64,000 nucleotides of DNA from Gemmatimonadota bacterium (GTDB lineage Bacteria > Gemmatimonadota > Gemmatimonadetes > Palauibacterales > Palauibacteraceae), in NCBI GenBank assembly GCA_039584815.1, contig JBDGXC010000007.1, positions 8,440 through 72,439 on the forward strand. Reading direction: 5' to 3'. The position numbers were made by a program, and so were the translations under genes. Position 1 is the first letter of the stretch. Each line of letters begins with the position of its first letter. Positions 1-64,000 of this stretch are shown one piece after another. The notes below the pieces were generated by a model. That model saw nothing but the letters and a program-made list of their open reading frames with translations, did not search any database and was not told where the DNA came from.

Positions 1-1542
1 GCCGTCCTCGTCCTGCCTGGCGCCGTCACCCGGGAAATAGACTCCTTCGAACCTGGACCAGTACGTGTCCCGGAAGCGCTGGTCGTCGCCGTAGATGCCG
101 CGGAGCATCGCGGGCCATGGTGAGCTGATCACCAGGTAGCCGCTCTCCGCCTCCTCCCCCTGCTGGTCCACGACGGCGGCCTCGATGCCGGGGAAGGCTA
201 CCGTGACCGACCCCGGCTTGGTGCTGACGGCCCCCGGAAGCGGCGTGATCATGATCGCGCCCGTCTCGGTCTGCCACCACGTGTCCACGATGGGACAGCG
301 TCCGCCCCCGATGTGCCCGTGGTACCAGGTCCAGGCCTCGGGGTTGATCGGTTCTCCCACCGTGCCGAGCAGTCTGAGTCTCGACAGATCGTACCGTGCC
401 GGCCACCCGGCGCCCCACTTCATGAATGCGCGGATGGCCGTGGGGGCGGTGTACAGGATCGACACGCCATACTTCTCGCACAGCTCCCAGAAGCGGCCCC
501 TGTCGGGCCAGTCGGGCGCGCCCTCGTACATCAACTGGGTGGCCCCCGCCGCCAGCGGTCCATACACGATGTAGGAGTGGCCGGTTACCCAACCGACGTC
601 GGCCGTGCACCAGTAGACGTCCTCGTCCTTGAGGTCGAACACCCAGCTCGTGGTCGCGGTCACCTGGGTCAGGTAGCCGCCGGTGGTGTGCACGATCCCC
701 TTCGGCTTCCCTGTCGTTCCCGACGTATAAAGGATGTACAGGAGGTCCTCGGAGTCCATCTCCTCGGCGGGGCAGTCGGCGGAAGCGTCCTGGATGAGGC
801 GGTGGTACCAGTGGTCCCGGCCTTCCTGGAAGTGTACGAACGCCTCGTCACCCTCGCCCCCGGCCCGGCGGCGCACGATCACCACGTTCTCGACGAAATC
901 GAGGCCCTCGATCGCTTCGTCCGCCGTACGCTTGAGCGGGATCACCTGTCCACGGCGGTACGCTCCGTCGCCCGTTATCAGCAGCTTCGCGTGGGCGTCC
1001 TCGATGCGGTCGCGCAACGATTTCGCCGAGAAGCCGCCGAACACTACGGAATGCGGCGCCCCGATCCTGGCACATGCGAGCATCGCGATCGCGGCTTCCG
1101 GAATCATCGGCAGGTAAATGGCCACCCGGTCACCCTTCGCCACGCCCAGCTTCTTCAAGGCGTTGGCGAATTGACTGACCTCCCGGTGCAGCTGCCGGTA
1201 CGTGTACACGCGTCGGTCGCCCGGCTCGCCCTCCCAGATGAGAGCGGCCTTGTTGGCTCTCCACCCGTCCAGGTGACGATCGAGGCAGTTGTACGCGACG
1301 TTGAGCTTGCCGCCGACGAACCAGCGGGCGAACGGCGGCTCCCACTGGAGTACCGCGTCCCACTTCCTGAACCAGTGGAGCTTCTCGGCCCAGGACGCCC
1401 AGAAGGCCTCGCGATCCGCTCGTGCCTTCCGGTAGGGGGTGTCATCTCCCACCGCCGCTGACCGACGGAAATCCGCGTGCGGCTCGTAGAGCCTCTCTTC
1501 GTGAAGCAGAACGTCGATCTCGCGGCGGCGGCCATCCGACAT
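1..1542 (-). CDS. acs: Acetyl-CoA synthetase (AMP-forming). The N-terminus is present; the C-terminal part runs off the window start. Partial.
   Basis: My own reverse-complement translation from the ATG at 1542 gives [25 protein letters not shown]...[18 protein letters not shown]...[11 protein letters not shown]...[15 protein letters not shown]. These are canonical Acs N-terminal, AMP-binding and P-loop motifs. The ORF is not in the supplied track because it has no in-window stop codon. Confidence 0.9.
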
Positions 1543-1703
1543 CGATAGTCTCCTGCTGGTGCTGGTGGATCGGGCGGTTCGCGGAGAGTAGAGTGTCGCG
1601 AAGCGGCGATGCAAGCGATTCGACGACGTCGCGTGTTCATATTCCCGTTGCCGGCGACCACCGATACCTTCATGACGACCTTTCCAAGGGGAGGCTTCGT
1701 TCC

Positions 1704-3851
1704 ATGCGCCGATACATCCGATGGACCTCGATCGCGATCACGCTCACTCTCGCCGCCGCGTGCGGCGAACAGACATCAGACACCGGAATGGCAACAACGA
1801 CCGACAACGGTCTTCTCGCCGGGTGGACGGGTCCCTACGGGGGCGTTCCGGCGTTCGACCGGATGGATCTGGCTGACCTGAAGCCAGCGCTGGGGGCGGG
1901 CATGGAGATGGAGCTGGCCGAGATCGACGAGATCGCCGGCAATCCCGAGTCGCCCACGTTCGAGAACACCATCGTCGCCCTGGAGCGCACGGGTCGGGAG
2001 CTGAGCCGCGTGTTCGCTTACCAGGGCATATGGAGCTCCAACCTGTCGTCGCCGGAGTTCCGCGAAATTCAGCTCGAGATGGCTCCGAAGCTGGCTGAGC
2101 ACCGAACGAAGATCACCCAGAACACGGCTCTGTTCGAGCGGATCCGCGCCGTGTACGAGAGCGACGAGGCGGCGACCCTGCGTCCCGATCAGCAACGCTT
2201 GCTCCAGCTCGTCTACGACCGGTTCGCCCGCAACGGGGCGACCCTGACCGGTGAGGCGAAGGAGCGATACGCAGCGATCAACCAGCGCCTGGCGGAGCTG
2301 CACACGCGGTTCGGGAACAACGTGCTGGCCGACGAGGAAGGCTACGTGACGTATCTGACGGAGGACCAGCTCGGAGGACTGTCCGAGGCCTACGTCCGGG
2401 CGGCGGCCGCCGCGGCGGCCCAGCGGGACCACGAGGGCGAGTACGCGGTCACGAACACGCGCTCCTCCATGGACCCGTTCCTCACGTTCTCGGACCAGCG
2501 CGACCTGCGGGAAGAAATCTGGCGGACGTACTACAGCCGCGGGGACAACGGGGACGAGCACGACAACAACGCGTTGATCGCGGAGATCCTCGAGCTGCGT
2601 AACGAGCGCGTCCGGCTGCTTGGCTACGAAACGTACGCCGCGTGGCGACTCGAGAACCGCATGGCCAAGACTCCGGATCAGGCCTTCGCGCTCCTCGAGG
2701 CCATCTGGCCTGCATCTCTCGCGCGGGTGGAGGAGGAAGTGGCGGACATGCAGGCGATCGCTGACGCCGAGGGCGCCGGAATCACCATCGAGCCGTGGGA
2801 CTATCGCTACTACGCCGAGAAGGTCCGACAGGACAAGTACGATCTCGACTCCGACGAGGTGAAGCAGTACCTGCAGCTCGACAACCTGATCCTGGCGATG
2901 CATTTCGTGGCGAGCGAGCTGTTCCAGTTCGAGTTCACTCCCGTGCCCGAAGGTTCCGTTCCCGTGTTCCACGAGGACGTCAAGGTGTGGGAGGTCGCGA
3001 ACCGGACGTCCGGCGACCACGTCGGGCTGTGGTATCTCGATCCGTTCGCGCGTCCGGGCAAGCGATCGGGCGCCTGGGCGACGTCGTATCGCAGCCATGA
3101 GACGTTCGACGGCCAACGAAGGCCGCTCGGCTCCAACAACTCCAACTTCATCGCGGGTGGGCCGGGCGAGCCGGTTCTCATCTCGTGGACCGACGCGGAA
3201 ACGCTGTTCCACGAGTTCGGCCACGCGCTGCACTACCTGTCGTCCAACGTGGCCTACCCGACGCTGAACGGTGGCGTGCGCGACTACACGGAGTTCCAGT
3301 CCCAGCTGCTGGAGCGCTGGCTTCTCACCGACCAGGTGATCGACAACTACCTCCTCCACGTGGATACCGGCGAGCCGATCCCGGATGAGCTGGTCGCGAA
3401 GATCAGGAACGCCGCCACGTTCAATCAGGGATTCGAGACCACGGAGTACCTCGCCTCGGCGCTCATGGACATGCGGTACCACACGATGGACCCGACCGGC
3501 CTCGACGTGGACTCGTTCGAGCGCGCGACGCTCGCGGAATTGGGCATGCCGTCCGAGCTCCCGATGCGCCACCGCAGCCCGCACTTCGCGCACGCCTTCT
3601 CGGGCGAAGGCTACTCGGCGGGCTACTACAGCTACATCTGGGCGGACGTGTTGACGTCCGACGCCGCGGAGGCATTCGCCGAGGCGCCCGGTGGCTACTA
3701 CGACCAGGAGCTCGCGGCGAAGCTGGTCGAGCATCTGTTTGCGGTCCGCAACGCGGTCGATCCGGGCGACGCCTACCGGGCGTTCCGTGGGCGGGATGCG
3801 GAGATCGACGCGCTGATGCGGGATCGCGGGTTCCCGGTTCCCGGCGATTGA
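1704..3851 (+). CDS. dcp: M3-family peptidyl-dipeptidase (Dcp/oligopeptidase A-like), probable lipoprotein.
   Basis: Zinc motif HEFGHALH with a downstream Glu. The 715-aa length is typical of M3 peptidases. N-terminal signal [20 protein letters not shown] carries a lipobox. The ATG at 1704 follows the RBS aaggggagg. Confidence 0.85.
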
Positions 3852-3889
3852 TCGGGGACGGGTAGACCCTCCGGGAGCGCCCGGCACCG

Positions 3890-5233
3890 ATGCCGATACA
3901 CGATGCGATCCTGATCGCCGCGGGTGCCGTCCTGTGTGCAGTGCTGGTCTGCGCGGCGATCATCTCGTGGCGCGAGAACGAGCCGCGGGCGGTGGGGCGT
4001 CTGCTGGGACTGGCCCTGCTGGCGCCTCTCACGTTCCTGACCGCTGCCTTCCTGGGGGAGCTTACCGGCCTCGTCCTCCTGGCCCTTACAGCACTGAGCG
4101 CGGTGGCGCTGGTCGTTCCCACGGGATACCGTCACCGCGCCGAACGCGACGTACCGACCACTCAGATCGACGAGCGGGACGTCATGTTCTCGCGAGCACG
4201 CCTGGAGCCCGGCACTCCGCGATTCGAGGCCTACTACGAGGAGAAGCCCGGGAAGCGCGAGCCCGACGACCGATTCCGTGCCCAACCGGGTCTACTCGCG
4301 AAAGGATCCGCGCTCTACGATCCGTTCATGTTCGCCGCCGCCGACGCGAGCTTCGCGACGATCGCCGGGCTTCGTTCGATGGTGGACGGCCCGGTTGCCG
4401 CCGACAAGGAATCTCCCGACCCGGCAGCGATCTCGGAGTTCATCAAGGGGTGGACCGCGAAGCTCGGCGCCATGAACGTGGGCATCACCGAGCTCCGGCA
4501 CTACCACAAGTACACCACTGTTGGACGCGGGGAACAATACGGGGAGCCCGTTCAGCTCGATCACGCGTACGCGATCGCGCTGACCGTAGAGATGGCCCGC
4601 GAGATGATCGCCCGGGCGCCGCGCGGGCCCACCGTCATGGAGTCGGCGCAGCAGTACATGGCCGCAGGGGCGATCGCGGTGCAGGTCGCCCGGTTCATCC
4701 GAAATCTGGGTTACCCCGCGCGGGCCCACATCGACGGCAACTACCGCGTCGTGTGTCCGCTGGTGGCGCGGGACGCGGGTCTCGGCGAGATCGGGCGCAT
4801 GGGGCTTCTCATGACGCCGCGCCTCGGCCCGCGCGTGCGGCTGGGCGTCGTGACCACGGACCTGCCGCTCGTGGTGGATAGGCGCGAGCCGGACCATTCA
4901 GTTATCGATTTCTGCACGATGTGCGAGAAGTGCACGGACGTCTGCCCGAGCCAGGCCATTCCGCGAGGGGTCCGATCCGAGATCGACGGAGCGCTGCGGT
5001 GGCGGATCGACTCCGAAGCCTGCTTCACGTACTGGTGCAAGATCGGCACGGATTGCGCCCGCTGCGTGGCCGTGTGCCCGTACTCCCATCCCGACAACCC
5101 GATGCACAACATCGTGAGGCTCGCCCTGCGGAACTCGGCCGTGGCGCGGCGGGTGGCCCTGGCCGCCGACGACTACATCTACGGGCGCAGGCCGCTCCCG
5201 GCAGAGGTGAGAGGCTGGTCAGACATGGCGTGA
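3890..5233 (+). CDS. Membrane-anchored Fe-S protein of the reductive dehalogenase / epoxyqueuosine reductase superfamily.
   Basis: Two N-terminal hydrophobic helices. C-terminal Cys motifs CTMCEKCTDVCP and CARCVAVCPYSHPDNP indicate two 4Fe-4S ferredoxin-type sites in RdhA-like arrangement. Confidence 0.6.
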   Translation: MPIHDAILIAAGAVLCAVLVCAAIISWRENEPRAVGRLLGLALLAPLTFLTAAFLGELTGLVLLALTALSAVALVVPTGYRHRAERDVPTTQIDERDVMFSRARLEPGTPRFEAYYEEKPGKREPDDRFRAQPGLLAKGSALYDPFMFAAADASFATIAGLRSMVDGPVAADKESPDPAAISEFIKGWTAKLGAMNVGITELRHYHKYTTVGRGEQYGEPVQLDHAYAIALTVEMAREMIARAPRGPTVMESAQQYMAAGAIAVQVARFIRNLGYPARAHIDGNYRVVCPLVARDAGLGEIGRMGLLMTPRLGPRVRLGVVTTDLPLVVDRREPDHSVIDFCTMCEKCTDVCPSQAIPRGVRSEIDGALRWRIDSEACFTYWCKIGTDCARCVAVCPYSHPDNPMHNIVRLALRNSAVARRVALAADDYIYGRRPLPAEVRGWSDMA

Positions 5234-5278
5234 GCCGCTGATGATATGGCGGACGCCGGCAGGAGTCGCTCGTCCCGC

Positions 5279-7213
5279 CTAGAGTTGCCCCAGACGCCGT
5301 TCGACGTCTTCCCACTCCGTCATCAGCTCTTCGACTTCCGCCCGGAGGCGACTCCGCTCCGCTTGCAGCTCCCGAACATCATCGCGTGCCGTCGAGTCGT
5401 AGAAGGTCGGATCCGAGAAGGTTTCGTCGATCGCCTCGATACGGTTCTCGGCGTCCTCGATCCGGGCCGTGATGGTGTCGAGGCGCCGCACCAGCTCCCG
5501 CTCGGTCTCGCGATCGTGTCTCTCGCCGTCCGGTTTTCCGTCCGTCTTCCTGTGGCCGGCGGTCTTCTCACTCCGCTTCGCCACCCGAGCCTTCAGCACG
5601 ACGGTGTCCACGTCCAGGTGATCGTCGCCACAGAAGTGAACGTAGTCCTCGTAGGTGCCCTGGTAGTCGCGAATCCCGTCTGCCGTGATCTCGATGACCC
5701 GGTTGGCGAGCTGTGACACGAACCAGCGATCGTGAGACACAAGGATGAGCGTGCCGTCGTATCTCCTCAGCGCCTCGACCAGGGCATCGATCGACTCGAG
5801 GTCGAGGTGATTCGTGGGCTCGTCGAGTACCAGCACGTTGGGGCGCTCGATCGCCAGCTTGCAGAACACGAGCCGGGCGGCCTCGCCTCCGGACAGAGTG
5901 CCAAGCTTCTTCTTGCCGTCGTCGCCGGAGAACAGGACCCGCCCCATCTCTCCCCGCACGAAGCCGAACGTCTGGCCAGGACAGGTGTCCCAGATCCACT
6001 CCTCGGCCGTGCGATCGGGCGCCTCGAACTGCTCGCTGTGATCCTGCGCGAAGTAGCCCGGGTGCGTCTCGTAGCCCCACGTCATCGTTCCGGCGTCGGG
6101 CTCGAGCTCTCCCATCAAGATCTTGAGCAGCGTGGACTTGCCGATGCCGTTGGGTCCCATGATCGCGAGGCGGTCGCCACGGGACACCGTGAGATCCACC
6201 CCGTGCAGCACTTCGTTGTCGCCGAACGCCTTGCGGATCCCCTGGGTCGAGAGAACCTCGCGCCCGCTGTGGCGTCTCTCCTCGAGTCGGAAGCTCGGAT
6301 AGCGGCGCGAGCTGGCCGGCAGCTCCTCCAGCCCCTCCGCCTTCTTCTCGATCAGCCGCAGCTTGCTCTGGGCCTGGCGCGCCTTGCTGGCCTTGGCCCG
6401 GAACCGGTCCACGAACTTCTGGTGGTGCGCGATCTCCCGCTCCCGGCTGGCGATCTCCTTCTCCCGTCGCTCCCGCTCCGCCTGCTTCGCCACCAGAAAG
6501 TCGCCGTAATTACCGGGGTACAGAGTGACCGTCTCGTAGTCCACGTCCAGGATCTGCGTGGAGACGTTGTCGAGAACACGATGGTCGTGCGAGATGATGA
6601 CCACCGGTCCCGCGAAGTCCCGCAGGAACTTCTCGAGCCAGCGGATCGACAGGATGTCCAGGTGATTGGTGGGCTCGTCGAGCAGCAGGACGTCGGGCGG
6701 GCCGGCCAGCGCCTGCGCCAGCAGGACGCGCAGCTTGAATCCCCCGGACAGGGTCGACAGGGGCCGGCCGTGAAGATGGGCCTGAATTCCCAGGCCCTCC
6801 AGGATCTCCGCGGCCCGGGATTCAGCCGCGTATCCGTCGTGGTGCTGGATCGTCTCCTCGAGCTCCGAGAACCGAGCGGCATCGAAGTCGCCGTCGGCCG
6901 CCGCGAGCAGCGCTTCCTTCTCGGTCATCGCCTCCCACAGTCCCCGGTTGCCCATCAGCGCGACCCCGAGGATCTTCTCCTCCTCGTGCAGAAACTGGTC
7001 CTGCCGCAGAACCCCGAGGTTCACGTTCCTGGGAATCGAGACCGAGCCCGCTGACGGCTCCACGCCGCCGGCGAGGATGTTGAGGAGCGTCGTCTTTCCG
7101 GAGCCGTTGGCGCCCACCAGCCCGTAGCGCTCTCCCCGGTTGAGCTCGAACGAGACATCGCGGAACAGTGTCCTGGCGCCGTACGACTTCGCGAGGCTGG
7201 AGACGGAGATCAT
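5279..7213 (-). CDS. ABC-F family ATPase with tandem ABC domains and a C-terminal coiled-coil extension (Uup/YheS-like).
   Basis: Walker A GANGSGKTT and GPNGIGKST, signature motifs LSGGFKLRV and LSGGEAARL, Walker B LLLDEPTNHLD and LVLDEPTNHLD. No transmembrane domain. Heptad-like tail ERSRLRAEVEELMTEWEDVERRL. Confidence 0.9.
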   Translation of the reverse strand: MISVSSLAKSYGARTLFRDVSFELNRGERYGLVGANGSGKTTLLNILAGGVEPSAGSVSIPRNVNLGVLRQDQFLHEEEKILGVALMGNRGLWEAMTEKEALLAAADGDFDAARFSELEETIQHHDGYAAESRAAEILEGLGIQAHLHGRPLSTLSGGFKLRVLLAQALAGPPDVLLLDEPTNHLDILSIRWLEKFLRDFAGPVVIISHDHRVLDNVSTQILDVDYETVTLYPGNYGDFLVAKQAERERREKEIASREREIAHHQKFVDRFRAKASKARQAQSKLRLIEKKAEGLEELPASSRRYPSFRLEERRHSGREVLSTQGIRKAFGDNEVLHGVDLTVSRGDRLAIMGPNGIGKSTLLKILMGELEPDAGTMTWGYETHPGYFAQDHSEQFEAPDRTAEEWIWDTCPGQTFGFVRGEMGRVLFSGDDGKKKLGTLSGGEAARLVFCKLAIERPNVLVLDEPTNHLDLESIDALVEALRRYDGTLILVSHDRWFVSQLANRVIEITADGIRDYQGTYEDYVHFCGDDHLDVDTVVLKARVAKRSEKTAGHRKTDGKPDGERHDRETERELVRRLDTITARIEDAENRIEAIDETFSDPTFYDSTARDDVRELQAERSRLRAEVEELMTEWEDVERRLGQL

Positions 7214-7226
7214 GGGCCGGGGCGAC

Positions 7227-8051
7227 TCAGTCGTCGATCACGCGGATGTAGTTGGGCCGCGCGTAGGCCTGCCGGAAGCCGAATCCCAGGGTGTTTCGCC
7301 ACGACGGCGATTCCCGCTCGGACGTCTGCTGCGCGGTCTCCACCACCATGGTCCGGCAGCCCAGCACCGCGGCGTCGCGGATGCGGCGGGCCAGCAGGCC
7401 ACTCTGCGCCCCCCGTCCCCGGTGCTCCGGCAGGGTGGCCGCGAAGTCGAGCCATGCGCATTGCCCCGTCGCGAAGAACGCCCCCGTGGCGACCGGAATG
7501 TCTCCGTCGAACGCCATGTAATGGCTCCAGCCCTCGCGCCCGACGGTGTCACCCACCCACGGTCGCACGGTCTCCGGCCACCCGAAGCACTCCACGGCGA
7601 TGGCACCGAACCCGGCGGCCTCGGATGCGCCTATGGGTCGAATCGTCAGATCGCTCGCGACATCCGGCGGATCGGATCCGTCGCGGCACAGCTTGATCCA
7701 GTTGTTGTAGTGCCGGAACCCCTTCCTCTCGAGCAGGCGCCCGAGATCGGGCGGAGCCGCGCCGGGGGCGACCTGGACGAAGAAGCGGGAGGTTTCGGCC
7801 GCGGCGTACGCGTCCACGATCTCCTCGATGTCACTCTCGGCGGCGGGCTGCCGCAGGCCGAGGCCGACGACCCGGTTAAAGGCAAGCACGTCCGGCGCCG
7901 CGTGCGTGAGGATCGCGCCGGCCACCGTGCGCAGGCCGGGGGAGCAGGTCTCTCGACTCGCATCTCCGGCCGCGCGGTACCAGTCGGCCCACGCCTCCAT
8001 CTCGCAGGCTTCCAGCGACCGGACCTCGGCGCTGTCGTAGCGGTCGCTCAA
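7227..8051 (-). CDS. GNAT-family N-acetyltransferase.
   Basis: Acetyl-CoA binding motif HRGRGAQSGLL lies in the C-terminal half. The protein is 274 aa and sits in tandem with the ABC-F gene, 14-bp gap. Confidence 0.6.
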   Translation of the reverse strand: MSDRYDSAEVRSLEACEMEAWADWYRAAGDASRETCSPGLRTVAGAILTHAAPDVLAFNRVVGLGLRQPAAESDIEEIVDAYAAAETSRFFVQVAPGAAPPDLGRLLERKGFRHYNNWIKLCRDGSDPPDVASDLTIRPIGASEAAGFGAIAVECFGWPETVRPWVGDTVGREGWSHYMAFDGDIPVATGAFFATGQCAWLDFAATLPEHRGRGAQSGLLARRIRDAAVLGCRTMVVETAQQTSERESPSWRNTLGFGFRQAYARPNYIRVIDD

Positions 8052-8279
8052 GACATGTCTCCTGCCTGGATGCTTCCGGTTCTGCCCGTGGAAGGCAGGT
8101 GTCGATCTTCAGCTCGCGAAGTTCATCCGGCGCAGGAACCTAGGTCCCCGGTTCCGGTACGGGCAATCGCTTTTCAACGGATCGTGCTTCCATGGACGCA
8201 CCTAAGGTGGTGCTCACTTCCCGTTGACATGGGAGCATCCGAACATCAGAATCGCAGCACCCGCACCGGGAGGCTCACC

Positions 8280-8741
8280 ATGGGTGCCACGACGCACATT
8301 CTGCTAACCACGGATTTCTCCGAGGCGTCCGAAGAAGCTGTTGAAAAGGCCGCAGAGGTGGCGCGACAGACGGGCGCCAGGCTGACCGTCCTGCACGTTC
8401 ACCGTCACGCGCCCGCCGCACCGGAGGCCGTGATTCCGACGGACAAGCAGGTTACGTCCGAGGACCTGGACACCGAAGCGCACGAGAGCCTGGAGGGGCT
8501 GAAGCGCACGATCCTCGCCGACGTGGAGAACGTGACGCTGGTCACGTTGGAGAACGTCAGCGCCCCACTGGCGATCTGTGATTACGCGGACCGGAAAGCG
8601 GTCGATCTCATCGTGATAGGCACACACGGGCGCACGGGTATGCCGCGTCTGCTGATCGGCAGTGTGGCCGAGAAAGTCGTGCGACACGCGAACTGCCCCG
8701 TTCTGGTGGTCCCCCACGGCAAGCGACTCTCCGCGACCTGA
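8280..8741 (+). CDS. Universal stress protein (UspA family).
   Basis: MGATTHILLTTDFSEAS..LTVLHV...LIVIGTHGRTG...GSVAEKVVRHANCPVLVV. The ATG at 8280 lies inside a longer spurious upstream ORF from the track. Confidence 0.85.
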   Translation: MGATTHILLTTDFSEASEEAVEKAAEVARQTGARLTVLHVHRHAPAAPEAVIPTDKQVTSEDLDTEAHESLEGLKRTILADVENVTLVTLENVSAPLAICDYADRKAVDLIVIGTHGRTGMPRLLIGSVAEKVVRHANCPVLVVPHGKRLSAT

Positions 8742-8965
8742 AACGCGGTCGCCGACACACATGACGGAGCTTCGGAAACAGGACGTGCGAAAACCAACGA
8801 AATCAATTATCATGCTTTTGTCCGTTATTATTCGAACATCTAACCAGGCGCCGCGGAGGCCGTTCACGGATTCCAGATCCGAATAAACACCTCCTCCCGG
8901 GCGGCGCACGCGACGCCGGCGGCCGAGCCGCCAGGTTCGGCCTGACCTCTGAGGGCAGGTAGAGC

Positions 8966-9832
8966 ATGTTGAAGGGCACGAGACGTCTCACGACCGTGAT
9001 ATTCCAAGCAATCCTCTGCGCTGTGCTTTCGGTCCCCCTCCTTCACTCCGGAGCGGTTCGGGCGCAAGCCTCCGCCGACCAGGGCCGCGAGATCTTCCAG
9101 ACACTCTGCTCGGCATGTCACACGATCGGCGGCGGATCGCTCGTGGGGCCCGACCTTCAGGGGATCGACGAGCGTCGCAGCGAGGCCTGGATCGTCGGCT
9201 TCGTCCAGCACTCCCAGGCCATGGTGGACGAGGGCGACCCGGACGCGGTGGCGATCTTCGAGGAATTCAACAGGATTCCGATGCCGGACCAGGCGCTCAC
9301 CGAGCAGGAGATCGTGGCCGTTCTGGACTACGTGCGCGGTACTTCGACGAGCGGTGAGCCTCCGGCCGAGCGACAGCCGGCCACGGAAGAGCAGGTACGC
9401 CTCGGACGGGCTCTGTTCCAGGGCAACTCCCGATTCACCAACAACGGCCCCACGTGCAATTCGTGCCACGAGGTAAGGGGTGAAGACGTGCTGGCCGGCG
9501 GCCTGCTCGCGGCAGAGCTCACGTCCGTGGTCTCACGCGTGGGCTCGCAGGGGGTTTGGGCGATCATCAGTCGACCTCCGTTCCCCCTGATGCAGAAGGC
9601 GTACGAGGGCCGACCCCTCACCGATGAGGAGGTCGGGGCGCTCGTGGCGTTCCTCGAGCGCGCGGACGCCGAGCAGGCGATGTACGAGCCTCGTGCCTAC
9701 GGCATCCCGTTGTTCCTGGCCGGCATCGCGGGCACCTCATTGCTCCTGGGGCTCTACACGCTGATCTGGCGCAAGCGCAGGAAGGGCTCCGTGAACCAGG
9801 TGATCTTCGACCGGCAGGTGAGGTCGGCGTGA
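8966..9832 (+). CDS. narC: Membrane-anchored dihaem cytochrome c, the first gene of the nar operon (NarC-like).
   Basis: Two CxxCH haem motifs (CSACH and CNSCH). N-terminal signal peptide and a C-terminal TM helix LFLAGIAGTSLLLGLYTLIW. Lies directly upstream of narG, as in the Thermus narCGHJIK arrangement. Confidence 0.7.
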   Translation: MLKGTRRLTTVIFQAILCAVLSVPLLHSGAVRAQASADQGREIFQTLCSACHTIGGGSLVGPDLQGIDERRSEAWIVGFVQHSQAMVDEGDPDAVAIFEEFNRIPMPDQALTEQEIVAVLDYVRGTSTSGEPPAERQPATEEQVRLGRALFQGNSRFTNNGPTCNSCHEVRGEDVLAGGLLAAELTSVVSRVGSQGVWAIISRPPFPLMQKAYEGRPLTDEEVGALVAFLERADAEQAMYEPRAYGIPLFLAGIAGTSLLLGLYTLIWRKRRKGSVNQVIFDRQVRSA

Positions 9833-9943
9833 TCGGGCGACGCCGACCGGAACCGTCCGGAGATTCCTCCGTTAACCGCTCGCAGACGACACGCAGATCC
9901 GGTTGATCCGAATCCACAGCAGCCAAGAGATCGAGAAGAGACC

Positions 9944-12900
9944 ATGGGCTGGATCAAAGACATCATCTCGCCGCAGACCCGGAAGTGGGAGGAGTTCTAC
10001 CGCAACCGGTTCCAGCACGATCGAATCGTGCGCAGCACGCACGGGGTGAACTGCACCGGCGGGTGCTCCTGGCAGATCCACGTCAAGGATGGGATCGTCA
10101 CCTGGGAGACGCAGCAACTGGACTACCCGCTTCTGGAGGATTCCCTGCCTCCATACGAGCCCCGGGGATGCCAGCGCGGAATCTCGTTCTCGTGGTACCT
10201 GTACAGCCCGCTCCGCATCAAGTATCCGCTCATCCGTGGCGCGCTCATCGACGCCTACAGAAAGAAGAAACGGGAGACCGGCGACCCGATGAAGGCGTGG
10301 AAGGCTCTGCAGGAAGACGAGGGAGCCCGCCGGGCTTACCAGGAGTCGCGCGGGAAGGGCGGATTCCGGAGAACGAGTTGGGACGAGGTCATGGAGATCA
10401 TGTCCGTCGCCAACATCCACACGGCAGAGAAGTTCGGTCCCGACCGGGTGATCGGGTTCAGCCCGATCCCGGCGATGTCGATGCTGAGCTATGCGGCCGG
10501 CGGCCGGTTCCTCCAACTGTTCGGCGGCGTCAACCTCAGCTTCTATGACTGGTACTGCGACCTGCCCACGGCCTTCCCGGAGATCTGGGGGGAGCAGACC
10601 GACGTGTGCGAGAGCGCCGACTGGTACAACGCGAAGATGATCGCCGACATGGGTGCCTGCCTCAACATGACGCGGACACCCGATTGCCACTTCTTCGCCG
10701 AGTCGAGACACAACGGCACCAAGGCGGTGGTGTTCTCACCCGACTTCAGCCAGGTGTGCAAGTACGCGGACCAGTGGGTGCCGCTCCACGCCGGCAGCGA
10801 CGGCGCGTTCTGGATGGCCACGACCCACGTGATCCTGAGGGAGTTCCATCACGAGAGGCAGACGCCGTACTTCATCGACTACGTGAAGAAGTACACCGAC
10901 AGCCCGTTCCTCGTGAAGCTCGAGAAGGACGGCGAGGCCTACAAACCGGGCCGGCTGCTTCGCGCGTCGGAGATTCCCGCGTACAGCGACATCTCGAACG
11001 GTGACTGGAAGTTCCTCAACATCGACGCCGCCACCGGTGAACTGGTGGTCCCGAAGGGGAGCTCGGGATCCCGATGGGACGAGAAACAGGGCAACTGGAA
11101 CATCAGGCAGGAGAGCGTGGTCGACGACCGGGCCTACGATCCGGTTCTGACCCTGCTCGGACGTACCGACGAGGTCGCACAGACGAAGTTCGTCGAGTTC
11201 GGCCTCGATCGGGAGACGCTGCGCGGCGTTCCGGTCATGCAGATCGAGACGACCGACGGGCCGGTCACGGTGACGACGGTGTACGACCTCACGATGGCCC
11301 AGTTCGGTGTGAGCCGGGGCCTGCCCGGCGACTACCCGGCCGACTACGGCGACAAGAACGCCGCATACACACCCGCCTGGCAGGAGCTGTTCACCGGGGT
11401 CGCGTCCGACACCGTGCTCCAGTTCGCCCGCGAGTGGGCAAGTACCGCCGAGGCCACGGGCGGCAAGTGCATGATCATCATCGGGGCAGGCATCAACCAC
11501 TGGTACCACGCCAACCTGATGTACCGGGCGGGCGCCATGGCCCTGATGCTCACCGGCTGCATCGGCAAGAACGGTGGGGGCCTGAACCACTACGTGGGGC
11601 AGGAGAAGCTTGCCCCGATGGACTCGTGGGGCGCGATCGCGTTCGGCAAGGACTGGCAGGGAGCCGTCCGGCTCCAGCAGACGCCCATCTGGCACTACAT
11701 CAACACGTGCCAGTACCGATACGACGGCCAATTCTCCAAGTACAACACGGTTCCGGAGAACGAGATCACCGGCCAGCACACGGCGGACCAGATCTTCAAG
11801 GCCGTCCGCATGGGCTGGATGCCGTTCTACCCGCAGTTCGACCAGAATTCACTCGACCTGTGCCGAGAGGCCGTCGAGGCGGGGACGACCGACGACGAGG
11901 GTATCAAGCGGTACGTCCTCGAGAAGCTCCGCTCGAAGGAGCTGCAATACTCGGTGAGCGATCCGGAGGCCGAGCACAACTTCCCGCGCGTGTGGTACAT
12001 CTGGCGCGGCAACGCGATCATGGGGAGCATGAAGGGGCACGAGTACGCCCTGAAGCACTACCTCGGCACCCACACCAACGCCATCGCCGAGGACTCCGAG
12101 GACCACACCCGCGAAGTCAAGTGGCACGACATCGCGCCGGTCGGGAAGATGGACCTCATCGTGGACCTCAACTTCCGCATGGACTCCTCGGCCCTGTACT
12201 CGGACATCGTGCTCCCGGCCGCCTCGTGGTACGAGAAGGCGGACCTGAACAGCACGGACATGCACTCGTTCATCCACCCGCTGTCGGCTGCCATCGCGCC
12301 GGTGTGGGAGTCGAAGACCGACTGGAACATCTTCCGCGACCTGGCGAAGGTCACGAGCGAAGCGGCGGAGAAGTACTTCCCCGAGCCGCAGAAGGATGTC
12401 GTCGCCACGCCCATCGCGCACGACTCGGCAGGCGAGATCTCGCAACCGGTGATCAGGGACTGGTACCGGGACGAGTGCGACGCCGTGCCGGGGAAGAGCA
12501 TGCACAATCTGGTCGTGGTGGACCGCGACTATACGAAGCTGTACGACAAGTTCATCAGCCTGGGCGACCGGATCCGCACCTCAGGCCTAGGAGCGCACGG
12601 AAACCACTATCAGTGCGAGGACGCGTACGACGAGATGGTCGCGTCCGCCCACTTCCCGGTCGAGCGCCGCAACGGGGACCTCCTGCCGTCGCTGAAGGAA
12701 GACGAGTGGGCCGCCAACGCGGTGCTGCATCTCTCGACGTTGACGAACGGCGCACTCAACGTGCGTGCTTATCGCGGCGCCGAGAAACGCACAGGCCTCG
12801 ATCTCGTGGACCTGGGCGCGGGGAGCGAGGACCTCCGGATCCGTTATGCCGACCTGCAGGCTCAGCCGCGACGGTACAACACGTCGCCGCTGTGGTCGGG

Positions 12901-13558
12901 CGTGATGAATAGAGGCAGGGCCTACGCCGCGTTTACGTACAACGTCGAGAAGCTGGTCCCGTGGCGTACGCTGACCGGCCGCCAGCACTTCTACCTCGAT
13001 CACGAGATGTACCTGGCGTACGGGGAGAACCTTCCGACCTACAAGCCGTCACCCAAGCCGGAGGCGTACGGCGACCTGAAGCAGACGCTGAAGGACGGGG
13101 ACGCGATGATCCTGAACTGTCTCACCCCGCACGGGAAGTGGCACATCCACTCCACGTACGGCGACAACCACCGCATGCTGACCCTTTCGAGGGGCTGCGA
13201 GCCGGTGTGGCTGAGCGAGGTGGACGCCGAGGAGCTCGGCATTCAGGACAACGACTGGTGCGAGGTCTACAACGACCACGGCGTGTACGCCGCGCGCGCC
13301 GCCGTGAGCGCCCGCATCCCGAAGGGCGTGTGCATCGTGTACCACGTGCCCGAGCGCACGATAGGCATTCCGAAGTCGCAGGTGCGCGGCGGCAAGCGGG
13401 CCGGGGGACACAACAGCTTCACCCGCATCCACCTCAAGCCCAATTTCCTGGCCGGCGGCTACGGCCAGTTCACGTACCACTTCAACTACTGGGGCCCCAT
13501 AGCCCCGAACCGGGACACGCACGTCGTCGTCAAGCGGATGGACAAGGTGGAGTTCTGA
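9944..13558 (+). CDS. narG: Respiratory nitrate reductase alpha subunit.
   Basis: 1204 aa. N-terminal FS0 ligand motif [18 protein letters not shown]. Molybdopterin oxidoreductase architecture, and the length is typical of NarG. Confidence 0.95.
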
Positions 13559-13593
13559 TCGCCTCAGGATCGCGCAAGCACGGGAGACTCGAG

Positions 13594-15147
<1,554 letters not shown>

Positions 15148-15148
15148 G

Positions 15149-15865
15149 ATGCCGGTTCTGACTCGCTACGAACGGCTCGCCGACCTCTTCGAGTATCCGG
15201 GCCCGGACTATCCGGAGCGGGTCGACACCGCGTGGAACCTGCTCGAGGGTCGCTATCCGGAGGCGGCGTCCAGGCTGGAGGCCTTCGCGAGCGCCCTGCC
15301 GCCCGGAGACGGGACGCTGTCAGAGGAAGAGCTGCACGAGGTTCAGGAGATCTTCACCCGCTCCTTCGACGTGCAGCCGATCACTACGCTCGGCGTGGGC
15401 TACGTCATGTTCGGGGATGACTACAAGCGGGGTGAGGTTCTGGTGAACCTGAGCCGCGAGCACCGGGAGGCCGGCGTCGATTGCGGCACCGAGCTTCCCG
15501 ACCACCTTCCGACGGTGCTGCGGCTGCTGGCCAGATGGCGGAACCCGGAACTTGCCACGGAGTTCGTCGAGGCGCTCCTGCACCCGGCGCTCGAGATGAT
15601 GATCGCGGAATTCGAGCCGAACCACATGGAAGAGCGCAATCGACTGTATCAAAAGCACTTCAAGACCTTGATCGCCTCCTCGCGGGAGCGAAGTACGATC
15701 TATCGCGAGCCGCTGGCAGCGCTGTTGGCCGTGCTCAGAGTGGACTTCGAGCTCTCTGAGCTCGAAAGACCGGTGCAGGTGAGCGATTTCCTGAGTTCCA
15801 TCGGCCGCGAGCTGGACATCGAGGCCAGCGAAGGGCGCCGGGCGAAGTCGAGGAGCATGCTATGA
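15149..15865 (+). CDS. narJ: Nitrate reductase assembly chaperone.
   Basis: Lies between narH and narI. The ATG at 15149 is one nt after the narH stop (TGAgATG). About 238 aa, the size of NarJ. Confidence 0.85.
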   Translation: MPVLTRYERLADLFEYPGPDYPERVDTAWNLLEGRYPEAASRLEAFASALPPGDGTLSEEELHEVQEIFTRSFDVQPITTLGVGYVMFGDDYKRGEVLVNLSREHREAGVDCGTELPDHLPTVLRLLARWRNPELATEFVEALLHPALEMMIAEFEPNHMEERNRLYQKHFKTLIASSRERSTIYREPLAALLAVLRVDFELSELERPVQVSDFLSSIGRELDIEASEGRRAKSRSML

Positions 15866-16590
15866 ACGTCCTCAACACTGTTTTCTTCATCGCGTTCCCG
15901 TACGTCGCGATCATGGTCTTCGTGCTGGGGCTGGCGTACCGGTACCGGAGGAAGAGCTTCACGATCTCCTCGCTGTCCTCTCAATTCCTCGAGGGAAGGC
16001 AGCTCTTCTGGGGCAGTGTTCCGTTTCATGTCGGGCTGCTGGTCGTGTTCTTGGGCCACCTGATAGCGTTCCTGCTCCCGCAGGCCAACCTCGCGTGGAA
16101 CCGCGTTCCGGTACGCCTGATCATCCTCGAGGTGACCGCCTTCGTGTTCGGCGTCACCGTGTTCGTCGGCCTGGTCTCCCTCATGTGGCGTAGGCTCACG
16201 AACAGGCGCGTGCGAGCAGTGACCACGCCGATGGACATCGCCATCGAACTGCTGCTGCTGGCCCAGGTCGTGCTGGGACTGTGGATCGCCCTCGGCTTCC
16301 GCTGGGGAGCCTCCTGGTTCGCGGCGGACCTGTCGCCATACCTGTGGTCCCTGGTCACGCTCACCCCGGAGACGACAGCCGTGTTCGCGCTGCCGTGGGT
16401 GATCAAGCTCCATATCCTGGGCGCGTTCGTCCTGGTTTTCATGATCCCGTTCACGCGACTGGCGCACTTCATCGTCGCCCCTCTGCACTACATCGTCAGG
16501 CCGTATCAGAAGGTGATCTGGAACTGGGACCGCAAGGCGATCCGTGATCCCAGGACCCCATGGACGCGGGTGCGTCCGCGCAACAACTGA
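15862..16590 (+). CDS. narI: Respiratory nitrate reductase gamma subunit (dihaem b membrane anchor).
   Basis: 242 aa with five TM helices and conserved His residues. The ATGA overlap with the narJ stop indicates translational coupling. Confidence 0.9.
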   Translation: MNVLNTVFFIAFPYVAIMVFVLGLAYRYRRKSFTISSLSSQFLEGRQLFWGSVPFHVGLLVVFLGHLIAFLLPQANLAWNRVPVRLIILEVTAFVFGVTVFVGLVSLMWRRLTNRRVRAVTTPMDIAIELLLLAQVVLGLWIALGFRWGASWFAADLSPYLWSLVTLTPETTAVFALPWVIKLHILGAFVLVFMIPFTRLAHFIVAPLHYIVRPYQKVIWNWDRKAIRDPRTPWTRVRPRNN

Positions 16591-16651
16591 GGACGGAGAC
16601 GCGCGCCGGGGAGGTCGGGCGCGCCCGAAGGAGCGACAACGGAGGAACTGG

Positions 16652-18286
16652 ATGACTGACGACCAGGGCAGGAGCTGGCCCGACTACTGGGATCCGGAGG
16701 ACGGGGCGTTCTGGGGCCGCGAGGGCAAGCGCATCGCGAACCGGAACCTGTGGATCTCGATTCCCAATCTGCTCCTCGCCTTCGCGGTGTGGATCTACTG
16801 GGGAATGGTCGCCAAGTACATTCAGCAGCTCCACTTCGCCTCCGGCGGCGATCTGTTCAACTTCACGTTCATGAACGGCGGGGAGCCTTACGCCGAAGCC
16901 GGATACCGGGCCCTTCTGTTCACCCTTCCTGCGGTCGCGGGCCTGGCCGGGGCGACGCTTCGGATTCCGAATTCGTTCATGATCGCCATCTGCGGAGGGC
17001 GGAACGTCAAGTTCATGACGAGCGCGCTCCTCATATTGCCGGCGCTCTCCACCGGGATCGCGCTCCAGGATCACACCACTCCGTTCTGGATCTTCATCAT
17101 CCTCGCGGCGCTCTCGGGCGTCGGAGGCGGGGCGTTCGCCTCGTCCATGTCGAACATCAGCTTCTTCTTCCCGAAATCGAAGCAGGGGCTGGCGCTGGGG
17201 CTCAACGCGGGCCTCGGCAACCTGGGGGTCAGCGTCATGCAGTTCGTGATCCCCTGGGTGATCACCTTCCGCCTGTTCGGTGCCCTGAGCGGTGACCCCT
17301 ACGAGCTTCAGGCGGCCGGCGCGCCCTCGGAGATGTGGATCCAGAACGCGAGCCTGGTCTGGGTACCGATCCTCGCGCTGTTCGCGATCCTAGCCTTCAT
17401 GGGCATGAACAACCTTCCCTTCCACAAGGTCGGAGCTACCCCGACCGCCGTCGGGAAATACCTGTGGCTCACGTTTCTCGGATTCGTGGGCGCCGCGGCC
17501 GGTATCGTTCTGCTGATTCTCCCGTGGGGGGGCTTTCCCGTTCTGCTCAAGACATTCGTGGTCGTGGTGGTTGCCGTGGTCGTCACGCTGGCAGGAATGC
17601 GCTACCTGACGCCGCGCGAGACGCGGGAAAGCCTGGACGAGCAGTTCGGAATCTTCAAGATGAAGCACAACTGGATCATGACCTATCTGTACGTCATGAC
17701 CTTCGGTTCCTTCATCGGATACGCCAACGCCTTCCCAAAGCTGATCGACGACGTCTTCGGGGTGATCCGGGTCGGCGAGCAGGCCGGCCAGGCGACGGGC
17801 CTGAGCTCTGCCGCCTACATCTGGATCGGCGCGGGAGTCGGAGCGCTGATCCGGCCCTTGGGAGGCTGGCTGTCGGACAAGCTGGGCGGTGCCCGCGTGA
17901 CCCACTGGGACACGATCGTCATGATCGGGTCGACGATCGGCGCGGGATACGTCGTTTCGCTGGCCCTGCAGTCACCGGACCCGGCGCAGTACTTCTTCCC
18001 GTTCCTGGGCCTGTTCATCGTGCTCTTCGCGACGACCGGCATCGGGAACGGGTCCACGTTCCGCATGATCGGCGTGATCTTCAAGAAGGACAATCGCGGG
18101 CCCGTGCTCGGCTGGACCTCGGCGATCGCCGCGTACGGCGCCTACCTGATTCCGAAGATCTTCGCGACGCAGATCCAGGCAGGGACGCCGCAGAACGCGC
18201 TGTACGGGTTCGCCGTGTACTACGCGACCTGCCTCGCGCTGAACTGGTGGTTCTACGCCCGGAAGAACGCGGAAATCGTGTGTTGA
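16652..18286 (+). CDS. narK: Nitrate/nitrite MFS transporter, copy 1.
   Basis: 12-TM MFS with NarK-type Gly-rich motifs. Starts MTDDQGRSWPDYW. RBS ggagga 8 nt upstream of the ATG at 16652. Confidence 0.9.
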   Translation: MTDDQGRSWPDYWDPEDGAFWGREGKRIANRNLWISIPNLLLAFAVWIYWGMVAKYIQQLHFASGGDLFNFTFMNGGEPYAEAGYRALLFTLPAVAGLAGATLRIPNSFMIAICGGRNVKFMTSALLILPALSTGIALQDHTTPFWIFIILAALSGVGGGAFASSMSNISFFFPKSKQGLALGLNAGLGNLGVSVMQFVIPWVITFRLFGALSGDPYELQAAGAPSEMWIQNASLVWVPILALFAILAFMGMNNLPFHKVGATPTAVGKYLWLTFLGFVGAAAGIVLLILPWGGFPVLLKTFVVVVVAVVVTLAGMRYLTPRETRESLDEQFGIFKMKHNWIMTYLYVMTFGSFIGYANAFPKLIDDVFGVIRVGEQAGQATGLSSAAYIWIGAGVGALIRPLGGWLSDKLGGARVTHWDTIVMIGSTIGAGYVVSLALQSPDPAQYFFPFLGLFIVLFATTGIGNGSTFRMIGVIFKKDNRGPVLGWTSAIAAYGAYLIPKIFATQIQAGTPQNALYGFAVYYATCLALNWWFYARKNAEIVC

Positions 18287-18359
18287 TCGGCGCCCACCCC
18301 GTCCATCGAATCCCGGGCCGGCCGTCCCGCCGGTCCCGCAACACCGGTGAGTCGAGCTC

Positions 18360-19835
18360 ATGAAAGAACAGCGCGGAGCCTGGCGCATACTCGCGCTCAA
18401 CACGATCGCGTTCACGGTCTGCTTCGCGGCCTGGATGCTGAACGGCGTGCTGGTGACATTCCTGGTGGAGAACGGGATCTTCGATTGGGACACGGCGCAG
18501 ATGGGCACCCTGATCGGTATCCCGGTTCTCACGGGCTCTATCATGCGACTGCCTCTCGGGATGCTCACCGACAGGTACGGGGGCCGCCCCGTGTACGCGG
18601 CGCTGATGCTCCTGTGCGCCGTGCCGATGTACCTGCTGAGTCAGGTTAATTCCTACGACGGCTACCTCCTGGCCAGCCTCGGCTTCGGGCTCACGGGCAC
18701 ATCGTTCGCCGTAGGCATCGCCTTTTCGTCGGTCTGGTTCAGCCGTGAGCACCAGGGGACGGCGCTCGGGATCTTCGGAGCCGGAAACGCCGGCGCCGCG
18801 CTGACGGTCATGCTCGCGCCGGGGATCCTGCGGTCTCTCACGAACGGCGGGCAGGATCTGGAGCGCTGGCGAATGCTTCCGCAGTACTACGCCGCCCTGC
18901 TCGTCGGCATGGCGATCGTGTTCTTCCTGTTCACGAAGAACAGGAAACCGGAGGTCGCCTCGCAGCGGACCGTGCTACAGATGCTCGGGCCGCTCCGGAA
19001 CATGCGTGTGTGGCGCTTCGGCCTGTACTACTTCCTCGTGTTCGGCGGCTTCGTGGCCCTGGCACAGTGGCTCGTGCCGTATTACGTGAACGTCTACTCG
19101 ATGACCATCGTCACTGCCGGCCTCCTGACGTCCATCTTCTCGCTTCCGTCCGGCGTGGTCCGCGCCCTTGGTGGATACCTGTCCGACAGGCTGGGGGCAC
19201 GCACCGTGATGTATTGGATCCTGGGGACGATCGGCGTGTGCTGTCTGCTGCTCTTCTTCCCGAAGATGGAGGTCGAGTCGCCGGGCAGCGGGGTCATGGC
19301 CAGGAGGAGCGGCACGGTCACGCGGGTCACGGACGCCGAAGTCCGGGTCGGCGACGACGTGTACACCCTGACCGCGAGGCCGGATGACGAGATCGACGAG
19401 TCACGCGCTCATGTCCTGCCGGTCATACGTTCCTGGCACGTGCCCGAAGTGACCCTCGGCCAGACCGTGGGAAAGCGGACCCTCCTGGCCAGCGGCGTCA
19501 CCAAGATCTTCTTCCAGGCCAACGTCTGGATCTTCACGATCCTCGTTTTCGTCATCGGGATCGCGATGGGAATCGGGAAGGCCGCGGTCTACAAGTACAT
19601 ACCCGAGTACTTCCCAACCGAGGTCGGCGTCGTGGGCGGAGCCGTGGGGGTCATCGGTGGTCTCGGGGGCTTCTTCTGCCCGATCATCTTCGGTTATCTG
19701 CTGAGAGGTATCGGACTCTGGACCACCACCTGGATCTTCTTCTTCCTGGTGACAATGACGTGTTTGATCTGGCTCCACATCACGGTGAAGCGGATCACGC
19801 GGCGGGAGACGGCCATCGAGGCTGTCCAGGCCTGA
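18360..19835 (+). CDS. narK: Nitrate/nitrite MFS transporter, copy 2, carrying a roughly 80-aa insertion between TM9 and TM10.
   Basis: 12-TM NarK-like protein, MKEQRGAWRILALNTIAF... An extra soluble segment, MEVESPGSGVMARRSGTVTRVTDAEVRVGDDVYTLTARPDDEIDESRAHVLPVIRSWHVPEVTLGQTVGKRTLLASGV, is absent from copy 1. Confidence 0.85.
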   Translation: MKEQRGAWRILALNTIAFTVCFAAWMLNGVLVTFLVENGIFDWDTAQMGTLIGIPVLTGSIMRLPLGMLTDRYGGRPVYAALMLLCAVPMYLLSQVNSYDGYLLASLGFGLTGTSFAVGIAFSSVWFSREHQGTALGIFGAGNAGAALTVMLAPGILRSLTNGGQDLERWRMLPQYYAALLVGMAIVFFLFTKNRKPEVASQRTVLQMLGPLRNMRVWRFGLYYFLVFGGFVALAQWLVPYYVNVYSMTIVTAGLLTSIFSLPSGVVRALGGYLSDRLGARTVMYWILGTIGVCCLLLFFPKMEVESPGSGVMARRSGTVTRVTDAEVRVGDDVYTLTARPDDEIDESRAHVLPVIRSWHVPEVTLGQTVGKRTLLASGVTKIFFQANVWIFTILVFVIGIAMGIGKAAVYKYIPEYFPTEVGVVGGAVGVIGGLGGFFCPIIFGYLLRGIGLWTTTWIFFFLVTMTCLIWLHITVKRITRRETAIEAVQA

Positions 19836-19857
19836 GGCGACAGACGGAAGTCGCGAG

Positions 19858-20727
19858 TCAGGTGGCGCGAGAGCGGCTCTCTACGGTGCGCGCCGCGAAC
19901 TTCTCGAACGAAGTGGGCTGACGACCGAGCAGTCGCCGGAGAGCTTCGGAGCTACCGGTGAAATCGTTGCGATCGTAGTAACGGAACATCCGGACCAGGG
20001 CATCGACCTGATACTCTCCGAGGCCGGTTGCCCCTGCCGTCCGCTCCCAGTCTTCCACCTCCTCGAACTCCGCACGAACGGGTCTTCCGAGCTGGCGCTC
20101 CAGAGAATCTGCGATCCCGGTGACCGCGATCGCCTCAGGTCCGCACAGCTCGTACGTGGCGCCCTCGTGTCCCGGCGACGTCAGCACGACTGCAGCCGCC
20201 TCCGCCACGTCCTCGAGATCGACGAGGCTCATCTCGACATCGGTGCCGTACGGGACCCCGAGCACACCACGCCCCACGATCGAGTCCCACTCGGCCAGCA
20301 CGTTCTGCATGTAGGCGCACGGCTGGAGGATCGTGAACTGGAGCCCGGAGTCGCGCAGCCGCCTCTCGACCCCGTGCTTCAGCCAGTGGTGGGGCATCGC
20401 CTCGACGGCCGGCAGGAGCACCGAGTGGTACACGAAGCGTTCGACCCCGGCGGAGCGGGCGGCGGCGATCGCGGATTCCCCGATCGCGACCTCATCCGGA
20501 TGCACGTTCGGGCAGATGTGATAGATCGTCCCGACGCCCGACGCGGCGACGCGGAGCGCCTCCGGGTCACGCATGTCGGCCGCCACGACCTCGCTCGCGC
20601 CAAGCCGTCGCATCGTCTCGAACGCTTCCTCGCGGAACACCAGCGCCCGAACCCGCTCTTCCCGGTCCGCCAGCGCCCGCACCGCTGCACATCCGGTCTT
20701 CCCGGCGGCGCCCGTCACGAGAATCAT
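19858..20727 (-). CDS. NmrA-like NAD(P)-binding protein (atypical SDR).
   Basis: N-terminal Rossmann motif MILVTGAAGKTGCAAVRAL. The ATG at 20727 was chosen over the longer track ORF because the upstream extension is low-complexity. Confidence 0.7.
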   Translation of the reverse strand: MILVTGAAGKTGCAAVRALADREERVRALVFREEAFETMRRLGASEVVAADMRDPEALRVAASGVGTIYHICPNVHPDEVAIGESAIAAARSAGVERFVYHSVLLPAVEAMPHHWLKHGVERRLRDSGLQFTILQPCAYMQNVLAEWDSIVGRGVLGVPYGTDVEMSLVDLEDVAEAAAVVLTSPGHEGATYELCGPEAIAVTGIADSLERQLGRPVRAEFEEVEDWERTAGATGLGEYQVDALVRMFRYYDRNDFTGSSEALRRLLGRQPTSFEKFAARTVESRSRAT

Positions 20728-20954
20728 CTGCAGCTCCACTCCCGACGCGCTCTCGTGAGCACAAGATCCTGGTTGCCCGTCATGATCGGGGTCGCCTGTC
20801 GTTGCGCCCCCGCGGCGGTCCGATTCAGCGTGAGAGAGAGCTTCCCGTTCCTCGCCCTGACTGCAAACATGGTATACATTTCCGGCGCCCTCCGCCGTGC
20901 ACGACATGCGCCGACCTTGATACCGAGAGCTTCGACCACGGGTCCGCGAGAGCC

Positions 20955-21332
20955 ATGACGATCAACCTGTACGCCGCCTGGATCGGGTTCCTGCTCGGCG
21001 CCCTCGCCGGGGCGATCACCGGCCTGTTCTTCCGCGACGAGCGGTGGCTCGGCGGATATGCCGGATGGCGCCGCCGGATGGTCCGCCTCGGTCACGTGGC
21101 CTTTTTCGGAATCGGCTTCCTGAACCTCGGGTTCGCCCTCACGGTGGGCGCGCTGCGAATCGAGACCGGAGTAGAGCTCCCGGGCTACCTGCTGCTCCTC
21201 GGCGCCGGCACAATGCCCGTGGTGTGCTACCTGGCCGCGTTCCGCGACGGCTTCCGTCACCTGTTCTTCGTTCCTGCCGGCTCCGTGATCGTCGCGATCG
21301 CGGCCTTCCTGTGGAGGCTGGCCCTCCGATGA
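20955..21332 (+). CDS. Small polytopic membrane protein (125 aa) of unknown function.
   Basis: MTINLYAAWIGFLLGALAGAITGLFF... with four predicted TM helices. Its stop overlaps the start of the downstream B12-rSAM gene (ATGA at 21329-21332). Confidence 0.55.
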   Translation: MTINLYAAWIGFLLGALAGAITGLFFRDERWLGGYAGWRRRMVRLGHVAFFGIGFLNLGFALTVGALRIETGVELPGYLLLLGAGTMPVVCYLAAFRDGFRHLFFVPAGSVIVAIAAFLWRLALR

Positions 21333-22657
21333 ACATCGGTCTGATCGCGGTGAGCGGGATTCGGGTGGTCGACCAGGAGCTTCTCCACCTCGGCCTCACG
21401 CTCCCCGGCTTCGTGGAGCGCAGCAAGACAATCGCGTCCCTTCCCAGCCTGGGGCTTCTGACGCTGGCGGCGCTCACGCCTCCCGAACACGAGATCCACT
21501 ACCTGGAGGTGCCGGATCCTGGAGCGCCGGGCCACATCCCCGACGGACTCGACCTGGTCGCCATCTCCTCCTACACCGCACAGATACCCGAAGCCTACGG
21601 GCTCGCGGACCGGTTCCGCGAGCGGGGCGTGCCCGTCGTCATGGGGGGACCGCACGTCAGCGCTCTGCCGGAGGAGGCCGCGGACCACTGCGACGCCGTG
21701 GTGATCGGCGAGGGCGAGCCCGTCTGGAACCGGCTCCTGTCGGACTGCGCCGACCAGCGGCTCGAGGACGTGTACGACGCCCGTCCCCACGAGTACGATC
21801 TGGTGGAAGCTCCCGTCCCGGCGTTCGAGTTGCTGGACATCTCGCGGTACAACCGGCTGACAGTGCAGGCGAGCCGCGGCTGCCCGCACCGATGCGAGTT
21901 CTGCGCCAGCTCGGTGCTCCTGACCGACCGGTACAAGCAGAAGCCCGTCGCGAGCGTTGTCCGGGAGATCGATCGGATCCTGGAGATCTGGGACCAGCCC
22001 TTCATCGAATTCGCAGACGACAACGCGCTCGTGAACCGGGCGTACTGGAAGGAGCTTCTCGTCGCGCTCGAGCCCAGAGGGGTGAGCTGGTTCGCCGAGA
22101 CCGACCTGTCCGTGGCCCGGGACGACGAGCTTCTGGAGCTGATGCGCCGGAGCGGGTGCGCCCAGGTACTGATCGGCCTCGAGAGCCCCGTTCCGGAGGG
22201 CCTCGCGGGCCTCGAGCTGCGGAACGACTGGAAGTACCGGAAGTTCCCCGGCTGCCGGGACGCGATCCGGACGATCCAGTCGCACGGGATCACCGTGAAC
22301 GGCTGCTTTGTCCTCGGCCTGGACGGACATACGCCGGGGATCTTCGACCACGTGTTCGAGTTCGTGCGGGACGCGGGTCTCTACGAAGTCCAGGTGACGA
22401 TCCTTACTCCGTTTCCGGGCACGCCGCTGTACGAGCGACTCGAGCGGGAGGACAGGCTGCTCGAGCCGCGGGCCTGGGACAGATGCACCCTGTTCGACGT
22501 GAACTACCGTCCCGCCGGCATGTGCCCGGCGGACCTGGCCGGCGGGTTCAGGGACCTGGTCGTGCGGCTGTACAGCGACGAGTTCACCCGCCGGCGACGC
22601 AGCAACTTCCGGAAGTCCCTCCGGGAGGACCTCCGAGAGAGGAGAAGACCGACATGA
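21329..22657 (+). CDS. B12-binding radical SAM protein (class B rSAM).
   Basis: The N-terminal cobalamin-binding-like domain (LIAVSGIRV..VAISSYTAQIPEAYGLADRFRERGVPVVMGGPHVS) is followed by the rSAM cluster motif CPHRCEFC. Translationally coupled to both flanking membrane-protein genes. Confidence 0.8.
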   Translation: MNIGLIAVSGIRVVDQELLHLGLTLPGFVERSKTIASLPSLGLLTLAALTPPEHEIHYLEVPDPGAPGHIPDGLDLVAISSYTAQIPEAYGLADRFRERGVPVVMGGPHVSALPEEAADHCDAVVIGEGEPVWNRLLSDCADQRLEDVYDARPHEYDLVEAPVPAFELLDISRYNRLTVQASRGCPHRCEFCASSVLLTDRYKQKPVASVVREIDRILEIWDQPFIEFADDNALVNRAYWKELLVALEPRGVSWFAETDLSVARDDELLELMRRSGCAQVLIGLESPVPEGLAGLELRNDWKYRKFPGCRDAIRTIQSHGITVNGCFVLGLDGHTPGIFDHVFEFVRDAGLYEVQVTILTPFPGTPLYERLEREDRLLEPRAWDRCTLFDVNYRPAGMCPADLAGGFRDLVVRLYSDEFTRRRRSNFRKSLREDLRERRRPT

Positions 22658-23055
22658 GGGAATCGCCCGCGACCTCCGTGCTGTTCTACGTGGCGGCCGT
22701 GTACGACGCGGTGCTGGGTGTGGCGTTCCTGACCGCCGCCCCGGCCCTGTTCGAGTGGGTCGGCGTGACCCCGCCGAACCACTTCGGATACGTGCACTTT
22801 CCGGCCGCGCTGTTGATCGTGTTCGCGCTGATGTTCGTGGCCATCGCCCGGCAACCGGCTGTGAACCGCTCCCTGATCCCGTACGGAATTCTGCTCAAGG
22901 TCTCCTACTGTGCGGTCGTGTTCTACCACTGGCTGACGGCCGGCATTCCGTATATCTGGAAGCCGTTCGCGATCGCCGACCTGGCGTTCCTGGTCCTGTT
23001 CGCGTGGGCGTACCTGGACCTCGGGAAGACCTCGAGGGAAGTCTCCGCGGTCTGA
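22654..23055 (+). CDS. Small polytopic membrane protein (133 aa) of unknown function.
   Basis: MRESPATSVLFYVAAVYDAVLGVAFLTAAP... with four TM helices. Its ATG overlaps the rSAM stop (ATGA at 22654). Confidence 0.55.
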   Translation: MRESPATSVLFYVAAVYDAVLGVAFLTAAPALFEWVGVTPPNHFGYVHFPAALLIVFALMFVAIARQPAVNRSLIPYGILLKVSYCAVVFYHWLTAGIPYIWKPFAIADLAFLVLFAWAYLDLGKTSREVSAV

Positions 23056-23061
23056 CGACGC

Positions 23062-23083
23062 TCCCGGCGCGGGTCCGCCGGGA
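23062..23083. terminator. GC-rich hairpin between convergent genes. Possible bidirectional factor-independent terminator.
   Basis: tcccggcg-cgggtc-cgccggga: an 8-bp perfect stem with a 6-nt loop, 7 nt after the stop of the 22654..23055 gene and 53 nt before the convergent gene's stop. No T-tract. Confidence 0.3.
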
Positions 23084-23135
23084 CGAGGGCCGTCGCCAAA
23101 CGCCCCCATCCGGGGCGTGATGCAAGACTCCCGGC

Positions 23136-23870
23136 CTAGCCGAGGAGCGCTCCGGCGATGGAGCCGACGACGGCCACGGCCGCCAGAGCGCCCGACGACC
23201 ACAGCAGGACGGCGCGCCGTTGGCCGAGCTGACGCGCGCGCTTCTCCCCGCCCCCCACGGCGAACAGGACAAGCGGGAACAGGAAGCCTCGCATGACGGC
23301 GACCCCGCACCCGGTAGCCAGCAGGGCGAGCAGGGCCGTTGCCGCGACGAATCCGGCCGCGTGAGGCGATCCCGTCACGCCTCCGAGGAGCACGAACAGG
23401 GATCCCGCCACCAGCGCCATCGCGGCGACCAGTAGCGCGGCTCCGAAAGCGAACCGGGGACCATCGAGGGTCGCTATTCGTCCGTACCACGGGGTGACGG
23501 AGCCGATCCACTCGTCCAGCTCCCGGGACAGCCTCATCACCTCCCGCTCGTCTCCGGAGACATGATATCGGACCGTGGCGCTGCGGTTCCGGCGCAGACT
23601 CACGATCGCGACGCGGGCCGAGGGAGCGTCGGCGAACGCGAATGGCGGTGGGGTGCTCTCCACCGTCATGGCCTCGATGAGCCGCCCGGAATCGTTCTTC
23701 AGGTCCGCGACGTCCGTCACCCGTTCGGGCGAGACGGTCGAGCCGTCGCTCAAGTCGATCGAGAGTCCGGTCAGCAGCTCGTCGCCCCCGAGGATCTGGA
23801 CGAGTCTCTCGACGTCCCACGGGGCCACATGCAGCCCCAGGCTGGCGTCCCTGGTCTTGATGACATTCAT
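23136..23870 (-). CDS. Hypothetical membrane protein.
   Basis: The C-terminal third is strongly hydrophobic (FAFGAALLVAAMALVAGSLFVLLGG...). The ATG at 23870 (MNVIKTRD) is preferred over the GTG-extended track ORF. No recognisable motif. Confidence 0.45.
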   Translation of the reverse strand: MNVIKTRDASLGLHVAPWDVERLVQILGGDELLTGLSIDLSDGSTVSPERVTDVADLKNDSGRLIEAMTVESTPPPFAFADAPSARVAIVSLRRNRSATVRYHVSGDEREVMRLSRELDEWIGSVTPWYGRIATLDGPRFAFGAALLVAAMALVAGSLFVLLGGVTGSPHAAGFVAATALLALLATGCGVAVMRGFLFPLVLFAVGGGEKRARQLGQRRAVLLWSSGALAAVAVVGSIAGALLG

Positions 23871-24157
23871 TCTTCCAGCCGGCCTCCCGCCGTCACGCGT
23901 CACAGGGGGATCTGAGGACATCCGGGACCGGATCCGCGCCCCGGCTCCGACGTCCCACGGTCTCGCTCCTCACCGAGCAATACCCGGACCAGGATTCGGG
24001 CGCACCCCGCCATCTGGAGTTCCTCCGACCCCGATCCGCCGCCCGGCACGCGGGCTGCTCAGGCATCCCGACTCGCACGAACCGATGATCTCCACCTATG
24101 TTCTCCGGTCTTTCGAGACCGAGGAAGGTGACGAACGGAACCCGTACGGGGGGGCGG

Positions 24158-25894
24158 ATGGAGCTCTTTCAGTGGCTGGCGGACATCGGTAACCGGTACA
24201 TCGTCGAGCTCGGCATCTCCGTGGGCGAGGAGACGATTCCGTTCATGGTGCTGCTCCTGCTGGGAACCGGCGTCTTTCTCACGCTCCGGCTGGGACTCAT
24301 CCAGCTCCGACGTCTGGGCCACGGCTTCAAGGTCACGTCTGGCGCATACGACGATCCCACGGAGCCGGGAGACGTGTCCCACTTCCAGGCGCTCACCACG
24401 GCCCTCTCTGCCACGGTCGGGATCGGCAACATCGCGGGTGTGGCCATCGCGATCCACTGGGGCGGTCCCGGTGCCCTGTTCTGGATGTGGATAACGGCCG
24501 CCCTGGGCATGGCCACCAAGTACACCGAGGTCACGCTGGCGCAGAAGTACCGGAACGTCGAGGCAACCCACGGCCACGCCTGGGAGGGGACGGTGTCCGG
24601 CGGCCCCATGTACTACATCGAGAAGGGTCTCGGCCCGAACTGGAAGTGGATGGCAGTCATCTTCGCGCTCCTCCTGGGCGTGACGGCGTTCATGACCGGG
24701 AACGCGATTCAGGCCAACACCGTGGCCGACACGATGCGCTCGACGTTCGGGATCCCTGTGTGGGCCACGGGGCTGGTCACATCGGCCGTCGTGGCGGCCG
24801 TGATCCTGGGCGGAATCACCCGCATCGGGAAGGTCACCGCCGTGCTGGCGCCCGCCATGGCCGCGCTGTACGTGACCGGCGCCCTGCTGATCATTGCCCT
24901 GCACGCCGGCGAAGTGATCCCGGCACTCGCGCTGATTTTCAGGGAAGCGTTCAACCCGACGGCCGGTGTGGCCGGGACCGGTGTGGGCGCCTTTCTGCTG
25001 ACCATGATGTGGGGCGTCCGGCGAGGCCTGTTCAGCAACGAGGCCGGCCAGGGATCGGCCCCGATCGCGCACGCGGCGGCCAAGACGGACGAGCCCGTCT
25101 CCGAGGGCGTAGTGGCACTTCTGGAGCCGTTCATCGACACGATCGTCATCTGCACGATGACGGGACTCGTGATCATCCTGACCGGAGTGTGGAACGCACG
25201 TCTGCCGACCGAGATCGTGCTCAGCGGTGGAGATCTTTCGTATGTCAGCCTGGACGCGGACGGTCGCCTCTCCGACGTGGATGTTCCGGAAGAGATCGTG
25301 ATCGCGGAGGGAGTACCCCTCGAGACCGTGGATGCGCCGCTGGTCGCGTGGCACGACGTGGCGGTCGAGCGCCTGTTCGTGGACCTCGAGATGACACGTC
25401 CGTTCTCGGGCACCATCCGGCCCGCGCAGGCCACGGCCGAGGGGAGCGACGGCCGAAGCTACACGTCGCTGCACGCGGCGGCGGCGGAAAGCGGCGCCCC
25501 GCTGACCCAGGAGGGATTCAGGATCGGGCTGTCCTCGTTCGGTGGGTGGGGCGGTCTGATCGTCGTGGTGGCGGTCCTGCTGTTCGCGCTCTCGACCGCT
25601 ATCTCGTGGAGCTACTACGGCGACCGGTGCGCCAACTACCTGTTCGGCTCGTGGGCCGTTCTACCGTACAAGATGGCGTTCGTCACGATGCACTTCGTCG
25701 GCGCAGTGCTCCCGCTCACGGTGATCTGGAACCTCGGAGACGTGTTCCTGGCCGTGGTGATCGTGCCGAACCTGATCGCCCTGATCCTTCTTTCCCCGCA
25801 GGTCATCGAGGAGACGCGCAGCTACTTCGAGCGGAAGCCGTGGCTCGAGAACGAGGCCAAGCGGAAGGAGCTGGAGCGGACGCAGTTGTTCTGA
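24158..25894 (+). CDS. Alanine/glycine:cation symporter (AGCS) family transporter with a roughly 110-aa internal insertion.
   Basis: AGCS signature regions GGPGALFWMWITAALGMATKYTEVTLAQKYR and GNAIQANT. A long hydrophilic segment (LSGGDLSYVSLDADGRLSDVDVPEEIVIAEG...GFRIGLSSFGGWGG) interrupts the core. Confidence 0.8.
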   Translation: MELFQWLADIGNRYIVELGISVGEETIPFMVLLLLGTGVFLTLRLGLIQLRRLGHGFKVTSGAYDDPTEPGDVSHFQALTTALSATVGIGNIAGVAIAIHWGGPGALFWMWITAALGMATKYTEVTLAQKYRNVEATHGHAWEGTVSGGPMYYIEKGLGPNWKWMAVIFALLLGVTAFMTGNAIQANTVADTMRSTFGIPVWATGLVTSAVVAAVILGGITRIGKVTAVLAPAMAALYVTGALLIIALHAGEVIPALALIFREAFNPTAGVAGTGVGAFLLTMMWGVRRGLFSNEAGQGSAPIAHAAAKTDEPVSEGVVALLEPFIDTIVICTMTGLVIILTGVWNARLPTEIVLSGGDLSYVSLDADGRLSDVDVPEEIVIAEGVPLETVDAPLVAWHDVAVERLFVDLEMTRPFSGTIRPAQATAEGSDGRSYTSLHAAAAESGAPLTQEGFRIGLSSFGGWGGLIVVVAVLLFALSTAISWSYYGDRCANYLFGSWAVLPYKMAFVTMHFVGAVLPLTVIWNLGDVFLAVVIVPNLIALILLSPQVIEETRSYFERKPWLENEAKRKELERTQLF

Positions 25895-25925
25895 GGGAGC
25901 TGCCCGGCGCTCTCCCCCGGCCGGT

Positions 25926-28900
25926 TCACGGCATGGGGCAGCCGCTCACCTCGTAGGCGACCTCGATCCCGTTGGCGTCCTGCGCGAGGTTCTCGTGGCG
26001 CGCCGACCGCTCCTCATCGAGTCCTGACTCGAGCGGCGACACTCCGTTCACCGCGTAGGTCAGCCACAGGCGTCCCACCTCGGAGAAGGCCGCCCGCAGA
26101 TCCTCGCAATCGATCAGCTCTGCCTCGAAGGACGCGGCCGCGGCACGGAACGCTGTCATCGCGGCGATCGTGGAATCGGCAAGCTGGTCCAACGTCCTGA
26201 GGCGTGGATCGGCGCTCGCCGGTACGGCGCCGGGATCCTCCACGGCCGGAACTTCCGCACCGACTGCCGGCGGGAGCACGACTCTGCCCTGGCCGGCCCG
26301 GGCCGCTCCCGGAGTCTCCGCTCCGTCCGATTCGCCGTCCGTGTCCGCCCCCCAGCTGCCTCTGTCGAACACGGTATGACCCGGGTTCAGCTCGGTCCAC
26401 CGCATCACTCTCTCGACCCCGAACGCGCCGGCAGCCAGGATGGCGATGGCCGCTGCCACATTCCCCGCGCCACGGAGTCGCCTTGAGCGCCTCTCGCGCC
26501 TCTCGCGGCGCTCTTCCTCGCGCCGCGCCTCGCGCTTCTCGCGCTTCGCCTCGGCGACCTCCGCCCTCACGCGGGCCTCCGCCTCTGCCTTGCGACGCGC
26601 ATCGGCGTCCGCCACTTCCTGACGCGCGAACTTCACGGCCGCTTCTCGAGCCGCCTCTTCCGCCTGGACACGGGCCGCTTCGGCGGTCGCCCGTCGTCCC
26701 TCCTCCTCCCGTCGCCGCGCGATCTCGCGGGATTCGGCCCGACGGAGCGCCTCCAGCTCGGTGGCCCTCTCCTTTACGGCTTGCTCGAGGCGCGTACGCT
26801 CCATGCGCAGCCTGGACACTTCCTCTCGCGCCAACTCTGCCACCTGGCGGGCCTTGGCCGCCACGCGGGCCGCCTCTTCCTCGGCCGCCTGGCGAGCCTT
26901 CTCGAGCTCGCTCACCCGGGCTGCCGCCGCTTCCTCGGCCTCCTTGCGGCGCTCGGACTCGAGGCGCGCGGTCCGCCAGGCATCCTCGGCTTCCGTCGCC
27001 AGCACCGCGGCACGTTCTTCGGCAACCGCTTTGGCTTCTTCCAGCTCCGTCACTTCACGCGCGATCCGTTCCTCGGTCGCTCGCAGCTCAGCCTCTTCCT
27101 CGACCGTCTTCTGGGCTGCCTCGGCCTGAATCGCTTCTTGTGCGGCGCGCTTTTCGGACGCCTGGCGCATCGCGTCCTCGGCTGCCTGGCGGGCTCCCTC
27201 AAGCTGCAAGGAGCGCCGGGCAGTCTCTTCCTCGGCTGCCTGCCGGAGCTCGGCCTCCCGCGCCGCAGCTTCGACCGCGGCGCGCGCCTCTTCGGCCCTG
27301 CGCTCGGCCTCCAGGCGCGATTCCAAAAGGGATGCTTCGACCTCCTTGACCCGGGCAGCGGCCTCGACCTCTGCGGCACGTCGGGCGTCCTCCTCCTCCC
27401 GCCGCCGGGCGGCCTCGCGTCGAGCCGCCTCCAGCGCCGCCTCCGCCCGCGCGTCCCGTATCGTCGCTTCCTGAGCAGCCGATTTGCGCTCGGCGTTCAG
27501 GGTGCCGGCGATGCGCTCGGCCTCGGCCTCGGCCGCCCGGCGGGCCGCCGCTTCGGCTTCGCGGCGCGCCGCTTCACGGGCTGCCGTGCGACGAGCCTCC
27601 TCGACCTCGGTGGCCCTGCGCGCCGCCTCTTCCTCGGCTGCCTTGCGCGCCGCCTCCAGCTCAGCCGCCTTCTGGATCGCCACCGTCTCGGCGTCTCGGC
27701 GCAGAGCCTCCTCGGATCGGTACTTGTCCGCGTCGGACTGGGCGATCCGGCGAGCCTCTTCCGCTTCACGAGCGCGCTGCTCCGATTCCTCGGCCGTCCG
27801 TCGAGAGAGCTCCACCTCCTCCGCCCGCCGCGCGGCTTCCTCTTCGGCGGCTACGCGCGCTTCCTCGGCGGCCCGGCGGGTTTCCTCGAGCTCCAGGGAT
27901 CTGCGCCTGGCTTCGTCTTCCGCCTCGCGCCGGGCGGTTTCCGCTTCGGCGGCCCATCGGGCGGCTTCTTCCTCCGCTACCTTGCGCGCCGTCTCCATTT
28001 CAGCGACCCGGCGCACGGCGTCGGCGATGGCCGCCTCGTGAGCCTCCGCCTCGGCCTGGCGTCGCTCGGCCTCGCGCTCGGCTGCCTCGCGAGCGGCCTC
28101 CGCCTCGGCGGCCCGGCGGGCCGCCTCTTCCTCGGCGGCCTTGATCGCTGCCGTGGCCTCGGCTGCCTTGCGCTCGGCCTCGGCCTCGGCGGCCCGGCGG
28201 GCGGCTTCGGCGGCCTGGACCGTGGCCTGGAGCTCCGCGGCCTGCCGGGCCGCTTCCTCTTCCGCGGCCTGGCGGGCGGCTTCCAGCTCAGCGGTCCGAC
28301 GAGCGGCCTCCTCCTCGGCCGTCTGGCGGGCGGCCTCCAGCTCGGCGGCTCGACGGGCGGCTTCCGCTTCCGCCTCACGCCGCGCCTCGTCGGCGGCTCG
28401 CAGGGTCTCCTGGAGCTCGGCGGCCTGGCGGGCGGCCTCTTCCTCCGCCACCTGGCGGGCGGCCTGGAGCTCGGCGGCTCGCCGAGCGGCCTCCTCCTCG
28501 GCGGCGCGACGCGCCTCGTCGGCGGCTCGCAGGGTCTCCTGGAGCTCGGCGGCCTGCCGGGCGGCCTCTTCCTCCGCCGCCTGGCGGGCGGCCTGGAGCT
28601 CGGCGGCCTGCCGGACGGTCTCTTCCTCCGCCGCCTGGCGGGCGGCCTGGAGCTCGGCGGCCTGCCGGGCGGCCTCCTCGTCGGCCGCTCGCAGGGTCTC
28701 CTGGAGCTCGGCGGCTCGTCGAGCCGCCTCCTCCTCGGCCGCGCGTCGGGCCTCATCAGCCACCCGCAGCGTCTCCTGCAGCTCGGTCGCCTGCCGCTCG
28801 GCTTCCGCTCCCGCGGCCTGCCGTGCAGCTTCGAGCTCTGCCGCGCGCCGGGCGGCCTCCTCTTCGGCAATCTCGCGGGCCTGGTTCGCGGCACGCAGGG

Positions 28901-30464
28901 TGGCCTCCAGCTCCGAGGCATGGCGCTCGGCCTCCTGCTCGACGGCCTGGCGGGCGGCCTCGAGCTCCGCCGTACGCCGCGCCGCATCTTCCTCGGCGGC
29001 CCGGCGGGCGTGCTCGGCCGCCTCCAGTGTGGTCTCGAGCTCGAGGGCGCGCCGCTCGGCTTCCTCCTCCGCCAGCCTGCGGGCCTGCTGCACTTCTTCT
29101 ACCCGCCGTGCCGCGTCCTGCTCGGCCGCGATTCTCGCCAGCTCCTCCGATCGTCGCCGTTCGGCTTCCTGCTCCGCCGCCTGGCGCGCGGATTCTGCCT
29201 CGGCCGCCTGGCGCGCCGCCTCCTGCTCCGCCGCTTCCCGGGCTTCCTCCTGCTCCGCCACCCGGCGTGCGGCGTCCGCTTCCGTGGCGCGCAGGGCTGC
29301 TTCGAGCTCGGCGACTCGCCCTTCGGCTTCGACCGCCGCCTCGCGCAACGACTTCAGCTCGCTGACGCGCCGATCGGCCTCATGCTCCGCCGCGCGTGCG
29401 GCAGCTTCAGCCTGGCGAGCCAGGTCCTCCGCCTGTCGCCGCTCTTCGGTGGCGCGGGCCTCACTCTCGGGCGGTGCCTCCGATGTGCGCTGGGCCGCTT
29501 CCTGCGCCGCGGTTCGCGCGGCTTCGAGCTCGGCGGCCTTTTGCTCGGCTTCCCGTTCGGCCTCGAGAGCCGCCTCTTCCGCTGCTCTCCGCTGCTGATC
29601 CAGATCCGCGGCGGTCCGGGCAGCGGCGGCCAGCAGCGAGCGCCGCGCGATCTCCTGGGCGAGCGGACTGGAGAGATCCGAACCGCGGCCCGGCCGCCTC
29701 GTGATCCAGGATGGACGCGCGCTCACGCCGGTGCCGTTGCCTTCCGACCGACTCGGGAGCGCCTCCAGGTTCTCGCGGACGATCTCGGCGTCCGTTTGCA
29801 CGTTCGTCCAGTCGAGCAGAGTGCGGCGCTCGCCCTCCGACAGCGACTCCGTCGCCACGACTTCGTGGAAGGGCAGGGGCTTCCTGCCGATGTTGCCTCC
29901 CGATGTCTGGCGGAAGAAACCGCCCCGGGGGGACTCGCCTTCCGGGGCGACCAGCACCGCACTGTGCCACACCTCGCCGAAGTACTTCCTGTGCGTGGCG
30001 ATCTCCGCGTCCGTCAGCTCGATTCCTCCGTCGCGGTGACGCAGGTACCAGCCGACCAGATTGCCGGAAAGCCGGCCGGCTTGCTCGCGCAGGGCGTCCC
30101 ACGCCTCCGGGGGAATCATGTCTCCGGGATCGCTGATCAAGGGGATCCGGGATCGGCATACACCGCTGATCAGGACGTACGGCCGGCCGTCCTCGATGTC
30201 CTCGCACAGGTCACCCGACAGCAGACCGAACGGACGTTCGTTCCTGGAGGCTTTCCGCAGGTGATTCAGGAGGTCCGCGAGGGCGCGCTGCGTGATGAAG
30301 ACGTCGTAGGCTCCCCCGACCGGGTGTTCTTCCGATTCGGAGGGTGTCCACAGGATGCTCCGCAGCAGGGGGCGCGGCACGGATATGTGAAAACGCTCCG
30401 GCGTGCTCCCGGAGTTCACACCTTCATCAGGCTTCGAGCGCCCGTCGACTATCGCATCCGTCAT
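25926..30464 (-). CDS. Giant (1512 aa) membrane-anchored coiled-coil protein. N-terminal degenerate MPN/JAB-like domain, roughly 960-aa repetitive E/A/R-rich rod, one TM helix, and a roughly 230-aa C-terminal domain.
   Basis: Residues about 60-175 match the MPN fold pattern (VFITQRALADLL..FGLLSG...NLVGWYLRHRDGG..TDAEIATHRKYF..VWHSAVLVAP), but the JAMM HxH site is RHR and the Ser is replaced by Thr. The rod is built from units like AEEEAARRAAELEAARQAAE. The TM helix is NVAAAIAILAAGAFGV. Confidence 0.75.
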   Translation of the reverse strand: MTDAIVDGRSKPDEGVNSGSTPERFHISVPRPLLRSILWTPSESEEHPVGGAYDVFITQRALADLLNHLRKASRNERPFGLLSGDLCEDIEDGRPYVLISGVCRSRIPLISDPGDMIPPEAWDALREQAGRLSGNLVGWYLRHRDGGIELTDAEIATHRKYFGEVWHSAVLVAPEGESPRGGFFRQTSGGNIGRKPLPFHEVVATESLSEGERRTLLDWTNVQTDAEIVRENLEALPSRSEGNGTGVSARPSWITRRPGRGSDLSSPLAQEIARRSLLAAAARTAADLDQQRRAAEEAALEAEREAEQKAAELEAARTAAQEAAQRTSEAPPESEARATEERRQAEDLARQAEAAARAAEHEADRRVSELKSLREAAVEAEGRVAELEAALRATEADAARRVAEQEEAREAAEQEAARQAAEAESARQAAEQEAERRRSEELARIAAEQDAARRVEEVQQARRLAEEEAERRALELETTLEAAEHARRAAEEDAARRTAELEAARQAVEQEAERHASELEATLRAANQAREIAEEEAARRAAELEAARQAAGAEAERQATELQETLRVADEARRAAEEEAARRAAELQETLRAADEEAARQAAELQAARQAAEEETVRQAAELQAARQAAEEEAARQAAELQETLRAADEARRAAEEEAARRAAELQAARQVAEEEAARQAAELQETLRAADEARREAEAEAARRAAELEAARQTAEEEAARRTAELEAARQAAEEEAARQAAELQATVQAAEAARRAAEAEAERKAAEATAAIKAAEEEAARRAAEAEAAREAAEREAERRQAEAEAHEAAIADAVRRVAEMETARKVAEEEAARWAAEAETARREAEDEARRRSLELEETRRAAEEARVAAEEEAARRAEEVELSRRTAEESEQRAREAEEARRIAQSDADKYRSEEALRRDAETVAIQKAAELEAARKAAEEEAARRATEVEEARRTAAREAARREAEAAARRAAEAEAERIAGTLNAERKSAAQEATIRDARAEAALEAARREAARRREEEDARRAAEVEAAARVKEVEASLLESRLEAERRAEEARAAVEAAAREAELRQAAEEETARRSLQLEGARQAAEDAMRQASEKRAAQEAIQAEAAQKTVEEEAELRATEERIAREVTELEEAKAVAEERAAVLATEAEDAWRTARLESERRKEAEEAAAARVSELEKARQAAEEEAARVAAKARQVAELAREEVSRLRMERTRLEQAVKERATELEALRRAESREIARRREEEGRRATAEAARVQAEEAAREAAVKFARQEVADADARRKAEAEARVRAEVAEAKREKREARREEERRERRERRSRRLRGAGNVAAAIAILAAGAFGVERVMRWTELNPGHTVFDRGSWGADTDGESDGAETPGAARAGQGRVVLPPAVGAEVPAVEDPGAVPASADPRLRTLDQLADSTIAAMTAFRAAAASFEAELIDCEDLRAAFSEVGRLWLTYAVNGVSPLESGLDEERSARHENLAQDANGIEVAYEVSGCPMP
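26700..29620. repeat. Long imperfect tandem DNA repeat (units of about 54-63 bp with variants) encoding the coiled-coil rod of the giant protein.
   Basis: Near-identical blocks such as ctggagctcggcggcctgccgggcggcctcttcctccgccgcctggcgggcggcctggagctcggcggc recur many times between about 28400 and 28700. Degenerate copies are spread over roughly 2.9 kb. Confidence 0.8.
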
Positions 30465-30716
30465 CGTGGCTCGCTGCTCGCAATGTTCCGGCGCCGCTGC
30501 AAGGGGCGGCCGGCCCCTGGTGAACGCGGCGATGTCTTCGACCGAAGTAGCAAGTGCCGTTCCAGCCGTCCGCCGGGATCCTGAGCACGATCAGGCCGCA
30601 TACTTCGGCCACGGACAGGCAATCTGGCGGGCAACTCGCAACCTCGTGGTGCCGGAAACACGGGTGAAACAGGTGAAGTGTGGCGAAACGCGCAAAAAAG
30701 TGGGCCGGATCGTGCC

Positions 30717-31019
30717 TCACGCCATGTTCCGGGTGGCCTCTTCCGTGATCAGGATGTCGAGCAGGTCACCCACGGCGTTCGCCGCCCGCTCCAGACCCGG
30801 CTCCTGTCGGTGCAGATGCTCGATGCGCGCAAAGACCATCTGTGCGACGGTGAGTTCGAGATACGGAAGGTCGTGCGCCTCTGCGGTGAAGTCGGCCAGG
30901 TCGTCATCGCGGGCCGCCTCGATGAGCCGGAGCACGTTCGGGGGAAGGGAGTCCTGCCCCTTCTCCAGGGCGCCACTCCAATAGGTCGTCCAGTCGTAGA
31001 AGCCGACCTGCATGCCCAT
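30717..31019 (-). CDS. Small hypothetical protein (100 aa), immediately upstream of and co-oriented with the giant coiled-coil gene.
   Basis: [22 protein letters not shown]... Intact 303-nt ORF with high GC3 consistent with coding. No known motif. Confidence 0.45.
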
Positions 31020-31275
31020 GCTCCTTGCCGCGAGTGATCACTTCGATCCAAGCAAGAGGCGAGCCACCTTGTCCCCGGCCGCTGGATGTTGGCTACGGAG
31101 CGCCTCTTCCGCCTGTCGGCCCCCGTGCAGACCGGACCCGGGCCGGGCCCGCCCGGGGCAAAGCGGCTCTCCGTGGCGCAAATCTCCCCACCCGACTTTG
31201 CGGTCGCCCCGGCTCGCCGCTACCGTCCCCGCATCGTTTCGGAATCGACCACCCGCATCTCTGCGAGATCCGCCC

Positions 31276-33360
31276 GTGGCGAATCGACTCATTCGAGAGA
31301 AGAGTCCCTATCTTCTGCAGCACGCCCACAATCCGGTGGACTGGTACCCGTGGGGAGACGAGGCCTTCGAGGCCGCTCGCGAGCTGGACCGGCCGGTTTT
31401 CCTGTCCATCGGGTACGCGACCTGCCACTGGTGCCACGTGATGGAGCGGGAGTCGTTCGAGGACGCGGAGGTGGCCCGCCTGCTGAACCGCACGTTCGTC
31501 AGTGTCAAGGTTGATCGCGAAGAGCGCCCGGACATCGACGGCATCTACATGACCGTGGCGCAGCTCACCACGGGCCGCGGCGGCTGGCCGCTCACGATCC
31601 TGATGACCCCGGATCGCACGCCGTTCTTCGCAGCCACCTACATCCCGCGCGAAAGTCGGCACGGGAGCATCGGGATGCTGGACCTCGTGCCGCGAATCGA
31701 GGGCGCGTGGACGGCGGATCGGGAGGCGCTGCTGGCGGCAGGGGCCTCGATCCGCGAACACCTCGAACGGCTCGCCGGAGCGGACCTGTCCGGTCGGTCG
31801 CTGGGCGCGGATACGGTGCGAGCCGGGTTCAACGAGCTGGCCGGAGCCTACGATCGACAGCACGCCGGGTTCGGCGACGCCCCGCGGTTTCCGGCCTCGC
31901 ACCGACTCCTATTCCTGCTTCGCCACTGGCGCCGGACGGGCGTCGCGCAGGCGCGCGACATGGTGGAGGAAATACTCGACGCCATGCGCGCCGGCGGCCT
32001 CTACGACCACCTCGGCGGGGGCTTTCACCGGTACTCCACCGACCGTGAGTGGCGCCTGCCCCATTTCGAGAAGATGCTGTACGATCAGGCGATGTTGATG
32101 CTGGCGTACACGGAGTCGTATCAAGTCGAGCCGTCGGCGAGGCGCGAAGCGACGGTCCGCGATGTCGCGTCATACGTGATGCGGGACCTGGCGTCGGAGA
32201 CAGGCGGGTTCTTCTCGGCGGAGGACGCGGACAGCGAGGGCGAGGAAGGGAAGTTCTACGTATGGTCGCGGGAGGAGATCGACCGCGTCCTCGGGCCCGC
32301 CACCGCCGGACCGGCAGCTCTGGCATGGGGTGTCACGGAGGAGGGCAACTACGAAGACGAGGCGACCCATGCACGGTCCGGTCTGAACATTCTCCACCTG
32401 GCGCGCCCGCTCGGTGCCGCCGCCGGCGCGGCGGGGCTCACGGTCACCGAGCTGGCCGAGCACCTCAGCGAGGCTCGCTCGAGACTGTTCGCTCACCGGG
32501 AGGCGCGCGAGCGTCCACTGCTGGACGACAAGATCCTGACCGACTGGAACGGCCTCATGGTGGCGGCGCTCGCCCGCGCCGGGCACGCTCTCGCCGAGCC
32601 CGACTTCCTCGCGGCGGCCCGGCGAGCCGCCGATTTCCTGCATGACGTCATGTGGACCGATGGGGAGCTGCTGCACCGTTTCCGGGACGGAGACGCGGCC
32701 ATCGCGGGCAACCTGGACGACTATGCCTTCCTGGCGTGGGGAGAGATCGAGCTGCACCAGGCCGGCCAGGACACGCGCCACCTTCGCCGCGCCATCGATC
32801 TCACCGACGCGATGGTGGACCGCTTCCACGACGGCGAGCGCGGCGGTTTCTTCTTCAGTCCCGCGAACCGCCGCGACCTGATCGTACGCCGGAAGGAGCT
32901 CTACGACGGGGCCGTACCGTCTGGCAACTCGGTCGCCCTGTACAACCTGCTGCGCCTGGCCCGCCTCACGGGGAGCGTGCGCTATGAAACGCTCGCCGCC
33001 GAGACAGCGGGGGCGTTCTCGCGCCAGGTCGCCGCGCAGCCGTCCGCCTTCGCGTTCTTCCTCGCGGCGCTCGACATGGCTCTCGAACCGTCACAGGAGC
33101 TCGTGATCGTCGGTGAGCCGAACGCGGAGGACACGCTCGCGCTGCTCAATGTCGCGTGGGAAGGATACCACCCGAACCGCGTGGTCCTGGTGCGGCCGCC
33201 GGGAGACGATCCGGCCGGACTCGAGGCCTTGGCGCCCTTCACCCGCGGCTTCGCCACGCTGGACGGCCGCGCGGCCGCCTACCTGTGCTCGGGGTTCGCC
33301 TGCGAACGTCCCACGGCGGAGCCGGCTGTGCTGCGCGGGCTGCTCGACGCCGTCGAGTGA
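31276..33360 (+). CDS. Thioredoxin-domain protein of the YyaL/DUF255 family (thioredoxin fused to a six-hairpin glycosidase-like domain).
   Basis: [29 protein letters not shown]...[16 protein letters not shown]...[17 protein letters not shown] is the classic DUF255 N-terminus with CxxC. I propose a GTG start at 31276 (GTGGCGAAT giving M-A-N-R-L-I) because the track ORF lacks an in-frame ATG near the conserved N-terminus. Confidence 0.8.
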
Positions 33361-33401
33361 GGCGCCTTGGCGGGCCACGAAGAGGCGCGGCGCTCGCCCG
33401 A

Positions 33402-34160
33402 TCAGTCCCGGGCTTTCGTCTTTCCGTCGAGCACCGCCCGAACGGTCACATGCCACCGGCTCACGCCCGACTCGCCCACCTCGGCGCGAACCCTCGTGAC
33501 CTCGATCTCCTTCAGGCCCGGTAGAACCGTGCGGGTTTCCGCCAACGAGGCCTCCACGGCGTCCTCGAGGGACGTCTCGGAGCTTCCCTGCAGCTCGAGC
33601 TTGACTTCCTGCGAGGCCACCAGGATGTCGTCCGACGAGACGACGGTGGACAGGTACCGCTGACGGGCGCGACGACGCCCTTCCTCGAACGCGCGTCGGG
33701 CGACCTCGTCTCCCAGCCCGAGGTCGTCGCGCAGACGCTTCAGGAATGCCTCCTCGTCAGCCTCCAGGCGGTGATCGGCGAGGACTTCGTCGATCGCCGA
33801 GCCGTAGATGGCGCACGAGACCTCCTCCTGCACCTCGGACGCTGCCACCTCGTCGAGGGCCAGCAGCAGGCGCAGATGCGAGAGATCGGCGGCCTCCTCC
33901 TCGCTGAGCGCCTGGTCCACGAGACAGTGCTCCAGGTAGCGCCGGTAGAGATCACGACAGCTGGACCGTAGTCGCGAGAGATCCGTCCCGTGCCGTTCGG
34001 CCGCCGCGGCGACATCCCGTTCGGTGACGTCCGAGATGTTCACGGCGCCGGCCAACAGGGCTTCCACTTCCCGCGCCGCGGCGCCGCGTGCCCGCCGGGC
34101 GAGGAGCCGCGAACCGAGGCCCCTGTCGGGCGTCGGGCTGTGCTCGAAAGGCCCTGCCAT
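33402..34160 (-). CDS. TerB-like N-terminal domain fused to a C-terminal dodecin-like (flavin-binding) domain.
   Basis: The C-terminal roughly 65 aa (VKLELQGSSETSLEDAVEASLAETRTVLPGLKEIEVTRVRAEVGESGVSRWHVTVRAVLD) fits the dodecin beta-alpha-beta-beta pattern. The acidic helical N-terminal region resembles TerB/DjlA-N. ATG at 34160. Confidence 0.5.
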   Translation of the reverse strand: MAGPFEHSPTPDRGLGSRLLARRARGAAAREVEALLAGAVNISDVTERDVAAAAERHGTDLSRLRSSCRDLYRRYLEHCLVDQALSEEEAADLSHLRLLLALDEVAASEVQEEVSCAIYGSAIDEVLADHRLEADEEAFLKRLRDDLGLGDEVARRAFEEGRRRARQRYLSTVVSSDDILVASQEVKLELQGSSETSLEDAVEASLAETRTVLPGLKEIEVTRVRAEVGESGVSRWHVTVRAVLDGKTKARD

Positions 34161-34286
34161 GTGTGACCTCCGCTTCGATTCGCCACTGCCGGCGCCGGGA
34201 TCCCGGAGCCGAATTGCCCATGACAATGGGGCTACGCCCAGCGGGGGGCAATCGGGTCTCGGGCGATCCGGCGGCCGGCGGTGGAG

Positions 34287-34628
34287 TCAGTGGAGGAGGT
34301 CGTCGAGGACCTGTACGCGAGAGTCCAGGGTGCGGATCGCGAGCGTGAGGTCATCGGCCAGCCGGTGCGCGCCCCGTGCTCTGTGCCATTCGCGCTCTGC
34401 CTTCAGGGCGTCGCACAGCAAGCGCAGGGCGCCGATGCTGAGGTCCGCCGTCGCCGCGGCTGCCAGGCTTTCGTAGCTGGACATGGGCGACAGCATGAGC
34501 ACGGCGCACAGGTATCGGCGCTTGAAGCCGAGCACCAGATCGCGCTCGCCATGCGAGACCACTCGATTCTCCATAGCCTGGGTGTTCCCCGCATTCAACG
34601 TGCCATCGTGCGCCCGGGCCTGCTTCAT
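34287..34628 (-). CDS. Small hypothetical protein.
   Basis: 113-aa ORF with no motif. It is included only because it occupies an otherwise empty interval upstream of the TerB-dodecin gene. Confidence 0.25.
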   Translation of the reverse strand: MKQARAHDGTLNAGNTQAMENRVVSHGERDLVLGFKRRYLCAVLMLSPMSSYESLAAAATADLSIGALRLLCDALKAEREWHRARGAHRLADDLTLAIRTLDSRVQVLDDLLH

Positions 34629-34993
34629 GAGTGCGGTTCGGAAGAGCGGTCACGGTCATGTGGCAACGGAAAGGCGATTCGGCGGCGATCGGTGCCGATA
34701 GCTGCTCCATTCGGCGCCCGTCGGCTCTCCCCCGCAACCTCCGCAGCACGGAATCGTCTGCCGGATCGAGGACATTTTGCACGCCCGCTCAGATCTCGCG
34801 GCCGCCCAGCCGACCGGAGCCCTCCTCTCCCTGGTCGTGAACAGGCCCATGAAACCGGGCCGGAACGGCCGCGACCGTTGCGCCGCCGACCGCCGTCCGT
34901 GGCACCGGCGCCACAGCACCCGACAGGACGGGCGTGCCGCTGATTCGGCACCGCCACAGGTGGCGAGACCTTGATTTCTTCCCCATACTTACG

Positions 34994-35006
34994 ACGTTGT
35001 TACAAC
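34994..35006. promoter_or_regulatory. Palindromic operator-like site CGTTGT-T-ACAACG within an AT-richer patch (TTGATTTCTTCCCCATACTTACG...), about 150 bp upstream of the GH-GT2 gene.
   Basis: Perfect 6-bp inverted repeat arms separated by 1 nt. It lies in the locally lowest-GC stretch of a 530-bp intergenic region. Confidence 0.3.
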
Positions 35007-35158
35007 GGTAGGCCTTACCGAAAAGGGCAACTCGACTCTCCGTCGAGGCGCAAAGCCGGGGGTTCTCCGCCACCCACGAATGCTCCGGCTGCCGAAGAAG
35101 GCTCAAAGAGCGCCCATCCGCGCTCGTACATCCATCCCGATCGGGGAGGAGAGTCCGC

Positions 35159-37765
35159 TTGTCGGAGCCAACCAGTGTGTCCCGGCGTCGCCGGCGCCCG
35201 GGACTGCGTGTCGGCGCGACGCGCGATGGCAGCTCGGATCGCGCCCACGACCTCGCGCCGGCTGAGGAAGCGACGGCCGTCGATCGGCCATCGTCCGCCG
35301 GAATCGGAACGCCCCGACCCCGCGCAGGGGGAAAGTTCCTGTTCGTCGGCGACGAGAAGCTGTACGTGCGGGGGGCGACGTACGGGACGTTCCGGCCCCG
35401 CGGGGATGATTGCGAGTTCCCCGAGCCGGAGACCGTGGACCGGGACATCGCTCTCATGGCTGAGAACGGCCTGAACGCCTTCCGCACGTACACTCCCCCG
35501 CCGCGCTGGCTGCTCGACCGGGCGGCCGAGCACGGCATGCACGTGATGGTGGGACTGCCGGCGGAGCGCTACATCGGCTACCTGGCCGACGGACGGTCGA
35601 ACGGTGACCCGGACGTGGCGGACGTCGTGCGCGAGGGCGTCGCCGGGTGCGCCGGTCATCCGGCGGTCCTGTGCTACGCGGTCGGAAACGAGATCCCGGC
35701 GGCAGTCGCGCGCTGGCACGACCGCGGCCGGGTGGCGCGGTTCCTCGAGCAGCTGTACCGGGCGGCCAAGGCGGAGGATCCCGAGGGGCTCGTCACCTAT
35801 GTGAACTACCCTTCGACCGAGTACCTGGATCTGCCGTTCCTGGATCTGCTCTGCTACAACGTCTTCCTCGAGAGCCGGCGGGACTACGATGCCTACCTGG
35901 CGCGCCTCCAGAACGTCGCGGGCGACCGTCCCCTGCTGATGACGGAAGTGGGTCTGGACAGCCTGAGGAACGGAGAGGAGGCGCAGGCCCGGTCCCTCGA
36001 CTGGCAGGTGCGGACCTCCTTCGAGGCGGGTTGCGCCGGAGTGTTCGTGTACTCGTGGACCGACGAGTGGTATCGGTCGGGCGAGGACGTGCACGACTGG
36101 GCCTTCGGTCTGACGCGCCGCGATCGCGAGCCAAAGCCGGCACTCACCGCGGTGAGCGAGGCGTTCGGGGCCGTCCCGTTCGCCGAAAACGGAAAGCTGC
36201 CCCGCATCTCGGTGATCGTCTGCACGTACAACGGTGCGCATACGCTGGCGGAATGTCTCGCCGGCCTGGAGAGAGTGGAGTATCCCGACTACGAGGTGAT
36301 CGTGGTCGACGACGGCTCGCGGGACGGCTCTGCCGCGATCGCCGATCGTTTCGACTGCCGGGTGATCCGCACGCCGAACCACGGGCTCAGCAGCGCCCGC
36401 AACACCGGCCTCGCCGCCGCGACGGGAGACATCGTCGCGTACATCGACGACGACGCGTATCCCGACCCGCATTGGCTCGCCTACCTGGCGGCCGCGTTCC
36501 GTCGGGCCGACCACGCCGGCATCGGCGGCCCCAACATCGCGCCACCCGGCGACGGATTCCTGGCCGAGTGCGTGACCAACGCCCCCGGCAACCCGGTGCA
36601 CGTCCTCCTGACGGACCAGGTGGCCGAGCACATTCCGGGCTGCAACATGGCGTTCCGCAAGTCGGCTCTGGAAGCGGTCGGTGGCTTCGATACCCAGTTC
36701 CGGGTGGCGGGCGACGACATCGACGTGTGCTGGAAGATCCAGGAAGCGGGCGGGACCCTGGGCTTCTCGGCCGCCGCCATGGTGTGGCACCATCGGCGCG
36801 GAGAGCTCAAGACCTACTGGAGGCAGCAGCTCGGGTACGGCCGGGCCGAGGCGGCGGTGGAGCGCAAGTGGCCGGCCAAGTTCGGTCCCGCGTGCCAGGT
36901 GGCATGGGGCGGGAGGCTGTACGGGAGAGGACTCAGCCGCACGCTCGGCTGGTCGCGGGGTCGCATCTACCACGGGGTGTGGGGCGCGGCGCCGTACCAG
37001 TCCCTGTACGAGCCGGCGCCGGGCCTGCTGAGATCCTTGCCGCAGATGCCCGAATGGCACCTGCTGAGCGCCGCTCTCACCGGGTTCGTGCTCCTTGGTC
37101 TCAGCTGGCCTCCTCTGCTGCTGGCGGCGATTCCACTCGCGTTCACAGCCCTCGCTTCGCTGCTGCACGCCGTAGCGAGCGCCGTGGGGGCGGACTTCGG
37201 AGACGACCACGGCGATGTCCTCCTGCGCTGGCGGAGACGAGCGGTCACCACGGCCCTGTACCTCATTCAGCCGGTGGCCCGTCTGTACGGCCGCGTGAGT
37301 GGCGGCCTCACCCCGTGGCGCAGCGTCCCCGCTTACGGATTCGCACTTCCGTGGCGCTCGACGAAAGCGATCTGGACGGAGCACTGGCGGGCGACGGAAG
37401 ACCGACTGCACGACATCGAGACGGCCCTGAACGCTGACGGGGTGTTCGTGGTTCGTGGCGGCGACTTCGATCGCTGGGACCTCGCGGTGTACGGGGGCGT
37501 CTTCGGCTCGGCGCGCCTGCTGATGGCCGTCGAAGAGCACGGCTGCGGCACACAGCTCGTGCGGATCCGACTGTGGCCACGCTGGTCACCCGAGAGGCTG
37601 CTGCCTACGGTGCTGCTCGGAGGCCTCGCGCTCGGTGCGTGGCTCGACGGTGCGTCGGTCGCGGCCGTCGTGCTGGGAGCGGTGTTCCTGCTGGGCGGCT
37701 GGAGAGTGCTCAGGGATACGGCGTCCGCCTGCTTCGCGTTGCGGCACGCCGCCGAACAGGCCTGA
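35159..37765 (+). CDS. Tripartite fusion: clan GH-A TIM-barrel glycoside hydrolase-like domain, family 2 glycosyltransferase, and a C-terminal multi-TM domain.
   Basis: GH-A catalytic signatures AVGNEIP (acid/base) and LLMTEVG (nucleophile). GT2 region ISVIVCTYNGAHTL...VIVVDDGSRDGS...AYIDDDAYPDPHWL...CNMAFRKSAL. At least four hydrophobic helices after residue about 690. TTG start preceded by the RBS ggggaggag. Confidence 0.8.
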   Translation: MSEPTSVSRRRRRPGLRVGATRDGSSDRAHDLAPAEEATAVDRPSSAGIGTPRPRAGGKFLFVGDEKLYVRGATYGTFRPRGDDCEFPEPETVDRDIALMAENGLNAFRTYTPPPRWLLDRAAEHGMHVMVGLPAERYIGYLADGRSNGDPDVADVVREGVAGCAGHPAVLCYAVGNEIPAAVARWHDRGRVARFLEQLYRAAKAEDPEGLVTYVNYPSTEYLDLPFLDLLCYNVFLESRRDYDAYLARLQNVAGDRPLLMTEVGLDSLRNGEEAQARSLDWQVRTSFEAGCAGVFVYSWTDEWYRSGEDVHDWAFGLTRRDREPKPALTAVSEAFGAVPFAENGKLPRISVIVCTYNGAHTLAECLAGLERVEYPDYEVIVVDDGSRDGSAAIADRFDCRVIRTPNHGLSSARNTGLAAATGDIVAYIDDDAYPDPHWLAYLAAAFRRADHAGIGGPNIAPPGDGFLAECVTNAPGNPVHVLLTDQVAEHIPGCNMAFRKSALEAVGGFDTQFRVAGDDIDVCWKIQEAGGTLGFSAAAMVWHHRRGELKTYWRQQLGYGRAEAAVERKWPAKFGPACQVAWGGRLYGRGLSRTLGWSRGRIYHGVWGAAPYQSLYEPAPGLLRSLPQMPEWHLLSAALTGFVLLGLSWPPLLLAAIPLAFTALASLLHAVASAVGADFGDDHGDVLLRWRRRAVTTALYLIQPVARLYGRVSGGLTPWRSVPAYGFALPWRSTKAIWTEHWRATEDRLHDIETALNADGVFVVRGGDFDRWDLAVYGGVFGSARLLMAVEEHGCGTQLVRIRLWPRWSPERLLPTVLLGGLALGAWLDGASVAAVVLGAVFLLGGWRVLRDTASACFALRHAAEQA

Positions 37766-37777
37766 GAGGTGCTTCCG

Positions 37778-39580
37778 ATGGATCGACACCGCGCGGGCGA
37801 TCTCGGCCTGTACCGGCGTATGTTGGCCCAGGCCCGGCCGTACCGGGCTCATTTCGTGGCCTACATGCTGCTGGCCCTGCTTCAGAGTCCCATCGCGCTC
37901 CTGAATCCGGTGCCTCTGAAGATCGTCGTCGACTCCGCCGTGGGCTCGGAGCCGTTGCCGCGGCCGCTCGACGCCCTGCTCCCCGCAGCCTTCGCGGAGT
38001 CCGGGGCGGCGGTTCTCGTGTTCGCGGTGCTGCTGCTCGTCGCGATCGCCCTGCTCGGCCAGCTGCAGTCGCTCGGAAGCCAGCTGGTGCGCACGTACAC
38101 GGGAGAGAAGCTCGTCCTCGATTTCCGGGCGCGACTCTTCCATCAGGCCGAACGTCTGTCCCTGTCGCATCACGACACGCGTGGCGCTTCGGAGTCGGTG
38201 TACCGGATTCAGCGCGACTCCGCGGCAATCAGGAACGTCCTCGTGGACTCCCTGATTCCGTTCGTCTCGGCGATCGTGACGCTCGTCGCCATGCTGTACG
38301 TTACGCTCAGGATCGACTGGCAGCTGGCGCTGGTCGCTCTGTCCATCACTCCGGTCCTCCTGTTCCTGACGGGGAGGTACCGCTGGCGCATGCGGCGACA
38401 GGCGCGCACGGTGAAGAGGATCGAGAGCTCCGTGTGGGCGCTGGCTCAGGAAACGATGGGCGCCCTGCGGGTCGTGAAGACATTCGGCAGGGAGGCGGGG
38501 GAGGCCCGCCGGTTCGCCGATCGGGCGGGGCTCGGGGTGTCGGCCCGGCTCCGGCTGACCGTGGTGGAGGGCAGCTTCGGTCTCCTCATCGGCCTGACGG
38601 TCGCGCTGGGTACGGGAGCCGTGCTGCTCATCGGTACCCGGCACGTGATGGCCGGGCTCCTCACGCTCGGCGACCTGCTCCTCGTGATGGGGTATCTTGC
38701 CCAGTTGTACTCGCCCCTGAAGACGATCAGCCGCAAGGTCACGGGTCTGCAGACGTACCTGGCGAGCGCAGAGCGCGCCTTCGAGCTGCTCGACACGGAG
38801 CCGGACGTCCCGGAGCGTCCCAATGCCCGACCCCTCGACCGGGCGCTGGGAGCGGTCGAGTTCCGCGACGTGTCGTTCGCCTACGAGGGCGGGGAGGCGG
38901 TTCTCCACGATGTCTCCTTCGACGTCGCCGCGGGCAGTCGGGTGGCGCTGACGGGCGAGACGGGGGCGGGCAAGACTACCCTGATCAGCCTGCTGACGCG
39001 CCTGTACGATCCGACCACCGGGTCGATCCTCCTCGATGGGACGGACCTGCGCGATGTCAGGCTTGCCGATCTGCGGGCCCAGTTCGCGGTGGTCCTGCAA
39101 AGCCCGGTGCTGTTCTCGACGACGATCGCCGAGAACATCGCCTACGCCCGCCCGAACGCCGCGACCACGGAGATCGTTGCCGCTGCGCAAGCCGCCGGGG
39201 CGCACCACTTCATCACGGGTCTTGCGAAGGGCTACGATACGCAGGTGGGAGAGCAGGGGATGATGCTGTCGGGCGGAGAGCGCCAGCGGGTCTCCCTGGC
39301 GCGGGCGTTTCTGCGGGACGCTCCGCTGTTGATCCTCGACGAGCCCACGAGCTCCGTGGACCTGGCCACCGAAGCATTGATCCTCGACGCGATGGAGCGC
39401 CTGATGGAGGGGCGCACCGTGTTCCTCATCACGCACCGGCCGAGCTCGCTCAGCGGCTGTGACACGCGACTCGTCATGCGTGGCGGGCGCCTGACCGCGT
39501 CGGCGCGCCCGGACTCTCGGACGCGGCACGCTCCCCCGACGTGGCGCTTTCCGCAGCTGGACTCGGAGGTCGAACGGTGA
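37778..39580 (+). CDS. ABC exporter, fused permease and ATPase (MsbA-like half-transporter).
   Basis: Six N-terminal TM helices. Walker A GETGAGKTT, signature LSGGERQRVSLARA, Walker B LILDEPTSSVD, H-loop ITHR. Confidence 0.9.
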   Translation: MDRHRAGDLGLYRRMLAQARPYRAHFVAYMLLALLQSPIALLNPVPLKIVVDSAVGSEPLPRPLDALLPAAFAESGAAVLVFAVLLLVAIALLGQLQSLGSQLVRTYTGEKLVLDFRARLFHQAERLSLSHHDTRGASESVYRIQRDSAAIRNVLVDSLIPFVSAIVTLVAMLYVTLRIDWQLALVALSITPVLLFLTGRYRWRMRRQARTVKRIESSVWALAQETMGALRVVKTFGREAGEARRFADRAGLGVSARLRLTVVEGSFGLLIGLTVALGTGAVLLIGTRHVMAGLLTLGDLLLVMGYLAQLYSPLKTISRKVTGLQTYLASAERAFELLDTEPDVPERPNARPLDRALGAVEFRDVSFAYEGGEAVLHDVSFDVAAGSRVALTGETGAGKTTLISLLTRLYDPTTGSILLDGTDLRDVRLADLRAQFAVVLQSPVLFSTTIAENIAYARPNAATTEIVAAAQAAGAHHFITGLAKGYDTQVGEQGMMLSGGERQRVSLARAFLRDAPLLILDEPTSSVDLATEALILDAMERLMEGRTVFLITHRPSSLSGCDTRLVMRGGRLTASARPDSRTRHAPPTWRFPQLDSEVER

Positions 39581-40581
39581 GCACGCACGCGCTCGTGGTG
39601 CCACCGGACACGGCGGAAAAGATCCTCCGGTCGTGCATCGAGGACGGCCCGCGAAGGGACTCGATCCCCCCGGGAGGCATCGCCGACCTGAGCGTGACGC
39701 CGTTCGAGGGAACGACTGCGTTTCCGACCTACGTGGTCCGTGTCCGGTGGACGGAAGGAGGGGGGCGCACGCTGTTTCTCAAGACGTTCGGCTCTTCGCA
39801 ACTTCCCAAGCGGCGCCTGGGGGAACGGCGCGAACGAGAGCTGAAGGTGTACCGGGACCTGCTCGACGGCCGGGAGCTCGGGACCGCACACTACTACGGG
39901 GCGATGTGGGATGATGAACGATCACGGTTCTGGCTGCTGCTCGAGTTCGTGGACGCCTCCCAGCTCCGTTCCCTCGGCTTCGACCACTGGGTGCGCGCTG
40001 CGGCGTGGCTCGGACGCATGCAGGGAACGCTGAGCGGGAATCCACCCCGCGGGTCCGACACCGAGCTCCTGGTGTCTCACGATGCCGAGTTCTTCACGGC
40101 CATGGCCCGGGAGGCGCTCGCTGCGGTGACCGGTACCTCGCCTGCCCTGGGATATCGGCTGGCGGCCGTGCTGGAAGACTACGATCGCATCATCGAGGTC
40201 ATGACGACTCAGTCCCGCACGCTCGTGCACGGGTCCTACCGCTCCCAGAACATCCTCGTCGATCCCACCGGAGACCGCGTCTGCCCCGTGGACTGGGAGC
40301 TCGCGGCGTGGGGGTCGCCTCTGTACGACCTCGCCTTCCTGTGCGACGGCTTCCGAGCTCCGCGGCTCCACACTCTGTGGGACGCCTACCTCGACCAGCT
40401 GGCTGCGCATGGCGGCCCCGTCCCCGTCCTCGAGGAGCTACCACGGGTCGTGGAGTGCTTCCGTCTCCACAAGCAGGTGAAGTCGCTCAGCGATTCTGTG
40501 CGCCTGGAGTTCCCGGCTCACTCGGTCGCCAAGCTGGTGGGGCTGGCGGAAGCCATGCGGCCCGGTTGCCGGACGGAGTGA
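39577..40581 (+). CDS. Protein-kinase-fold phosphotransferase (APH/ChoK family, PF01636-like), paralogue 1.
   Basis: Brenner-type catalytic loop LVHGSYRSQNILVD and metal-binding PVDWELAAWGSPLYDLA. The GTG start overlaps the ABC exporter stop (GTGA). Confidence 0.75.
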   Translation: MSTHALVVPPDTAEKILRSCIEDGPRRDSIPPGGIADLSVTPFEGTTAFPTYVVRVRWTEGGGRTLFLKTFGSSQLPKRRLGERRERELKVYRDLLDGRELGTAHYYGAMWDDERSRFWLLLEFVDASQLRSLGFDHWVRAAAWLGRMQGTLSGNPPRGSDTELLVSHDAEFFTAMAREALAAVTGTSPALGYRLAAVLEDYDRIIEVMTTQSRTLVHGSYRSQNILVDPTGDRVCPVDWELAAWGSPLYDLAFLCDGFRAPRLHTLWDAYLDQLAAHGGPVPVLEELPRVVECFRLHKQVKSLSDSVRLEFPAHSVAKLVGLAEAMRPGCRTE

Positions 40582-40587
40582 AGGGTG

Positions 40588-41571
40588 ATGACTTACGTGA
40601 TCGATGCGCGTGAGCACCCGGCCGCCCAGGCCTGGCTTCGGATTCGCGGCAACGGACAGGAGGTGACGGCCGTCACTTCCGTTCGGGGAGCTACGACCCG
40701 TCGGGGCGTGTGGCGCCTCGAGCTCGCGAACCGGGGTCCCTCGCCCGTCATCGCCAAGCGCTGCCTCACGCAGTCGGCGCGCGTCGAGCGCATCGTGTAC
40801 GAGGACGTGCTTCCGGGTCTTCCGGTGTCGGCTCCGCGCTGTTTCGGAGCCTGGGAAGAGAGCTCCGAGTACTCGTGGCTGTTCTTCGAGGACGCCGGCG
40901 CGGAGCGCTTTTCGTCCGCGGATCAGGAACTGCGCGCGCTGGCGGCGCGGTGGCTGGCGGCCTTGCACCTCGGCACGACCGACCTGCGCCTGGGAGACGG
41001 ACTCCCACGGCGCGATGCGGAGCACTACCTGGGCCTGCTGTGTCTGAGCAGGGACACGATTCTGCGCGATCTCTCCAATCCCGCGTTCGACGGCGCGGAC
41101 CGGGCGGTGCTGGACGATGCCCTCGCAGAACTGTATCGGATAGAGTCCGAGTGGCCGCGCGTGGAGCGATTCTGCGATCGGATGCCTTCGGCGCTCGTGC
41201 ACGGCGACTTTCGCTCCAAGAACATCTTCGTGCGTCGCGCGGGCCCGGAAACGGAGCTGCTGCCGATCGACTGGGAGACGGCGGGCTGGGGAGTCCCGGC
41301 CGCCGATCTCGCTCGCTCGAGACACCTGCACGCCGAGCCTGAAGCGGATCTCGCCGTGTACGCGGAGGCGGTGGGCGGCGTGTGGGAGCACGTCGATGAG
41401 ACGGCCGCCCGGCGCCTGTCGGAGGTGGGACTGGTGTTCCGTCGCCTGATGGCCATCGCCTGGGCGAGCGAGAGCCTGCAGTATCCGTGGCCCGTCACGC
41501 CCCTGGCGAGGATCCAGCTCTACGTGTCCGAGATCTCCGATGCCCGTGCAAGGGGAGCCTGGCCGCCGTGA
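40588..41571 (+). CDS. Protein-kinase-fold phosphotransferase (APH/ChoK family), paralogue 2.
   Basis: LVHGDFRSKNIFV and PIDWETAGWGVPAADLA. Starts 7 nt after the paralogue 1 stop. Confidence 0.75.
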   Translation: MTYVIDAREHPAAQAWLRIRGNGQEVTAVTSVRGATTRRGVWRLELANRGPSPVIAKRCLTQSARVERIVYEDVLPGLPVSAPRCFGAWEESSEYSWLFFEDAGAERFSSADQELRALAARWLAALHLGTTDLRLGDGLPRRDAEHYLGLLCLSRDTILRDLSNPAFDGADRAVLDDALAELYRIESEWPRVERFCDRMPSALVHGDFRSKNIFVRRAGPETELLPIDWETAGWGVPAADLARSRHLHAEPEADLAVYAEAVGGVWEHVDETAARRLSEVGLVFRRLMAIAWASESLQYPWPVTPLARIQLYVSEISDARARGAWPP

Positions 41572-41612
41572 GGCGTATGCGTTCCGGCGGCCGAACATCA
41601 GGAAGGAGTCAC

Positions 41613-42656
41613 ATGCAGGAGATTCTGAGCAACCTGGGTGAGGATACGGGGCAGGCGGGGCTCGAGGAGCTGGGCGAGGCGGTCGCCGGCGTGCTCGGGG
41701 CTCCGGGTCCGGGCGGTCGGAATATCCGGACCGACCAGCTCAAGGCCGGCGTGTACCGCCTGCACGTGAACGGCGGGGGAGACGCTCGCTCGCTGATTGC
41801 CAAGCGGCTCGATCCGGACATCGCACACCGGAACCGACTCGTGGCCGATCGCTGGCTACCGACGCTGCATCTCGGCCACTGCGGCCCGATCCTGCTCGCC
41901 GTCGCCGCGGAGCGAGCCGGCGCCTGCGTGTGGCACGTGTACGAGGACCTCGGACACCGGACGCTGAAGGACGTGGATCACGACGAGGACTACGTCCAGG
42001 CAGCCGTTCAGGCCATCGCCGGCATCCACGCCGGTTTCGCGGATCATCCCCTGCTCGGGGAGTGCAGATTGTGGGGAGGAGACCTGGGGCCGCATTTCTT
42101 CCGCTCCAACGTCCACGACGCCATCCGGGCGCTGGCGGGCTTGGAGCCGCCCGCAGTCTCGCTGACGGCGGAGCAGGCCGCGCTGCGGGACCGGCTGCGG
42201 CGCACGCTCGGTCGGCTGGCCGACGAAGAGCCCGCCCGTTCCGCCCGCGTGCGGGAGCTGGGTGGTCCGGAGACCCTCGTGCACGGCGACCTGTGGACCA
42301 AGAACGTCATCGTGATCGACACGTCCGAGGGGCCCCGGGTACGGCTCATCGACTGGGATCACGCCGCCGTGGGGCATGTGAGCTATGATCTCTCGACGTT
42401 TCTCACGCGCTTCGCCCGTGGGACCAGGTCGGGTGTCGTCGAGAGGTACCGGCGGGCGATGGAAGAGGCTGGCTGCGAGCTCCCGGAAGCGGCCGAGCTC
42501 AACGAGCTGTTCGATACCGCCGAAAGGGGCCGCATCGCCAATCGCGTGATCTGGCCAGCGCTGGCGATCCGCGACGGAAATGCGGACTGGGCCTTCGACG
42601 CCCTGGCCGAGATCGAGTCGTGGTTCGAGACCCTGGAACCGGTTCTGGAGGTGTGA
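41613..42656 (+). CDS. Protein-kinase-fold phosphotransferase (APH/ChoK family), paralogue 3.
   Basis: LVHGDLWTKNVIVID and LIDWDHAAVGHVSYDLS. RBS ggaaggag before the ATG at 41613. Confidence 0.75.
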   Translation: MQEILSNLGEDTGQAGLEELGEAVAGVLGAPGPGGRNIRTDQLKAGVYRLHVNGGGDARSLIAKRLDPDIAHRNRLVADRWLPTLHLGHCGPILLAVAAERAGACVWHVYEDLGHRTLKDVDHDEDYVQAAVQAIAGIHAGFADHPLLGECRLWGGDLGPHFFRSNVHDAIRALAGLEPPAVSLTAEQAALRDRLRRTLGRLADEEPARSARVRELGGPETLVHGDLWTKNVIVIDTSEGPRVRLIDWDHAAVGHVSYDLSTFLTRFARGTRSGVVERYRRAMEEAGCELPEAAELNELFDTAERGRIANRVIWPALAIRDGNADWAFDALAEIESWFETLEPVLEV

Positions 42657-42658
42657 CT

Positions 42659-43798
42659 GTGCCCAAGGTCATCGTGTTCACGAAGAAGTGGTCCAGCTGG
42701 CCCGGCTTCGCCGGATCCACGTGGGTCCCGATCCAGTATCTGGCGGGACTGGAGAGACTGGGCGTCGAGGCCTACTGGGTGGACTGGCTGCCCCGGGTCG
42801 ATCAGCACCGCCACGCACACAGTCTCTCGTACCTGATGCGACGATTCGACCAGACGGCAGCGGATTTCGGGTTCTCGAACCGGACCTGCGTCGTGTATGG
42901 CGGGGGACAGCGCCACTTCGGCATGGAAGGGGAGGAGCTCGCGCAACTCACTTCCGAGGCGGATCTGCTCCTGGGATTGAGCTCGAAGGGCCTGCCAGGC
43001 AGGTCGTCCCTCCACCAGGTTCCGCGTCGCGCATACATCGATGTCGATCCCGGCTTCACCCACATCTGGGCCCACCAGGTGAACATGGGCCTCGATGACT
43101 ACAACCTGTTCTTCACCGTGGGTCTCAACGTCGGCGGGCCCGGTTTCGACATTCCCACGCCGGGAATCACGTGGCAGACGATGCTTCCGCCCGTCGTCCT
43201 CGACCTGTGGCCCGCGGTCCCGGACGATCCGTGCGACCGGTTCTCCACCGTCGGGGACTGGTGGGGGAAACAGAAGGCCAAGTACCGGGACAAGTACTAC
43301 GGCGGCAAGAGAGAAGAATTTCTCCAGCTGCTCGAGCTCCCGAAGCTCACCGGCCAGCGGTTCGAGCTCGCCCTGACGATCACGCCGCAGGACCACAAGG
43401 AGATCGGGCGACTCCACCGCGAGCGGTGGACGATTCTCGATCCGTACCTCTACGCCGGCGACCCCCATTCCTACCGGGAGTTCATCCAGTTCTCGCGGGC
43501 CGAGTTCAGCGTGGCGAAGAGCGGATACGTCATGTCCAGGAGCGGGTGGGTGAGCGACCGGACCGTGTGCTACCTCGCATCGGGCAGGCCGGCACTCGTC
43601 CAGTCGACGGGATTCGAGCCGTACCTGCCCACCGGCAAGGGTTTGCTCACGTTCAGCACGCTGGATGAAGCCGTGGCAGGCGTCGACGACATCAACCGGG
43701 AGTACGACGAGCACAGCCGGGCTGCGCGAGCGCTGGCGGAGGAGTACTTCGACTCGGACATCGTGCTGGCATCGCTGCTCGAGCGGGCCGGACTGTGA
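42659..43798 (+). CDS. Putative GT-B-fold glycosyltransferase-like protein (DUF).
   Basis: The C-terminal region VMSRSGWVSDRTVCYLASGRPALVQSTGFEPYLPTGKGLLTF resembles the GT1/GT4 C-terminal nucleotide-sugar binding half. The N-terminus is MPKVIVFTKKWSSWPGFAGSTWV. The GTG/ATG start choice is ambiguous (42653 versus 42659). Confidence 0.45.
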   Translation: MPKVIVFTKKWSSWPGFAGSTWVPIQYLAGLERLGVEAYWVDWLPRVDQHRHAHSLSYLMRRFDQTAADFGFSNRTCVVYGGGQRHFGMEGEELAQLTSEADLLLGLSSKGLPGRSSLHQVPRRAYIDVDPGFTHIWAHQVNMGLDDYNLFFTVGLNVGGPGFDIPTPGITWQTMLPPVVLDLWPAVPDDPCDRFSTVGDWWGKQKAKYRDKYYGGKREEFLQLLELPKLTGQRFELALTITPQDHKEIGRLHRERWTILDPYLYAGDPHSYREFIQFSRAEFSVAKSGYVMSRSGWVSDRTVCYLASGRPALVQSTGFEPYLPTGKGLLTFSTLDEAVAGVDDINREYDEHSRAARALAEEYFDSDIVLASLLERAGL

Positions 43799-43839
43799 CG
43801 AGTCGGTGGACCGCCGCCCCCCCCCGATCCCGGTACGAA

Positions 43840-45114
43840 ATGAAGGCCGCGCGCCCGGTATTCCTGGTGCTCCTGGCGGGCATCGGGGCCGTGGCGGCGC
43901 TCCTGGGGTGTCCGTCCCCGGGGTCATCGCAGGAGGTCGGACCTCCGCTTCGCGTGTTCATCGACTGCGACAACAGCTACTGCGACTTCGACCATTTCCG
44001 CCGGGAGATCATGTTCGTGGACTACATGCGCGACCGGCAGGACGCGGATGTTCACGTTCTGATCACGACTCGCGAGACCGCGAGCGGCGGAACCGAGTTC
44101 CTTCTCGAGTACATCGGAGCGGGAGCGTTCGAGACCGTCGATGACTCCCTACGGACCTTCTCCAGCGACACCGACGTGTTCGATGAGGTCCGCGCGGGCT
44201 TGACGACGATGCTCGAGCTGGGCCTCGTCCGGTACGCGGCGCGCCTCCCGACGGCACACAGACTCGACGTCACGTACGATGCGCCGGACACGACCGGACT
44301 GACGCGTGGGGCGGTCGACGATCCCTGGAACTACTGGATCTTCCGAATCCGGGTCGGCGGAGACATCGCTGGCGAAGAGCGCCAGAGCGTGTTCTCGGCC
44401 AACGGAGCCCTGTCCGCGAATCGGACCACGAAGGACTGGAAGATCAGGCTGTTCGCGTCGGGGTGGTACAGTGAGGACAGCTTCGAGCTCAGCGACGGCA
44501 CGCAGTTCGAGAGCATCGCACGCGAGCTGGGGAGCGGAGCCTTCTTCGCCAGGAGCCTGGGCGACCACTGGGGACTCGGGCTCGACACCGAGGCGCGGGT
44601 TTCCACGTTCCTCAACTACGATCTGGCTCTCGCGGCGGGTCCCGCGGTTGAATACAACATCTTTCCCTACGCGCAGTCGTCGCGTCGGGAGTTCACGTTC
44701 ACGTACCGGGTCGGCGTCAACTACTTCGACTACGAAGAAGTCACGATCTTCGACAAGCTGGAGGAGACGCGCCCCTCCAATTCCCTCGAGATCTCGTACT
44801 CCGTTCGCCAGCCCTTTGGCTCCATCAACACGTCGCTGCTGGGGTTCATGTACCTCGATGACCGTTCCCAGCACCGGTTCGTATTCTCCGCATGGTTCAA
44901 CGTGCGCATCGTGCGCGGCCTGGAGCTCAACCTGAGCGGATCGGCGCAGCGACTGAAGGACCAGATCAACCTGCCGCGGGGCGGCGCGACCGACGAGGAG
45001 GTGTTGCTGCGGCGCCAGGAGCTGGGAACCGACTATCGCTACTCTCTCGGGGTGAGCCTGAGCTACACCTTCGGCTCGATCTTCAACAACGTGGTGAATC
45101 CGCGGTTCGAGTGA
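43840..45114 (+). CDS. Secreted or outer-membrane protein with an N-terminal signal peptide and alternating amphipathic beta-strand-like repeats (possible beta-barrel).
   Basis: MKAARPVFLVLLAGIGAVAALLGCPSP signal sequence. The C-terminal two-thirds are rich in alternating aromatic/polar strands (RVGVNYFDY..LEISYSVRQ..VFSAWFNVRIVRGLELNLSG). Confidence 0.45.
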   Translation: MKAARPVFLVLLAGIGAVAALLGCPSPGSSQEVGPPLRVFIDCDNSYCDFDHFRREIMFVDYMRDRQDADVHVLITTRETASGGTEFLLEYIGAGAFETVDDSLRTFSSDTDVFDEVRAGLTTMLELGLVRYAARLPTAHRLDVTYDAPDTTGLTRGAVDDPWNYWIFRIRVGGDIAGEERQSVFSANGALSANRTTKDWKIRLFASGWYSEDSFELSDGTQFESIARELGSGAFFARSLGDHWGLGLDTEARVSTFLNYDLALAAGPAVEYNIFPYAQSSRREFTFTYRVGVNYFDYEEVTIFDKLEETRPSNSLEISYSVRQPFGSINTSLLGFMYLDDRSQHRFVFSAWFNVRIVRGLELNLSGSAQRLKDQINLPRGGATDEEVLLRRQELGTDYRYSLGVSLSYTFGSIFNNVVNPRFE

Positions 45115-45123
45115 CGATCCATA

Positions 45124-45142
45124 CGCGGCGCATTTCGCCGCG
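45124..45142 (+). terminator. Hairpin 10 nt downstream of the secreted-protein gene's stop.
   Basis: cgcggcg-cattt-cgccgcg: a 7-bp perfect stem followed by the T-containing stretch atgtcgattctcc. Confidence 0.3.
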
Positions 45143-45291
45143 ATGTCGATTCTCCACCTCTGTGTATTCACAGGAAAGTACTCTCCGGCTATCTTCCGGC
45201 GCCGTTCGGGCGGGTCCCGGAGTGGACCCGACCGCGGAGCCCTCCCTGCGAGAGGTTTGATCTGGGTTTCTCGAAGACGGAGTCCACCCAC

Positions 45292-46725
45292 CTGACGCTC
45301 CTCACAGGAGCCAGCGGGTACGTGGGAGGTCGGCTCCTCGAGGAGCTCCAGCGAATCGGGCTCCCTCTGCGGTGCCTGGCGCGGCGCCCGGACTATCTCC
45401 GTCCGCGGCTCGCTCCCGGCACGGACCTCGTGGAGGGGGATATTCTCGATCCCGCCACCCTCGCACCGGCCCTCCGAGGGGTTCGCACCGCGTACTACCT
45501 CGTACACTCGATGGCCGCGGAGGGCGACTTCGAGGAGATCGACCGAAGGGCCGCCTTCTATTTCGGCTCCGCCGCCCTCGCGGCGGGCGTGGAGCGAATC
45601 GTCTACCTGGGCGGCCTCGGATCCGGGCCCGGCCTGTCCCGCCACCTGCACAGTCGCCAGGAAGTGGGGGACGTGCTGCGCCGATCCGGCGTGCAGACAA
45701 TCGAGCTGCAGGCCGGGATCATCATCGGCTCCGGCAGCCTGTCGTTCGAGATGATCCGGGCCCTGGTGGAGAGGCTGCCGGTGATGATCACGCCGGCCTG
45801 GGTCCGCGTGCGCACGCAGCCCATAGCCGTGGAGGACGTGATCTCCTACCTGGTCAAGGCGCGCGACCTGCAGCTCGAGGGACACCACGTGTTCGAGATC
45901 GGCGGCGCGGACCAGGTCGGCTACGGGGACGTCATGATGGAGTATGCGCGGCAGCGGGGCCTGCATCGGGTCATGATCCCGGTCCCACTGTTGACGCCGC
46001 GCCTCTCCAGCCTGTGGCTGGGGCTAGTGACGCCGCTGTATGCGCGCGTCGGCCGATACCTGATCGACGGGGTCCGCAATCCCACGGTGGTGGACGACCC
46101 GGCCTCGGACGAAGCCTTCCAGGTTCACCCGCGCGGCGTGGCCGATGCCATCTCCCGCGCCCTGGTCAACGAGGACCAGCGCTACGCGGCGACGCGGTGG
46201 TCGGACGCCCTGTCCTCCAGGGGGAAGCTCCCGCACGGACCCATGCGCTACGGTCGGCGCCTCATCGACGTGCAATCGACCCGCGTGTCCCGCTCTCCCG
46301 ATCGGGCCTTCGCTCCCATCCGGCGGATCGGTGGGGACGTGGGCTGGTACTACGGCAACTGGATGTGGAGGGTACGGGGACTGCTCGACAAGCTCACCGG
46401 TGGACCGGGATTGCGCCGCGGCCGGCGCGACCCTGAGGACCTGCGGATCGGCGAGGCCATCGACATCTGGCGCGTGGAGCGCTACGAGCCCGACCGACTC
46501 CTTCTCCTGCGGGCCGAGATGAAGCTCCCGGGCCGGGCGTGGCTCCAGTTCGAGGCGGAGCCGGAGTCGGGCGGCACGATTCTCACCCAGACTGCGATCT
46601 TCGATCCGATGGGGTTGGGAGGAATCCTGTACTGGTATATCCTTCTCCCGGCGCACGCCTTCGTGTTCCGCGGCCTGCTGCGCGGTGTTGCGGAGGCCTC
46701 GGCTCCGCCGGCGGACACCCCCTGA
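45292..46725 (+). CDS. NAD(P)-binding NmrA/SDR-like protein with a C-terminal DUF2867-like domain. It has no canonical start codon. Possible CTG initiation, or a frameshift or sequencing error.
   Basis: The Rossmann motif LTLLTGASGYVGGRLL begins at 45292, which is 30 nt upstream of the first ATG/GTG/TTG (GTG at 45322). The frame is open back to the upstream gene's stop at 45112-45114, with no ATG/GTG/TTG in frame. The CTG at 45292 is preceded by acggag 9 nt upstream. Confidence 0.6.
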   Translation: MTLLTGASGYVGGRLLEELQRIGLPLRCLARRPDYLRPRLAPGTDLVEGDILDPATLAPALRGVRTAYYLVHSMAAEGDFEEIDRRAAFYFGSAALAAGVERIVYLGGLGSGPGLSRHLHSRQEVGDVLRRSGVQTIELQAGIIIGSGSLSFEMIRALVERLPVMITPAWVRVRTQPIAVEDVISYLVKARDLQLEGHHVFEIGGADQVGYGDVMMEYARQRGLHRVMIPVPLLTPRLSSLWLGLVTPLYARVGRYLIDGVRNPTVVDDPASDEAFQVHPRGVADAISRALVNEDQRYAATRWSDALSSRGKLPHGPMRYGRRLIDVQSTRVSRSPDRAFAPIRRIGGDVGWYYGNWMWRVRGLLDKLTGGPGLRRGRRDPEDLRIGEAIDIWRVERYEPDRLLLLRAEMKLPGRAWLQFEAEPESGGTILTQTAIFDPMGLGGILYWYILLPAHAFVFRGLLRGVAEASAPPADTP

Positions 46726-46744
46726 CGGACGCTTCCCGCGCTCC

Positions 46745-48955
46745 TTACCCCAGGTCCTGGCCCTCGAGCGGCAGGTCCCTCACCCGCCTTCCCGTCGCCG
46801 CGAAGATTGCGTTGGCCACCGCTGGCATGGTCGGCGGCACGCCCGGCTCACCGATACCCGTCGGGAGCGCGTCCGCCTGGATGATCTTCACGCTGACGGG
46901 CGGCATCTCGGTCATCCGCAGAATCGGATAGTCGTGGAAGTCGTTCTGCTCCACGGCTCCGTCTCTAAGCGTGATCCGGCCGTACTTCGCGAGCGTGAGG
47001 CCCATGGCCACCGCCCCCTGCATCTGGCTCTCGATCGTGTCCGGGTTCACGACCGGACCGCAGTCCACCGCGCAGTCCACCTGGTGCACCGTGAGCTCTC
47101 CGGACGCGTCCACCGCCACGTGTGCGACCATCGCCGCGTAGCTGAAGAAGCTGTGATGCATCGCGAAGCCGAGACCCTGACGATCCGGCATGGAGCGACC
47201 CCACCCGGCCATCTCTGCCGCCGCCTCGCCGACCGCCCGCAGACGTCCCGTGTCGAATGGGTACCGCCTGTCGCCGCCGATCCTCAGGATGCGCGGAGCG
47301 CCCAGCATCTCCATGTGGAATTCGTACGGGTCGCGTCCCAACTCGTGCGCCAGCTCGTCCATGAAGCAGTTGACGGCGTGCGCGTGGAACGTGTTGCACA
47401 CCGATCGCATCCAGCCGATACGCACGCTGGACGGAATCGTGCCTGCCTCCATGCGTATGGCCGGGAACCGGTACGGCATGGTGGTCATGCCCTGTGACAG
47501 CTCGCCATTGCCGGGACTCGAACCGCCGGGCTCGAAGGCCCAGCCGATTCCGGGGAACACGGTCCGGTGCAGCCAGCCCGTCGGGCTGCCAGCCGCGTCG
47601 ATCGTCGCGACGAGCTTCTGTAAGCTCTCGGCCCGATAGAAGCCGTGCCGAATCTCGTCCTCTCTCGTAAACGCGAGCTTGACGGGCCGCCCCACCTTCT
47701 GCGCCAGGAGCGCCGCCTCCACAGCATAGTCGGGCTTCGATTTCCGGCCGAAGCCGCCCCCGAGGAACGTGACGTGAACGGTGACGTTGCCGACCGGGAT
47801 CCGCAGTGCACCGGACACTTCACGGGCCGTCCACTGCGGGGTCTGGGTGGGAGACCACACCTCGCACGTGTCTCTCCCGACGCGGGCCGTGCAGGCCGGC
47901 GGCTCCATCATGGCGTGCACGGCGTACGGAGCGTGATACGTCGCCTCGATGACGCGATCCGCGCCGGCGGAGGCCGCGTCGAAACTGCCCTCGGTGCGGA
48001 CCACTCGCCCCCCCTCCGAGGCGATGCGCTCGAGTTCGAGTCGGTAGTCGACGCTCGTCTCGGTGGCCAGCGGGCCCGGTTCCCACGTCGGGTTCAGGGC
48101 CTCCCGGCCCTTCATGGCGGCCCACGTGTTCGTCGCGATCACGGCAATGCCGGCATTGGTCAGGCCGCTCGCGTTGGGCTCGAGCTCCACGACGTCCAAC
48201 ACGTCCCGTACGGCCTTGGCTGCCGCGGCGTCGTACGAGCCTATCGATCCCTTGGGGACGGGGCTCCGCTCGACACTGGCGTACACCATTCCGGGAAGCG
48301 TGACGTCGGTTCCGAATACGGTCTTGCCCCGGACCATGTCTGGAACGTCGAGGAGTCTGCGCGGTGTGCCGATCAGGACGAAGTCCTGCGGGCTCTTGAG
48401 CCTCGGCTTGTCCGGCACGGGAAGCTCGGCGGCGTCGGCCGCCAGCTCGCTGTACGTCAGGCTGCCCGAGCCTGAGGGGTGGATCACGGCGCCGGATCTC
48501 GTGGTGCAGGCCGCGGCGTCCACGCCCCATCGGGAGGCGGCCGCCTCGACCAGCATGTGCCGCGCTGCGGCGCCCGCCTCGCGTAGCGGAATCCAGTTGA
48601 GCCGGACTGTCGTGCTGCCCTCGGTCGCCTGTCGCCCGTAACGCGTGTCGGCGAGTCCCTGGATCACCTCGACACGATCGAGATCGACGTCGAGCTCCTC
48701 TGCGAGGAGCATGCAGCACGCGGTACGCGCGCCCTGGCCCATCTCGGAGCGATGCACCGTGAGCCTGACCGCACCGTCCTCTCCGATATGGACCCACAGG
48801 TTCGGCTGGAAGCCGCTGGCCGCAGCGTCGAATGCCGCGCCCGGAACGCCCGGTCGACTTGCGCTCAAGGACCGCACGCCCAGGACGAGCCCCGAGCTGG
48901 CGATCCCGGTGGTCCGAAGGAAGCTCCGTCGCGAGACCCTCACCACGCCGCTCAC
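46745..48955 (-). CDS. Molybdopterin-binding large subunit of an aldehyde oxidoreductase / isoquinoline 1-oxidoreductase (IorB-like), exported by Tat.
   Basis: Tat signal (M)[26 protein letters not shown]. Xanthine-dehydrogenase-family Mo-binding domains. I placed the start at the GTG at 48955, which overlaps the small-subunit stop (GTGA). The track ORF extends spuriously upstream across iorA. Confidence 0.8.
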
Positions 48956-49410
48956 GACGTACTCCTCTCGGCCGCGCGTTGAATGGCCTCCCGGATCCGC
49001 TGGTAGGTGCCGCACCGGCACAGGTTGCCGGCCATGGCGGTGTCGATCTCCGCATCGCTCGGCCGCGGTGTGCGGGCGAGCAGCGCAGCCGCGCTCATGA
49101 TCTGGCCCGGCTGGCAGTATCCGCACTGGGGCACGTTGGCCTCGGTCCACGCGACCTGAACCGGGTGATCTCCGCTCTCGGCGAGCCCCTCGATCGTCGT
49201 GATCGCGCGTCCGCTCGATGCCTCGAGCGTAGTGAGGCAGGCACGGACGGGCGCGCCATCCAGGTGGACGGTGCACGAGCCGCACAGGCCAGCACCGCAG
49301 CCGTACTTGGTGCCCGTGAGCTCGAGAAGGTCGCGCAGGGCCCACAACAGGGGCATCGAAGGATCAGCGTCGACGGTACGTCGCTCGCCGTTGACCAGAA
49401 GCGTAATCAT
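48952..49410 (-). CDS. (2Fe-2S)-binding small subunit of the molybdenum hydroxylase (IorA-like).
   Basis: [21 protein letters not shown] and CRCGTYQRI cluster motifs. The ATG at 49410 gives [18 protein letters not shown]. Confidence 0.85.
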
Positions 49411-49509
49411 GGATTTCTCCGGCACACGGTTCGGGCGGAAAGGGCAGTACGGCAAGCTAACCGGCGATCGTCCGGGCGGCGAACGGACCGGACTCGGAGT
49501 GACCTGCGC

Positions 49510-52500
49510 TCAGCCTCCAGCGTCTGCCAGGCGCGCCGCCGTGCGAGATGCCTGCGGAGAGTCGGCGCCTAGGTGCGCCACGACCTCGTCGTGACCGTCG
49601 CGCAGAAGCCGCATACCCTCGCCCCGTCGTCCCTGTGCCATGATCGCTGCCCCGAGAAGGCTGGAGGCATCCCCCACGCGCCAGTGCGGCTCCGCGAGTT
49701 CCGCGTAACTCTCCAGCGCCTGGCGCAGCTCGCGCTCGGCCCCCGCCGCATCGTCCGAGGCGAGAAGCGCCTCACCGAGCGGGTGCAGGGCCCGGCCCAC
49801 CGCCGGATGGGGTTCCTCGAACAGTTCGCGGCGTGCCGAGAGCACGGCCTCGAGGTCCGCGACCGCCTCCGAAGATCGTCCCTGCCGAAGCAACAATTGC
49901 GCTCGATCGACGCGCACCGCCTGCATGTACCGATGCCCGGGACGCAGTATTCCCTCCGCGAGGCCCAGGGCCTCCTCGAACAGGTGATCCGCTTCCTCGT
50001 CGTCGCCGCGCGCCACGGCCACGTTGGCCAGCCCATCGAGCGCCATGATCGCGTACACGCTGGTGCGGCCGGCGCCTCGCAGCGCCTCCTCGTACAGAGC
50101 CTCCGCTTCCTCGAGCCGTCCCGCGAGCCAGCGCGGATCGGCGGCTCGCATGAGAGCCATGATGAAGTTGGGGTTCTCCGGTCCGAGTCGCATGCGCTTC
50201 ACCGTGACCGAGCTGTCGGCTGCGGCCGCCGCTTCGGCATAGCGTCCCTGGTGAAACAGGACCGTCCCCAGCCGCTCCCGGACGGTGAGGGTCGTGGAAT
50301 GATCGGGGCCCAGCGCCTCGTTGGCTCGCTGCAGCGCGTCTGCCAGAACGGCCTGCGCCTCGCGGTAGCGACCGGTCTCCCTTAGCGCTACGCCCCACTC
50401 GCTCATCGCCTCGATCACGTCCGGATGTGTCCTGTCGTACAGGGCCGCGCGCATCGCCACCGCCGATCCGGCCAGCCGCTCCGCCTCGTAGACTCGTCCG
50501 CGGAGCCGTCGGATCATCGCGATGTTCACGAGGGCCTCGGCGGCCAGCGGATGGGGGCGCGCGCGGGTCGTGTCGAAGCGTGCCAGCGCCCGGCCGAAAA
50601 CGGCTTCCGCCTCGTCGAACTCCCCCATGTCGTGGTGCGACGTGGCCAGGCCGAACAGTGTAGAAGCGGCGTCGGGATGATCGTCGCCCAGGAGCTCCCG
50701 CTGAATCCCCAGTGCCTCTTCGAACAGGGCCGCCGCTTCCTGGTGGCGGCCCACGGCCCGGAGCTGCCACGCCAGATCCGATTCGGTTCGCGCAAGGAGA
50801 GAATCAGGCCCGGACACGGCACCCCGTCGGACATCGAGCGCGTGCTCCAGGTACTCGATGGCTTCTTCCCGCTCCCCCTGCTCGGCCAGCAGCCGACCGA
50901 CCTGTCCGTAGCTCTCCGAGACCTCCAGACTCTCGGAATCGAGGTGCTCCAACCTGAGCTCGAGAGCCCGCCGGGCGAGCTCCTCCGCCCGCGCGAGAAG
51001 TCCGATGTTGGCGTACACGCCCGCCACGTCCGAGAGCATCGCGGCCTGCATCTCCGGCTGGTCGCCGAATTCCCCTTCGATCCGCTCGGTGCCCCTGTCC
51101 AGGATCTCGCGCGCCGTGACCGTATCGCCCAGGGTTTCGGTCGGATCCGAGAGCCGGAACAGCTCGAACATCAGGTCGCGCTGCTCGGCCGCCAGCTCCG
51201 CCTGGCGGGTCGCGCGGTGAGCCTGTGTGACGGCCGCCACCGAGCCACCGATGAGGGACACGAACACCACGACCGCGGCGCCCACCCAGACGCGGTTCCG
51301 GGACACGTACTTTCGCATCCGGTAGCCGGCGGAGTCGGCTCGCGCTTCGACCGGTCGGCCCTCCAGGTGCCGCTCGAGGTCCTCGACGAGACGCGCCGGC
51401 GAGCCGTACCTGCGCTCCGGCTCCTTGCGGAGGGCCGTGAGCAGGATGCGGTCGAGGTCTCCACGGAGCCGGCGTCGGAGCCTCTGCCGTTCCTCACGAC
51501 TGGCGATGCTTTGCGCGTCAATCTCGAGGGCGAGATACAGGCCGGCCTCTCCCGCCGGCGTCGAGGCCGGGTCCCCGTCATGCGCCGTTCCTGCCGGGTC
51601 GGCAGGCCCGTCGGGGGGGATGAGCGGCGACAACAGCTCGGCGACCGAGCTGGGCGTTGGAGGCGCCGCCTGCAGGATCACTCGCGCCCACTCGGCGGGG
51701 GACCGTCCGGCGATCTGCAGGGGGCGGCGGCCGGTAAGGAGCTCGAACAACACGACACCGAGCCCGTACACGTCCGTCGCCGTCGTGATGTGACCACCCA
51801 GCACCTGTTCGGGGGCCGCGTACTCCGGGGTCATCAGGTGCAGGCCCGTCCGGGTCTTCGGAGCCTCGCCTCCCACCACCGACGGATCCAGGATCTTGGC
51901 GATGCCGAAGTCGAGCAGCTTCACCTCCCCGTCTCGCGTCACGAGGATGTTGGACGGCTTGAGATCCCGGTGCACCACGAGGCTGCGGTGCGCCTCATGC
52001 ACCGCGCGGGCCGCCGTGCAGAACAGTCGAACCCGCTCGGAGACGTCCAGCCGATGCACCCGGCAATACTCATCGATCGGCAGGCCCGGCACGTATTCCA
52101 TCACGAGGTACGGATGGCCGTCCGGGGTCACGCCGCCGTCATACAGGCGGGCGATGTTGGGGTGATCGAGGCTGGCCAGGATCTGTCGCTCGGCCTCGAA
52201 GCGAGCCCTCAGGTCCGCCGACAGCCCCCCGCCGATGACCTTGATCGCCACCTGTCGGAAGAAGTGCCCGTCGTCGCGCTCCGCCAGGAACACCACGCCC
52301 ATCCCACCGCGTCCGAGCTCTCGCACGACACGGTAGATGCCGATACGGAGCGGAGCGGATGCGATCGAGGCATCTTCGAGGGAGGGAGGGAGGCCGAGGG
52401 CGTCGAGCGGCCCCGGACTGTCGAGAATCCCTGCCGGGTGCTCGTGGGCCGCGAGCAGGGACTCCAGCTCACGCCGCAGGTCCGGGTCCTCCCGCTCCGC

Positions 52501-52590
52501 CCGGGCCAGGATCTCTTCCCGTGCCTCCGGGGGGGAGTCGAGGACCTGATCGAACAGCTGGTCGATCAGGCGGCGCCGGTCGCCGCTCAC
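49510..52590 (-). CDS. Membrane-spanning Ser/Thr protein kinase with a large C-terminal TPR domain.
   Basis: GRGGMGVVF...AIK, HRDLKPSNIL, DFG and APE kinase motifs. A TM helix around WVGAAVVVFVSLIGGSVAAV. More than 500 aa of TPR-like repeats follow. Confidence 0.9.
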   Translation of the reverse strand: MSGDRRRLIDQLFDQVLDSPPEAREEILARAEREDPDLRRELESLLAAHEHPAGILDSPGPLDALGLPPSLEDASIASAPLRIGIYRVVRELGRGGMGVVFLAERDDGHFFRQVAIKVIGGGLSADLRARFEAERQILASLDHPNIARLYDGGVTPDGHPYLVMEYVPGLPIDEYCRVHRLDVSERVRLFCTAARAVHEAHRSLVVHRDLKPSNILVTRDGEVKLLDFGIAKILDPSVVGGEAPKTRTGLHLMTPEYAAPEQVLGGHITTATDVYGLGVVLFELLTGRRPLQIAGRSPAEWARVILQAAPPTPSSVAELLSPLIPPDGPADPAGTAHDGDPASTPAGEAGLYLALEIDAQSIASREERQRLRRRLRGDLDRILLTALRKEPERRYGSPARLVEDLERHLEGRPVEARADSAGYRMRKYVSRNRVWVGAAVVVFVSLIGGSVAAVTQAHRATRQAELAAEQRDLMFELFRLSDPTETLGDTVTAREILDRGTERIEGEFGDQPEMQAAMLSDVAGVYANIGLLARAEELARRALELRLEHLDSESLEVSESYGQVGRLLAEQGEREEAIEYLEHALDVRRGAVSGPDSLLARTESDLAWQLRAVGRHQEAAALFEEALGIQRELLGDDHPDAASTLFGLATSHHDMGEFDEAEAVFGRALARFDTTRARPHPLAAEALVNIAMIRRLRGRVYEAERLAGSAVAMRAALYDRTHPDVIEAMSEWGVALRETGRYREAQAVLADALQRANEALGPDHSTTLTVRERLGTVLFHQGRYAEAAAAADSSVTVKRMRLGPENPNFIMALMRAADPRWLAGRLEEAEALYEEALRGAGRTSVYAIMALDGLANVAVARGDDEEADHLFEEALGLAEGILRPGHRYMQAVRVDRAQLLLRQGRSSEAVADLEAVLSARRELFEEPHPAVGRALHPLGEALLASDDAAGAERELRQALESYAELAEPHWRVGDASSLLGAAIMAQGRRGEGMRLLRDGHDEVVAHLGADSPQASRTAARLADAGG

Positions 52591-52603
52591 CTGTGCCTCC
52601 GGA

Positions 52604-53197
52604 TCACGCGCCTTCCAGTCCGGGGCCTCCGGCAGTCGGGTACAGCGACCGATACAGCCACGCCCGGGCCTTGACCCACTCCCGGCGGACCGTGCGCGTG
52701 GAGACGTCGAGAACGTCGGCGATCTCCGACTCTTCCATTCCGGCGAAGAACCGGAACTCCACCACCTGTCTTTGCCGGGGGTCCAGCTGCTCCAGCGCCT
52801 CGTCGAGCGCGATCATCTCGTCGGGCTGGAATTCGACCGGCGCCCCCGCGTCGGTCAGGGTGGTGCGGACCACGTCGCCTCCCCGCTTGAGCGCTTTGCG
52901 CCGCCGGGCGTGATCCACGAGCACCTGCCGCATGGCACGGGCGGCGATCGCCAGGAAGTGGGACCGGTCCGAGGCGGGCATCCCGCTCCCCGCCAGCTTG
53001 AGGTAAGCTTCGTGGACGAGCGCGGTGGCGTGAAGCGTGTGGCCGGGGACTTCCCGGTACAGCTCGCGCTGCGCCAGGTCCCGCAGCTCCCCGTACACCA
53101 GGGGGACCAGACGATCGAGGGCGTCCGCGTCTCCATCCCGTACCGCCTGGAGAAGCTGCGTGACCTCGCCCGCACGGTTGGCTTCCTGTGCGTCCAT
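52604..53197 (-). CDS. ECF (sigma-70 family) sigma factor, co-transcribed with the downstream Ser/Thr kinase.
   Basis: Region 2-like LVPLVYGELRDLAQRELYRE and a region 4 helix-turn-helix EIADVLDVSTRTVRREWVKARAWL. Its stop is 13 nt upstream of the kinase start. Confidence 0.85.
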   Translation of the reverse strand: MDAQEANRAGEVTQLLQAVRDGDADALDRLVPLVYGELRDLAQRELYREVPGHTLHATALVHEAYLKLAGSGMPASDRSHFLAIAARAMRQVLVDHARRRKALKRGGDVVRTTLTDAGAPVEFQPDEMIALDEALEQLDPRQRQVVEFRFFAGMEESEIADVLDVSTRTVRREWVKARAWLYRSLYPTAGGPGLEGA

Positions 53198-53393
53198 CTC
53201 GTTCGCCTGTCACGGTTTGGCGACCGCAGCCCCGAGGATCGCGTGCGCGCCGCTCTGATCCCAGGATGGTGGGTGCAGCACGGGGTGACAAGTAGGCCCC
53301 GAGGCTACATCTTACGGCCGCCATCCCGCGACCACGGGTCGGGAGGGGAGGAGTTCGGTGCCGGTCGTCCTGCATAGAGTCCCGGAGGCAGTG

Positions 53394-55586
53394 ATGTTCC
53401 AGTTTCACAGAACCAGGGAGCGCGTCGTACGGCTCGCCCTCTCTTCGATCCTCGCTCTTCCCGCCCTCATCGTGGGGCCCGCGCCCGCGTCGGGACAGCC
53501 CGGCGTGAATCTCGACACGATCCGGGCGGGTCGCTTCGACTACGGCAAGATGTGGACGTTCGAGTACCCGCCGACCGAGTACTTCAGCGACACATACGGC
53601 TTCGATGCGAGCCCGGAATGGTTCGAGCGGGCCCGCCTGTCGGTGCTGCGCATTCCGGGCTGCTCGGCCTCGTTCGTGTCTCCGCACGGGCTGGTGGCCA
53701 CCAACCACCACTGCGTACGCGGCGCCGTGGCGCAGGTGAGCGGAGCGGGCGAGGACCTTCTGTCGGACGGCTTCGTCGCCCGCTCGCTTTCCGGGGAGCG
53801 CGCGATCCCGGACTTCTACGCGGATCACCTGATCGAGGTGCGCGACATCACGGATGACGTGTACTCCGTTGCGGATGCCGCCCCGGACGAGACGCGCGAG
53901 CGGGTGATCGCCGAGATTCAGGAGCGCCTGAAGAGGGAACACGCGACGCACGGGGATTCGATCTGGGTCGAAGTCATCGGCCTGTACAACGGAGGACGCT
54001 ACTCGGCGTACGTGTTTCGCCGTTTCACCGATGTTCGCCTGGTGGTGGCGGCCGAGCTCCAGCTCGGGTTCTTCGGGGGTGATCCCGACAACTTCACGTA
54101 CCCACGCTACGATCTCGACTTCGCCTTCCTGCGCGTGTACGAGAACGGCCAACCGTATCGGCCGGAGCACTACTTCGGGTGGGGCGAGGGCGTGGAGCCC
54201 GGAGATCCGGTCTTCGTCATCGGCAACCCCGGACAGACCAACCGTCTCAAGACGGTAGCCCAGCTCGAATACCAGCGGGACGTGTCGGTCCCGGCGGCCG
54301 TGCACCTGCTGGAGACTCGTCTCGAGGTACTGGCGGACTACCGTCGGGCGTTCCCGGAAGCGGCACGGGAACTGGGGATTCGCACCAGCATGTTCCCTCT
54401 CTCGAACTCACTCAAGGCGTACACGGGGCGCCTCGAGGCCCTCAACGATCCGGTGATCATGGCCCGCAAGGCGGACGCGGAGAGAAAGCTGCGTGAGAAC
54501 ATCGCGTCGAACCCGACGCTCGGCGGGGAGTATGGGGATCTATTCGACCGGCTGGCCGCGATCCAGGCCGACAAGCAGCAGCTCGCGGCATACTCGGCGG
54601 CTTTCCGCAGCATGGGTGACACGCGCGCCGGCTCGCTGACCATGGCCCGCGCCATGGCGGCCGTCGCCGTGCTGGACGCCCGGGTGCGCGGCGCATCGGA
54701 GGAGGAGCTGGCCGCGCTGTTGGAAGAGCTCAGCGGCATCGCGGATCGGCCGCTAGAGCTCGAGGTCGGCTTCCTGGCGCACCGACTCGCCGACTTCGAG
54801 CGTTATCTGGGTGTGGATCACCCGCTCACGGTCGCGACGCTCGGCGGGCTCGACCCGGAGGCGGCGGCGAGAGCGATTCTGGAGAGCAGTGTCCTGTACG
54901 ATCGGGAGTCGACGCTCGAAGCGGTCGAGACCGGAACGCTCGGGATCGACGATCCGATGGTGGCCCTGATGGCCGAGTTGCTCCCGTACACGGGCCCGTA
55001 CGAGCAGGTCATCGGCGCCCTGCAAGGGGAAGAGAATACCCTGCAGGCCGCTCTCGGCCGCGCTCGCTTCGCCGCATACGGCGGGTCGGTTCCCCCCGAC
55101 GGCTCGTTCTCGCCGCGCATCGCGGACGGGGTCGTCCGGGGCTACCCGTACAACGGCACGCTGGCGCCGCCGTACACGACGTTCTACGGTCTGTACGATC
55201 GCTACGTGGCGCACGGGCGCGGGCAGGGGCTCGGCGAGGAGTGGGACCTGCCGGAGCGCTGGAAGATGCCGCCCGCAGGCCTCGATCTGAGCACGCCGCT
55301 GAACTTCGTGTCGACAGCGGACTCGTACGGAGGCAACAGCGGTTCGCCGGCCGTCACTCCGGAGCTCGAGCTGGTCGGCCTCAACTTCGATCGCAACATC
55401 GACGGCCTGTCGCGCGACTTCATCTATCTGCCCGAGCGGGGCCGCAACGTGATGGTGGATGTACGAGCGATCCGTGCCACGCTGGACGTCGTGTACGACG
55501 CGGACCGGATCGTGGCCGAGATCGTGGCGGGAATGCTGTACGAAACCGAAGAAGCCGCCGACGCCGTGGCCGCTTCCGGACGCTGA
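53394..55586 (+). CDS. S46-family dipeptidyl-peptidase (DPP7/DPP11-like), secreted.
   Basis: Signal peptide. Catalytic His in GLVATNHHCV and catalytic Ser in GGNSGSPAV. About 730 aa. ATG at 53394 after the RBS ggagg. Confidence 0.85.
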   Translation: MFQFHRTRERVVRLALSSILALPALIVGPAPASGQPGVNLDTIRAGRFDYGKMWTFEYPPTEYFSDTYGFDASPEWFERARLSVLRIPGCSASFVSPHGLVATNHHCVRGAVAQVSGAGEDLLSDGFVARSLSGERAIPDFYADHLIEVRDITDDVYSVADAAPDETRERVIAEIQERLKREHATHGDSIWVEVIGLYNGGRYSAYVFRRFTDVRLVVAAELQLGFFGGDPDNFTYPRYDLDFAFLRVYENGQPYRPEHYFGWGEGVEPGDPVFVIGNPGQTNRLKTVAQLEYQRDVSVPAAVHLLETRLEVLADYRRAFPEAARELGIRTSMFPLSNSLKAYTGRLEALNDPVIMARKADAERKLRENIASNPTLGGEYGDLFDRLAAIQADKQQLAAYSAAFRSMGDTRAGSLTMARAMAAVAVLDARVRGASEEELAALLEELSGIADRPLELEVGFLAHRLADFERYLGVDHPLTVATLGGLDPEAAARAILESSVLYDRESTLEAVETGTLGIDDPMVALMAELLPYTGPYEQVIGALQGEENTLQAALGRARFAAYGGSVPPDGSFSPRIADGVVRGYPYNGTLAPPYTTFYGLYDRYVAHGRGQGLGEEWDLPERWKMPPAGLDLSTPLNFVSTADSYGGNSGSPAVTPELELVGLNFDRNIDGLSRDFIYLPERGRNVMVDVRAIRATLDVVYDADRIVAEIVAGMLYETEEAADAVAASGR

Positions 55587-55673
55587 CGGGATCCCGCGTC
55601 GGCGGGCTGGACGCGGAAGCGACGCAGCGAGGCTGGTGCCGCCGGCCTCGCGCTCAACCAGGAGAGGAATCAC

Positions 55674-56273
55674 ATGAACCGAATCAAGCTGGGAACTCTC
55701 GTGCTGGCTGCGAGCCTCGTGATCGCCACGCCGACCTTCGCGCAGCGCGCACCGCGCAGTCGGGCGGCGGTCGGAATCTCCGCCGGTGCGACCACGAGCG
55801 ATATCGAGGGTGGGTTCATCAACACGAGCTCGCGCTGGGGCTTCCTCGGGGGCGTGTGGGGTGCGTTCCGGGCGAGCCGCAACAGCACGGTCGGCATCGA
55901 GGTCAGCTACGTTCAGAAAGGCGGCAAGGACCTCGCCCGCCTGGACTACATCGACATCCCGCTCCTCGTCGGGGCGGTCATCCCGACGGACAACGACCGG
56001 CTGAATTTCAATTTCTACACCGGGATCGGGCTCGGCATCAAGGTGAGCTGCGGCGAGGACGAGGGAAACACTTTCAGCGATCCGTGCGGCCGGGCCAAGG
56101 GCACCGAGTGGACATGGCCGCTCGGGCTCGCATTCCTCGTTCGGTCTGAGAACGGCAAGTTCTTCGGCCTGGACGGTCGGTATTCCATCGGGATCTCGGA
56201 CGCATTCGACGGGGCCACCGCGCGCAACCGGTCGTGGCAGTTCAAGGCCCTGTTCGGCATTCCTGCGGGATGA
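55674..56273 (+). CDS. Small outer-membrane beta-barrel protein (OmpA-like / porin family, 8-strand type).
   Basis: Signal peptide MNRIKLGTLVLAASLVIATPTFAQ. Alternating strands and a C-terminal aromatic-rich end (WQFKALFGIPAG). Confidence 0.6.
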   Translation: MNRIKLGTLVLAASLVIATPTFAQRAPRSRAAVGISAGATTSDIEGGFINTSSRWGFLGGVWGAFRASRNSTVGIEVSYVQKGGKDLARLDYIDIPLLVGAVIPTDNDRLNFNFYTGIGLGIKVSCGEDEGNTFSDPCGRAKGTEWTWPLGLAFLVRSENGKFFGLDGRYSIGISDAFDGATARNRSWQFKALFGIPAG

Positions 56274-56389
56274 TCCCCACTCGAGCTTGAACCCGGGTGA
56301 AAACCGGACCCGGCGAAGACGCAACGGCGGAGGGCGGCCACGTGGCCGCCCTCCCCGCATCGAATCCCCACCGTCATGCGCTGCCGGGA

Positions 56390-58528
56390 CTAACGGAGCG
56401 CCGCCAGCGCCTGCTCCGCAGCATTCAGCATCGCCTCCGGTCCGACGGGCGAGCCCGTCGCCTCCTTCATCCACAGGTCGGGCGCTACCTCACCCGTGAG
56501 GGTCATGCGCTCGAATTCCGGCCCCACGGTCCCGGCTCTCTCGACCTGCTGCTCCACCTGAACGGCGATCATGTGGCCGATCGGATAGTCGGGCAGATAG
56601 AGCTGAGAGTGGATCATGTGTGAATAGACCGCGAGCAGGGTAAGGTCTTCCACCCCGATGAGGGGCGCGTAGTACTCGTTCCACACATCGCGCGCGATGT
56701 CCAGCGTCGCTTGCTTGAGCTCGGCGGCTGTGGCGTCGGGGTGCTCGTACATCCAGTGCCACACACGCATGTCCACCAGGGCGACGGCGGCGATCTCGGA
56801 CGCCCCCCAGTAGTCGTCGAGCGCGCTCAGAGCAGTCTGCTCGGGATCCGACGACGCCAGGCCCAGAAGCTCCAGGTCCCGAGCCTGGAACACGAACGCC
56901 ATCGCCTCGGTGAACGCGGTGTTCGGAACGCCGGACAGCGTGAAGTGATCGATGCCGTACAGAGAGATCGTCTGCTCCACGTTATGCCCCAGCTCGTGCA
57001 CGGCGATGTTGTACCCTTTGTAGTCCATTCCATCGGGGCCGACGCGCGTGCGAAGCCGCGACACGGTGCCCCGCATGCCGGCGCCCCAGGCATGACCCGA
57101 GCCGCGTGCGGGCTCCACGACGATACGGCTCGAGATGGCCGACGCGTCGTCGAGGCTCCAGCCCAGGTCCACGAGCATGCGCGTCATGTCCCGTTCAAAG
57201 GCTGCGGGCCCCGGATACCGCGTTGCCACGATCCGATCCAGTTGCTCCTGCGGATGCTCCCCGCGCGGCTGGAATCCGTTGTACCAGATGTCGAACGGTT
57301 CCAGATCCCGGCCCAGCCTGCGCTCGATCAGGCGTGCCGTCTGCATCAGCAGCGGAGAGGAGAGAAGCTGCTCGAACATCTCCTCCACCCGCACCTCGGG
57401 AATCTCCCGATCCTCGTCGAACCGGCGCGCGATGTGGGTCGGTGCGGTAGGCGAGTACGGGTCCGCAAGACGGGCGGCGTGGTATGAGCTCAGCAGAACC
57501 GCGTACCGGGTGTCGGGTTCCGGATCGGCCGAGATCACCATGTCCACCGGCGGGTCCTCGATCGAATCCACAGACTCTGCCGCACGGACTTCGTTGGCGA
57601 ACGGATCCCAGTCGACGTGCGGGTTGTTCACGACGACCGCCGGAATTGACTGGTCCACGATCCGCTCCATCACCTTCTGGATCGTGCGTTGCTTCGCCAG
57701 GCCTTCCTCGCCGCCCCCGTAGCTGGCCTTGATCTCGTCCCGCAGGTTCCAATGCGACAGGAGTCGCATGCCCTGGGGGAACAGTCGCTGCCCGGAGCCG
57801 TCCACCAGGTGATGCATCCAGATGTTGTATTCGGCGATGTACTGATCGGCAGCGGAGAACACGCGCGCCTGCTCGAGCCTGACGTCGGCCGGAATACGCC
57901 GCGAGAAGCGCTGGGCCAGACGAACCTCCGCCCACTGGCGGCGGGTCCACGACTCTCCCTCCGTCAGGCGTTGCTCCAGCGTCGTGAGCGGGAAGTTGAG
58001 CAATACGACGAATGCGAGCCCGTTGGCGAAGAAGTCCTCACTGACGTGCGCGCCGGGATCGTATCCGGCGAACGCCTCGTCGAACGGGTGGATCGGGCCC
58101 AGGTCCAGATCCGATTGTCGCCTGAACTCGAGGCTGATCTCCAGCAGGTGCCCGTCCAGCTGCTCCAGCAGTCCTTGGAAGCGGACGAACATCGCGTCCA
58201 GGGTCTCGGACTCGCCGGCGAAGTTGGCGCGCACGAAGTCCTCGAACTCTCCACGCGAACCGTCCGTGTCGCGCCAGAAGTCGGCCACCTGTCCGACCCC
58301 GCGCCGGGCCCGCTCACGCTGGTCCTCTCCGTACCGAGCGACGAGCTCCTCTTCCAGTGCCGCCGTCGCCTGGTCCAGCCACGCCACCGCTTCGGATCGA
58401 GTCGGAACCGCCTCCGACGCAGCGTCGGAACCGTCGCAGGTGGCGCAGACGGCCGTCAGACAGATCAACGCGAGGGGCGTGATGCGCGGGTGCGACTTTT
58501 GGGATCCTTCCGGTGTATGCATCGTCAT
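56390..58528 (-). CDS. Putative zinc metallopeptidase (HExxH) lipoprotein of unassigned family.
   Basis: Signal and lipobox-like region ITPLALICLTAVCATC. HELGHNVEQ zinc motif at about residue 500. 712 aa. Confidence 0.55.
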   Translation of the reverse strand: MTMHTPEGSQKSHPRITPLALICLTAVCATCDGSDAASEAVPTRSEAVAWLDQATAALEEELVARYGEDQRERARRGVGQVADFWRDTDGSRGEFEDFVRANFAGESETLDAMFVRFQGLLEQLDGHLLEISLEFRRQSDLDLGPIHPFDEAFAGYDPGAHVSEDFFANGLAFVVLLNFPLTTLEQRLTEGESWTRRQWAEVRLAQRFSRRIPADVRLEQARVFSAADQYIAEYNIWMHHLVDGSGQRLFPQGMRLLSHWNLRDEIKASYGGGEEGLAKQRTIQKVMERIVDQSIPAVVVNNPHVDWDPFANEVRAAESVDSIEDPPVDMVISADPEPDTRYAVLLSSYHAARLADPYSPTAPTHIARRFDEDREIPEVRVEEMFEQLLSSPLLMQTARLIERRLGRDLEPFDIWYNGFQPRGEHPQEQLDRIVATRYPGPAAFERDMTRMLVDLGWSLDDASAISSRIVVEPARGSGHAWGAGMRGTVSRLRTRVGPDGMDYKGYNIAVHELGHNVEQTISLYGIDHFTLSGVPNTAFTEAMAFVFQARDLELLGLASSDPEQTALSALDDYWGASEIAAVALVDMRVWHWMYEHPDATAAELKQATLDIARDVWNEYYAPLIGVEDLTLLAVYSHMIHSQLYLPDYPIGHMIAVQVEQQVERAGTVGPEFERMTLTGEVAPDLWMKEATGSPVGPEAMLNAAEQALAALR

Positions 58529-58686
58529 CTCCCGGAGTGTATGTGCCGGATGAAACCACGTGGGCCGTGGCAGTCCCGCACCGCTGGCTGGACTCCCGCG
58601 AGTCTATACGATAGGTCCGGAAGGGCAGGCGGGCCAAGCGGTCAGGCTCGGCGTCCGCGACTCGACGCCTCGCGCCGGAGGAGCCG

Positions 58687-60210
58687 ATGTCCACGCCAAT
58701 GGTAACCGAGCTGATGAGACGGCGAGTCCCACAGGTCGTGGGGGTGTATCTCGCCGCCGGATGGGGTCTGCTCGAGTTCACCGACTGGGCGGTCGGCCGG
58801 TTCGCCGCGTCGAACGGCGTCACGGACATCGTGGTCAGCACCTGGATCATCTTCCTTCCGATCGTCGCGATCCTCGCCTGGCGGATCGGAGCCTCGGCAG
58901 GCGAGGCGCGCGCACGCGCCGCGGAAGCGGATCCGACCAACGTCGTCGTGCTTCCGTTCACCAACCTGAGCAGCAACCGCGAAGACGAGTACCTGAGCGA
59001 CGGAATCAGCGAGGAGATCACCAACCAGCTGGCTCGCATGCAGGGCCTGCAGGTCGTGGCACGCACCTCCGCGAACGCCTACAAGGGAAAGTCGGAAGAC
59101 GTGCGGACCATAGGCCGGGAGCTGGGGGCAGGCGCCGTGCTCGAGGGCAGCGTGCAGCGGTCCGGCGATCGTCTTCGGATCACGACGCAGCTCGTGGAGG
59201 TGGAGAGCGGCTATCACCTGTGGTCCGAGCGCTTCGACCGTGAGATGAAGGACGTCTTCGCCATCGAGGACGAGATAGCGGAGAACGTGGTCAAAGCCCT
59301 CCGTGGCATCCTGCAGCAGGACGAGCGCGAGGCGCTGGCGAAGAACCCCACCGAGGATGTTCAGGCGTACGACTATTACTTGCGCGGACGGCAGTTCTTC
59401 AGGCAGAGCAGGCGCCGCAGCCTCGAGTACGCACGCCAGATGTTCGAGAGGGCGATCGAGGTCGATCCCGGGTTCGCCCTCGCGTGGGCCGGTGTGGCCG
59501 ATTCGATCTCTCTCCTGAACATGTACTACCCGTCCGCCGACCCGGATCTGGCCACGGCCGAGGAGGCCAGCGGTCGGGCGCTGGAGCTGGATCCGGATCT
59601 CCCCGAGGCACACGCGGCCCACGGCTTCGCGCTCCTGCAGTCCAGGCAGTTCGAGGAAGCGGAGGCGGAGTTCCAGACGGCGATTCGCCTCGATCCTATG
59701 GCGTTCGGCGCGCACTATTTCTACGCGCGGGGGTGTTTCCAGCAGGGGCGGCTCGAGGACGCCGCACGGCTGTTCGCGCAGGCAGCCGAGATCCGCGAGG
59801 ACTACCAGGCGGCGTTCTTCGCGGCCCAGGCGCTGGAGGCCCTCGGGCGCGAGGATGAGGCGGTCGAAGGGTACGGCCAGGCCCTGGCCGTAGCGGCGAA
59901 GTACATGGAGCTCAATCCGGACGATCCCCGCGCTGCCACCATGCGCGCCGTGGCCCTGTGCCGCGTTGGAGATCGGCCCGCGGGTCTGGAATGGGCCGAG
60001 CGGGCGCTCGAGATCGATCCGCAGGACGCAGGTGTTCGCTACAACGTCGCCTGCCTGTATGCCCTGGAGGACCAGGCCGACGAAGCGATCAAGTGCCTGG
60101 AGCGGGCCGTCGACGCCGGCTTCGGCAACCGGGACTGGATCGAACAGGATCCGGACCTGGACTCCCTGCGTGAGCACCCGCGGTTCCAGCGGCTCCTCGA
60201 CCGCGTGTGA
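58687..60210 (+). CDS. Single-pass membrane protein with a TolB-N-like periplasmic domain and TPR repeats (kinase-less sensor-like protein).
   Basis: TM helix IVVSTWIIFLPIVAILAW. The segment VVVLPFTNLSSNREDEYLSDGISEEITNQLARMQGLQVVARTSA matches the TolB-amino-terminal-like domain seen in TPR Ser/Thr kinases and adenylate cyclases. Multiple TPR units follow. Confidence 0.65.
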   Translation: MSTPMVTELMRRRVPQVVGVYLAAGWGLLEFTDWAVGRFAASNGVTDIVVSTWIIFLPIVAILAWRIGASAGEARARAAEADPTNVVVLPFTNLSSNREDEYLSDGISEEITNQLARMQGLQVVARTSANAYKGKSEDVRTIGRELGAGAVLEGSVQRSGDRLRITTQLVEVESGYHLWSERFDREMKDVFAIEDEIAENVVKALRGILQQDEREALAKNPTEDVQAYDYYLRGRQFFRQSRRRSLEYARQMFERAIEVDPGFALAWAGVADSISLLNMYYPSADPDLATAEEASGRALELDPDLPEAHAAHGFALLQSRQFEEAEAEFQTAIRLDPMAFGAHYFYARGCFQQGRLEDAARLFAQAAEIREDYQAAFFAAQALEALGREDEAVEGYGQALAVAAKYMELNPDDPRAATMRAVALCRVGDRPAGLEWAERALEIDPQDAGVRYNVACLYALEDQADEAIKCLERAVDAGFGNRDWIEQDPDLDSLREHPRFQRLLDRV

Positions 60211-60436
60211 CGGGCCCGGCGCCGCCGTGGCATGGCAACTCCCGCCTGCGCAATGTTTGCGGGGCGCTGCACCGGCTCCCGTCCGTACCGGCTGTCGCGA
60301 CTCCGCCGCGCACTCCGTAAGTCCTTCTCACAACTCGGTTTGAGGATGCTCGATCCGGTCGGTCGGGCCGGCACGCCGGTTGCGGCAGCGAAGGTCGCGA
60401 TCGTCTGACATCGACCCTCCCTACCGAGGCCGACAC

Positions 60437-61453
60437 ATGAGAACTTTTGGCTGGAGCCTCCCGGTGCTCACCGTTTGCGCGATGGCGGCCTGCGACACGG
60501 CACCGGTGGACCCGGGAACGGCGGACGGCACCTCCGACGGCACACGGCCGGTGGCCGCCTCCGTGCTGGGCCTCGTGCCCGTGCTGAACGAAGCCGACGG
60601 TCACCGATACGAGGCAGTGCTCGTGGACGACGGCATCACGTGGGCCGACGCGAAGACGGCGGCCGAGTCCACGAGCGACGATGGCTGCCAGGGATACCTG
60701 GTCTCGATCACCTCGCAGGAAGAGAACGACTTCATCGCTGCCAACCTGCCCGATGCGATTCCCTTCGCCGGGAGTGGCTACTGGATCGGCGCCGAGCAGC
60801 CGCCGGGAAGCGCCGAGCCGGCCGGCGGATGGTCCTGGGTATCCGGTGAGACGTTTGCCTACGACAACTGGACGGTCGGCCAGCCGGACGACAGTTCGCC
60901 ACTCGGCCCGGAGGCCGGGGAGGATGCCGCGCATTTCACCGGCGGGACCGGCGGATTCGGTTTCAGCGTCGAACCGACGTGGAGCGATCTGAATCGAGCC
61001 GAAACCACGCCCGGCTACGTCGTGGAGTACGATGTGGGCTGTACCCTCGCCGACGTCCTCGACCCGGCGGTGCTGGTCAAGCCCGGCGATGGCGATGAGC
61101 CTCCTCCCATCAACTCGAAGAGCCAGGGCAAGATCGCCGTGGTGGTGCTCTCCACGGGGGACGGAGTCTCGTTCGACGCGACGGCGATCGAACCCGCGAC
61201 GGTCACCCTGGGGGACGGAGAGGATGACGACGACGCGCCAGTCGCCACCAACAAGCACGGCAAGCCGATGGCCTCGTGGGAGGACGTGGACGGCGACGGC
61301 CTCGATGACGCCGTGCTCCATTTCCTCACGCAGGACCTCATGGACGATCTGGCGAACGGTGGGTTCGTGAGCGCCGAAATCGTCGTGCTGACCCTGCAGG
61401 GCGAAGCGAACGGGACGTCATTCGCAGGGACCGACGAAGTGCTCATAAGATAG
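60437..61453 (+). CDS. C-type lectin-like domain lipoprotein with an acidic Asp/Gly-rich C-terminal region.
   Basis: Lipoprotein signal MRTFGWSLPVLTVCAMAAC. CTLD motifs CQGYLVSITSQEENDFI and WIGAEQ. The C-terminal DGDGLDD and GDGEDDDDAP patches look calcium-binding-like. Confidence 0.6.
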   Translation: MRTFGWSLPVLTVCAMAACDTAPVDPGTADGTSDGTRPVAASVLGLVPVLNEADGHRYEAVLVDDGITWADAKTAAESTSDDGCQGYLVSITSQEENDFIAANLPDAIPFAGSGYWIGAEQPPGSAEPAGGWSWVSGETFAYDNWTVGQPDDSSPLGPEAGEDAAHFTGGTGGFGFSVEPTWSDLNRAETTPGYVVEYDVGCTLADVLDPAVLVKPGDGDEPPPINSKSQGKIAVVVLSTGDGVSFDATAIEPATVTLGDGEDDDDAPVATNKHGKPMASWEDVDGDGLDDAVLHFLTQDLMDDLANGGFVSAEIVVLTLQGEANGTSFAGTDEVLIR

Positions 61454-61528
61454 GTGACTGAGGGCCGCTTCCCGGCATGACTCGTCCGATCGAGCCGTCT
61501 CCTGCTGGAGTCTCCGGTTCGCCGCCGG

Positions 61529-62326
61529 CTACGGCCCGACGCGAAAGCCGAGGGCGGCCGCCGCCGCGTATACGAGGCCATAGGCCAGCTCCGCGAACCC
61601 GATTTGCTTCGCGCGAGCCGGGGTGCGCCTCGCCGATAGCCCCCGGATCGAGCGAGCCAGCAGCGCGACGAGCGCTGCCACGGCCAGGAGCGGGGCCAGC
61701 CGGATCCACCACAGCCACGCGACCGTGGCGACGGCCGCGACGTGGGCCCACGCCGAAGGTCGGCGGTCGATCCGGGCTCCGCGCTCGAGTCGCAACCGCG
61801 CGCGTACATAGAGAATGGAAGGAACGGCCCGTGCCTGCAGGATGGCCCACAGCGCCCACGCCGAGTCCCATTCCCAGCCCCCGGTGAGGGCGATGGCGGG
61901 TGCCGCGGCGGCGAGTCCCATGGGCGCTGCGAGTTCTGGGAGGAGCCGTCTTCCCCGGTTGCTCACGTCGTAGGCGGCGTACAGGACGAGCAGCGGACTC
62001 AGGATGACGAACGGAAGGAGTGGCTTCCACCCCGAGACACCCGCCGCGACGGCGAAGCCGACCAGCGCGATCGCCGCGTAGAGCACCGCGAAGCCTCCCG
62101 CCACTCGAAACCGGGGCGAGACATCGAGTCGGTGACGGTTGCGCCAGAACAGCTTGGCCGGATGCCGAATCAGGAACATCGCGCCCGTCGCGCCGGCGAT
62201 TGCCACACCTCCGACTGACGGTGCCACCAGCAGAGCCAGCACGAGGGGCTCGGCGAGGAATCCCCATCCGCCGTGCTCGACGGGCAGGGCCACGGTCTTG
62301 AATCGGGTGTTCTTCGTCGTGCTCAT
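61529..62326 (-). CDS. Hypothetical polytopic membrane protein.
   Basis: From the ATG at 62326: MSTTKNTRFKTVALPVEHGGWGFLAEPLVLALLVAP... At least six TM helices. The upstream extension in the track ORF is low-complexity. Confidence 0.5.
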   Translation of the reverse strand: MSTTKNTRFKTVALPVEHGGWGFLAEPLVLALLVAPSVGGVAIAGATGAMFLIRHPAKLFWRNRHRLDVSPRFRVAGGFAVLYAAIALVGFAVAAGVSGWKPLLPFVILSPLLVLYAAYDVSNRGRRLLPELAAPMGLAAAAPAIALTGGWEWDSAWALWAILQARAVPSILYVRARLRLERGARIDRRPSAWAHVAAVATVAWLWWIRLAPLLAVAALVALLARSIRGLSARRTPARAKQIGFAELAYGLVYAAAAALGFRVGP

Positions 62327-62372
62327 AGCGCCGGAGCATATCGCAGGGTCGCTCCCGCCGGAAGCGACGCGA

Positions 62373-62885
62373 TCAGTCGGATTCGCCCACCGGTCTCCCG
62401 CGCTCCTCGTACAGAAAGGCGCCCGGGAAGTCTGGCGGCGCTTCCTTCCGCTTGCCGCTCCAGGACTCGATGTCGATGCGGAAGACGCTCGTGCGTTGCA
62501 GCTCGTCCGCCGTGATCGGACGATAGTCACGGCCTGGACGCAGGTGCGGAGCGTACTTGTCGAGCAACAGCTGCAGGCCCCGCTCGGCCTCCGCCGGATC
62601 CTCCACCACGACCCCCCTTCCGAACACCACGACCCCCTCGTACTCGACGCTGAACTCGAGGGCCTCGTCCGCCGGGAGGAGCCGGCCCATCTCGAAGGCC
62701 GTGAACGCGACGTGCTCGTCCGACCGGACGTTGTCCCTCGTTCGCCCGGCGCGGGCCGTGTGCAGATACAGGGCGCGCCGGGCCTCGTCGAACACGAACA
62801 GGTTGGAGTTCACGAACGGCTGTCCGTCGTCGACGGTCGCGAGGACTCCGACCGGTGCCTTCCGAAGGAGCTCCGCGATCCGCAT
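62373..62885 (-). CDS. Pyridoxamine-5-phosphate-oxidase-like FMN-binding split-barrel protein.
   Basis: MRIAELLRKAPVGVLATVDDGQPFVNSNLFVFDE...LYLHTARAGRTRDNVRSDEHVAFTAF follows the PNPOx-like pattern. ATG at 62885. Confidence 0.6.
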   Translation of the reverse strand: MRIAELLRKAPVGVLATVDDGQPFVNSNLFVFDEARRALYLHTARAGRTRDNVRSDEHVAFTAFEMGRLLPADEALEFSVEYEGVVVFGRGVVVEDPAEAERGLQLLLDKYAPHLRPGRDYRPITADELQRTSVFRIDIESWSGKRKEAPPDFPGAFLYEERGRPVGESD

Positions 62886-63050
62886 GTCGTCGGTCGAGCG
62901 ATCGCTGCGCCGCAGCCTTGGTCTGTCGTCCACCGTACCTCCCGGCCCGCGGGGCGAGCCAAGCTCGTGAGTCACGTCTCCATTCCGGACCCCGCATCAT
63001 TCATGTTAACATTATGAGGCAGCGCCGGTCCCTCGTGAGAAGAGGAGAAC

Positions 63051-64000
63051 ATGAGCCTCGTTCCCGAATCGAAGCGCGATTCGAGGGGCGCGCGCCGCGC
63101 CCTGGGTCTCCTGTTCGCCATCCACGCGGTCCTTCTGCTGTTGATGCTGCGGGACTACTTCGCCGACAACGACCTGGGCTACCACATCTCGCTCGCTCGC
63201 CAGTATGCCGAGCACGGCACGTACTGGTGGGACTCGCTGAACTGGGCCCCGACCGGTCGGCCGAACCTCCAGGGACCGGCGCTGCACGTCGCGATCGCGG
63301 GCCTCGGCCGACTCCTGGGGGGCGCCGGGTGGGATTTCGTGCTCGCGTTCTCCCTCCTCGCCGTCGTGCAGTGGTCGGCCGCCGTATTCACGGCCGTGTT
63401 CTTCGCGCGCCGGTTCGGGGGAGATCGGGCGGCGCTGTTCGCCGGCGCCCTGTTCATGGGGAACATATTCTCCGCCGCCCCGTTCTTCGTGGGCGTCCCC
63501 TCCGGCTGGATCTTCATCCTCTCGGCCTGGGCGATCCACTTCTTCCTCGAGGAGCGTTACATCTGGTCGGCTCTTTTCGGGGCGTTGACCACGTACGTGC
63601 ACCTGGGAGGAGCGCCCGTCATCGGGCTCGGCATCCTGCTGGCCGCGATTCTCACTCGACGCTGGCGCGGGCTCGTCATTACCGGGTGCCTGACGCTGGT
63701 CCTCGCGTCTCCGTACATCGTCCACGTTCTCGTACACCTCGGTTGGTACAATGGCCAGCGCGGCCATGTGGCCGGATCCGTCGCCCTTTTCACCTACGCC
63801 CTCGCGGCGCCGGGCCTGATTTGGCTCCTGTGGCGACGCGAGCGCGGCCTGTTTCTTCTCTTGTGGGCGATCGCGCCGCTGGCGTGGCTTTTCCAGGACG
63901 GGCTGCGCTTCTTCCTCCAGTCGACGGTCGCTGCCTCGGCGATCGCGGGCGTCTTCGTCGCGTGGTTTCTCGACCGGTTCACGGGCGAGGAGGTACAGCA
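63051..64000 (+). CDS. Polytopic membrane protein, 3'-truncated at the window end. Possibly a glycosyltransferase/DUF2029-like membrane enzyme.
   Basis: My own translation from the ATG at 63051 (RBS agaggag): MSLVPESKRDSRGARRALGLLFAIHAVLLLLMLRDYFADNDLGYHISLARQYAEHG... It stays open to position 64000 with about nine hydrophobic helices. Confidence 0.55.
   Translation, partial: MSLVPESKRDSRGARRALGLLFAIHAVLLLLMLRDYFADNDLGYHISLARQYAEHGTYWWDSLNWAPTGRPNLQGPALHVAIAGLGRLLGGAGWDFVLAFSLLAVVQWSAAVFTAVFFARRFGGDRAALFAGALFMGNIFSAAPFFVGVPSGWIFILSAWAIHFFLEERYIWSALFGALTTYVHLGGAPVIGLGILLAAILTRRWRGLVITGCLTLVLASPYIVHVLVHLGWYNGQRGHVAGSVALFTYALAAPGLIWLLWRRERGLFLLLWAIAPLAWLFQDGLRFFLQSTVAASAIAGVFVAWFLDRFTGEEVQ

What the first reader, a model, noticed from the sequence alone, without database searches (positions are those of the whole stretch)
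20955..23055. B12-binding radical SAM enzyme sandwiched between two small membrane proteins
Both junctions are ATGA overlaps (21329-21332 and 22654-22657), so the three genes form a tightly coupled unit. The enzyme has an N-terminal cobalamin-binding-type domain and a CPHRCEFC cluster, which makes it a class B rSAM (methyltransferase or C-C bond forming). Known membrane-associated class B rSAMs act on lipids, for example hopanoid C-2 methylase and tetraether/GDGT ring synthases. A dedicated pair of 4-TM proteins suggests a membrane lipid or membrane-bound cofactor substrate. The unit sits immediately downstream of the nitrate respiration locus.
Basis: partly seen in the sequence, partly recalled or inferred. 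Interest (0 to 1): 0.65.

Follow-up and report, generated by a model that had tools for sequence, protein, structure and literature searches.

The report
Radical SAM enzyme with two membrane partners
A B12-type radical SAM enzyme and two small four-helix membrane proteins form a tightly coupled three-gene unit that recurs, almost unchanged, in at least 20 bacterial phyla; nobody has named or studied it, and it most likely modifies something embedded in the cell membrane.

Summary
Genes A (20955-21332, 125 aa), B (21329-22657, 442 aa) and C (22654-23055, 133 aa) overlap by ATGA at both junctions. B has a B12-binding domain, a radical SAM core (CPHRCEFC) and DUF4070. A and C are each confident four-helix membrane bundles.

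The triad is not a local accident. In 80 loci from at least 20 phyla, fetched through a B motif only, A lies directly upstream in 77 and C directly downstream in about 58. The 4-nt overlap is kept in 60/67 (A-B) and 36/54 (B-C) junctions. No other neighbour is conserved, so the adjacent nitrate respiration locus is coincidental.

B is 57-79% identical across phyla, yet it falls far below the cut-off of every curated equivalog (BchE, HpnJ, HpnR, ladderane, MgmA, AprD4). A and C have no Pfam, NCBIfam or PDB relative.

Best reading (about 0.45): a membrane-bound complex. A docks soluble B at the inner face of the membrane. A and C present a hydrophobic membrane substrate. B carries out radical C-H chemistry on it, which could be methylation, cyclisation, desaturation or C-C coupling.

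The lipid substrate is inferred, not shown.

The parts
20728..20954 (+). Upstream intergenic/promoter region of the triad, divergent from the NmrA-like gene
   Evidence: The JGI gene calls put the NmrA-like gene end at window 20727 and a 51-aa ORF at 20724-20879 on the minus strand. No sigma-70 consensus was found, no Rfam element such as a cobalamin riboswitch, and no FNR-like box.
20955..21332 (+). Gene A: 125-aa integral membrane protein with 4 TM helices. Predicted topology is N-terminus outside, with loops 1 and 3 cytoplasmic
   Evidence: ORF and ATG read directly. The 125-aa gene call is independent. AF2 gives pLDDT 88 with helices 2-25, 38-67, 74-96 and 98-124. Positive-inside counts across 78 homologues: loop 1 has 4.0 K+R and loop 3 has 2.4, against 0.06 and 0.5 on the other side. 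No Pfam, NCBIfam, PADLOC or PDB relative.
21045..21095 (+). Gene A, cytoplasmic loop 1 and start of TM2: invariant W31-x-G-G-Y35-x2-W38-x-R40-R41-x2-R44-L-x-H47. Proposed docking or head-group site
   Evidence: The columns are invariant in 34 and in 78 homologues. It is the only low-confidence stretch of the monomer model (pLDDT 58-64). The docking role is inferred.
21313..21317 (+). GGAGG ribosome-binding site for B, inside the end of gene A
   Evidence: Read from the sequence; 11 nt before ATG 21329.
21329..21332 (+). ATGA overlap: B start codon and A stop codon
   Evidence: The same 4-nt overlap occurs in 60 of 67 loci from other phyla.
21329..22657 (+). Gene B: 442-aa soluble B12-binding-domain radical SAM enzyme of a distinct, unnamed subfamily
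   Evidence: Pfam domains. No NCBIfam equivalog reaches its cut-off. Homologues are 57-79% identical in at least 20 phyla. No TM segment: the maximum 19-residue hydropathy is 1.25.
21353..21436 (+). Family-specific insertion in the B12-binding domain of B (residues 9-36, SGIRVxDxELLxLGLTLPGFVERSKTIA), nearly invariant
   Evidence: Invariant columns. The insertion is absent (a gap of 16-20 residues) from the 29-34% identical paralogues. A role as the partner-docking element is inferred.
21548..21721 (+). B12-binding (Rossmann-type) domain match, residues 74-131
   Evidence: PF02310, 45.8 bits against cut-off 32.1. Residues 73-139 align to the TokK and CysS cobalamin domains.
21881..21904 (+). 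CPHRCEFC: the CxxxCxxC motif that binds the radical SAM [4Fe-4S] cluster (C185, C189, C192)
   Evidence: Read from the sequence. Invariant in all aligned homologues and paralogues.
22421..22627 (+). DUF4070 C-terminal domain of B (residues 365-433). It holds the family-specific invariant W383-x2-C386-T-L-F-D390-x-N392
   Evidence: PF13282, 29.8 bits against cut-off 22. Invariant columns. C326 and C386 are not conserved in the paralogues.
22565..22654 (+). Polybasic C-terminal tail of B (last 30 residues)
   Evidence: Across 78 homologues the tail has a mean net charge of +4.9, against -16.2 for the rest of the protein. Membrane-surface binding is inferred.
22640..22644 (+). AGGAG ribosome-binding site for C, inside the end of gene B
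   Evidence: Read from the sequence; 9 nt before ATG 22654.
22654..22657 (+). ATGA overlap: C start codon and B stop codon
   Evidence: The same 4-nt overlap occurs in 36 of 54 loci.
22654..23055 (+). Gene C: 133-aa integral membrane protein with 4 TM helices. Predicted topology is N- and C-termini inside, opposite to A. Invariant intramembrane D18, K82 and D109, and outward-facing P40/41-N42-H43-x-G45-Y46 and W102-K103-P104-F105
   Evidence: ORF and independent gene call. AF2 gives pLDDT 87 with helices 5-35, 45-66, 72-96 and 102-132. Positive-inside counts. Invariant columns. No Pfam, NCBIfam or PDB relative.

Best explanation
A, B and C are the subunits of one membrane-bound radical SAM machine that is inherited, and laterally transferred, as a self-contained operon.

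Shown:
- The three genes are translationally coupled and co-conserved in at least 20 phyla.
- B is a soluble, acidic protein with a B12-binding domain, a CxxxCxxC radical SAM core, DUF4070, a family-specific N-terminal insertion and a polybasic C-terminal tail.
- A and C are unrelated 4-TM proteins of opposite predicted topology, each with invariant polar residues.

Inferred:
- A, through its invariant Trp/Arg/His-rich cytoplasmic loop, docks B at the inner face of the cytoplasmic membrane. The invariant acidic residues D15, E17 and E30 of B's insertion are candidate partners for R40, R41 and R44 of A.
- A, usually together with C, forms the intramembrane site that holds a hydrophobic substrate already present in these cells: an acyl or alkyl chain of a bulk lipid, a polyprenyl lipid or a quinone.
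- B reductively cleaves SAM. The 5'-deoxyadenosyl radical abstracts a hydrogen from an unactivated carbon of that substrate.
- The reaction is completed either by methyl transfer from methylcobalamin, the commonest outcome in this class, or by cyclisation, desaturation or C-C coupling.

The nitrate respiration genes next door play no part.
For: - Coupling and co-conservation. ATGA overlaps with internal Shine-Dalgarno sites. Among 80 loci chosen through a B motif only, A is upstream in 77 and C downstream in about 58. All-against-all clustering of every ORF finds A in 78/81, B in 81/81 and C in 66/81 sources, and the next cluster in only 8. The 4-nt overlap holds in 60/67 and 36/54 junctions, the pattern expected for stoichiometric subunits.
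- The link survives rearrangement. Divergent C-like genes lie upstream of A (L007, L008), upstream of B (L065) or on the opposite strand (L066). A 399-aa protein with A-like repeats replaces A in L078.
- A and C are dedicated partners. Neither has a Pfam family, and all relatives are 'hypothetical'. The whole A family is only 516 clusters among 1.84 billion representatives.
- B needs help to reach the membrane. It has no TM segment, but it has a conserved +4.9 tail on a -16 body.
- The insertion in B is unique to this family. The most conserved part of A is a cytoplasmic loop that stays disordered in the monomer model.
- Precedent. All characterised B12-rSAMs that sit at membranes act on lipids. 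The archaeal ones studied so far (Cgm/Saci_1785 and Ted) are predicted to be peripheral membrane proteins (PMC13459092; bioRxiv 10.1101/2025.10.20.683597).
- No orthology to any soluble-substrate family.
Against: - No substrate, product or complex has been observed. The lipid link rests only on the partners being membrane proteins.
- No lipid, quinone or isoprenoid biosynthesis gene is a conserved neighbour.
- C is missing from about a fifth of the loci, and A from two or three with upstream flank.
- Cobalamin binding cannot be read from sequence. The position aligned to the hydrophobic lower-axial Trp76 of TokK is Ala84-Gln85, in a weak alignment. This gives no support for radical methylation.
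- Known lipid B12-rSAMs work without integral-membrane partners, so the analogy is incomplete.
Pairwise-distance correlations between the three proteins are only moderate: 0.64 for A-B, 0.47 for B-C, 0.25 for A-C, with no control.
Confidence: 0.45

Rival explanations
1. B is a protein-modifying enzyme whose substrate is A or C. It would, for example, C-methylate an invariant Arg, His or Gln of the cytoplasmic loop of A, in the way Mmp10 and MgmA/QCMT modify methyl-coenzyme M reductase. The modified membrane protein would then carry out the real function, such as a channel, sensor or carrier.
For: - B12-rSAMs that methylate protein side chains exist. QCMT (9ccb) is the second-best solved relative of B (E 6e-8; identity of 9CCB from PMC12931638). 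The NCBIfam MgmA model gives 56.7 bits.
- A carries invariant R40, R41, R44, H47 and R101 on the cytoplasmic side, within reach of a soluble enzyme.
- The enzyme is always encoded next to these proteins.
Against: - Similarity to QCMT is no better than to BchE, HpnJ or PhpK, and lies far below the cut-off (56.7 against 360).
- Conserved translational coupling by 4-nt overlaps suggests equimolar subunits rather than a catalytic enzyme and its substrate.
- C is dispensable in about 20% of loci, and A is replaced by a repeat protein in L078.
- No independent function is visible for A or C.
Confidence: 0.15
2. A and C are transport components serving B, not catalytic partners. They would import its cofactor (a cobamide) or substrate, or export its soluble product. 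B would then act on a soluble small molecule.
For: - C has three invariant charged residues inside the membrane (D18, K82, D109) and conserved outward-facing loops, as small carriers do.
- A and C have opposite topologies, reminiscent of antiparallel small-transporter pairs.
- A has invariant His, Met and Cys residues (H47, M87, C91) that could touch a corrinoid.
Against: - No sequence or structural match to SMR, ECF S-component or any other transporter family (Pfam E<0.1: none; Foldseek best E 0.5-0.9; PDB profile search: none).
- A and C are not homologous to each other (hhalign probability 0.4%).
- No cobalamin riboswitch.
- No further biosynthetic genes accompany B, so a soluble-product pathway would consist of one enzyme.
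Confidence: 0.1
3. The triad is an accessory of the neighbouring nitrate respiration locus, for example in maturation or adaptation of the anaerobic respiratory chain.
For: - Physical proximity: narGHJI plus two NarK-type genes end at 19835, 1.1 kb before gene A.
- Radical SAM enzymes are oxygen-sensitive, so co-use under anoxia is plausible.
Against: - None of the nar genes or other window neighbours recurs beside the triad in the 80 other loci. Contexts include toxin-antitoxin islands, glycoside hydrolases and sulfatases.
- An opposite-strand gene separates the two units.
- An FNR-like box precedes narG but not gene A.
Confidence: 0.03

Closest known systems
Lipid-modifying B12-binding radical SAM enzymes: hopanoid methylases HpnP/HpnR, HpnJ, archaeal GDGT ring synthases GrsA/B, GMGT/GDGT methylases Gmm/Cgm, tetraether desaturase Ted
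   Same: They share the domain plan of an N-terminal B12-binding Rossmann domain plus a CxxxCxxC radical SAM barrel; B adds a C-terminal DUF4070, which the hopanoid literature also mentions. They act at the membrane on unactivated carbons of hydrophobic chains. The enzyme itself is soluble or peripheral.
   Different: B scores 5- to 15-fold below the curated cut-offs (HpnJ 80.6/577.6, HpnR 60.8/650). The archaeal ones studied so far are predicted to bind the membrane through their own C-terminal part and are not reported with integral-membrane partners (bioRxiv 10.1101/2025.10.20.683597). B has two dedicated 4-TM partners, a unique N-terminal insertion and a polybasic tail.
BchE (anaerobic Mg-protoporphyrin IX monomethyl ester cyclase), the best NCBIfam hit
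   Same: B12-binding radical SAM enzyme with an oxygen-independent reaction on a hydrophobic, membrane-associated substrate. It is the highest-scoring curated model (89.2 bits).
   Different: The score is 89 against a cut-off of 481, and only the radical SAM core aligns (residues 165-376). There are no photosynthesis genes nearby, and carriers are mostly non-phototrophic phyla.
Protein-modifying B12-rSAMs: MgmA/QCMT (PDB 9ccb) and Mmp10
   Same: Same enzyme class. QCMT is among the closest solved structures. These enzymes are often encoded next to their protein substrate.
   Different: 56.7 bits against a cut-off of 360. Those enzymes are restricted to methanogens and ANME and act on a soluble enzyme complex.
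Paired small 4-TM membrane proteins such as ArnE/ArnF or paired SMR transporters
   Same: Two small 4-TM proteins are encoded in one operon, here with opposite predicted topology. In the Arn case the pair handles a polyprenyl-phosphate-linked lipid (own knowledge).
   Different: No sequence or fold match. A and C are not homologous to each other. They flank the enzyme gene instead of lying side by side.
AprD4 (PDB 6fd2), the closest solved structure by sequence
   Same: Best PDB match to the B profile (E 2.8e-11, residues 156-370), with a B12-binding-like N-terminal domain.
   Different: AprD4 is a diol dehydratase of aminoglycoside biosynthesis acting on a soluble substrate. Its NCBIfam score is 50.5 against 500, and only the core barrel aligns.

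Membership tests
Radical SAM superfamily | CxxxCxxC motif binding the [4Fe-4S] cluster within a partial TIM barrel; Pfam PF04055 above its gathering score | tested here: met
   C185-x3-C189-x2-C192 (nt 21881-21904). PF04055 scores 52.9 bits against cut-off 29.5. The motif is invariant in the family and its paralogues.
Class B (B12-binding domain) radical SAM enzymes | N-terminal Rossmann-type cobalamin-binding domain preceding the radical SAM core | tested here: met
   PF02310 scores 45.8 bits against cut-off 32.1, residues 74-131. The canonical GGPH...GEGE signature is invariant. The domain aligns to those of TokK and CysS.
Class B (B12-binding domain) radical SAM enzymes | The protein actually binds cobalamin and uses it in catalysis | not testable with these tools
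   No sequence motif defines binding, because cobalamin is bound base-off without a protein ligand (PMC12931638). AprD4, the closest solved relative, is reported not to use cobalamin (own knowledge).
Radical methylating class B enzymes | Hydrophobic residue under the lower face of cobalamin (Trp76 in TokK, Leu322 in Mmp10) | tested here: inconclusive
   In a weak alignment (domain E 0.09), TokK W76 falls on invariant A84, which is followed by invariant Q85. No model of B was available.
BchE (TIGR02026) | Full-length match above the equivalog cut-off | tested here: not met
   89.2 bits against 481.35; only residues 165-376 match.
HpnJ (TIGR03471) and HpnR (TIGR04367) hopanoid enzymes | Full-length match above the equivalog cut-off | tested here: not met
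   80.6 against 577.6, and 60.8 against 650. No hopanoid genes are nearby.
Ladderane-type lipid B12-rSAM (TIGR04072) | Match above the equivalog cut-off | tested here: not met
   61.1 bits against 360.
MgmA/QCMT (TIGR04014) and AprD4 (NF033070) | Match above the equivalog cut-off | tested here: not met
   56.7 against 360, and 50.5 against 500.
   The PhpK family model TIGR04479 gives 70.7 bits against 600, and Sden_1168 gives 66.9 against 575. Nothing for Fom3 appears at E<=0.1.
HpnP, GrsA/B, Gmm/Cgm, Ted, Tes, Mss | Orthology to the experimentally characterised protein | not tested
Indirect evidence only: the top 120 homologues of B bear bacterial names apart from one MAG labelled 'archaeon', and none of these enzymes is described with 4-TM partner genes (PMC13459092).
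SMR / paired small multidrug-resistance-type membrane proteins (for A and C) | Match to the family profile; the two partners are homologous to each other | tested here: not met
   No Pfam family at E<0.1 for C; only sub-threshold noise for A. A against C: BLASTP E 2.6 and hhalign probability 0.4%. Foldseek matches to EmrE and Gdx have E 4-6.
Known anti-phage defence systems (PADLOC) | Match of the components to defence-system models | tested here: not met
   A and C give nothing. B gives only a weak 23-bit domain-level match to candidate model PDC-M51A. No relative was found on viral contigs.

The most novel reading that the evidence does not exclude
A-B-C is the first radical SAM holoenzyme with dedicated integral-membrane subunits. 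It would install a so far unassigned, oxygen-independent modification on bulk membrane lipids in many mostly uncultured phyla: mid-chain methylation, ring formation, desaturation or chain cross-linking. The carriers include Planctomycetota, Verrucomicrobiota, Acidobacteriota, Gemmatimonadota, NC10, Brocadiaceae and Desulfobulbaceae. It could therefore be the missing gene marker for an orphan sedimentary lipid biomarker, such as extra methyl branches of branched tetraethers or mid-chain methyl alkyl chains.
Probability: 0.2. Interest if true: 0.85.

Novelty: new variant of a known kind. Interest (0 to 1): 0.62.

Why it matters
Radical SAM enzymes with a B12-binding domain make several of the lipid modifications that geochemists use as molecular fossils. 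New activities such as desaturation are still being found among close homologues. This work identifies a very strongly conserved enzyme (57-79% identity across phyla) present in at least 583 species-level genomes. It always travels with one or two private membrane proteins, none of the three has a name, and no curated model covers them.

If the three proteins form a membrane complex, that would be a new way of giving a soluble radical enzyme access to a substrate buried in the bilayer. The self-contained operon is only 2.1 kb, which makes the function directly testable by heterologous expression. The result also removes a tempting but wrong link to nitrate respiration.

Tried and rejected
**Assignment of B**
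- NCBIfam equivalogs: 22 weak hits, all far below cut-off.
- PADLOC: nothing meaningful.

**Identity of A and C**
- No hit in Pfam or NCBIfam, no hit in a PDB profile search, and no Foldseek match to PDB below E 0.5.
- A and C as diverged paralogues: rejected.

**Conserved neighbours**
- Clustering of 3,352 ORFs from 81 sources found none beyond the triad. A sigma-54 activator occurs in 8 loci and a GNAT-aminotransferase fusion in 3.

**Fusion proteins**
- P0443 is a frameshift artefact. P0381 is A fused to a TPR domain, a single case.

**Regulatory elements**
- No Rfam element, promoter consensus or terminator was found in the region between and flanking the three genes; three weak terminator-like hits inside coding sequence (21006, 21246, 21955) are within the shuffle expectation. 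There is no FNR box before gene A.

**Mobile-element carriage**
- No close relative on plasmids (best 35% identity) or on viral contigs.
- The contexts of the 30-35% identical paralogues are heterogeneous and uninformative.
- My first impression that paralogues generally carry hydrophobic C-terminal tails held only for the Aureibacter protein.

**Literature**
- Seven searches found no description of this triad.
- The 'lipocone' 4-helix superfamily paper does not mention radical SAM partners.

**Mirror-tree correlation**
- Only moderate and without a control, so it is not used as evidence.

**Resource choice**
Full report
**1. What is in the sequence**

Three ORFs on the + strand are joined by ATGA overlaps exactly as reported. 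A is 20955-21332 (125 aa), B is 21329-22657 (442 aa) and C is 22654-23055 (133 aa). GGAGG at 21313-21317 and AGGAG at 22640-22644 give internal ribosome-binding sites. The public JGI contig that carries an identical B protein has the same three gene calls.

B matches Pfam B12-binding, Radical_SAM and DUF4070, all above their gathering scores. It carries C185-x3-C189-x2-C192 within CPHRCEFC. A and C match no Pfam or NCBIfam family. AlphaFold2 with alignments of 32-34 homologues gives confident four-helix transmembrane bundles for both (pLDDT 87-88, pTM 0.81-0.82).

**2. Is the unit real?**

A scan of one genome per GTDB species, using two peptide motifs of B only, returned at least 583 loci encoding a relative; the best 80 were kept. 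They come from:
- Gemmatimonadota, Planctomycetota (including Brocadiaceae), Verrucomicrobiota, Kiritimatiellota/Lentisphaerota and Acidobacteriota;
- Ignavibacteria, Rhodothermales, Calditrichota, Zixibacteria, NC10 and Desulfobulbaceae;
- Omnitrophota, WOR-3, Cloacimonadota, Hydrogenedentota, Krumholzibacteria, Stahlbacteria, Anaerolineales and an alphaproteobacterium.

Nearly all are metagenome-assembled genomes.

tblastn finds A directly upstream of B in 77 of 80 loci and C directly downstream in about 58. An all-against-all clustering of 3,352 ORFs from these loci and the window finds only three widely shared clusters: B in 81/81, A in 78/81 and C in 66/81. The remaining clusters are shadow ORFs, and the next real gene family, a sigma-54 activator, occurs in 8. 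The 4-nt start/stop overlap is kept in 60 of 67 A-B junctions and 36 of 54 B-C junctions.

The association survives rearrangement:
- Divergent C-like genes sit upstream of A in L007 and L008, upstream of B in L065 and on the opposite strand in L066.
- In L078 a 399-aa membrane protein with two or three A-like repeats replaces A.

The triad, with A-B as its core, is therefore a self-contained and widely distributed operon. Its identity to the window protein does not track phylum: an Akkermansiaceae bin is 79% identical, above the 71-78% seen within Gemmatimonadota. That points to lateral transfer, or in some cases to binning errors.

**3. The surroundings**

Upstream lie narG (9944-13558), narH, a narJ-like gene, narI and two NarK-type MFS genes ending at 19835. 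An NmrA-like gene follows on the opposite strand. Downstream lie an unassigned 244/261-aa gene on the opposite strand and an alanine:sodium symporter.

None of these recurs beside the triad elsewhere. In two megabase-scale contigs the triad sits among toxin-antitoxin genes or among glycoside hydrolases. An FNR-like box lies 28 nt before narG (9903-9916), but nothing comparable precedes gene A. The window holds no Rfam element, so there is no cobalamin riboswitch. The nar adjacency is coincidental.

**4. What B is and is not**

B is remarkably conserved: 57-79% identity across phyla, with 158 invariant positions among 16 diverse sequences. Yet every curated NCBIfam model is far below its cut-off:

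| Model | Score (bits) | Cut-off |
|---|---|---|
| BchE | 89 | 481 |
| HpnJ | 81 | 578 |
| PhpK family | 71 | 600 |
| Ladderane type | 61 | 360 |
| HpnR | 61 | 650 |
| MgmA | 57 | 360 |
| AprD4 | 50 | 500 |

The closest solved structures by sequence are AprD4 (E 2.8e-11, core barrel only) and QCMT/9ccb (E 6e-8).

Alignment with 29-34% identical paralogues shows three family-specific features. The paralogues used were a second rSAM next to B in L065, and proteins from Synechocystis, Aureibacter and Citrobacter plasmids.
- A nearly invariant insertion of 16-20 residues, SGIRVxDxELLxLGLTLPGFVERSKTIA (residues 9-36), in the B12-binding domain.
- A 4-residue insertion around residue 300.
- Invariant C326 and C386, which the paralogues lack.

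B has no transmembrane segment. Its last 30 residues average +4.9 net charge on a protein that is otherwise -16.

Whether B binds cobalamin cannot be decided from sequence (PMC12931638). In a weak alignment the residue aligned to the lower-axial Trp76 of TokK is Ala84-Gln85. The chemistry therefore stays open. Homologous B12-rSAM lipid enzymes methylate, cyclise or desaturate (PMC13459092; bioRxiv 10.1101/2025.10.20.683597).

**5. What A and C are**

Both families consist only of 'hypothetical proteins' without Pfam domains: 1,188 relatives of A and 915 of C at 90% clustering. A profile of A finds only 516 clusters among 1.84 billion representatives. Neither has a significant match to any solved structure by sequence or fold. 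They are not related to each other.

Positive-inside counts over 60-78 homologues give opposite topologies. A has its N-terminus outside and loops 1 and 3 inside. C has both termini and loop 2 inside.

- A has an invariant glycine zipper, G15xxxG19xxxG23, in helix 1.
- A also has an invariant cytoplasmic motif, W31-x-GGY-x2-W-x-RR-x2-RL-x-H47. This is the only poorly ordered part of the monomer model.
- C has invariant D18, K82 and D109 inside the membrane.
- C also has conserved outward-facing loops, PPNHxGY (40-46) and WKPF (102-105).

These are features of functional sites, not of inert anchors.

**6. Most likely mechanism**

I read the module as a three-subunit, membrane-bound radical SAM enzyme. 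The shown and inferred steps are separated in the Best explanation section. In short, A docks acidic B at the inner membrane face. A, usually with C, holds a hydrophobic substrate that these cells already make. B performs hydrogen abstraction followed by methyl transfer or another radical outcome.

The absence of any other conserved pathway gene argues for a one-step modification of a common membrane molecule. I put this at about 0.45. The specific chemistry, and the choice among acyl chains, polyprenyl lipids and quinones, remains open.

Rivals:
- B modifies A or C itself (0.15).
- A and C are transport components for a cofactor, substrate or product (0.10).
- A link to nitrate respiration (0.03).

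**7. Comparison with what is known**

The module works like the lipid-modifying B12-rSAMs: HpnP/R, HpnJ, GrsA/B, Gmm/Cgm and Ted. It is not a member of any family that could be tested. It also differs in having private integral-membrane partners; the archaeal members studied so far are predicted to be peripheral membrane proteins acting alone (bioRxiv 10.1101/2025.10.20.683597).

A 2026 review of lipid-modifying radical SAM enzymes lists Tes, Mss, Gms, GrsA/B, Gmm, Cds, HpnH/J/P/R, Jaw5 and the ladderane candidates, and nothing resembling this triad (PMC13459092). Seven full-text searches found no description of it.

**8. Verdict**

I rate this a new variant of a known kind: a new, unnamed subfamily of class-B-type radical SAM enzymes with two new membrane-protein families as obligatory companions. 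Interest is 0.62. The module is widespread, extremely conserved, entirely unannotated and cheap to test, but its function is still inferred.

Noticed in passing
window 25926-30464 (both strands): A 1512-aa minus-strand ORF encodes an extremely repetitive Ala/Glu/Arg-rich, coiled-coil-like protein (AAEEEAARRAAELEAARQ-type repeats) with no Pfam match. The JGI gene caller instead called a 1247-aa ORF on the plus strand over the same DNA. GC rises to 0.72-0.76 and AT skew falls to -0.35 to -0.44 here. Which strand is coding is unresolved.
   Followed up: partly
window 9903-9916: An FNR/Crp-like inverted repeat, TTGATCCGAATCCA (1 mismatch to TTGAT-N4-ATCAA), lies 28 nt before the narG start codon. 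It is a plausible anaerobic activation site for the nar operon. Ten matches with up to 2 mismatches were found in the window, against 5.1 expected.
   Followed up: no
window 18360-19835: The second NarK-type MFS protein (491 aa) appears to carry a soluble insertion of roughly 90 residues between its two six-helix halves (around residues 305-395 of the translation). Pfam MFS_1 covers only residues 16-303 as its best stretch.
   Followed up: no
window 23136-23921 (minus strand): A 261-aa ORF (244 aa in the JGI call), convergent on gene C, has no Pfam or PADLOC match and a hydrophobic C-terminal half. It is not conserved next to the triad elsewhere.
   Followed up: partly
L065 4427-7475 (Omnitrophota MAG): A variant layout: a C-like gene, then B, then a second B12-binding radical SAM paralogue (442 aa, 33% identical to B) that lacks the family-specific insertion. 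No A gene was found within the locus.
   Followed up: partly
L078 3520-6580 (Pirellulaceae MAG): A and C are absent. B is followed by a 399-aa membrane protein containing two or three A-like repeats (HMM E 4.6e-10). B is preceded by a 145-aa protein that looked to me like an SRPBCC/START-type lipid-binding fold; I did not scan it.
   Followed up: partly
L056 1732-3651 and L073 3633-5606 (Planctomycetota MAGs): A fusion of a GNAT acyltransferase domain with a class I/II aminotransferase (639-657 aa) overlaps the start of gene A by 3-12 nt. It occurs in three planctomycete loci and may be a lineage-specific addition to the operon.
   Followed up: partly
L084 (Citrobacter portucalensis plasmid NZ_CP134684, 51417-62583): A cluster of five radical SAM genes (distant paralogues of B, 34% identity) lies together with a GH3-family enzyme, an N-acetyltransferase and a PAP2 phosphatase on an IncF plasmid. 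It looks like an uncharacterised lipid or natural-product pathway.
   Followed up: no
P0381: One homologue of A carries a roughly 345-residue TPR-like extension after helix 4. If A's C-terminus is outside, as predicted, this domain would be periplasmic.
   Followed up: no

Follow-up and report, generated by a model that had tools for sequence, protein, structure and literature searches.

A giant membrane-anchored protein of Gemmatimonadota with an MPN-minus head and a very long rod read as helix

The giant gene and its upstream region

The region described here lies within a 64,000-nucleotide stretch of Gemmatimonadota DNA (referred to below as the window) and contains, on the reverse strand, a very long gene and three features upstream of it.

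25926..30464, reverse strand: giant ORF, 1512 aa plus stop, with intact ORFs of this layout in at least 14 further species
30549..30564, reverse strand: sigma-54-type promoter, TGGAACGGCACTTGCT, with GG at −24 and GC at −12, about 85 nt 5' of the ATG
30651..30690, reverse strand: conserved upstream block of phased TTTC[GA]CC-like repeats, from an alignment and 40 unique promoter regions
30717..31019, reverse strand: small acidic ORF of 100 aa, probably 98 aa from Met3 (nt 31013), assigned by conservation

The 1512-residue frame proposed in an initial sequence-only reading is present at 25926–30464, and complete ORFs of the same layout, of 1361–1612 aa, are found in at least 14 other species, which is far above chance. 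That reading had named an assembly artefact with frameshifts as one result that would undo it; the orthologous ORFs are unbroken in many independent assemblies, which rules out such an artefact, and the giant is confirmed as a genuine, conserved Gemmatimonadota protein of 1512 residues. An ORF of 1267 aa on the opposite strand was rejected as a Leu/Gly/Arg-rich shadow, the translation of which is nonsense. The neighbors of the giant gene in the window encode a Na:Ala symporter, a DUF255 thioredoxin-like protein, and a dodecin-like protein, and clustering of all neighboring ORFs revealed no operon partner conserved across the subclades of giants. Pfam and NCBIfam scans, at full length and by domain, gave only a sub-threshold JAB match and weak compositional matches (e.g. 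to TolA), PADLOC and PHROGs gave no match, and neither Rfam nor a scan for sigma-70 promoters and terminators returned anything in the vicinity of the gene.

The sigma-54 promoter consensus is TGGCAC-N5-TTGCW, from which the promoter upstream of the giant differs at a single position; it has the expected −24/−12 spacing, and the window, in which 0.03 matches would be expected by chance, has no other. At 45 loci the related sequence TGGAAC-N5-TTGC occurs exactly once, and in every case it lies just 5' of the rod-bearing gene; every rod-bearing gene for which upstream sequence is available has its own sigma-54-type promoter, in a variant form at one locus. These observations support a conserved sigma-54-type promoter for the rod-bearing genes, an assignment made by consensus and conservation. 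The nearest subclade shares the block at 30651..30690, which is conserved in part at loci L013 and L024 as well and is possibly an activator-binding site; Pfam scans of 29 ORFs of the window found no sigma-54 activator gene.

The small ORF lies, as was noted from the sequence, upstream of the giant on the same strand. With identities of 59–74% in 12 genome loci and further copies in 20 metagenome loci, it is, judged by its conservation, a real gene. It gave no match in Pfam, NCBIfam, or PHROGs, and no significant match to PDB sequences (best E = 0.0062, with no stretch passing). As to the co-occurrence that had been suggested as a check, the ORF adjoins the giant in one subclade only; given this restricted adjacency, and the conserved promoter that the giant has for itself, the role of companion that the small ORF had been given is not established.

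The MPN-minus head and the JAMM family

29757..30395, reverse strand: MPN-minus (pseudo-JAMM) domain, residues ~24–236

MPN/JAMM domains are best known from the ubiquitin machinery of eukaryotes and archaea, and the soluble bacterial systems that contain them are few (CysO/Mec, CBASS Cap3, and Bil/Bub). The head of the giant has the α/β fold of an MPN domain and shares both this fold and sequence-profile homology with JAMM isopeptidases of the Rpn11/CSN5/BRCC36 type (PF01398, JAB): the family profile matches the PDB sequences of Rpn11 (E = 2.8e-6) and BRCC36 (E = 1.4e-4), and a single-sequence search with the giant reaches Pfam JAB below threshold (E = 0.042). It differs from these enzymes in lacking the Glu, the first His, and the Asp of the motif E-x(n)-H-x-H-x7-S-x2-D, the positions of which are occupied by R77, L141, H143, T151, and E154; thus Glu is replaced by Arg77, the first His by Leu, Ser by Thr151, and Asp by Glu154. 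The sequence-only reading was right about a degenerate MPN/JAMM site but not about the exact substitution, since GWY-H-S-H corresponds to GWY-L-R-H in the giant and not to RHR. Leu, Phe, or Val takes the place of the first His in each of the 15 complete giants, and in none is there a Glu at the position aligned with the catalytic Glu of AfJAMM, while the position of the JAMM Asp is Glu, Ala, Val, or Asp. The giant therefore has an MPN fold without the metal ligands, and the earlier suggestion that the head is a scaffold rather than an enzyme fits this loss in 15 of 15 sequences.

It could nevertheless be argued that the head has kept metalloprotease or isopeptidase activity by employing non-canonical residues such as H143, H158, H167, C87, and C103. 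Five His and Cys residues (H68, C87, C103, H158, and H167) are invariant in the giant clade, and the canonical Glu is missing as well from many family members in which HxH..S..D is intact, which may mean that another general base serves the family. However, H143 is His, Arg, or Ser among the giants, and this variation, together with the invariably hydrophobic replacement of the first His and the variability of the Asp position, makes retained activity very improbable.

The architecture is undescribed in the sense that the whole layout is unmatched in Pfam, NCBIfam, PADLOC, and PHROGs, but it is not the orphan that it had seemed: the giant stands at the derived extreme of a large Gemmatimonadota family, the other members of which mostly carry the JAMM zinc ligands. 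The family comprises 231 cluster representatives at E ≤ 1e-30 (hmmsearch), and most of the top 150 consist of a JAMM domain, a variable linker, a TM helix, and a C-terminal domain with a GCPRP end, a combination for which Pfam and NCBIfam hold no model. The giant belongs to it at both ends, having the extended MPN domain with the motifs RSILW.P, F.TQ, GWY, and PFxE..W.N and, at the C terminus, a single TM helix and then a two-Cys C-domain of ~95 aa with an end of the form ...GCP[RVIM]P. HxH..S..D is retained in most members; the nearest non-giant relatives (P0097, P0101, P0102, and P0108) keep E..HxH..[ST]xxD, and short relatives within the family E..HxH..S..D. Linker length across the family is bimodal, being either at most 523 aa or 962–1138 aa, and the giants, with linkers of 962–1138 aa, are on sequence grounds a derived MPN-minus clade. 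The comparison thus supports the view that the giant is a derived, inactivated, and hyper-elongated member of a membrane-anchored JAMM family. Two paralogues, P0097 and P0099, both with ACE5JR_ locus tags, are present in one MAG, and at the paralogue loci L002, L003, L034, L055, and L056 the paralogue gene is overlapped downstream by a gene for a Big_1/MG4/Invasin_D3-like protein. Within the window, neither an MPN+ paralogue nor a homologue of the Big_1-like genes was found. A search of the literature on JAMM/JAB-domain proteins, in Gemmatimonadetes or with transmembrane segments, found no account of such proteins.

Membrane topology and the rod

25929..26207, reverse strand: periplasmic three-helix bundle, residues 1420–1512, ending in GCPxP and with Cys1453 and Cys1509 conserved
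26208..26402, reverse strand: periplasmic low-complexity linker, rich in Gly, Asp, and Pro, residues 1355–1419, from low pLDDT where the model begins
26403..26459, reverse strand: single TM helix, residues 1336–1354, directly preceded by a conserved GNVAAS motif, from the hydropathy maximum, an 18-orthologue alignment, and positive-inside statistics
26472..29672, reverse strand: Ala/Glu/Arg-rich rod, residues 265–1331, read as α-helix from composition, periodicity, and charge pairs
28042..28997, reverse strand: tandem-repeat core of the rod, with units of 27, 54, and 129 nt (9, 18, and 43 aa), from TRF

The single TM helix proposed from the sequence is borne out by hydropathy and the orthologues, and the part beyond it does lie on the opposite face of the membrane but is 158 aa in size rather than ~230 aa, comprising the flexible linker of ~65 aa and the bundle of ~90 aa. 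The giant has no signal peptide at its N terminus, and its TM helix is preceded by RREEERRERRERRSRRLRG. Among 166 family members the mean number of Lys and Arg residues flanking the TM helix is 4.31 on the N-terminal and 1.31 on the C-terminal side, the N-side flank being the more positive in 153, and 164 of the 166 have exactly two Cys past the TM helix. The missing signal peptide, the positive N-side flank, and the Cys pair together support a bitopic inner-membrane protein in which the head and rod are cytoplasmic and only the C-terminal part of ~158 aa is periplasmic. Fold searches with the C-domain gave only generic three-helix bundles (spectrin, GAT, and syntaxin Habc) and no functional lead, and the C-terminal 187 aa, when searched as a single sequence, matched identical fragments only, a profile being needed to reach the relatives.

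This topology bears directly on the earlier model in which the rod is a TolA-like ruler that spans the periplasm or envelope. TolA is also a bitopic inner-membrane protein, with a TM anchor, a long Ala/Lys/Glu helical domain II, of which the Ala/Glu-rich composition of the rod is reminiscent, and a small globular end domain III, and the giant has a weak NCBIfam TolA match (E = 0.0066; 15.5 bits against a cutoff of 213 bits). In TolA, however, the TM helix is N-terminal and the rod is periplasmic, whereas the TM helix of the giant is near its C terminus and both the flank statistics and the missing signal peptide place its rod in the cytoplasm, on the side of the membrane opposite to the Cys pair. 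The giant also lacks the TolA C-terminal domain and tolQRAB-pal neighbors, and an envelope ruler appears extremely improbable.

The long helical repeat region recognized in the initial reading is present, but it extends over ~1067 aa rather than ~960 aa. Its composition is 32% Ala, 24% Glu, and 16% Arg, with only one Pro-Pro, and Asp plus Glu (25.9%) exceed Lys plus Arg (19.2%), giving a net negative charge. The dominant period is 8.75 aa, and TRF repeats are limited to 28042–28997 and a second stretch at 29167–29267. In its high Glu and Arg content, its many i/i+3 and i/i+4 acid-base pairs, and its paucity of helix breakers and bulky hydrophobic residues (the latter 10.6% of the rod, with no heptad signal or significant periodicity peak), the rod resembles ER/K single α-helices and EAAAR/EAAAK helices. 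It differs from typical single α-helices in being far richer in Ala and in a modest periodicity: Ala and hydrophobic residues taken together give a peak at 3.54 residues with a power of 2.84, as compared with 1.28 ± 0.31 for shuffled sequences (maximum 2.73), or ~5 SD above the shuffles. An Ala-cored coiled coil is therefore a possible alternative to a single α-helix. If the rod were one continuous helix, its contour length would be ~160 nm, but so long a single helix would be flexible, and 160 nm should not be taken as a fixed distance; such a helix would be, to our knowledge, far longer than any described.

Colinear identity of the rod is 50–72% to four orthologues and 27–59% to the L023 protein, as compared with 36% for a shuffled control, and the rod sequence is conserved at least as well as the head. 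This conservation, the net negative charge, and the retention of a length of 962–1138 aa in 14 species despite partial repetitiveness speak for a structural spacer or brush, in which many anchored, negatively charged rods form a cytoplasmic cortical layer or ruler that sets the distance of the membrane from, for example, the nucleoid or storage granules, and the head is a mere dimerization cap with no specific ligand. The heads of the giant clade, however, are ~50–60% identical with 49 invariant positions, which seems more than a cap needs, and the periplasmic domain is conserved too; we consider the spacer unlikely.

A possible tether or scaffold

The reading that we favor, at about even odds (0.5), makes the giant a tether or scaffold in the cytoplasm that is anchored to the membrane, is expressed conditionally, and bears a pseudo-protease as its head. 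Through its TM helix and periplasmic bundle it would be fixed to a partner in the envelope, which for the short paralogues is probably the co-translated Big_1/invasin-like periplasmic protein; the negatively charged rod would carry the head up to ~160 nm into the cytoplasm; and the dead MPN head would bind rather than cleave. Its ligand could be whatever the active relatives act on or, alternatively, an MPN+ paralogue in a heterodimer of the Rpn8-Rpn11 or Abraxas-BRCC36 type. Expression would be conditional and would require an enhancer-binding protein. The division or tethering role mentioned in the sequence-only reading is possible. The cell biology of the Gemmatimonadota is almost unexplored.

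Among the nearest parallels are the eukaryotic MPN-minus scaffolds with coiled coils, Abraxas and ABRO1 (KIAA0157) with BRCC36, and also Rpn8 and CSN6, from which the giant differs in being bacterial and membrane-anchored with a periplasmic domain, and in having a helical region more than 10 times longer. Unlike the Rpn11/CSN5/BRCC36-type enzymes, even the active-looking relatives of the giant are bitopic membrane proteins with a periplasmic three-helix bundle. Polar and tethering landmark proteins with an N-in topology, such as Caulobacter PodJ (compare HubP/FimV), are membrane-fixed scaffolds, and PodJ-type proteins likewise combine an extensive helical or acidic region in the cytoplasm with one TM helix and a small anchoring domain in the periplasm; their periplasmic domains, however, bind peptidoglycan (TPR, PG-binding, and LysM domains), whereas that of the giant is a putatively Cys-stapled three-helix bundle, and no sequence or domain homology to PodJ/HubP/FimV-type proteins was detected.

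The same layout of cytoplasmic binding domain, linker, single TM helix, and small periplasmic domain is found in bitopic anti-sigma factors and sensors, and it could be proposed that the bundle senses an envelope cue or partner protein, that the signal passes through the TM helix, and that the head then sequesters or releases a regulator. The polar Asn conserved in the GNVAAS motif at the TM helix, the coupling of paralogues to periplasmic Big_1 proteins, the response regulators and kinases near the paralogues at L002 and L003, and a promoter suggestive of conditional, sigma-54-type control are in keeping with such a device. A conformational relay through a helix of 1000 residues is implausible, however, no sigma factor or regulator is conserved beside the giants, and signaling would leave the conserved length and sequence of the rod unexplained, so that this proposal is improbable. 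A more far-reaching proposal, similarly improbable, is that the giants and their MPN+ paralogues constitute an unrecognized bacterial membrane-tethered isopeptidase system under sigma-54 control with an Abraxas/BRCC36-like pairing; we know of no ubiquitin-like system in the context of the giant. If true, it would mean that Gemmatimonadota have an undiscovered ubiquitin-like or other isopeptide modification pathway, which acts at the inner membrane and is coupled to a Big_1-type partner in the periplasm.

The conserved sigma-54-type promoter offers an experimental handle on when the giant is produced. Neither the domain libraries nor the literature searched covers this phylum-wide family, the bitopic membrane proteins of which are built around a JAMM domain resembling that of Rpn11, and the occurrence of active-looking and dead members in one lineage provides a natural series from protease to scaffold. 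The uninterrupted charged helical segment of the giants would be among the longest in any bacterial protein, and their conserved length and sequence make them a test case both for telling single-helix rods from Ala-cored coiled coils and for tethers that set distances in the bacterial cytoplasm.

The giant gene and its N-terminal domain

The minus strand between 25926 and 30464 encodes the 1512-residue protein with distinct N- and C-terminal domains that had been proposed in the sequence-only reading. The elements of the locus are as follows.

Features of the giant locus in the window
25926-30464, minus strand: giant ORF, 1512 residues
aa 265-1331 of the giant, minus strand: rod, rich in Ala, Glu, and Arg (32% Ala, 24% Glu, 16% Arg)
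30549-30564, minus strand: sigma-54-type -24/-12 element, from spacer alignment and consensus match
30651-30690, minus strand: phased TTTC[GA]CC-like repeats, ~90-140 nt upstream of the -24/-12 element
30717-31019, minus strand: small ORF of 100 aa, real, conserved at 59-74% identity

The GC content of the window is 64-76%, and the 26-30 kb region is conspicuous in GC and AT skew because the rod is GCN/GAR/CGN-rich. A plus-strand ORF of 1267 aa was rejected as a gene, being a Leu/Gly/Arg-rich shadow of the high-GC repeat. Scanning a single genome for each GTDB species turned up 27 loci, the majority labelled Gemmatimonadota (e.g. Ca. Benthicola, order Ca. Palauibacterales) and a few carrying a generic label only. 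An intact single ORF of 1361-1612 aa, extending from the MPN domain to a GCPxP terminus, is present in 14 species besides the organism of the window, which argues against the earlier concern that the gene might be an artefact of assembly. In the closest long-contig relative (L001:10001-14358, on a 310-kb contig of a Gemmatimonadales MAG), the giant gene is split early in the rod into ORFs of 415 and 1017 aa, and this could be an assembly-error frameshift or a genuine pseudogene. Two contigs of one MAG labelled Akkermansiaceae (L028 and L030) each carry half of a typical Gemmatimonadota giant gene, interrupted in the rod by assembly and 57-69% identical to that of the window; its presence there is probably binning contamination.

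Pfam gave only a sub-threshold JAB match in the giant (E = 0.042, aa 135-161), and a query with aa 1-285 against 5.8 billion proteins recovered 24 relatives, every named one of which is a Gemmatimonadota MAG protein. AlphaFold2, supplied with an alignment of the head (A1), modeled aa ~25-235 at a pLDDT of ~90, and a profile of the domain (A5) matches Rpn11 (E = 2.8e-6) and BRCC36 at the sequence level; the MPN fold of the head is therefore established. When the JAMM positions E...HxH...S..D are assigned by alignment to AfJAMM and Rpn11, they are occupied in the window protein by R77, L141, H143, T151, and E154. Among the 15 complete giants, the first His position is Leu, Phe, or Val in all 15, the Asp position is Glu, Ala, Val, or Asp, and none has Glu at the position aligned with the catalytic Glu of AfJAMM. 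The head is thus MPN-minus, and the catalytic degeneracy suspected earlier is borne out by the replaced motif residues. An unlikely rival explanation is that the head has residual non-canonical catalysis.

The rod, the membrane anchor, and topology

The rod contains one Pro-Pro and five Gly, and its predicted helical nature is read from composition. Tandem repeats (TRF periods of 27, 54, and 129 nt, or 9, 18, and 43 aa) are confined to 28042-28997 and 29167-29267, and the C-terminal half is non-repetitive. The dominant charge periodicity is 8.75 aa, and oppositely charged pairs show strong enrichment at i+3 and i+4; bulky hydrophobics make up 10.6% of the rod with no significant heptad signal, and Ala plus hydrophobics give a modest 3.54-residue peak, ~5 S.D. 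above shuffles. These properties would fit either a very long ER/K or Ala-based single α-helix or an Ala-cored coiled coil, and the putative helix would have a contour length of about 160 nm at 0.15 nm per residue. Linker length among complete family members is bimodal, being either ≤523 aa or, in the giants, 962-1138 aa. The window protein was aligned globally with five orthologues, and identity was scored in 100-aa segments. In the rod it came to 50-72% for four orthologues and to 27-59% for L023, the most distant one, as compared with ~36% for a shuffled-composition control; in the head it was ~50-55%. Residue order is thus conserved in the rod, beyond composition alone. A rod of this length might also make the giant a structural spacer or brush, a rival to the tether or scaffold considered below.

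The hydropathy maximum, taken as the TM segment, lies at aa 1336-1354 and is preceded by RREEERRERRERRSRRLRG and a conserved GNVAAS motif; it is followed by ~65 low-complexity residues and then by a domain conserved through the terminal GCPxP. A profile search with this C-domain found 71 proteins, and AlphaFold with the C-domain alignment gave a three-helix bundle (pLDDT 89). In a set of 166 family members, the 15-residue flanks of the TM contain an average of 4.31 Lys plus Arg before it and 1.31 after it; the N side is the more positive in 153, and 164 have exactly two Cys C-terminal of the TM, which may form a periplasmic disulfide. Together with the hydrophilic N terminus of the giant, these flank charges and the Cys pattern place the head and rod on the cytoplasmic side, leaving only ~158 residues for the periplasm. 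They contradict the rival proposal, made in the sequence-only reading, that the giant is a periplasmic, envelope-spanning ruler.

The upstream region

Alignment of the 252-nt spacer upstream of the giant across eight species revealed an invariant block, TGGAACGGCACTTGCT. The sigma-54 -24/-12 consensus is TGGCAC-N5-TTGCW, and the block has one mismatch to it; it is the only sigma-54-type match in the 64-kb window, where 0.03 is expected. In 45 related loci, TGGAAC-N5-TTGC is found exactly once per locus, always on the strand of the gene and a short distance upstream of the rod-bearing gene, including subclades without the small ORF and the gene for P0099, a rod-bearing family member; L012 carries the variant GGGAAT-N5-TTGC. 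Eight loci whose family members are short or MPN+ gave no match. From this distribution, the giant would seem to be transcribed from a conditional promoter of its own, without reliance on the small ORF. The TTTC[GA]CC-like repeats, conserved in the nearest subclade and in part elsewhere, may bind an activator; among the window ORFs scanned, none was recognized as an enhancer-binding protein gene.

The small ORF is a real gene, which probably starts at Met3 (31013) because its orthologues begin MQV...; searches gave no significant match to any family or structure. In 12 of the 27 genome loci it is found ~300 nt upstream of the giant (6 kb off in L011), and a metagenome search starting from it found the giant directly downstream in 18 of 20 loci, the remaining two having insufficient flank; all of these loci belong to one subclade with a ~10-gene syntenic block. 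About nine other giants lack it in the 4-8 kb upstream. The gene noted earlier stands, on the same strand and co-occurring within a subclade, with a putative role as a companion. With its listed start at 31019 (minus), the small ORF overlaps by 8 nt (31012-31019) a divergent DUF255/thioredoxin-like gene listed as starting at 31012 (plus); the DUF255 domain begins at aa 91, and the true start of that gene is probably further downstream.

Family members, neighbors, and possible partners

A search of 1.84 billion cluster representatives with the head profile (hmmsearch) gave 231 matches at E ≤ 1e-30, rising to 1009 at E ≤ 1e-10. Among the best 150 of these, a recurrent layout starts with the JAMM domain at the N terminus and continues through a linker that varies (Pro-rich, Glu/Pro-rich, or Ala/Glu/Arg-rich) and a single TM to a two-Cys C-domain ending in ...F..SGCPRP; ~190-aa proteins with only a short cytoplasmic tail, TM, and C-domain also exist. 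GWYH[ST]H...S..D is retained in most family members, and a subset that includes the closest non-giant relatives (P0097, P0101, P0102, and P0108) also retains the catalytic Glu, which in many others is replaced by Gly, Ser, Ala, or Thr. The many that keep HxH..S..D with such a substitution also share an acidic G[DE]LxE[CD] strand close by and may use another general base. P0099 looks like an intermediate, since it combines a rod and an intact HxH..S..D with Arg in place of the Glu; it shares one MAG with P0097, showing that paralogues coexist. In the annotation of the source pipelines, family members are called "hypothetical protein," "proteasome lid subunit RPN8/RPN11," or "TonB," and a literature search found no description of membrane-anchored JAMM proteins of this kind. 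The giant is a new architectural variant within a known fold family.

Genes around the giants are housekeeping genes that differ by subclade, and clustering of all flanking ORFs identified no conserved partner. Directly downstream of short paralogues, with its start overlapping the paralogue's stop, is a gene for a ~500-aa secreted Big_1/MG4/Invasin_D3-like protein, an arrangement seen after both MPN-containing paralogues and proteins with only the TM and C-domain.

Big_1/MG4/Invasin_D3-like genes
L002:8646-10127
L003:4693-6192
L034:7218-8759
L055:5536-7167
L056:5591-7171

This overlap suggests that the periplasmic bundle works with the Big_1-like protein in those paralogues, and the latter is probably the bundle's periplasmic partner. 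Neither a Big_1-like homologue nor an MPN paralogue is encoded in the 64-kb window. The L034 pair lies within an exopolysaccharide cluster (Wzc-like GNVR, Poly_export, glycosyltransferases). At L055:3202-5582, tandem genes encode a 524-aa JAB-family member and a 193-aa tail/TM/C-domain-only protein (P0062, on at least 24 contigs); their conserved FBA-YtxH-BrkB...dnaX-ybaB-recR neighborhood recurs in L032 and L033, which points to a core orthologue separate from the giants.

Elsewhere in the window, 33402-34226 (minus) encodes a 274-aa protein with a Tic110-like or armadillo-like helical region and a C-terminal dodecin domain; in the nearest subclade this gene and the giant locus are syntenic. 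At 39541-42653, three APH/EcKL-type phosphotransferase genes stand in a row, preceded by an ABC exporter and a fused GH2-like/GT2 glycosyltransferase of 868 aa. The 12 kb at 8001-20000, where GC falls to 0.64 (from 0.66-0.70 on either side) and the AT skew swings strongly, encode a cytochrome c, a 1204-aa molybdopterin oxidoreductase, a Nar-β-like Fe-S subunit, and two MFS transporters and may be an acquired respiratory island.

The fold and catalytic-residue loss, topology, family membership, and conservation of rod length, rod sequence, and the promoter motif are shown by computation. The giant itself would be a membrane-anchored cytoplasmic tether or scaffold, whose dead head may bind a ligand or an MPN+ paralogue and whose periplasmic bundle may anchor it to, or couple it with, an envelope partner; a signaling device is a less likely rival. 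The giant is of interest chiefly as an entry to an uncharacterized, phylum-wide family and for its unusually long, conserved, putatively helical rod.

Follow-up and report, generated by a model that had tools for sequence, protein, structure and literature searches.

Organization of the Operon

The window, the whole 64,000-nucleotide stretch analysed here, contains an operon of seven genes on the forward strand, which encode a GH/GT2 fusion protein, an ABC exporter, three proteins of the APH fold (K1, K2, and K3), a GT-B fold glycosyltransferase-like protein (X1), and a predicted lipoprotein (X2). The intergenic gaps from GH/GT2 to X2 are, in gene order, 12, −4, 6, 41, −4, and 41 bp. The GTG start of K1 (39577) overlaps the TGA stop of the exporter gene (39578–39580), and the K3 stop and X1 start share a GTGA overlap, as at the exporter/K1 junction. 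The original prediction of three head-to-tail genes of 334, 327, and 347 aa, the first start-coupled to the exporter stop, is borne out in strand and coordinates, and JGI gene calls, made independently for these contigs, give K1, K2, and K3 identical lengths. A promoter and terminator scan, uninformative in this 68% GC genome, returned no terminator-like site inside or after the operon and a single weak promoter-like site, after X2. A gene for a lipid-carrier priming enzyme and nucleotide-sugar genes are absent from the operon. An anti-phage defence role was rejected, as PADLOC returned zero matches for K1–K3, X1, and X2.

The GH/GT2 protein (35177–37765, 862 aa) joins an N-terminal clan GH-A-like TIM-barrel glycosidase domain (residues ~45–345) to a GT2 domain (~340–576), with Pfam matches to Glyco_hydro_2_C (E 3e-11) and Glycos_transf_2 (E 2.6e-36); its best NCBIfam match, MftF, is under cut-off. 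Searched against the PDB, the GH-domain profile matches a GH2-catalytic-domain protein (9fz9, E 9e-12) and also the GH158 entry 9oro, which traces to a paper on a GH158 β-1,3-glucanase. A literature search on the domain combination and on 9FZ9, 9G5G, and 9G4N, which are among the best PDB matches to the GH domain, found nothing relevant. The motifs GNEIP and E-x-GLDS are invariant or near-invariant in 16–33 orthologues, and conservation extends to the pair of catalytic Glu residues in GH and to the DxD motif of GT2. Topology was judged from a simple hydropathy scan, which places hydrophobic segments at residues 632–672 and 817–846 and none before residue 632; there is neither a signal peptide nor a membrane segment separating the catalytic domains. 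The protein is therefore predicted to be membrane-anchored with both catalytic domains on the same side.

The exporter (37778–39580, 600 aa) is an ABCB-type half-transporter with transmembrane and nucleotide-binding domains (Pfam ABC_membrane and ABC_tran), and its relatives in the PDB are Sav1866, TM287/288, and MsbA. It stays below the cut-offs of the NCBIfam MsbA model (401 bits, cut-off 602), the glucan exporter model PRK13657 (341 bits, cut-off 733), and chvA (288 bits, cut-off 585). X1 (42653–43798, 381 aa) is better conserved than any other cassette member, with more than 2,653 homologues, many of them 56–65% identical and none named. Its AF2 model (pLDDT 93.8) has the two-Rossmann-domain GT-B architecture, and Foldseek matches it in the PDB to GT72 and GT4-type enzymes, namely T4 α-glucosyltransferase, ManT, BshA, and HepE (E 4e-10 to 1e-8, TM ~0.6). 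The Pfam Glyco_trans_1_2 score, 24.6 bits, is just below the cut-off of 25. X2 (43840–45114, 424 aa) carries an LLGC lipobox, an N-terminal hydrophobic segment at residues 1–28 in the hydropathy scan, and a weak outer-membrane β-barrel-like signal under cut-off (OMP_b-brl_2, E 0.004). A tblastn search of 51 related loci (E ≤ 1e-5) found no match to half or more of the X2 sequence; X2 is accordingly treated as lineage-specific, and its membership in the cassette is doubtful despite the tight gene string.

Fold, Motifs, and Ancestry of the Kinases

K1 (39577–40581), K2 (40588–41571), and K3 (41613–42656; AGGAAGGAG lies upstream) all exceed the gathering score of 23.2 bits for Pfam APH (PF01636), at 59, 46, and 52 bits (E 8e-16, 7e-12, and 1e-13). 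None of the three matches the Kdo/WaaP lipopolysaccharide kinase family (PF06293; KdkA, WaaP) or E. coli WaaP itself. Against choline/ethanolamine kinase PF01633 (threshold 29 bits) K2 scores 15.6, K3 18.9, and K1 not at all, and homoserine kinase type II (NF003558) and thiamine kinase (TIGR02721) give 12.7 to 18.8 bits against cut-offs of 271 and 299. The best scores against antibiotic-resistance phosphotransferase models (NCBIfam Mph, Cph, and related) are 12–23 bits, with cut-offs of 390–650, and those against AmgK and MTRK are likewise far under cut-off. K1 (26.5 bits) and K3 (27.1) pass the 22-bit threshold of ecdysteroid kinase-like PF02958, which K2 (19.5) does not; these matches span the catalytic core only and are overlain by the stronger APH matches. 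Antibiotic, choline, and amino-alcohol kinases are among the nearest structural neighbours, and YihE is among the top ones. When the PDB was searched by sequence, once with K3 by itself and once with a K2 profile, the matches were only marginal (E ≥ 5e-4), and thus there is no characterised close relative. Homologues of all operon members are, without exception, "hypothetical" or generically named. The window kinases have the fold of APH/ChoK/HSK-II-type kinases but reach no characterised subfamily model.

In the H-x-D-x4-N motif of the APH fold, the Asp is the catalytic base. The motifs originally quoted, HGSYRSQN, HGDFRSKN, and HGDLWTKN with DWE, DWE, and DWD, are present, but the claim that each catalytic loop is intact holds for K2 and K3 and fails for K1, in which Ser220 occupies the position of the Asp. 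K2 and K3, which carry the full H-x-D-x4-N and D-x-E/D motifs together with the β3 Lys, are canonical APH-fold kinases by motif and are predicted to be ATP-dependent. Across 36 members of the K2 family, E67, H205, N212, and D228 are present in all, D207 in 35, and K57 in 32. In 36 K3 orthologues K64, H224, D226, N231, and D247 are invariant; the position that visual alignment with K1 and K2 assigns to the α-C Glu is occupied in K3 by a conserved Asn (N74), a departure from APH/ChoK/HSK-II-type kinases. K2 orthologues, at 35–48% identity, occur in many phyla, and the K3 family is small, amounting to 131 clusters when 1.84 billion representatives are searched at E ≤ 1e-30.

The Ser of K1 sets its whole family apart from APH/ChoK/HSK-II-type kinases. 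Of its 120 best homologues, 111 carry HGS and none HGD, the others being HGA, HGC, HGT, and one regex mis-hit; further K1-type copies have Ala, Asn, or Gly at this position. K1 retains the ATP/Mg residues K69, E88, N225, and D239, and such residues are invariant family-wide. K1 is not a conventional kinase, and its loss of the Asp is a trait of the family, not a lesion. With the nucleotide and metal residues in place and the base gone, K1 is best read as a probable pseudokinase that binds ATP and serves K2/K3 or the exporter as scaffold or reader. A less probable role is that of a phosphotransferase for an acceptor that requires no deprotonation, for instance a phosphate or carboxylate. A cassette whose sole kinase is K1-type (HGA; L064) argues against K1 as a mere partner of K2/K3.

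The three proteins were described at the outset as very divergent products of a duplication that was not recent, and both statements stand. K1 and K2 are 29% identical over 270 columns and K2 and K3 29% over 234, while K1 and K3 can be aligned over only 106 residues; the K1 and K2 family profiles match with 99.6% probability at just 22% identity. Overall identity among the kinases is about 28–29%. Neighbour joining of 106 kinases taken from related loci resolves three clades, in which the window kinases group with orthologues from other phyla and not with their own neighbours, and the duplication is therefore ancient. That each kinase may have its own substrate or position, as first suggested, is a reasonable reading.

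A Cassette Conserved Across Phyla

The operon, not previously characterised, is conserved among soil bacteria and spans seven or more phyla (Gemmatimonadota, Chloroflexota, Acidobacteriota, Planctomycetota, Eisenbacteria, Rokubacteria, and Actinomycetota). Its recurrent core consists of GH/GT2, ABC, K2, K3, and GT-B genes, to which a YdjC deacetylase is often added (149 bits against the chitin disaccharide deacetylase ChbG), and genes for NDP-sugar SDR proteins lie beside the cassettes. Of 48 related loci, at least 24, drawn from the phyla named above, show the order GH/GT2-ABC-K2-K3-(YdjC)-X1; the survey started from a single K2 peptide pattern (DWETAGWG), which inflates the frequency of K2 by ascertainment. 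A search for the same triplet elsewhere recovered K1-K2-K3 in L007, L008, L058/L059, and L063, and the variants K2-K1-K3 or ABC=K2-K1-K3 (= denotes fusion) in L044, L062, and L067. The original notion of a conserved set is thus partly correct: the neighbours are conserved and the triplet recurs, but the commonest unit is a K2 and K3 pair to which K1 is an accessory third. Two cultured species, Nocardioides iriomotensis and N. jiangsuensis, carry the cassette.

The number of kinases per cassette ranges from zero (L065) to nine (L068) and scales with the number of glycosyltransferases. The nine-kinase locus also has three GT-B genes, and several of its kinases lack the catalytic base; L064 has one kinase; and L065 has none beside GH/GT2-X1, on a short contig (8.3 kb) with no adjacent ABC gene either. 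Kinases are also fused to their neighbours. K2 is joined to the C-terminus of the exporter in L013, L015, L027, L048, L060, L062, and L067, and K3 likewise in L022, P0416, and P0454. K3 is further fused to GT-B (L027) and to YdjC (P0384), and in P0364, P0388, and P0396 it bears a second APH domain. Through these fusions the kinases are linked with both the exporter and the enzymes of sugar assembly.

Proposed Pathway

Beside the gene content, fold assignments, motif conservation, cross-phylum synteny, and gene fusions observed here, we propose that K1–K3 form the phosphorylation module of an operon that assembles a glycan or glycoconjugate at the cytoplasmic face and exports it, a reading to which we give a probability of roughly 0.55. 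GH/GT2 would make a β-linked sugar chain in the cytoplasm and would probably trim or transglycosylate it. X1 would add more sugar, and in many relatives the YdjC deacetylase would then modify an N-acetyl sugar. K2 and K3 would each phosphorylate their own hydroxyl of the intermediate, and the product, once phosphorylated, would cross the cytoplasmic membrane through the ABCB-type exporter. The cytoplasmic placement is supported by the lack, in the simple hydropathy scan, of a membrane segment before GH or GT2 and by the need of kinases for cytoplasmic ATP. We infer that the kinase substrate is a sugar, in what order the steps follow, and what K1 does. The acceptor cannot be read from the APH fold, and this counts against the glycan-kinase reading. 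A free oligosaccharide and a lipid are both conceivable as acceptors, there being no priming enzyme in the window operon.

A bolder form of the proposal, to which we give a low probability, describes a widespread and so far undescribed pathway in soil bacteria that leads, wholly within the cytoplasm, to a multiply phosphorylated oligosaccharide or glycoconjugate. Its kinases would represent a new family of APH-fold glycan kinases, position-specific and physically coupled to an ABCB exporter, and the base-less K1 clade (HGS/A/N/G) would either gate export by reading the phospho-glycan or act as a kinase on an existing phosphate to form pyro- or polyphosphate decorations.

The fusion of kinases directly to the cytoplasmic end of the exporter would also suit regulatory protein kinases and pseudokinases that act on the exporter or the glycosyltransferases, by phosphorylation or allosterically, and not on a sugar. 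YihE/SrkA, which acts on proteins, and Wzc-type kinases, which control polysaccharide export, are models for such a role. The presence of YihE among the top structural neighbours agrees with it, as does the K1 clade, which lacks the catalytic base like pseudokinase regulators. Nevertheless we consider it unlikely: each operon has several distinct, separately conserved catalytic orthogroups, kinase number tracks GT-B gene number, and the fusions of K3 to YdjC and GT-B suggest a common small substrate, not a protein.

Self-resistance or pro-drug kinases of a small cluster, which would keep a toxic glycoside, built by the glycosyltransferases, inactive in the cytoplasm until the ABC transporter pumps it out, have precedents in streptomycin-6-phosphate and in the capreomycin, viomycin, amicoumacin, and corramycin kinases. 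Here that role is improbable. The resistance-enzyme models score far under their cut-offs, the cassette lacks the scaffold-forming and tailoring enzymes typical of antibiotic clusters, and the same minimal gene set recurs in at least seven phyla in vertical-looking clades. Up to nine kinases per operon, several without a catalytic base, are also hard to fit to it.

The proteins might instead be anomeric sugar-1-kinases of the NahK, AmgK, or maltokinase-like type, working in salvage or activation and supplying sugar-1-phosphates for the donors of both glycosyltransferases, for which we see little chance: neither the window operon nor the recurrent cassette genes include a nucleotidyltransferase converting sugar-1-phosphate to NDP-sugar, a precursor kinase fused to an exporter would be unexpected, and the AmgK and MTRK scores are low. 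Adjacent but unrelated antibiotic-resistance APH genes, favoured by the generic Pfam family name only, are hardly credible and are contradicted by synteny, since the nearest homologues, far from being unlinked resistance genes, keep conserved neighbours in the same cassette at dozens of loci, and no resistance model comes near its cut-off.

If the phosphorylation-module model holds, the bacterial glycan kinases gain a new family of wide phylogenetic range, and the operon points to an exported phospho-glycan not characterised before. Among its hosts, Gemmatimonadota, Acidobacteriota, Chloroflexota, Rokubacteria, Eisenbacteria, and Planctomycetota are phyla dominant in soil whose envelopes and exopolymers are poorly known. 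The kinase-exporter fusions would then be a tractable system for how cytoplasmic modification licenses ABC export, and the K1 clade a rare bacterial case of a conserved pseudokinase with a small-molecule-kinase fold. The two cultured Nocardioides species make the question experimentally approachable.

Comparison with Known Systems

Rhizobial Cgs/NdvB works with the NdvA/ChvA ABC exporter, and known cyclic β-glucan products bear phosphate-containing substituents, which are derived from phospholipids outside the cytoplasm and are not known to come from ATP-dependent kinases. The cassette resembles these systems in combining a GH-A-like TIM-barrel domain, glycosidase or transglycosylase, with a GT2 domain in one membrane protein and in having an ABCB-type exporter. 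Pseudomonad NdvB has a GH17 domain, predicted to be periplasmic, and a GT2 domain (PMC10237404). The window GH domain differs in matching GH2_C and GH158 and not GH17, and by the hydropathy scan it is predicted to lie on the same side as GT2, with no separating membrane segment. With GH family and topology both different, membership among NdvB-type cyclic β-1,3-glucan synthases was rejected, and the likeness is kept as one of working principle only.

Parallels are also found among kinases that modify glycans before export. In Pseudomonas aeruginosa the tandem kinase operon waaP-wapP-wapQ-PA5006 acts on the LPS inner core and is needed for completion of the core and for outer-membrane transport (PMC3147165). 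There, as in the window, tandem divergent kinase genes lie among glycosyltransferase genes in one operon, and the kinases work on the cytoplasmic side on a glycan intermediate, which the ABCB-type exporter MsbA then moves and whose phosphorylation onward transport requires (PMC3147165). The same order of events is proposed here for the window kinases. The WbdD kinase of the E. coli O9a O-antigen caps the glycan ahead of ABC export (PMC3482155). It too is a kinase-fold enzyme that acts on a cytoplasmic glycan made by glycosyltransferases and exported afterwards by an ABC transporter, but it serves a Wzm/Wzt-type transporter, modifies an undecaprenyl-linked polymer, and has a methyltransferase domain (PMC3482155). 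The cassette, in contrast, has an ABCB half-transporter, no visible polyprenyl priming enzyme, and two to nine kinases. The best reading of these comparisons is that the window kinases would work like WaaP/WapP/WapQ or WbdD, yet are not members of those families.

Three Old Kinase Families of the APH Fold

The three kinase genes lie head to tail on the forward strand of a 68% GC metagenome contig that was assembled from several JGI samples. K1 (39577-40581, 334 aa), K2 (40588-41571, 327 aa) and K3 (41613-42656, 347 aa) were located as in the original prediction, independent gene calls agree, and the catalytic-loop and metal-site motifs it quoted are present in the sequences. The GTG of K1 overlaps the TGA of the upstream ABC gene, which bears out the proposed start coupling. 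All three proteins exceed the gathering score of Pfam APH (PF01636; E 8e-16, 7e-12 and 1e-13, respectively) and are new members of this fold. Resistance-enzyme, choline kinase, homoserine kinase and thiamine kinase identities were rejected, as the model scores fall far under their cut-offs.

The strong divergence noted among the three is confirmed by pairwise alignments, which give 28-29% identity, with an alignable stretch of only ~106 residues between K1 and K3. A neighbour-joining tree of 106 kinases from related loci resolves three clades, in which K1, K2 and K3 each lie beside orthologues from other phyla. This grouping supports the view that the trio is not a recent duplication, and K1, K2 and K3 are, judging by sequence, old orthogroups. 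Family alignments show a full catalytic signature in K2 and K3 that is kept in their orthologues. K3 carries a conserved Asn (N74) at the expected αC Glu site, placed by eye against K1 and K2 and not by a cross-family alignment. K3 belongs to a small, well-separated family, with 131 clusters reaching E≤1e-30 in a set of 1.84 billion representatives.

K1 Lacks the Catalytic Aspartate

Kinases of this fold use the Asp of the H-x-D-x4-N loop as catalytic base. The claim that each kinase has an intact catalytic loop fails for K1, whose HGSYRSQN loop has no such Asp. None of the 120 top-scoring homologues of K1 (43-56% identity) has HGD; 111 have HGS, and the remainder comprise HGA, HGC, HGT and one regular-expression mis-hit. 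A 39-sequence alignment of the K1 family shows position 220 as Ser in 37 sequences and Ala in two, while K69 (the β3 Lys), E88 (the αC Glu), H218, D239 and E241 are invariant and N225 is kept in 37. When the K1-family profile is compared with that of the K2 family, HGS falls exactly on HGD with a probability of 99.6%. The catalytic-base position is occupied by Ala, Asn or Gly in additional K1-type copies and by Glu in a sister clade. On these alignments, K1 belongs to an Asp-less family rather than being a damaged copy.

The retention of the Lys, Glu and metal-site residues without the Asp suggests that K1 probably still binds nucleotide and metal but offers no protein base where this fold normally has one. 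The preferred reading of K1 is an ATP-binding pseudokinase serving as a scaffold or reader; alternatively, it may act on an acceptor that needs no base, such as a phosphate or carboxylate. A K1-type protein (HGA) is the sole kinase of one related locus (L064), indicating that the function of K1 does not require K2 and K3.

The Kinases Occupy the Middle of a Carbohydrate Cassette

The kinases form the middle of a tightly packed gene string that runs GH/GT2, ABC exporter, K1, K2, K3, X1, X2, all on the forward strand. The GH/GT2 fusion (35177-37765) carries at its N-terminus a TIM-barrel glycosidase domain (Pfam Glyco_hydro_2_C, E 3e-11) and directly after it a GT2 domain, whose top NCBIfam model, MftF, scores 155 bits and is under its cut-off. 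The best PDB match to the GH-domain profile is the GH2-catalytic-domain protein 9fz9 (E 9e-12), followed by a β-galacturonidase, GH158 and β-glucuronidases. The GNEIP and E-x-GLDS motifs of this domain are invariant or near-invariant among orthologues. Its second Glu aligns with a residue that is Ala in PDB 9g4n, an entry otherwise the same as 9fz9, which suggests that 9g4n is probably a catalytic-residue mutant. A hydropathy scan of the fusion finds hydrophobic segments only at 632-672 and 817-846, a pattern that predicts a cytoplasmic location for both catalytic domains.

The ABCB-type exporter (37778-39580) resembles MsbA, NdvA and Sav1866 and reaches no cut-off among NCBIfam equivalog models. 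X1 (42653-43798) begins at a GTG that overlaps the stop codon of K3 and has no firm Pfam match; its AF2 model (pLDDT 93.8) matches the GT-B glycosyltransferase fold, with T4 AGT, ManT, BshA and HepE as structural matches (E 4e-10 to 1e-8). The string ends with X2 (43840-45114), a predicted lipoprotein with an LLGC lipobox and a weak outer-membrane β-barrel signal, for which tblastn found no match over at least half its length in 51 related loci. PADLOC defence models matched none of K1-K3, X1 and X2.

Two other large reading frames lie on the reverse strand. The first, of 1512 aa (25926-30464), has a globular N-terminus, followed by Ala/Glu/Arg-rich coiled-coil-like repeats (AEEEAARRAAELEAARQAAEEE...) over ~1000 residues and by a hydrophobic segment at its C-terminus; this ORF accounts for the local GC of 72-76% and the strong AT skew. 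The second (49510-52590) encodes a Ser/Thr protein kinase of 1026 aa that includes a long TPR array; it lies ~7 kb downstream of the trio and ~4.4 kb beyond X2, with no apparent link to the cassette.

Conservation and Gene Fusion across Phyla

A scan of species-representative genomes yielded 51 loci; it was seeded with the K2 motif, so that K2 frequency is overestimated. They span Gemmatimonadota, Chloroflexota, Acidobacteriota, Planctomycetota, Eisenbacteria, Rokubacteria and Actinomycetota, and isolates are represented by Nocardioides iriomotensis and N. jiangsuensis. Among the 48 loci for which tblastn or ORF analysis gave a match, at least 24 show the order GH/GT2-ABC-K2-K3-(YdjC)-X1; contig ends interrupt many of the others. 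A search for the same triplet elsewhere found the full trio again, at times reordered or partly fused, in Chloroflexia (L007), Eisenbacteria (L008), Planctomycetota (L044), a complete Chloroflexota chromosome (L063, CP070688.1) and loci L058/L059, L060, L062 and L067. Kinase number ranges from zero (L065, GH/GT2-X1 only, on a short 8.3 kb contig) through one (L064) to nine (L068). The last is a single operon (L068:1-16140, JGI 3300082034) with GH/GT2, ABC and YdjC genes, nine members of the APH family and three X1-like genes of the GT-B type; its K1-type copies have HGN, HGA and HGG at the catalytic-base position.

In 22 loci, K3 and X1 are separated by a YdjC-family deacetylase gene (149 bits against ChbG), and extended-SDR nucleotide-sugar enzymes flank ~11 loci. 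Such SDR genes flank cassettes of several phyla (L007:13199-14428, L008:7654-8757, L010:10929-12716, L048:11861-12838); the motif RIFNTYGPRM is UDP-glucuronate decarboxylase-like by eye, and no NCBIfam model scores above cut-off for the flanking enzyme. The chromosomal locus (L063:3804-11140) keeps ABC-K1-K2-K3-X1 and lacks the GH/GT2 catalytic domains, a 293-aa gene representing only the C-terminal membrane part (577-861) of the fusion. Another locus (L067:11122-16657, GCA_009772855.1) has an ABC-K2 fusion, K1, K3 and X1 adjoining resolvase, relaxase and TraG-like genes, neighbours that hint at horizontal mobility of the cassette.

A K2-type kinase is fused to the exporter's cytoplasmic C-terminus in seven loci (L013, L015, L027, L060, L062, L067 and, in N. 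jiangsuensis, L048), and a K3-type kinase is fused to the exporter in L022 and in the proteins P0416 and P0454. Other partners of K3-type domains are YdjC in P0384, a further APH domain in P0364, P0388 and P0396, and a GT-B domain in L027. Such fusions physically link the kinases with both the exporter and enzymes acting on carbohydrates.

A Proposed Model for Glycan Phosphorylation before Export

For the genes observed in the cassette, their folds and motifs, their synteny and their fusions, the simplest fitting and most likely model is one in which we infer a sugar acceptor, an order of steps and a product. A sugar chain or glycoconjugate would be assembled at the cytoplasmic face, where GT2 would supply β-linkages and the GH-A-like domain would trim or transglycosylate. 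X1 would add more sugar, with deacetylation an extra step in relatives. K2 and K3 would then phosphorylate the sugar intermediate, each at distinct positions, and the ABCB transporter would export the phosphorylated product. A pro-drug or self-resistance cluster, a role for K1-K3 as regulatory protein kinases and one as anomeric sugar-1-kinases are less likely, and each fits fewer of these observations than phosphorylation ahead of export.

All homologues are unnamed or generically named, and no description of the cassette was found in the searchable literature. The proposed biology is plausible and can be tested in cultured Nocardioides.

Comparison with Known Systems

The operon is a variant of the known logic of cytoplasmic modification followed by ABC export. 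The closest systems in function are the P. aeruginosa LPS-core kinase operon and WbdD. Products of waaP-wapP-wapQ-PA5006 act before MsbA and are required for transport (PMC3147165), while the WbdD kinase caps the O9a glycan ahead of ABC export (PMC3482155). WaaP-family membership of the trio was rejected (hhalign probability 0.14% against E. coli WaaP), and a Pfam search found no PF06293 match in K1-K3. Pseudomonad NdvB is likewise a GH and GT2 fusion. Its predicted periplasmic domain, however, is GH17, with membrane helices between GH17 and GT2 (PMC10237404), whereas the cassette's GH domain is of the GH2/GH158 type and is predicted to share its side of the membrane with GT2. What is unusual in this operon is the fusion of kinases to the exporter, the modular growth to nine kinases and the conserved clade of base-less paralogues.
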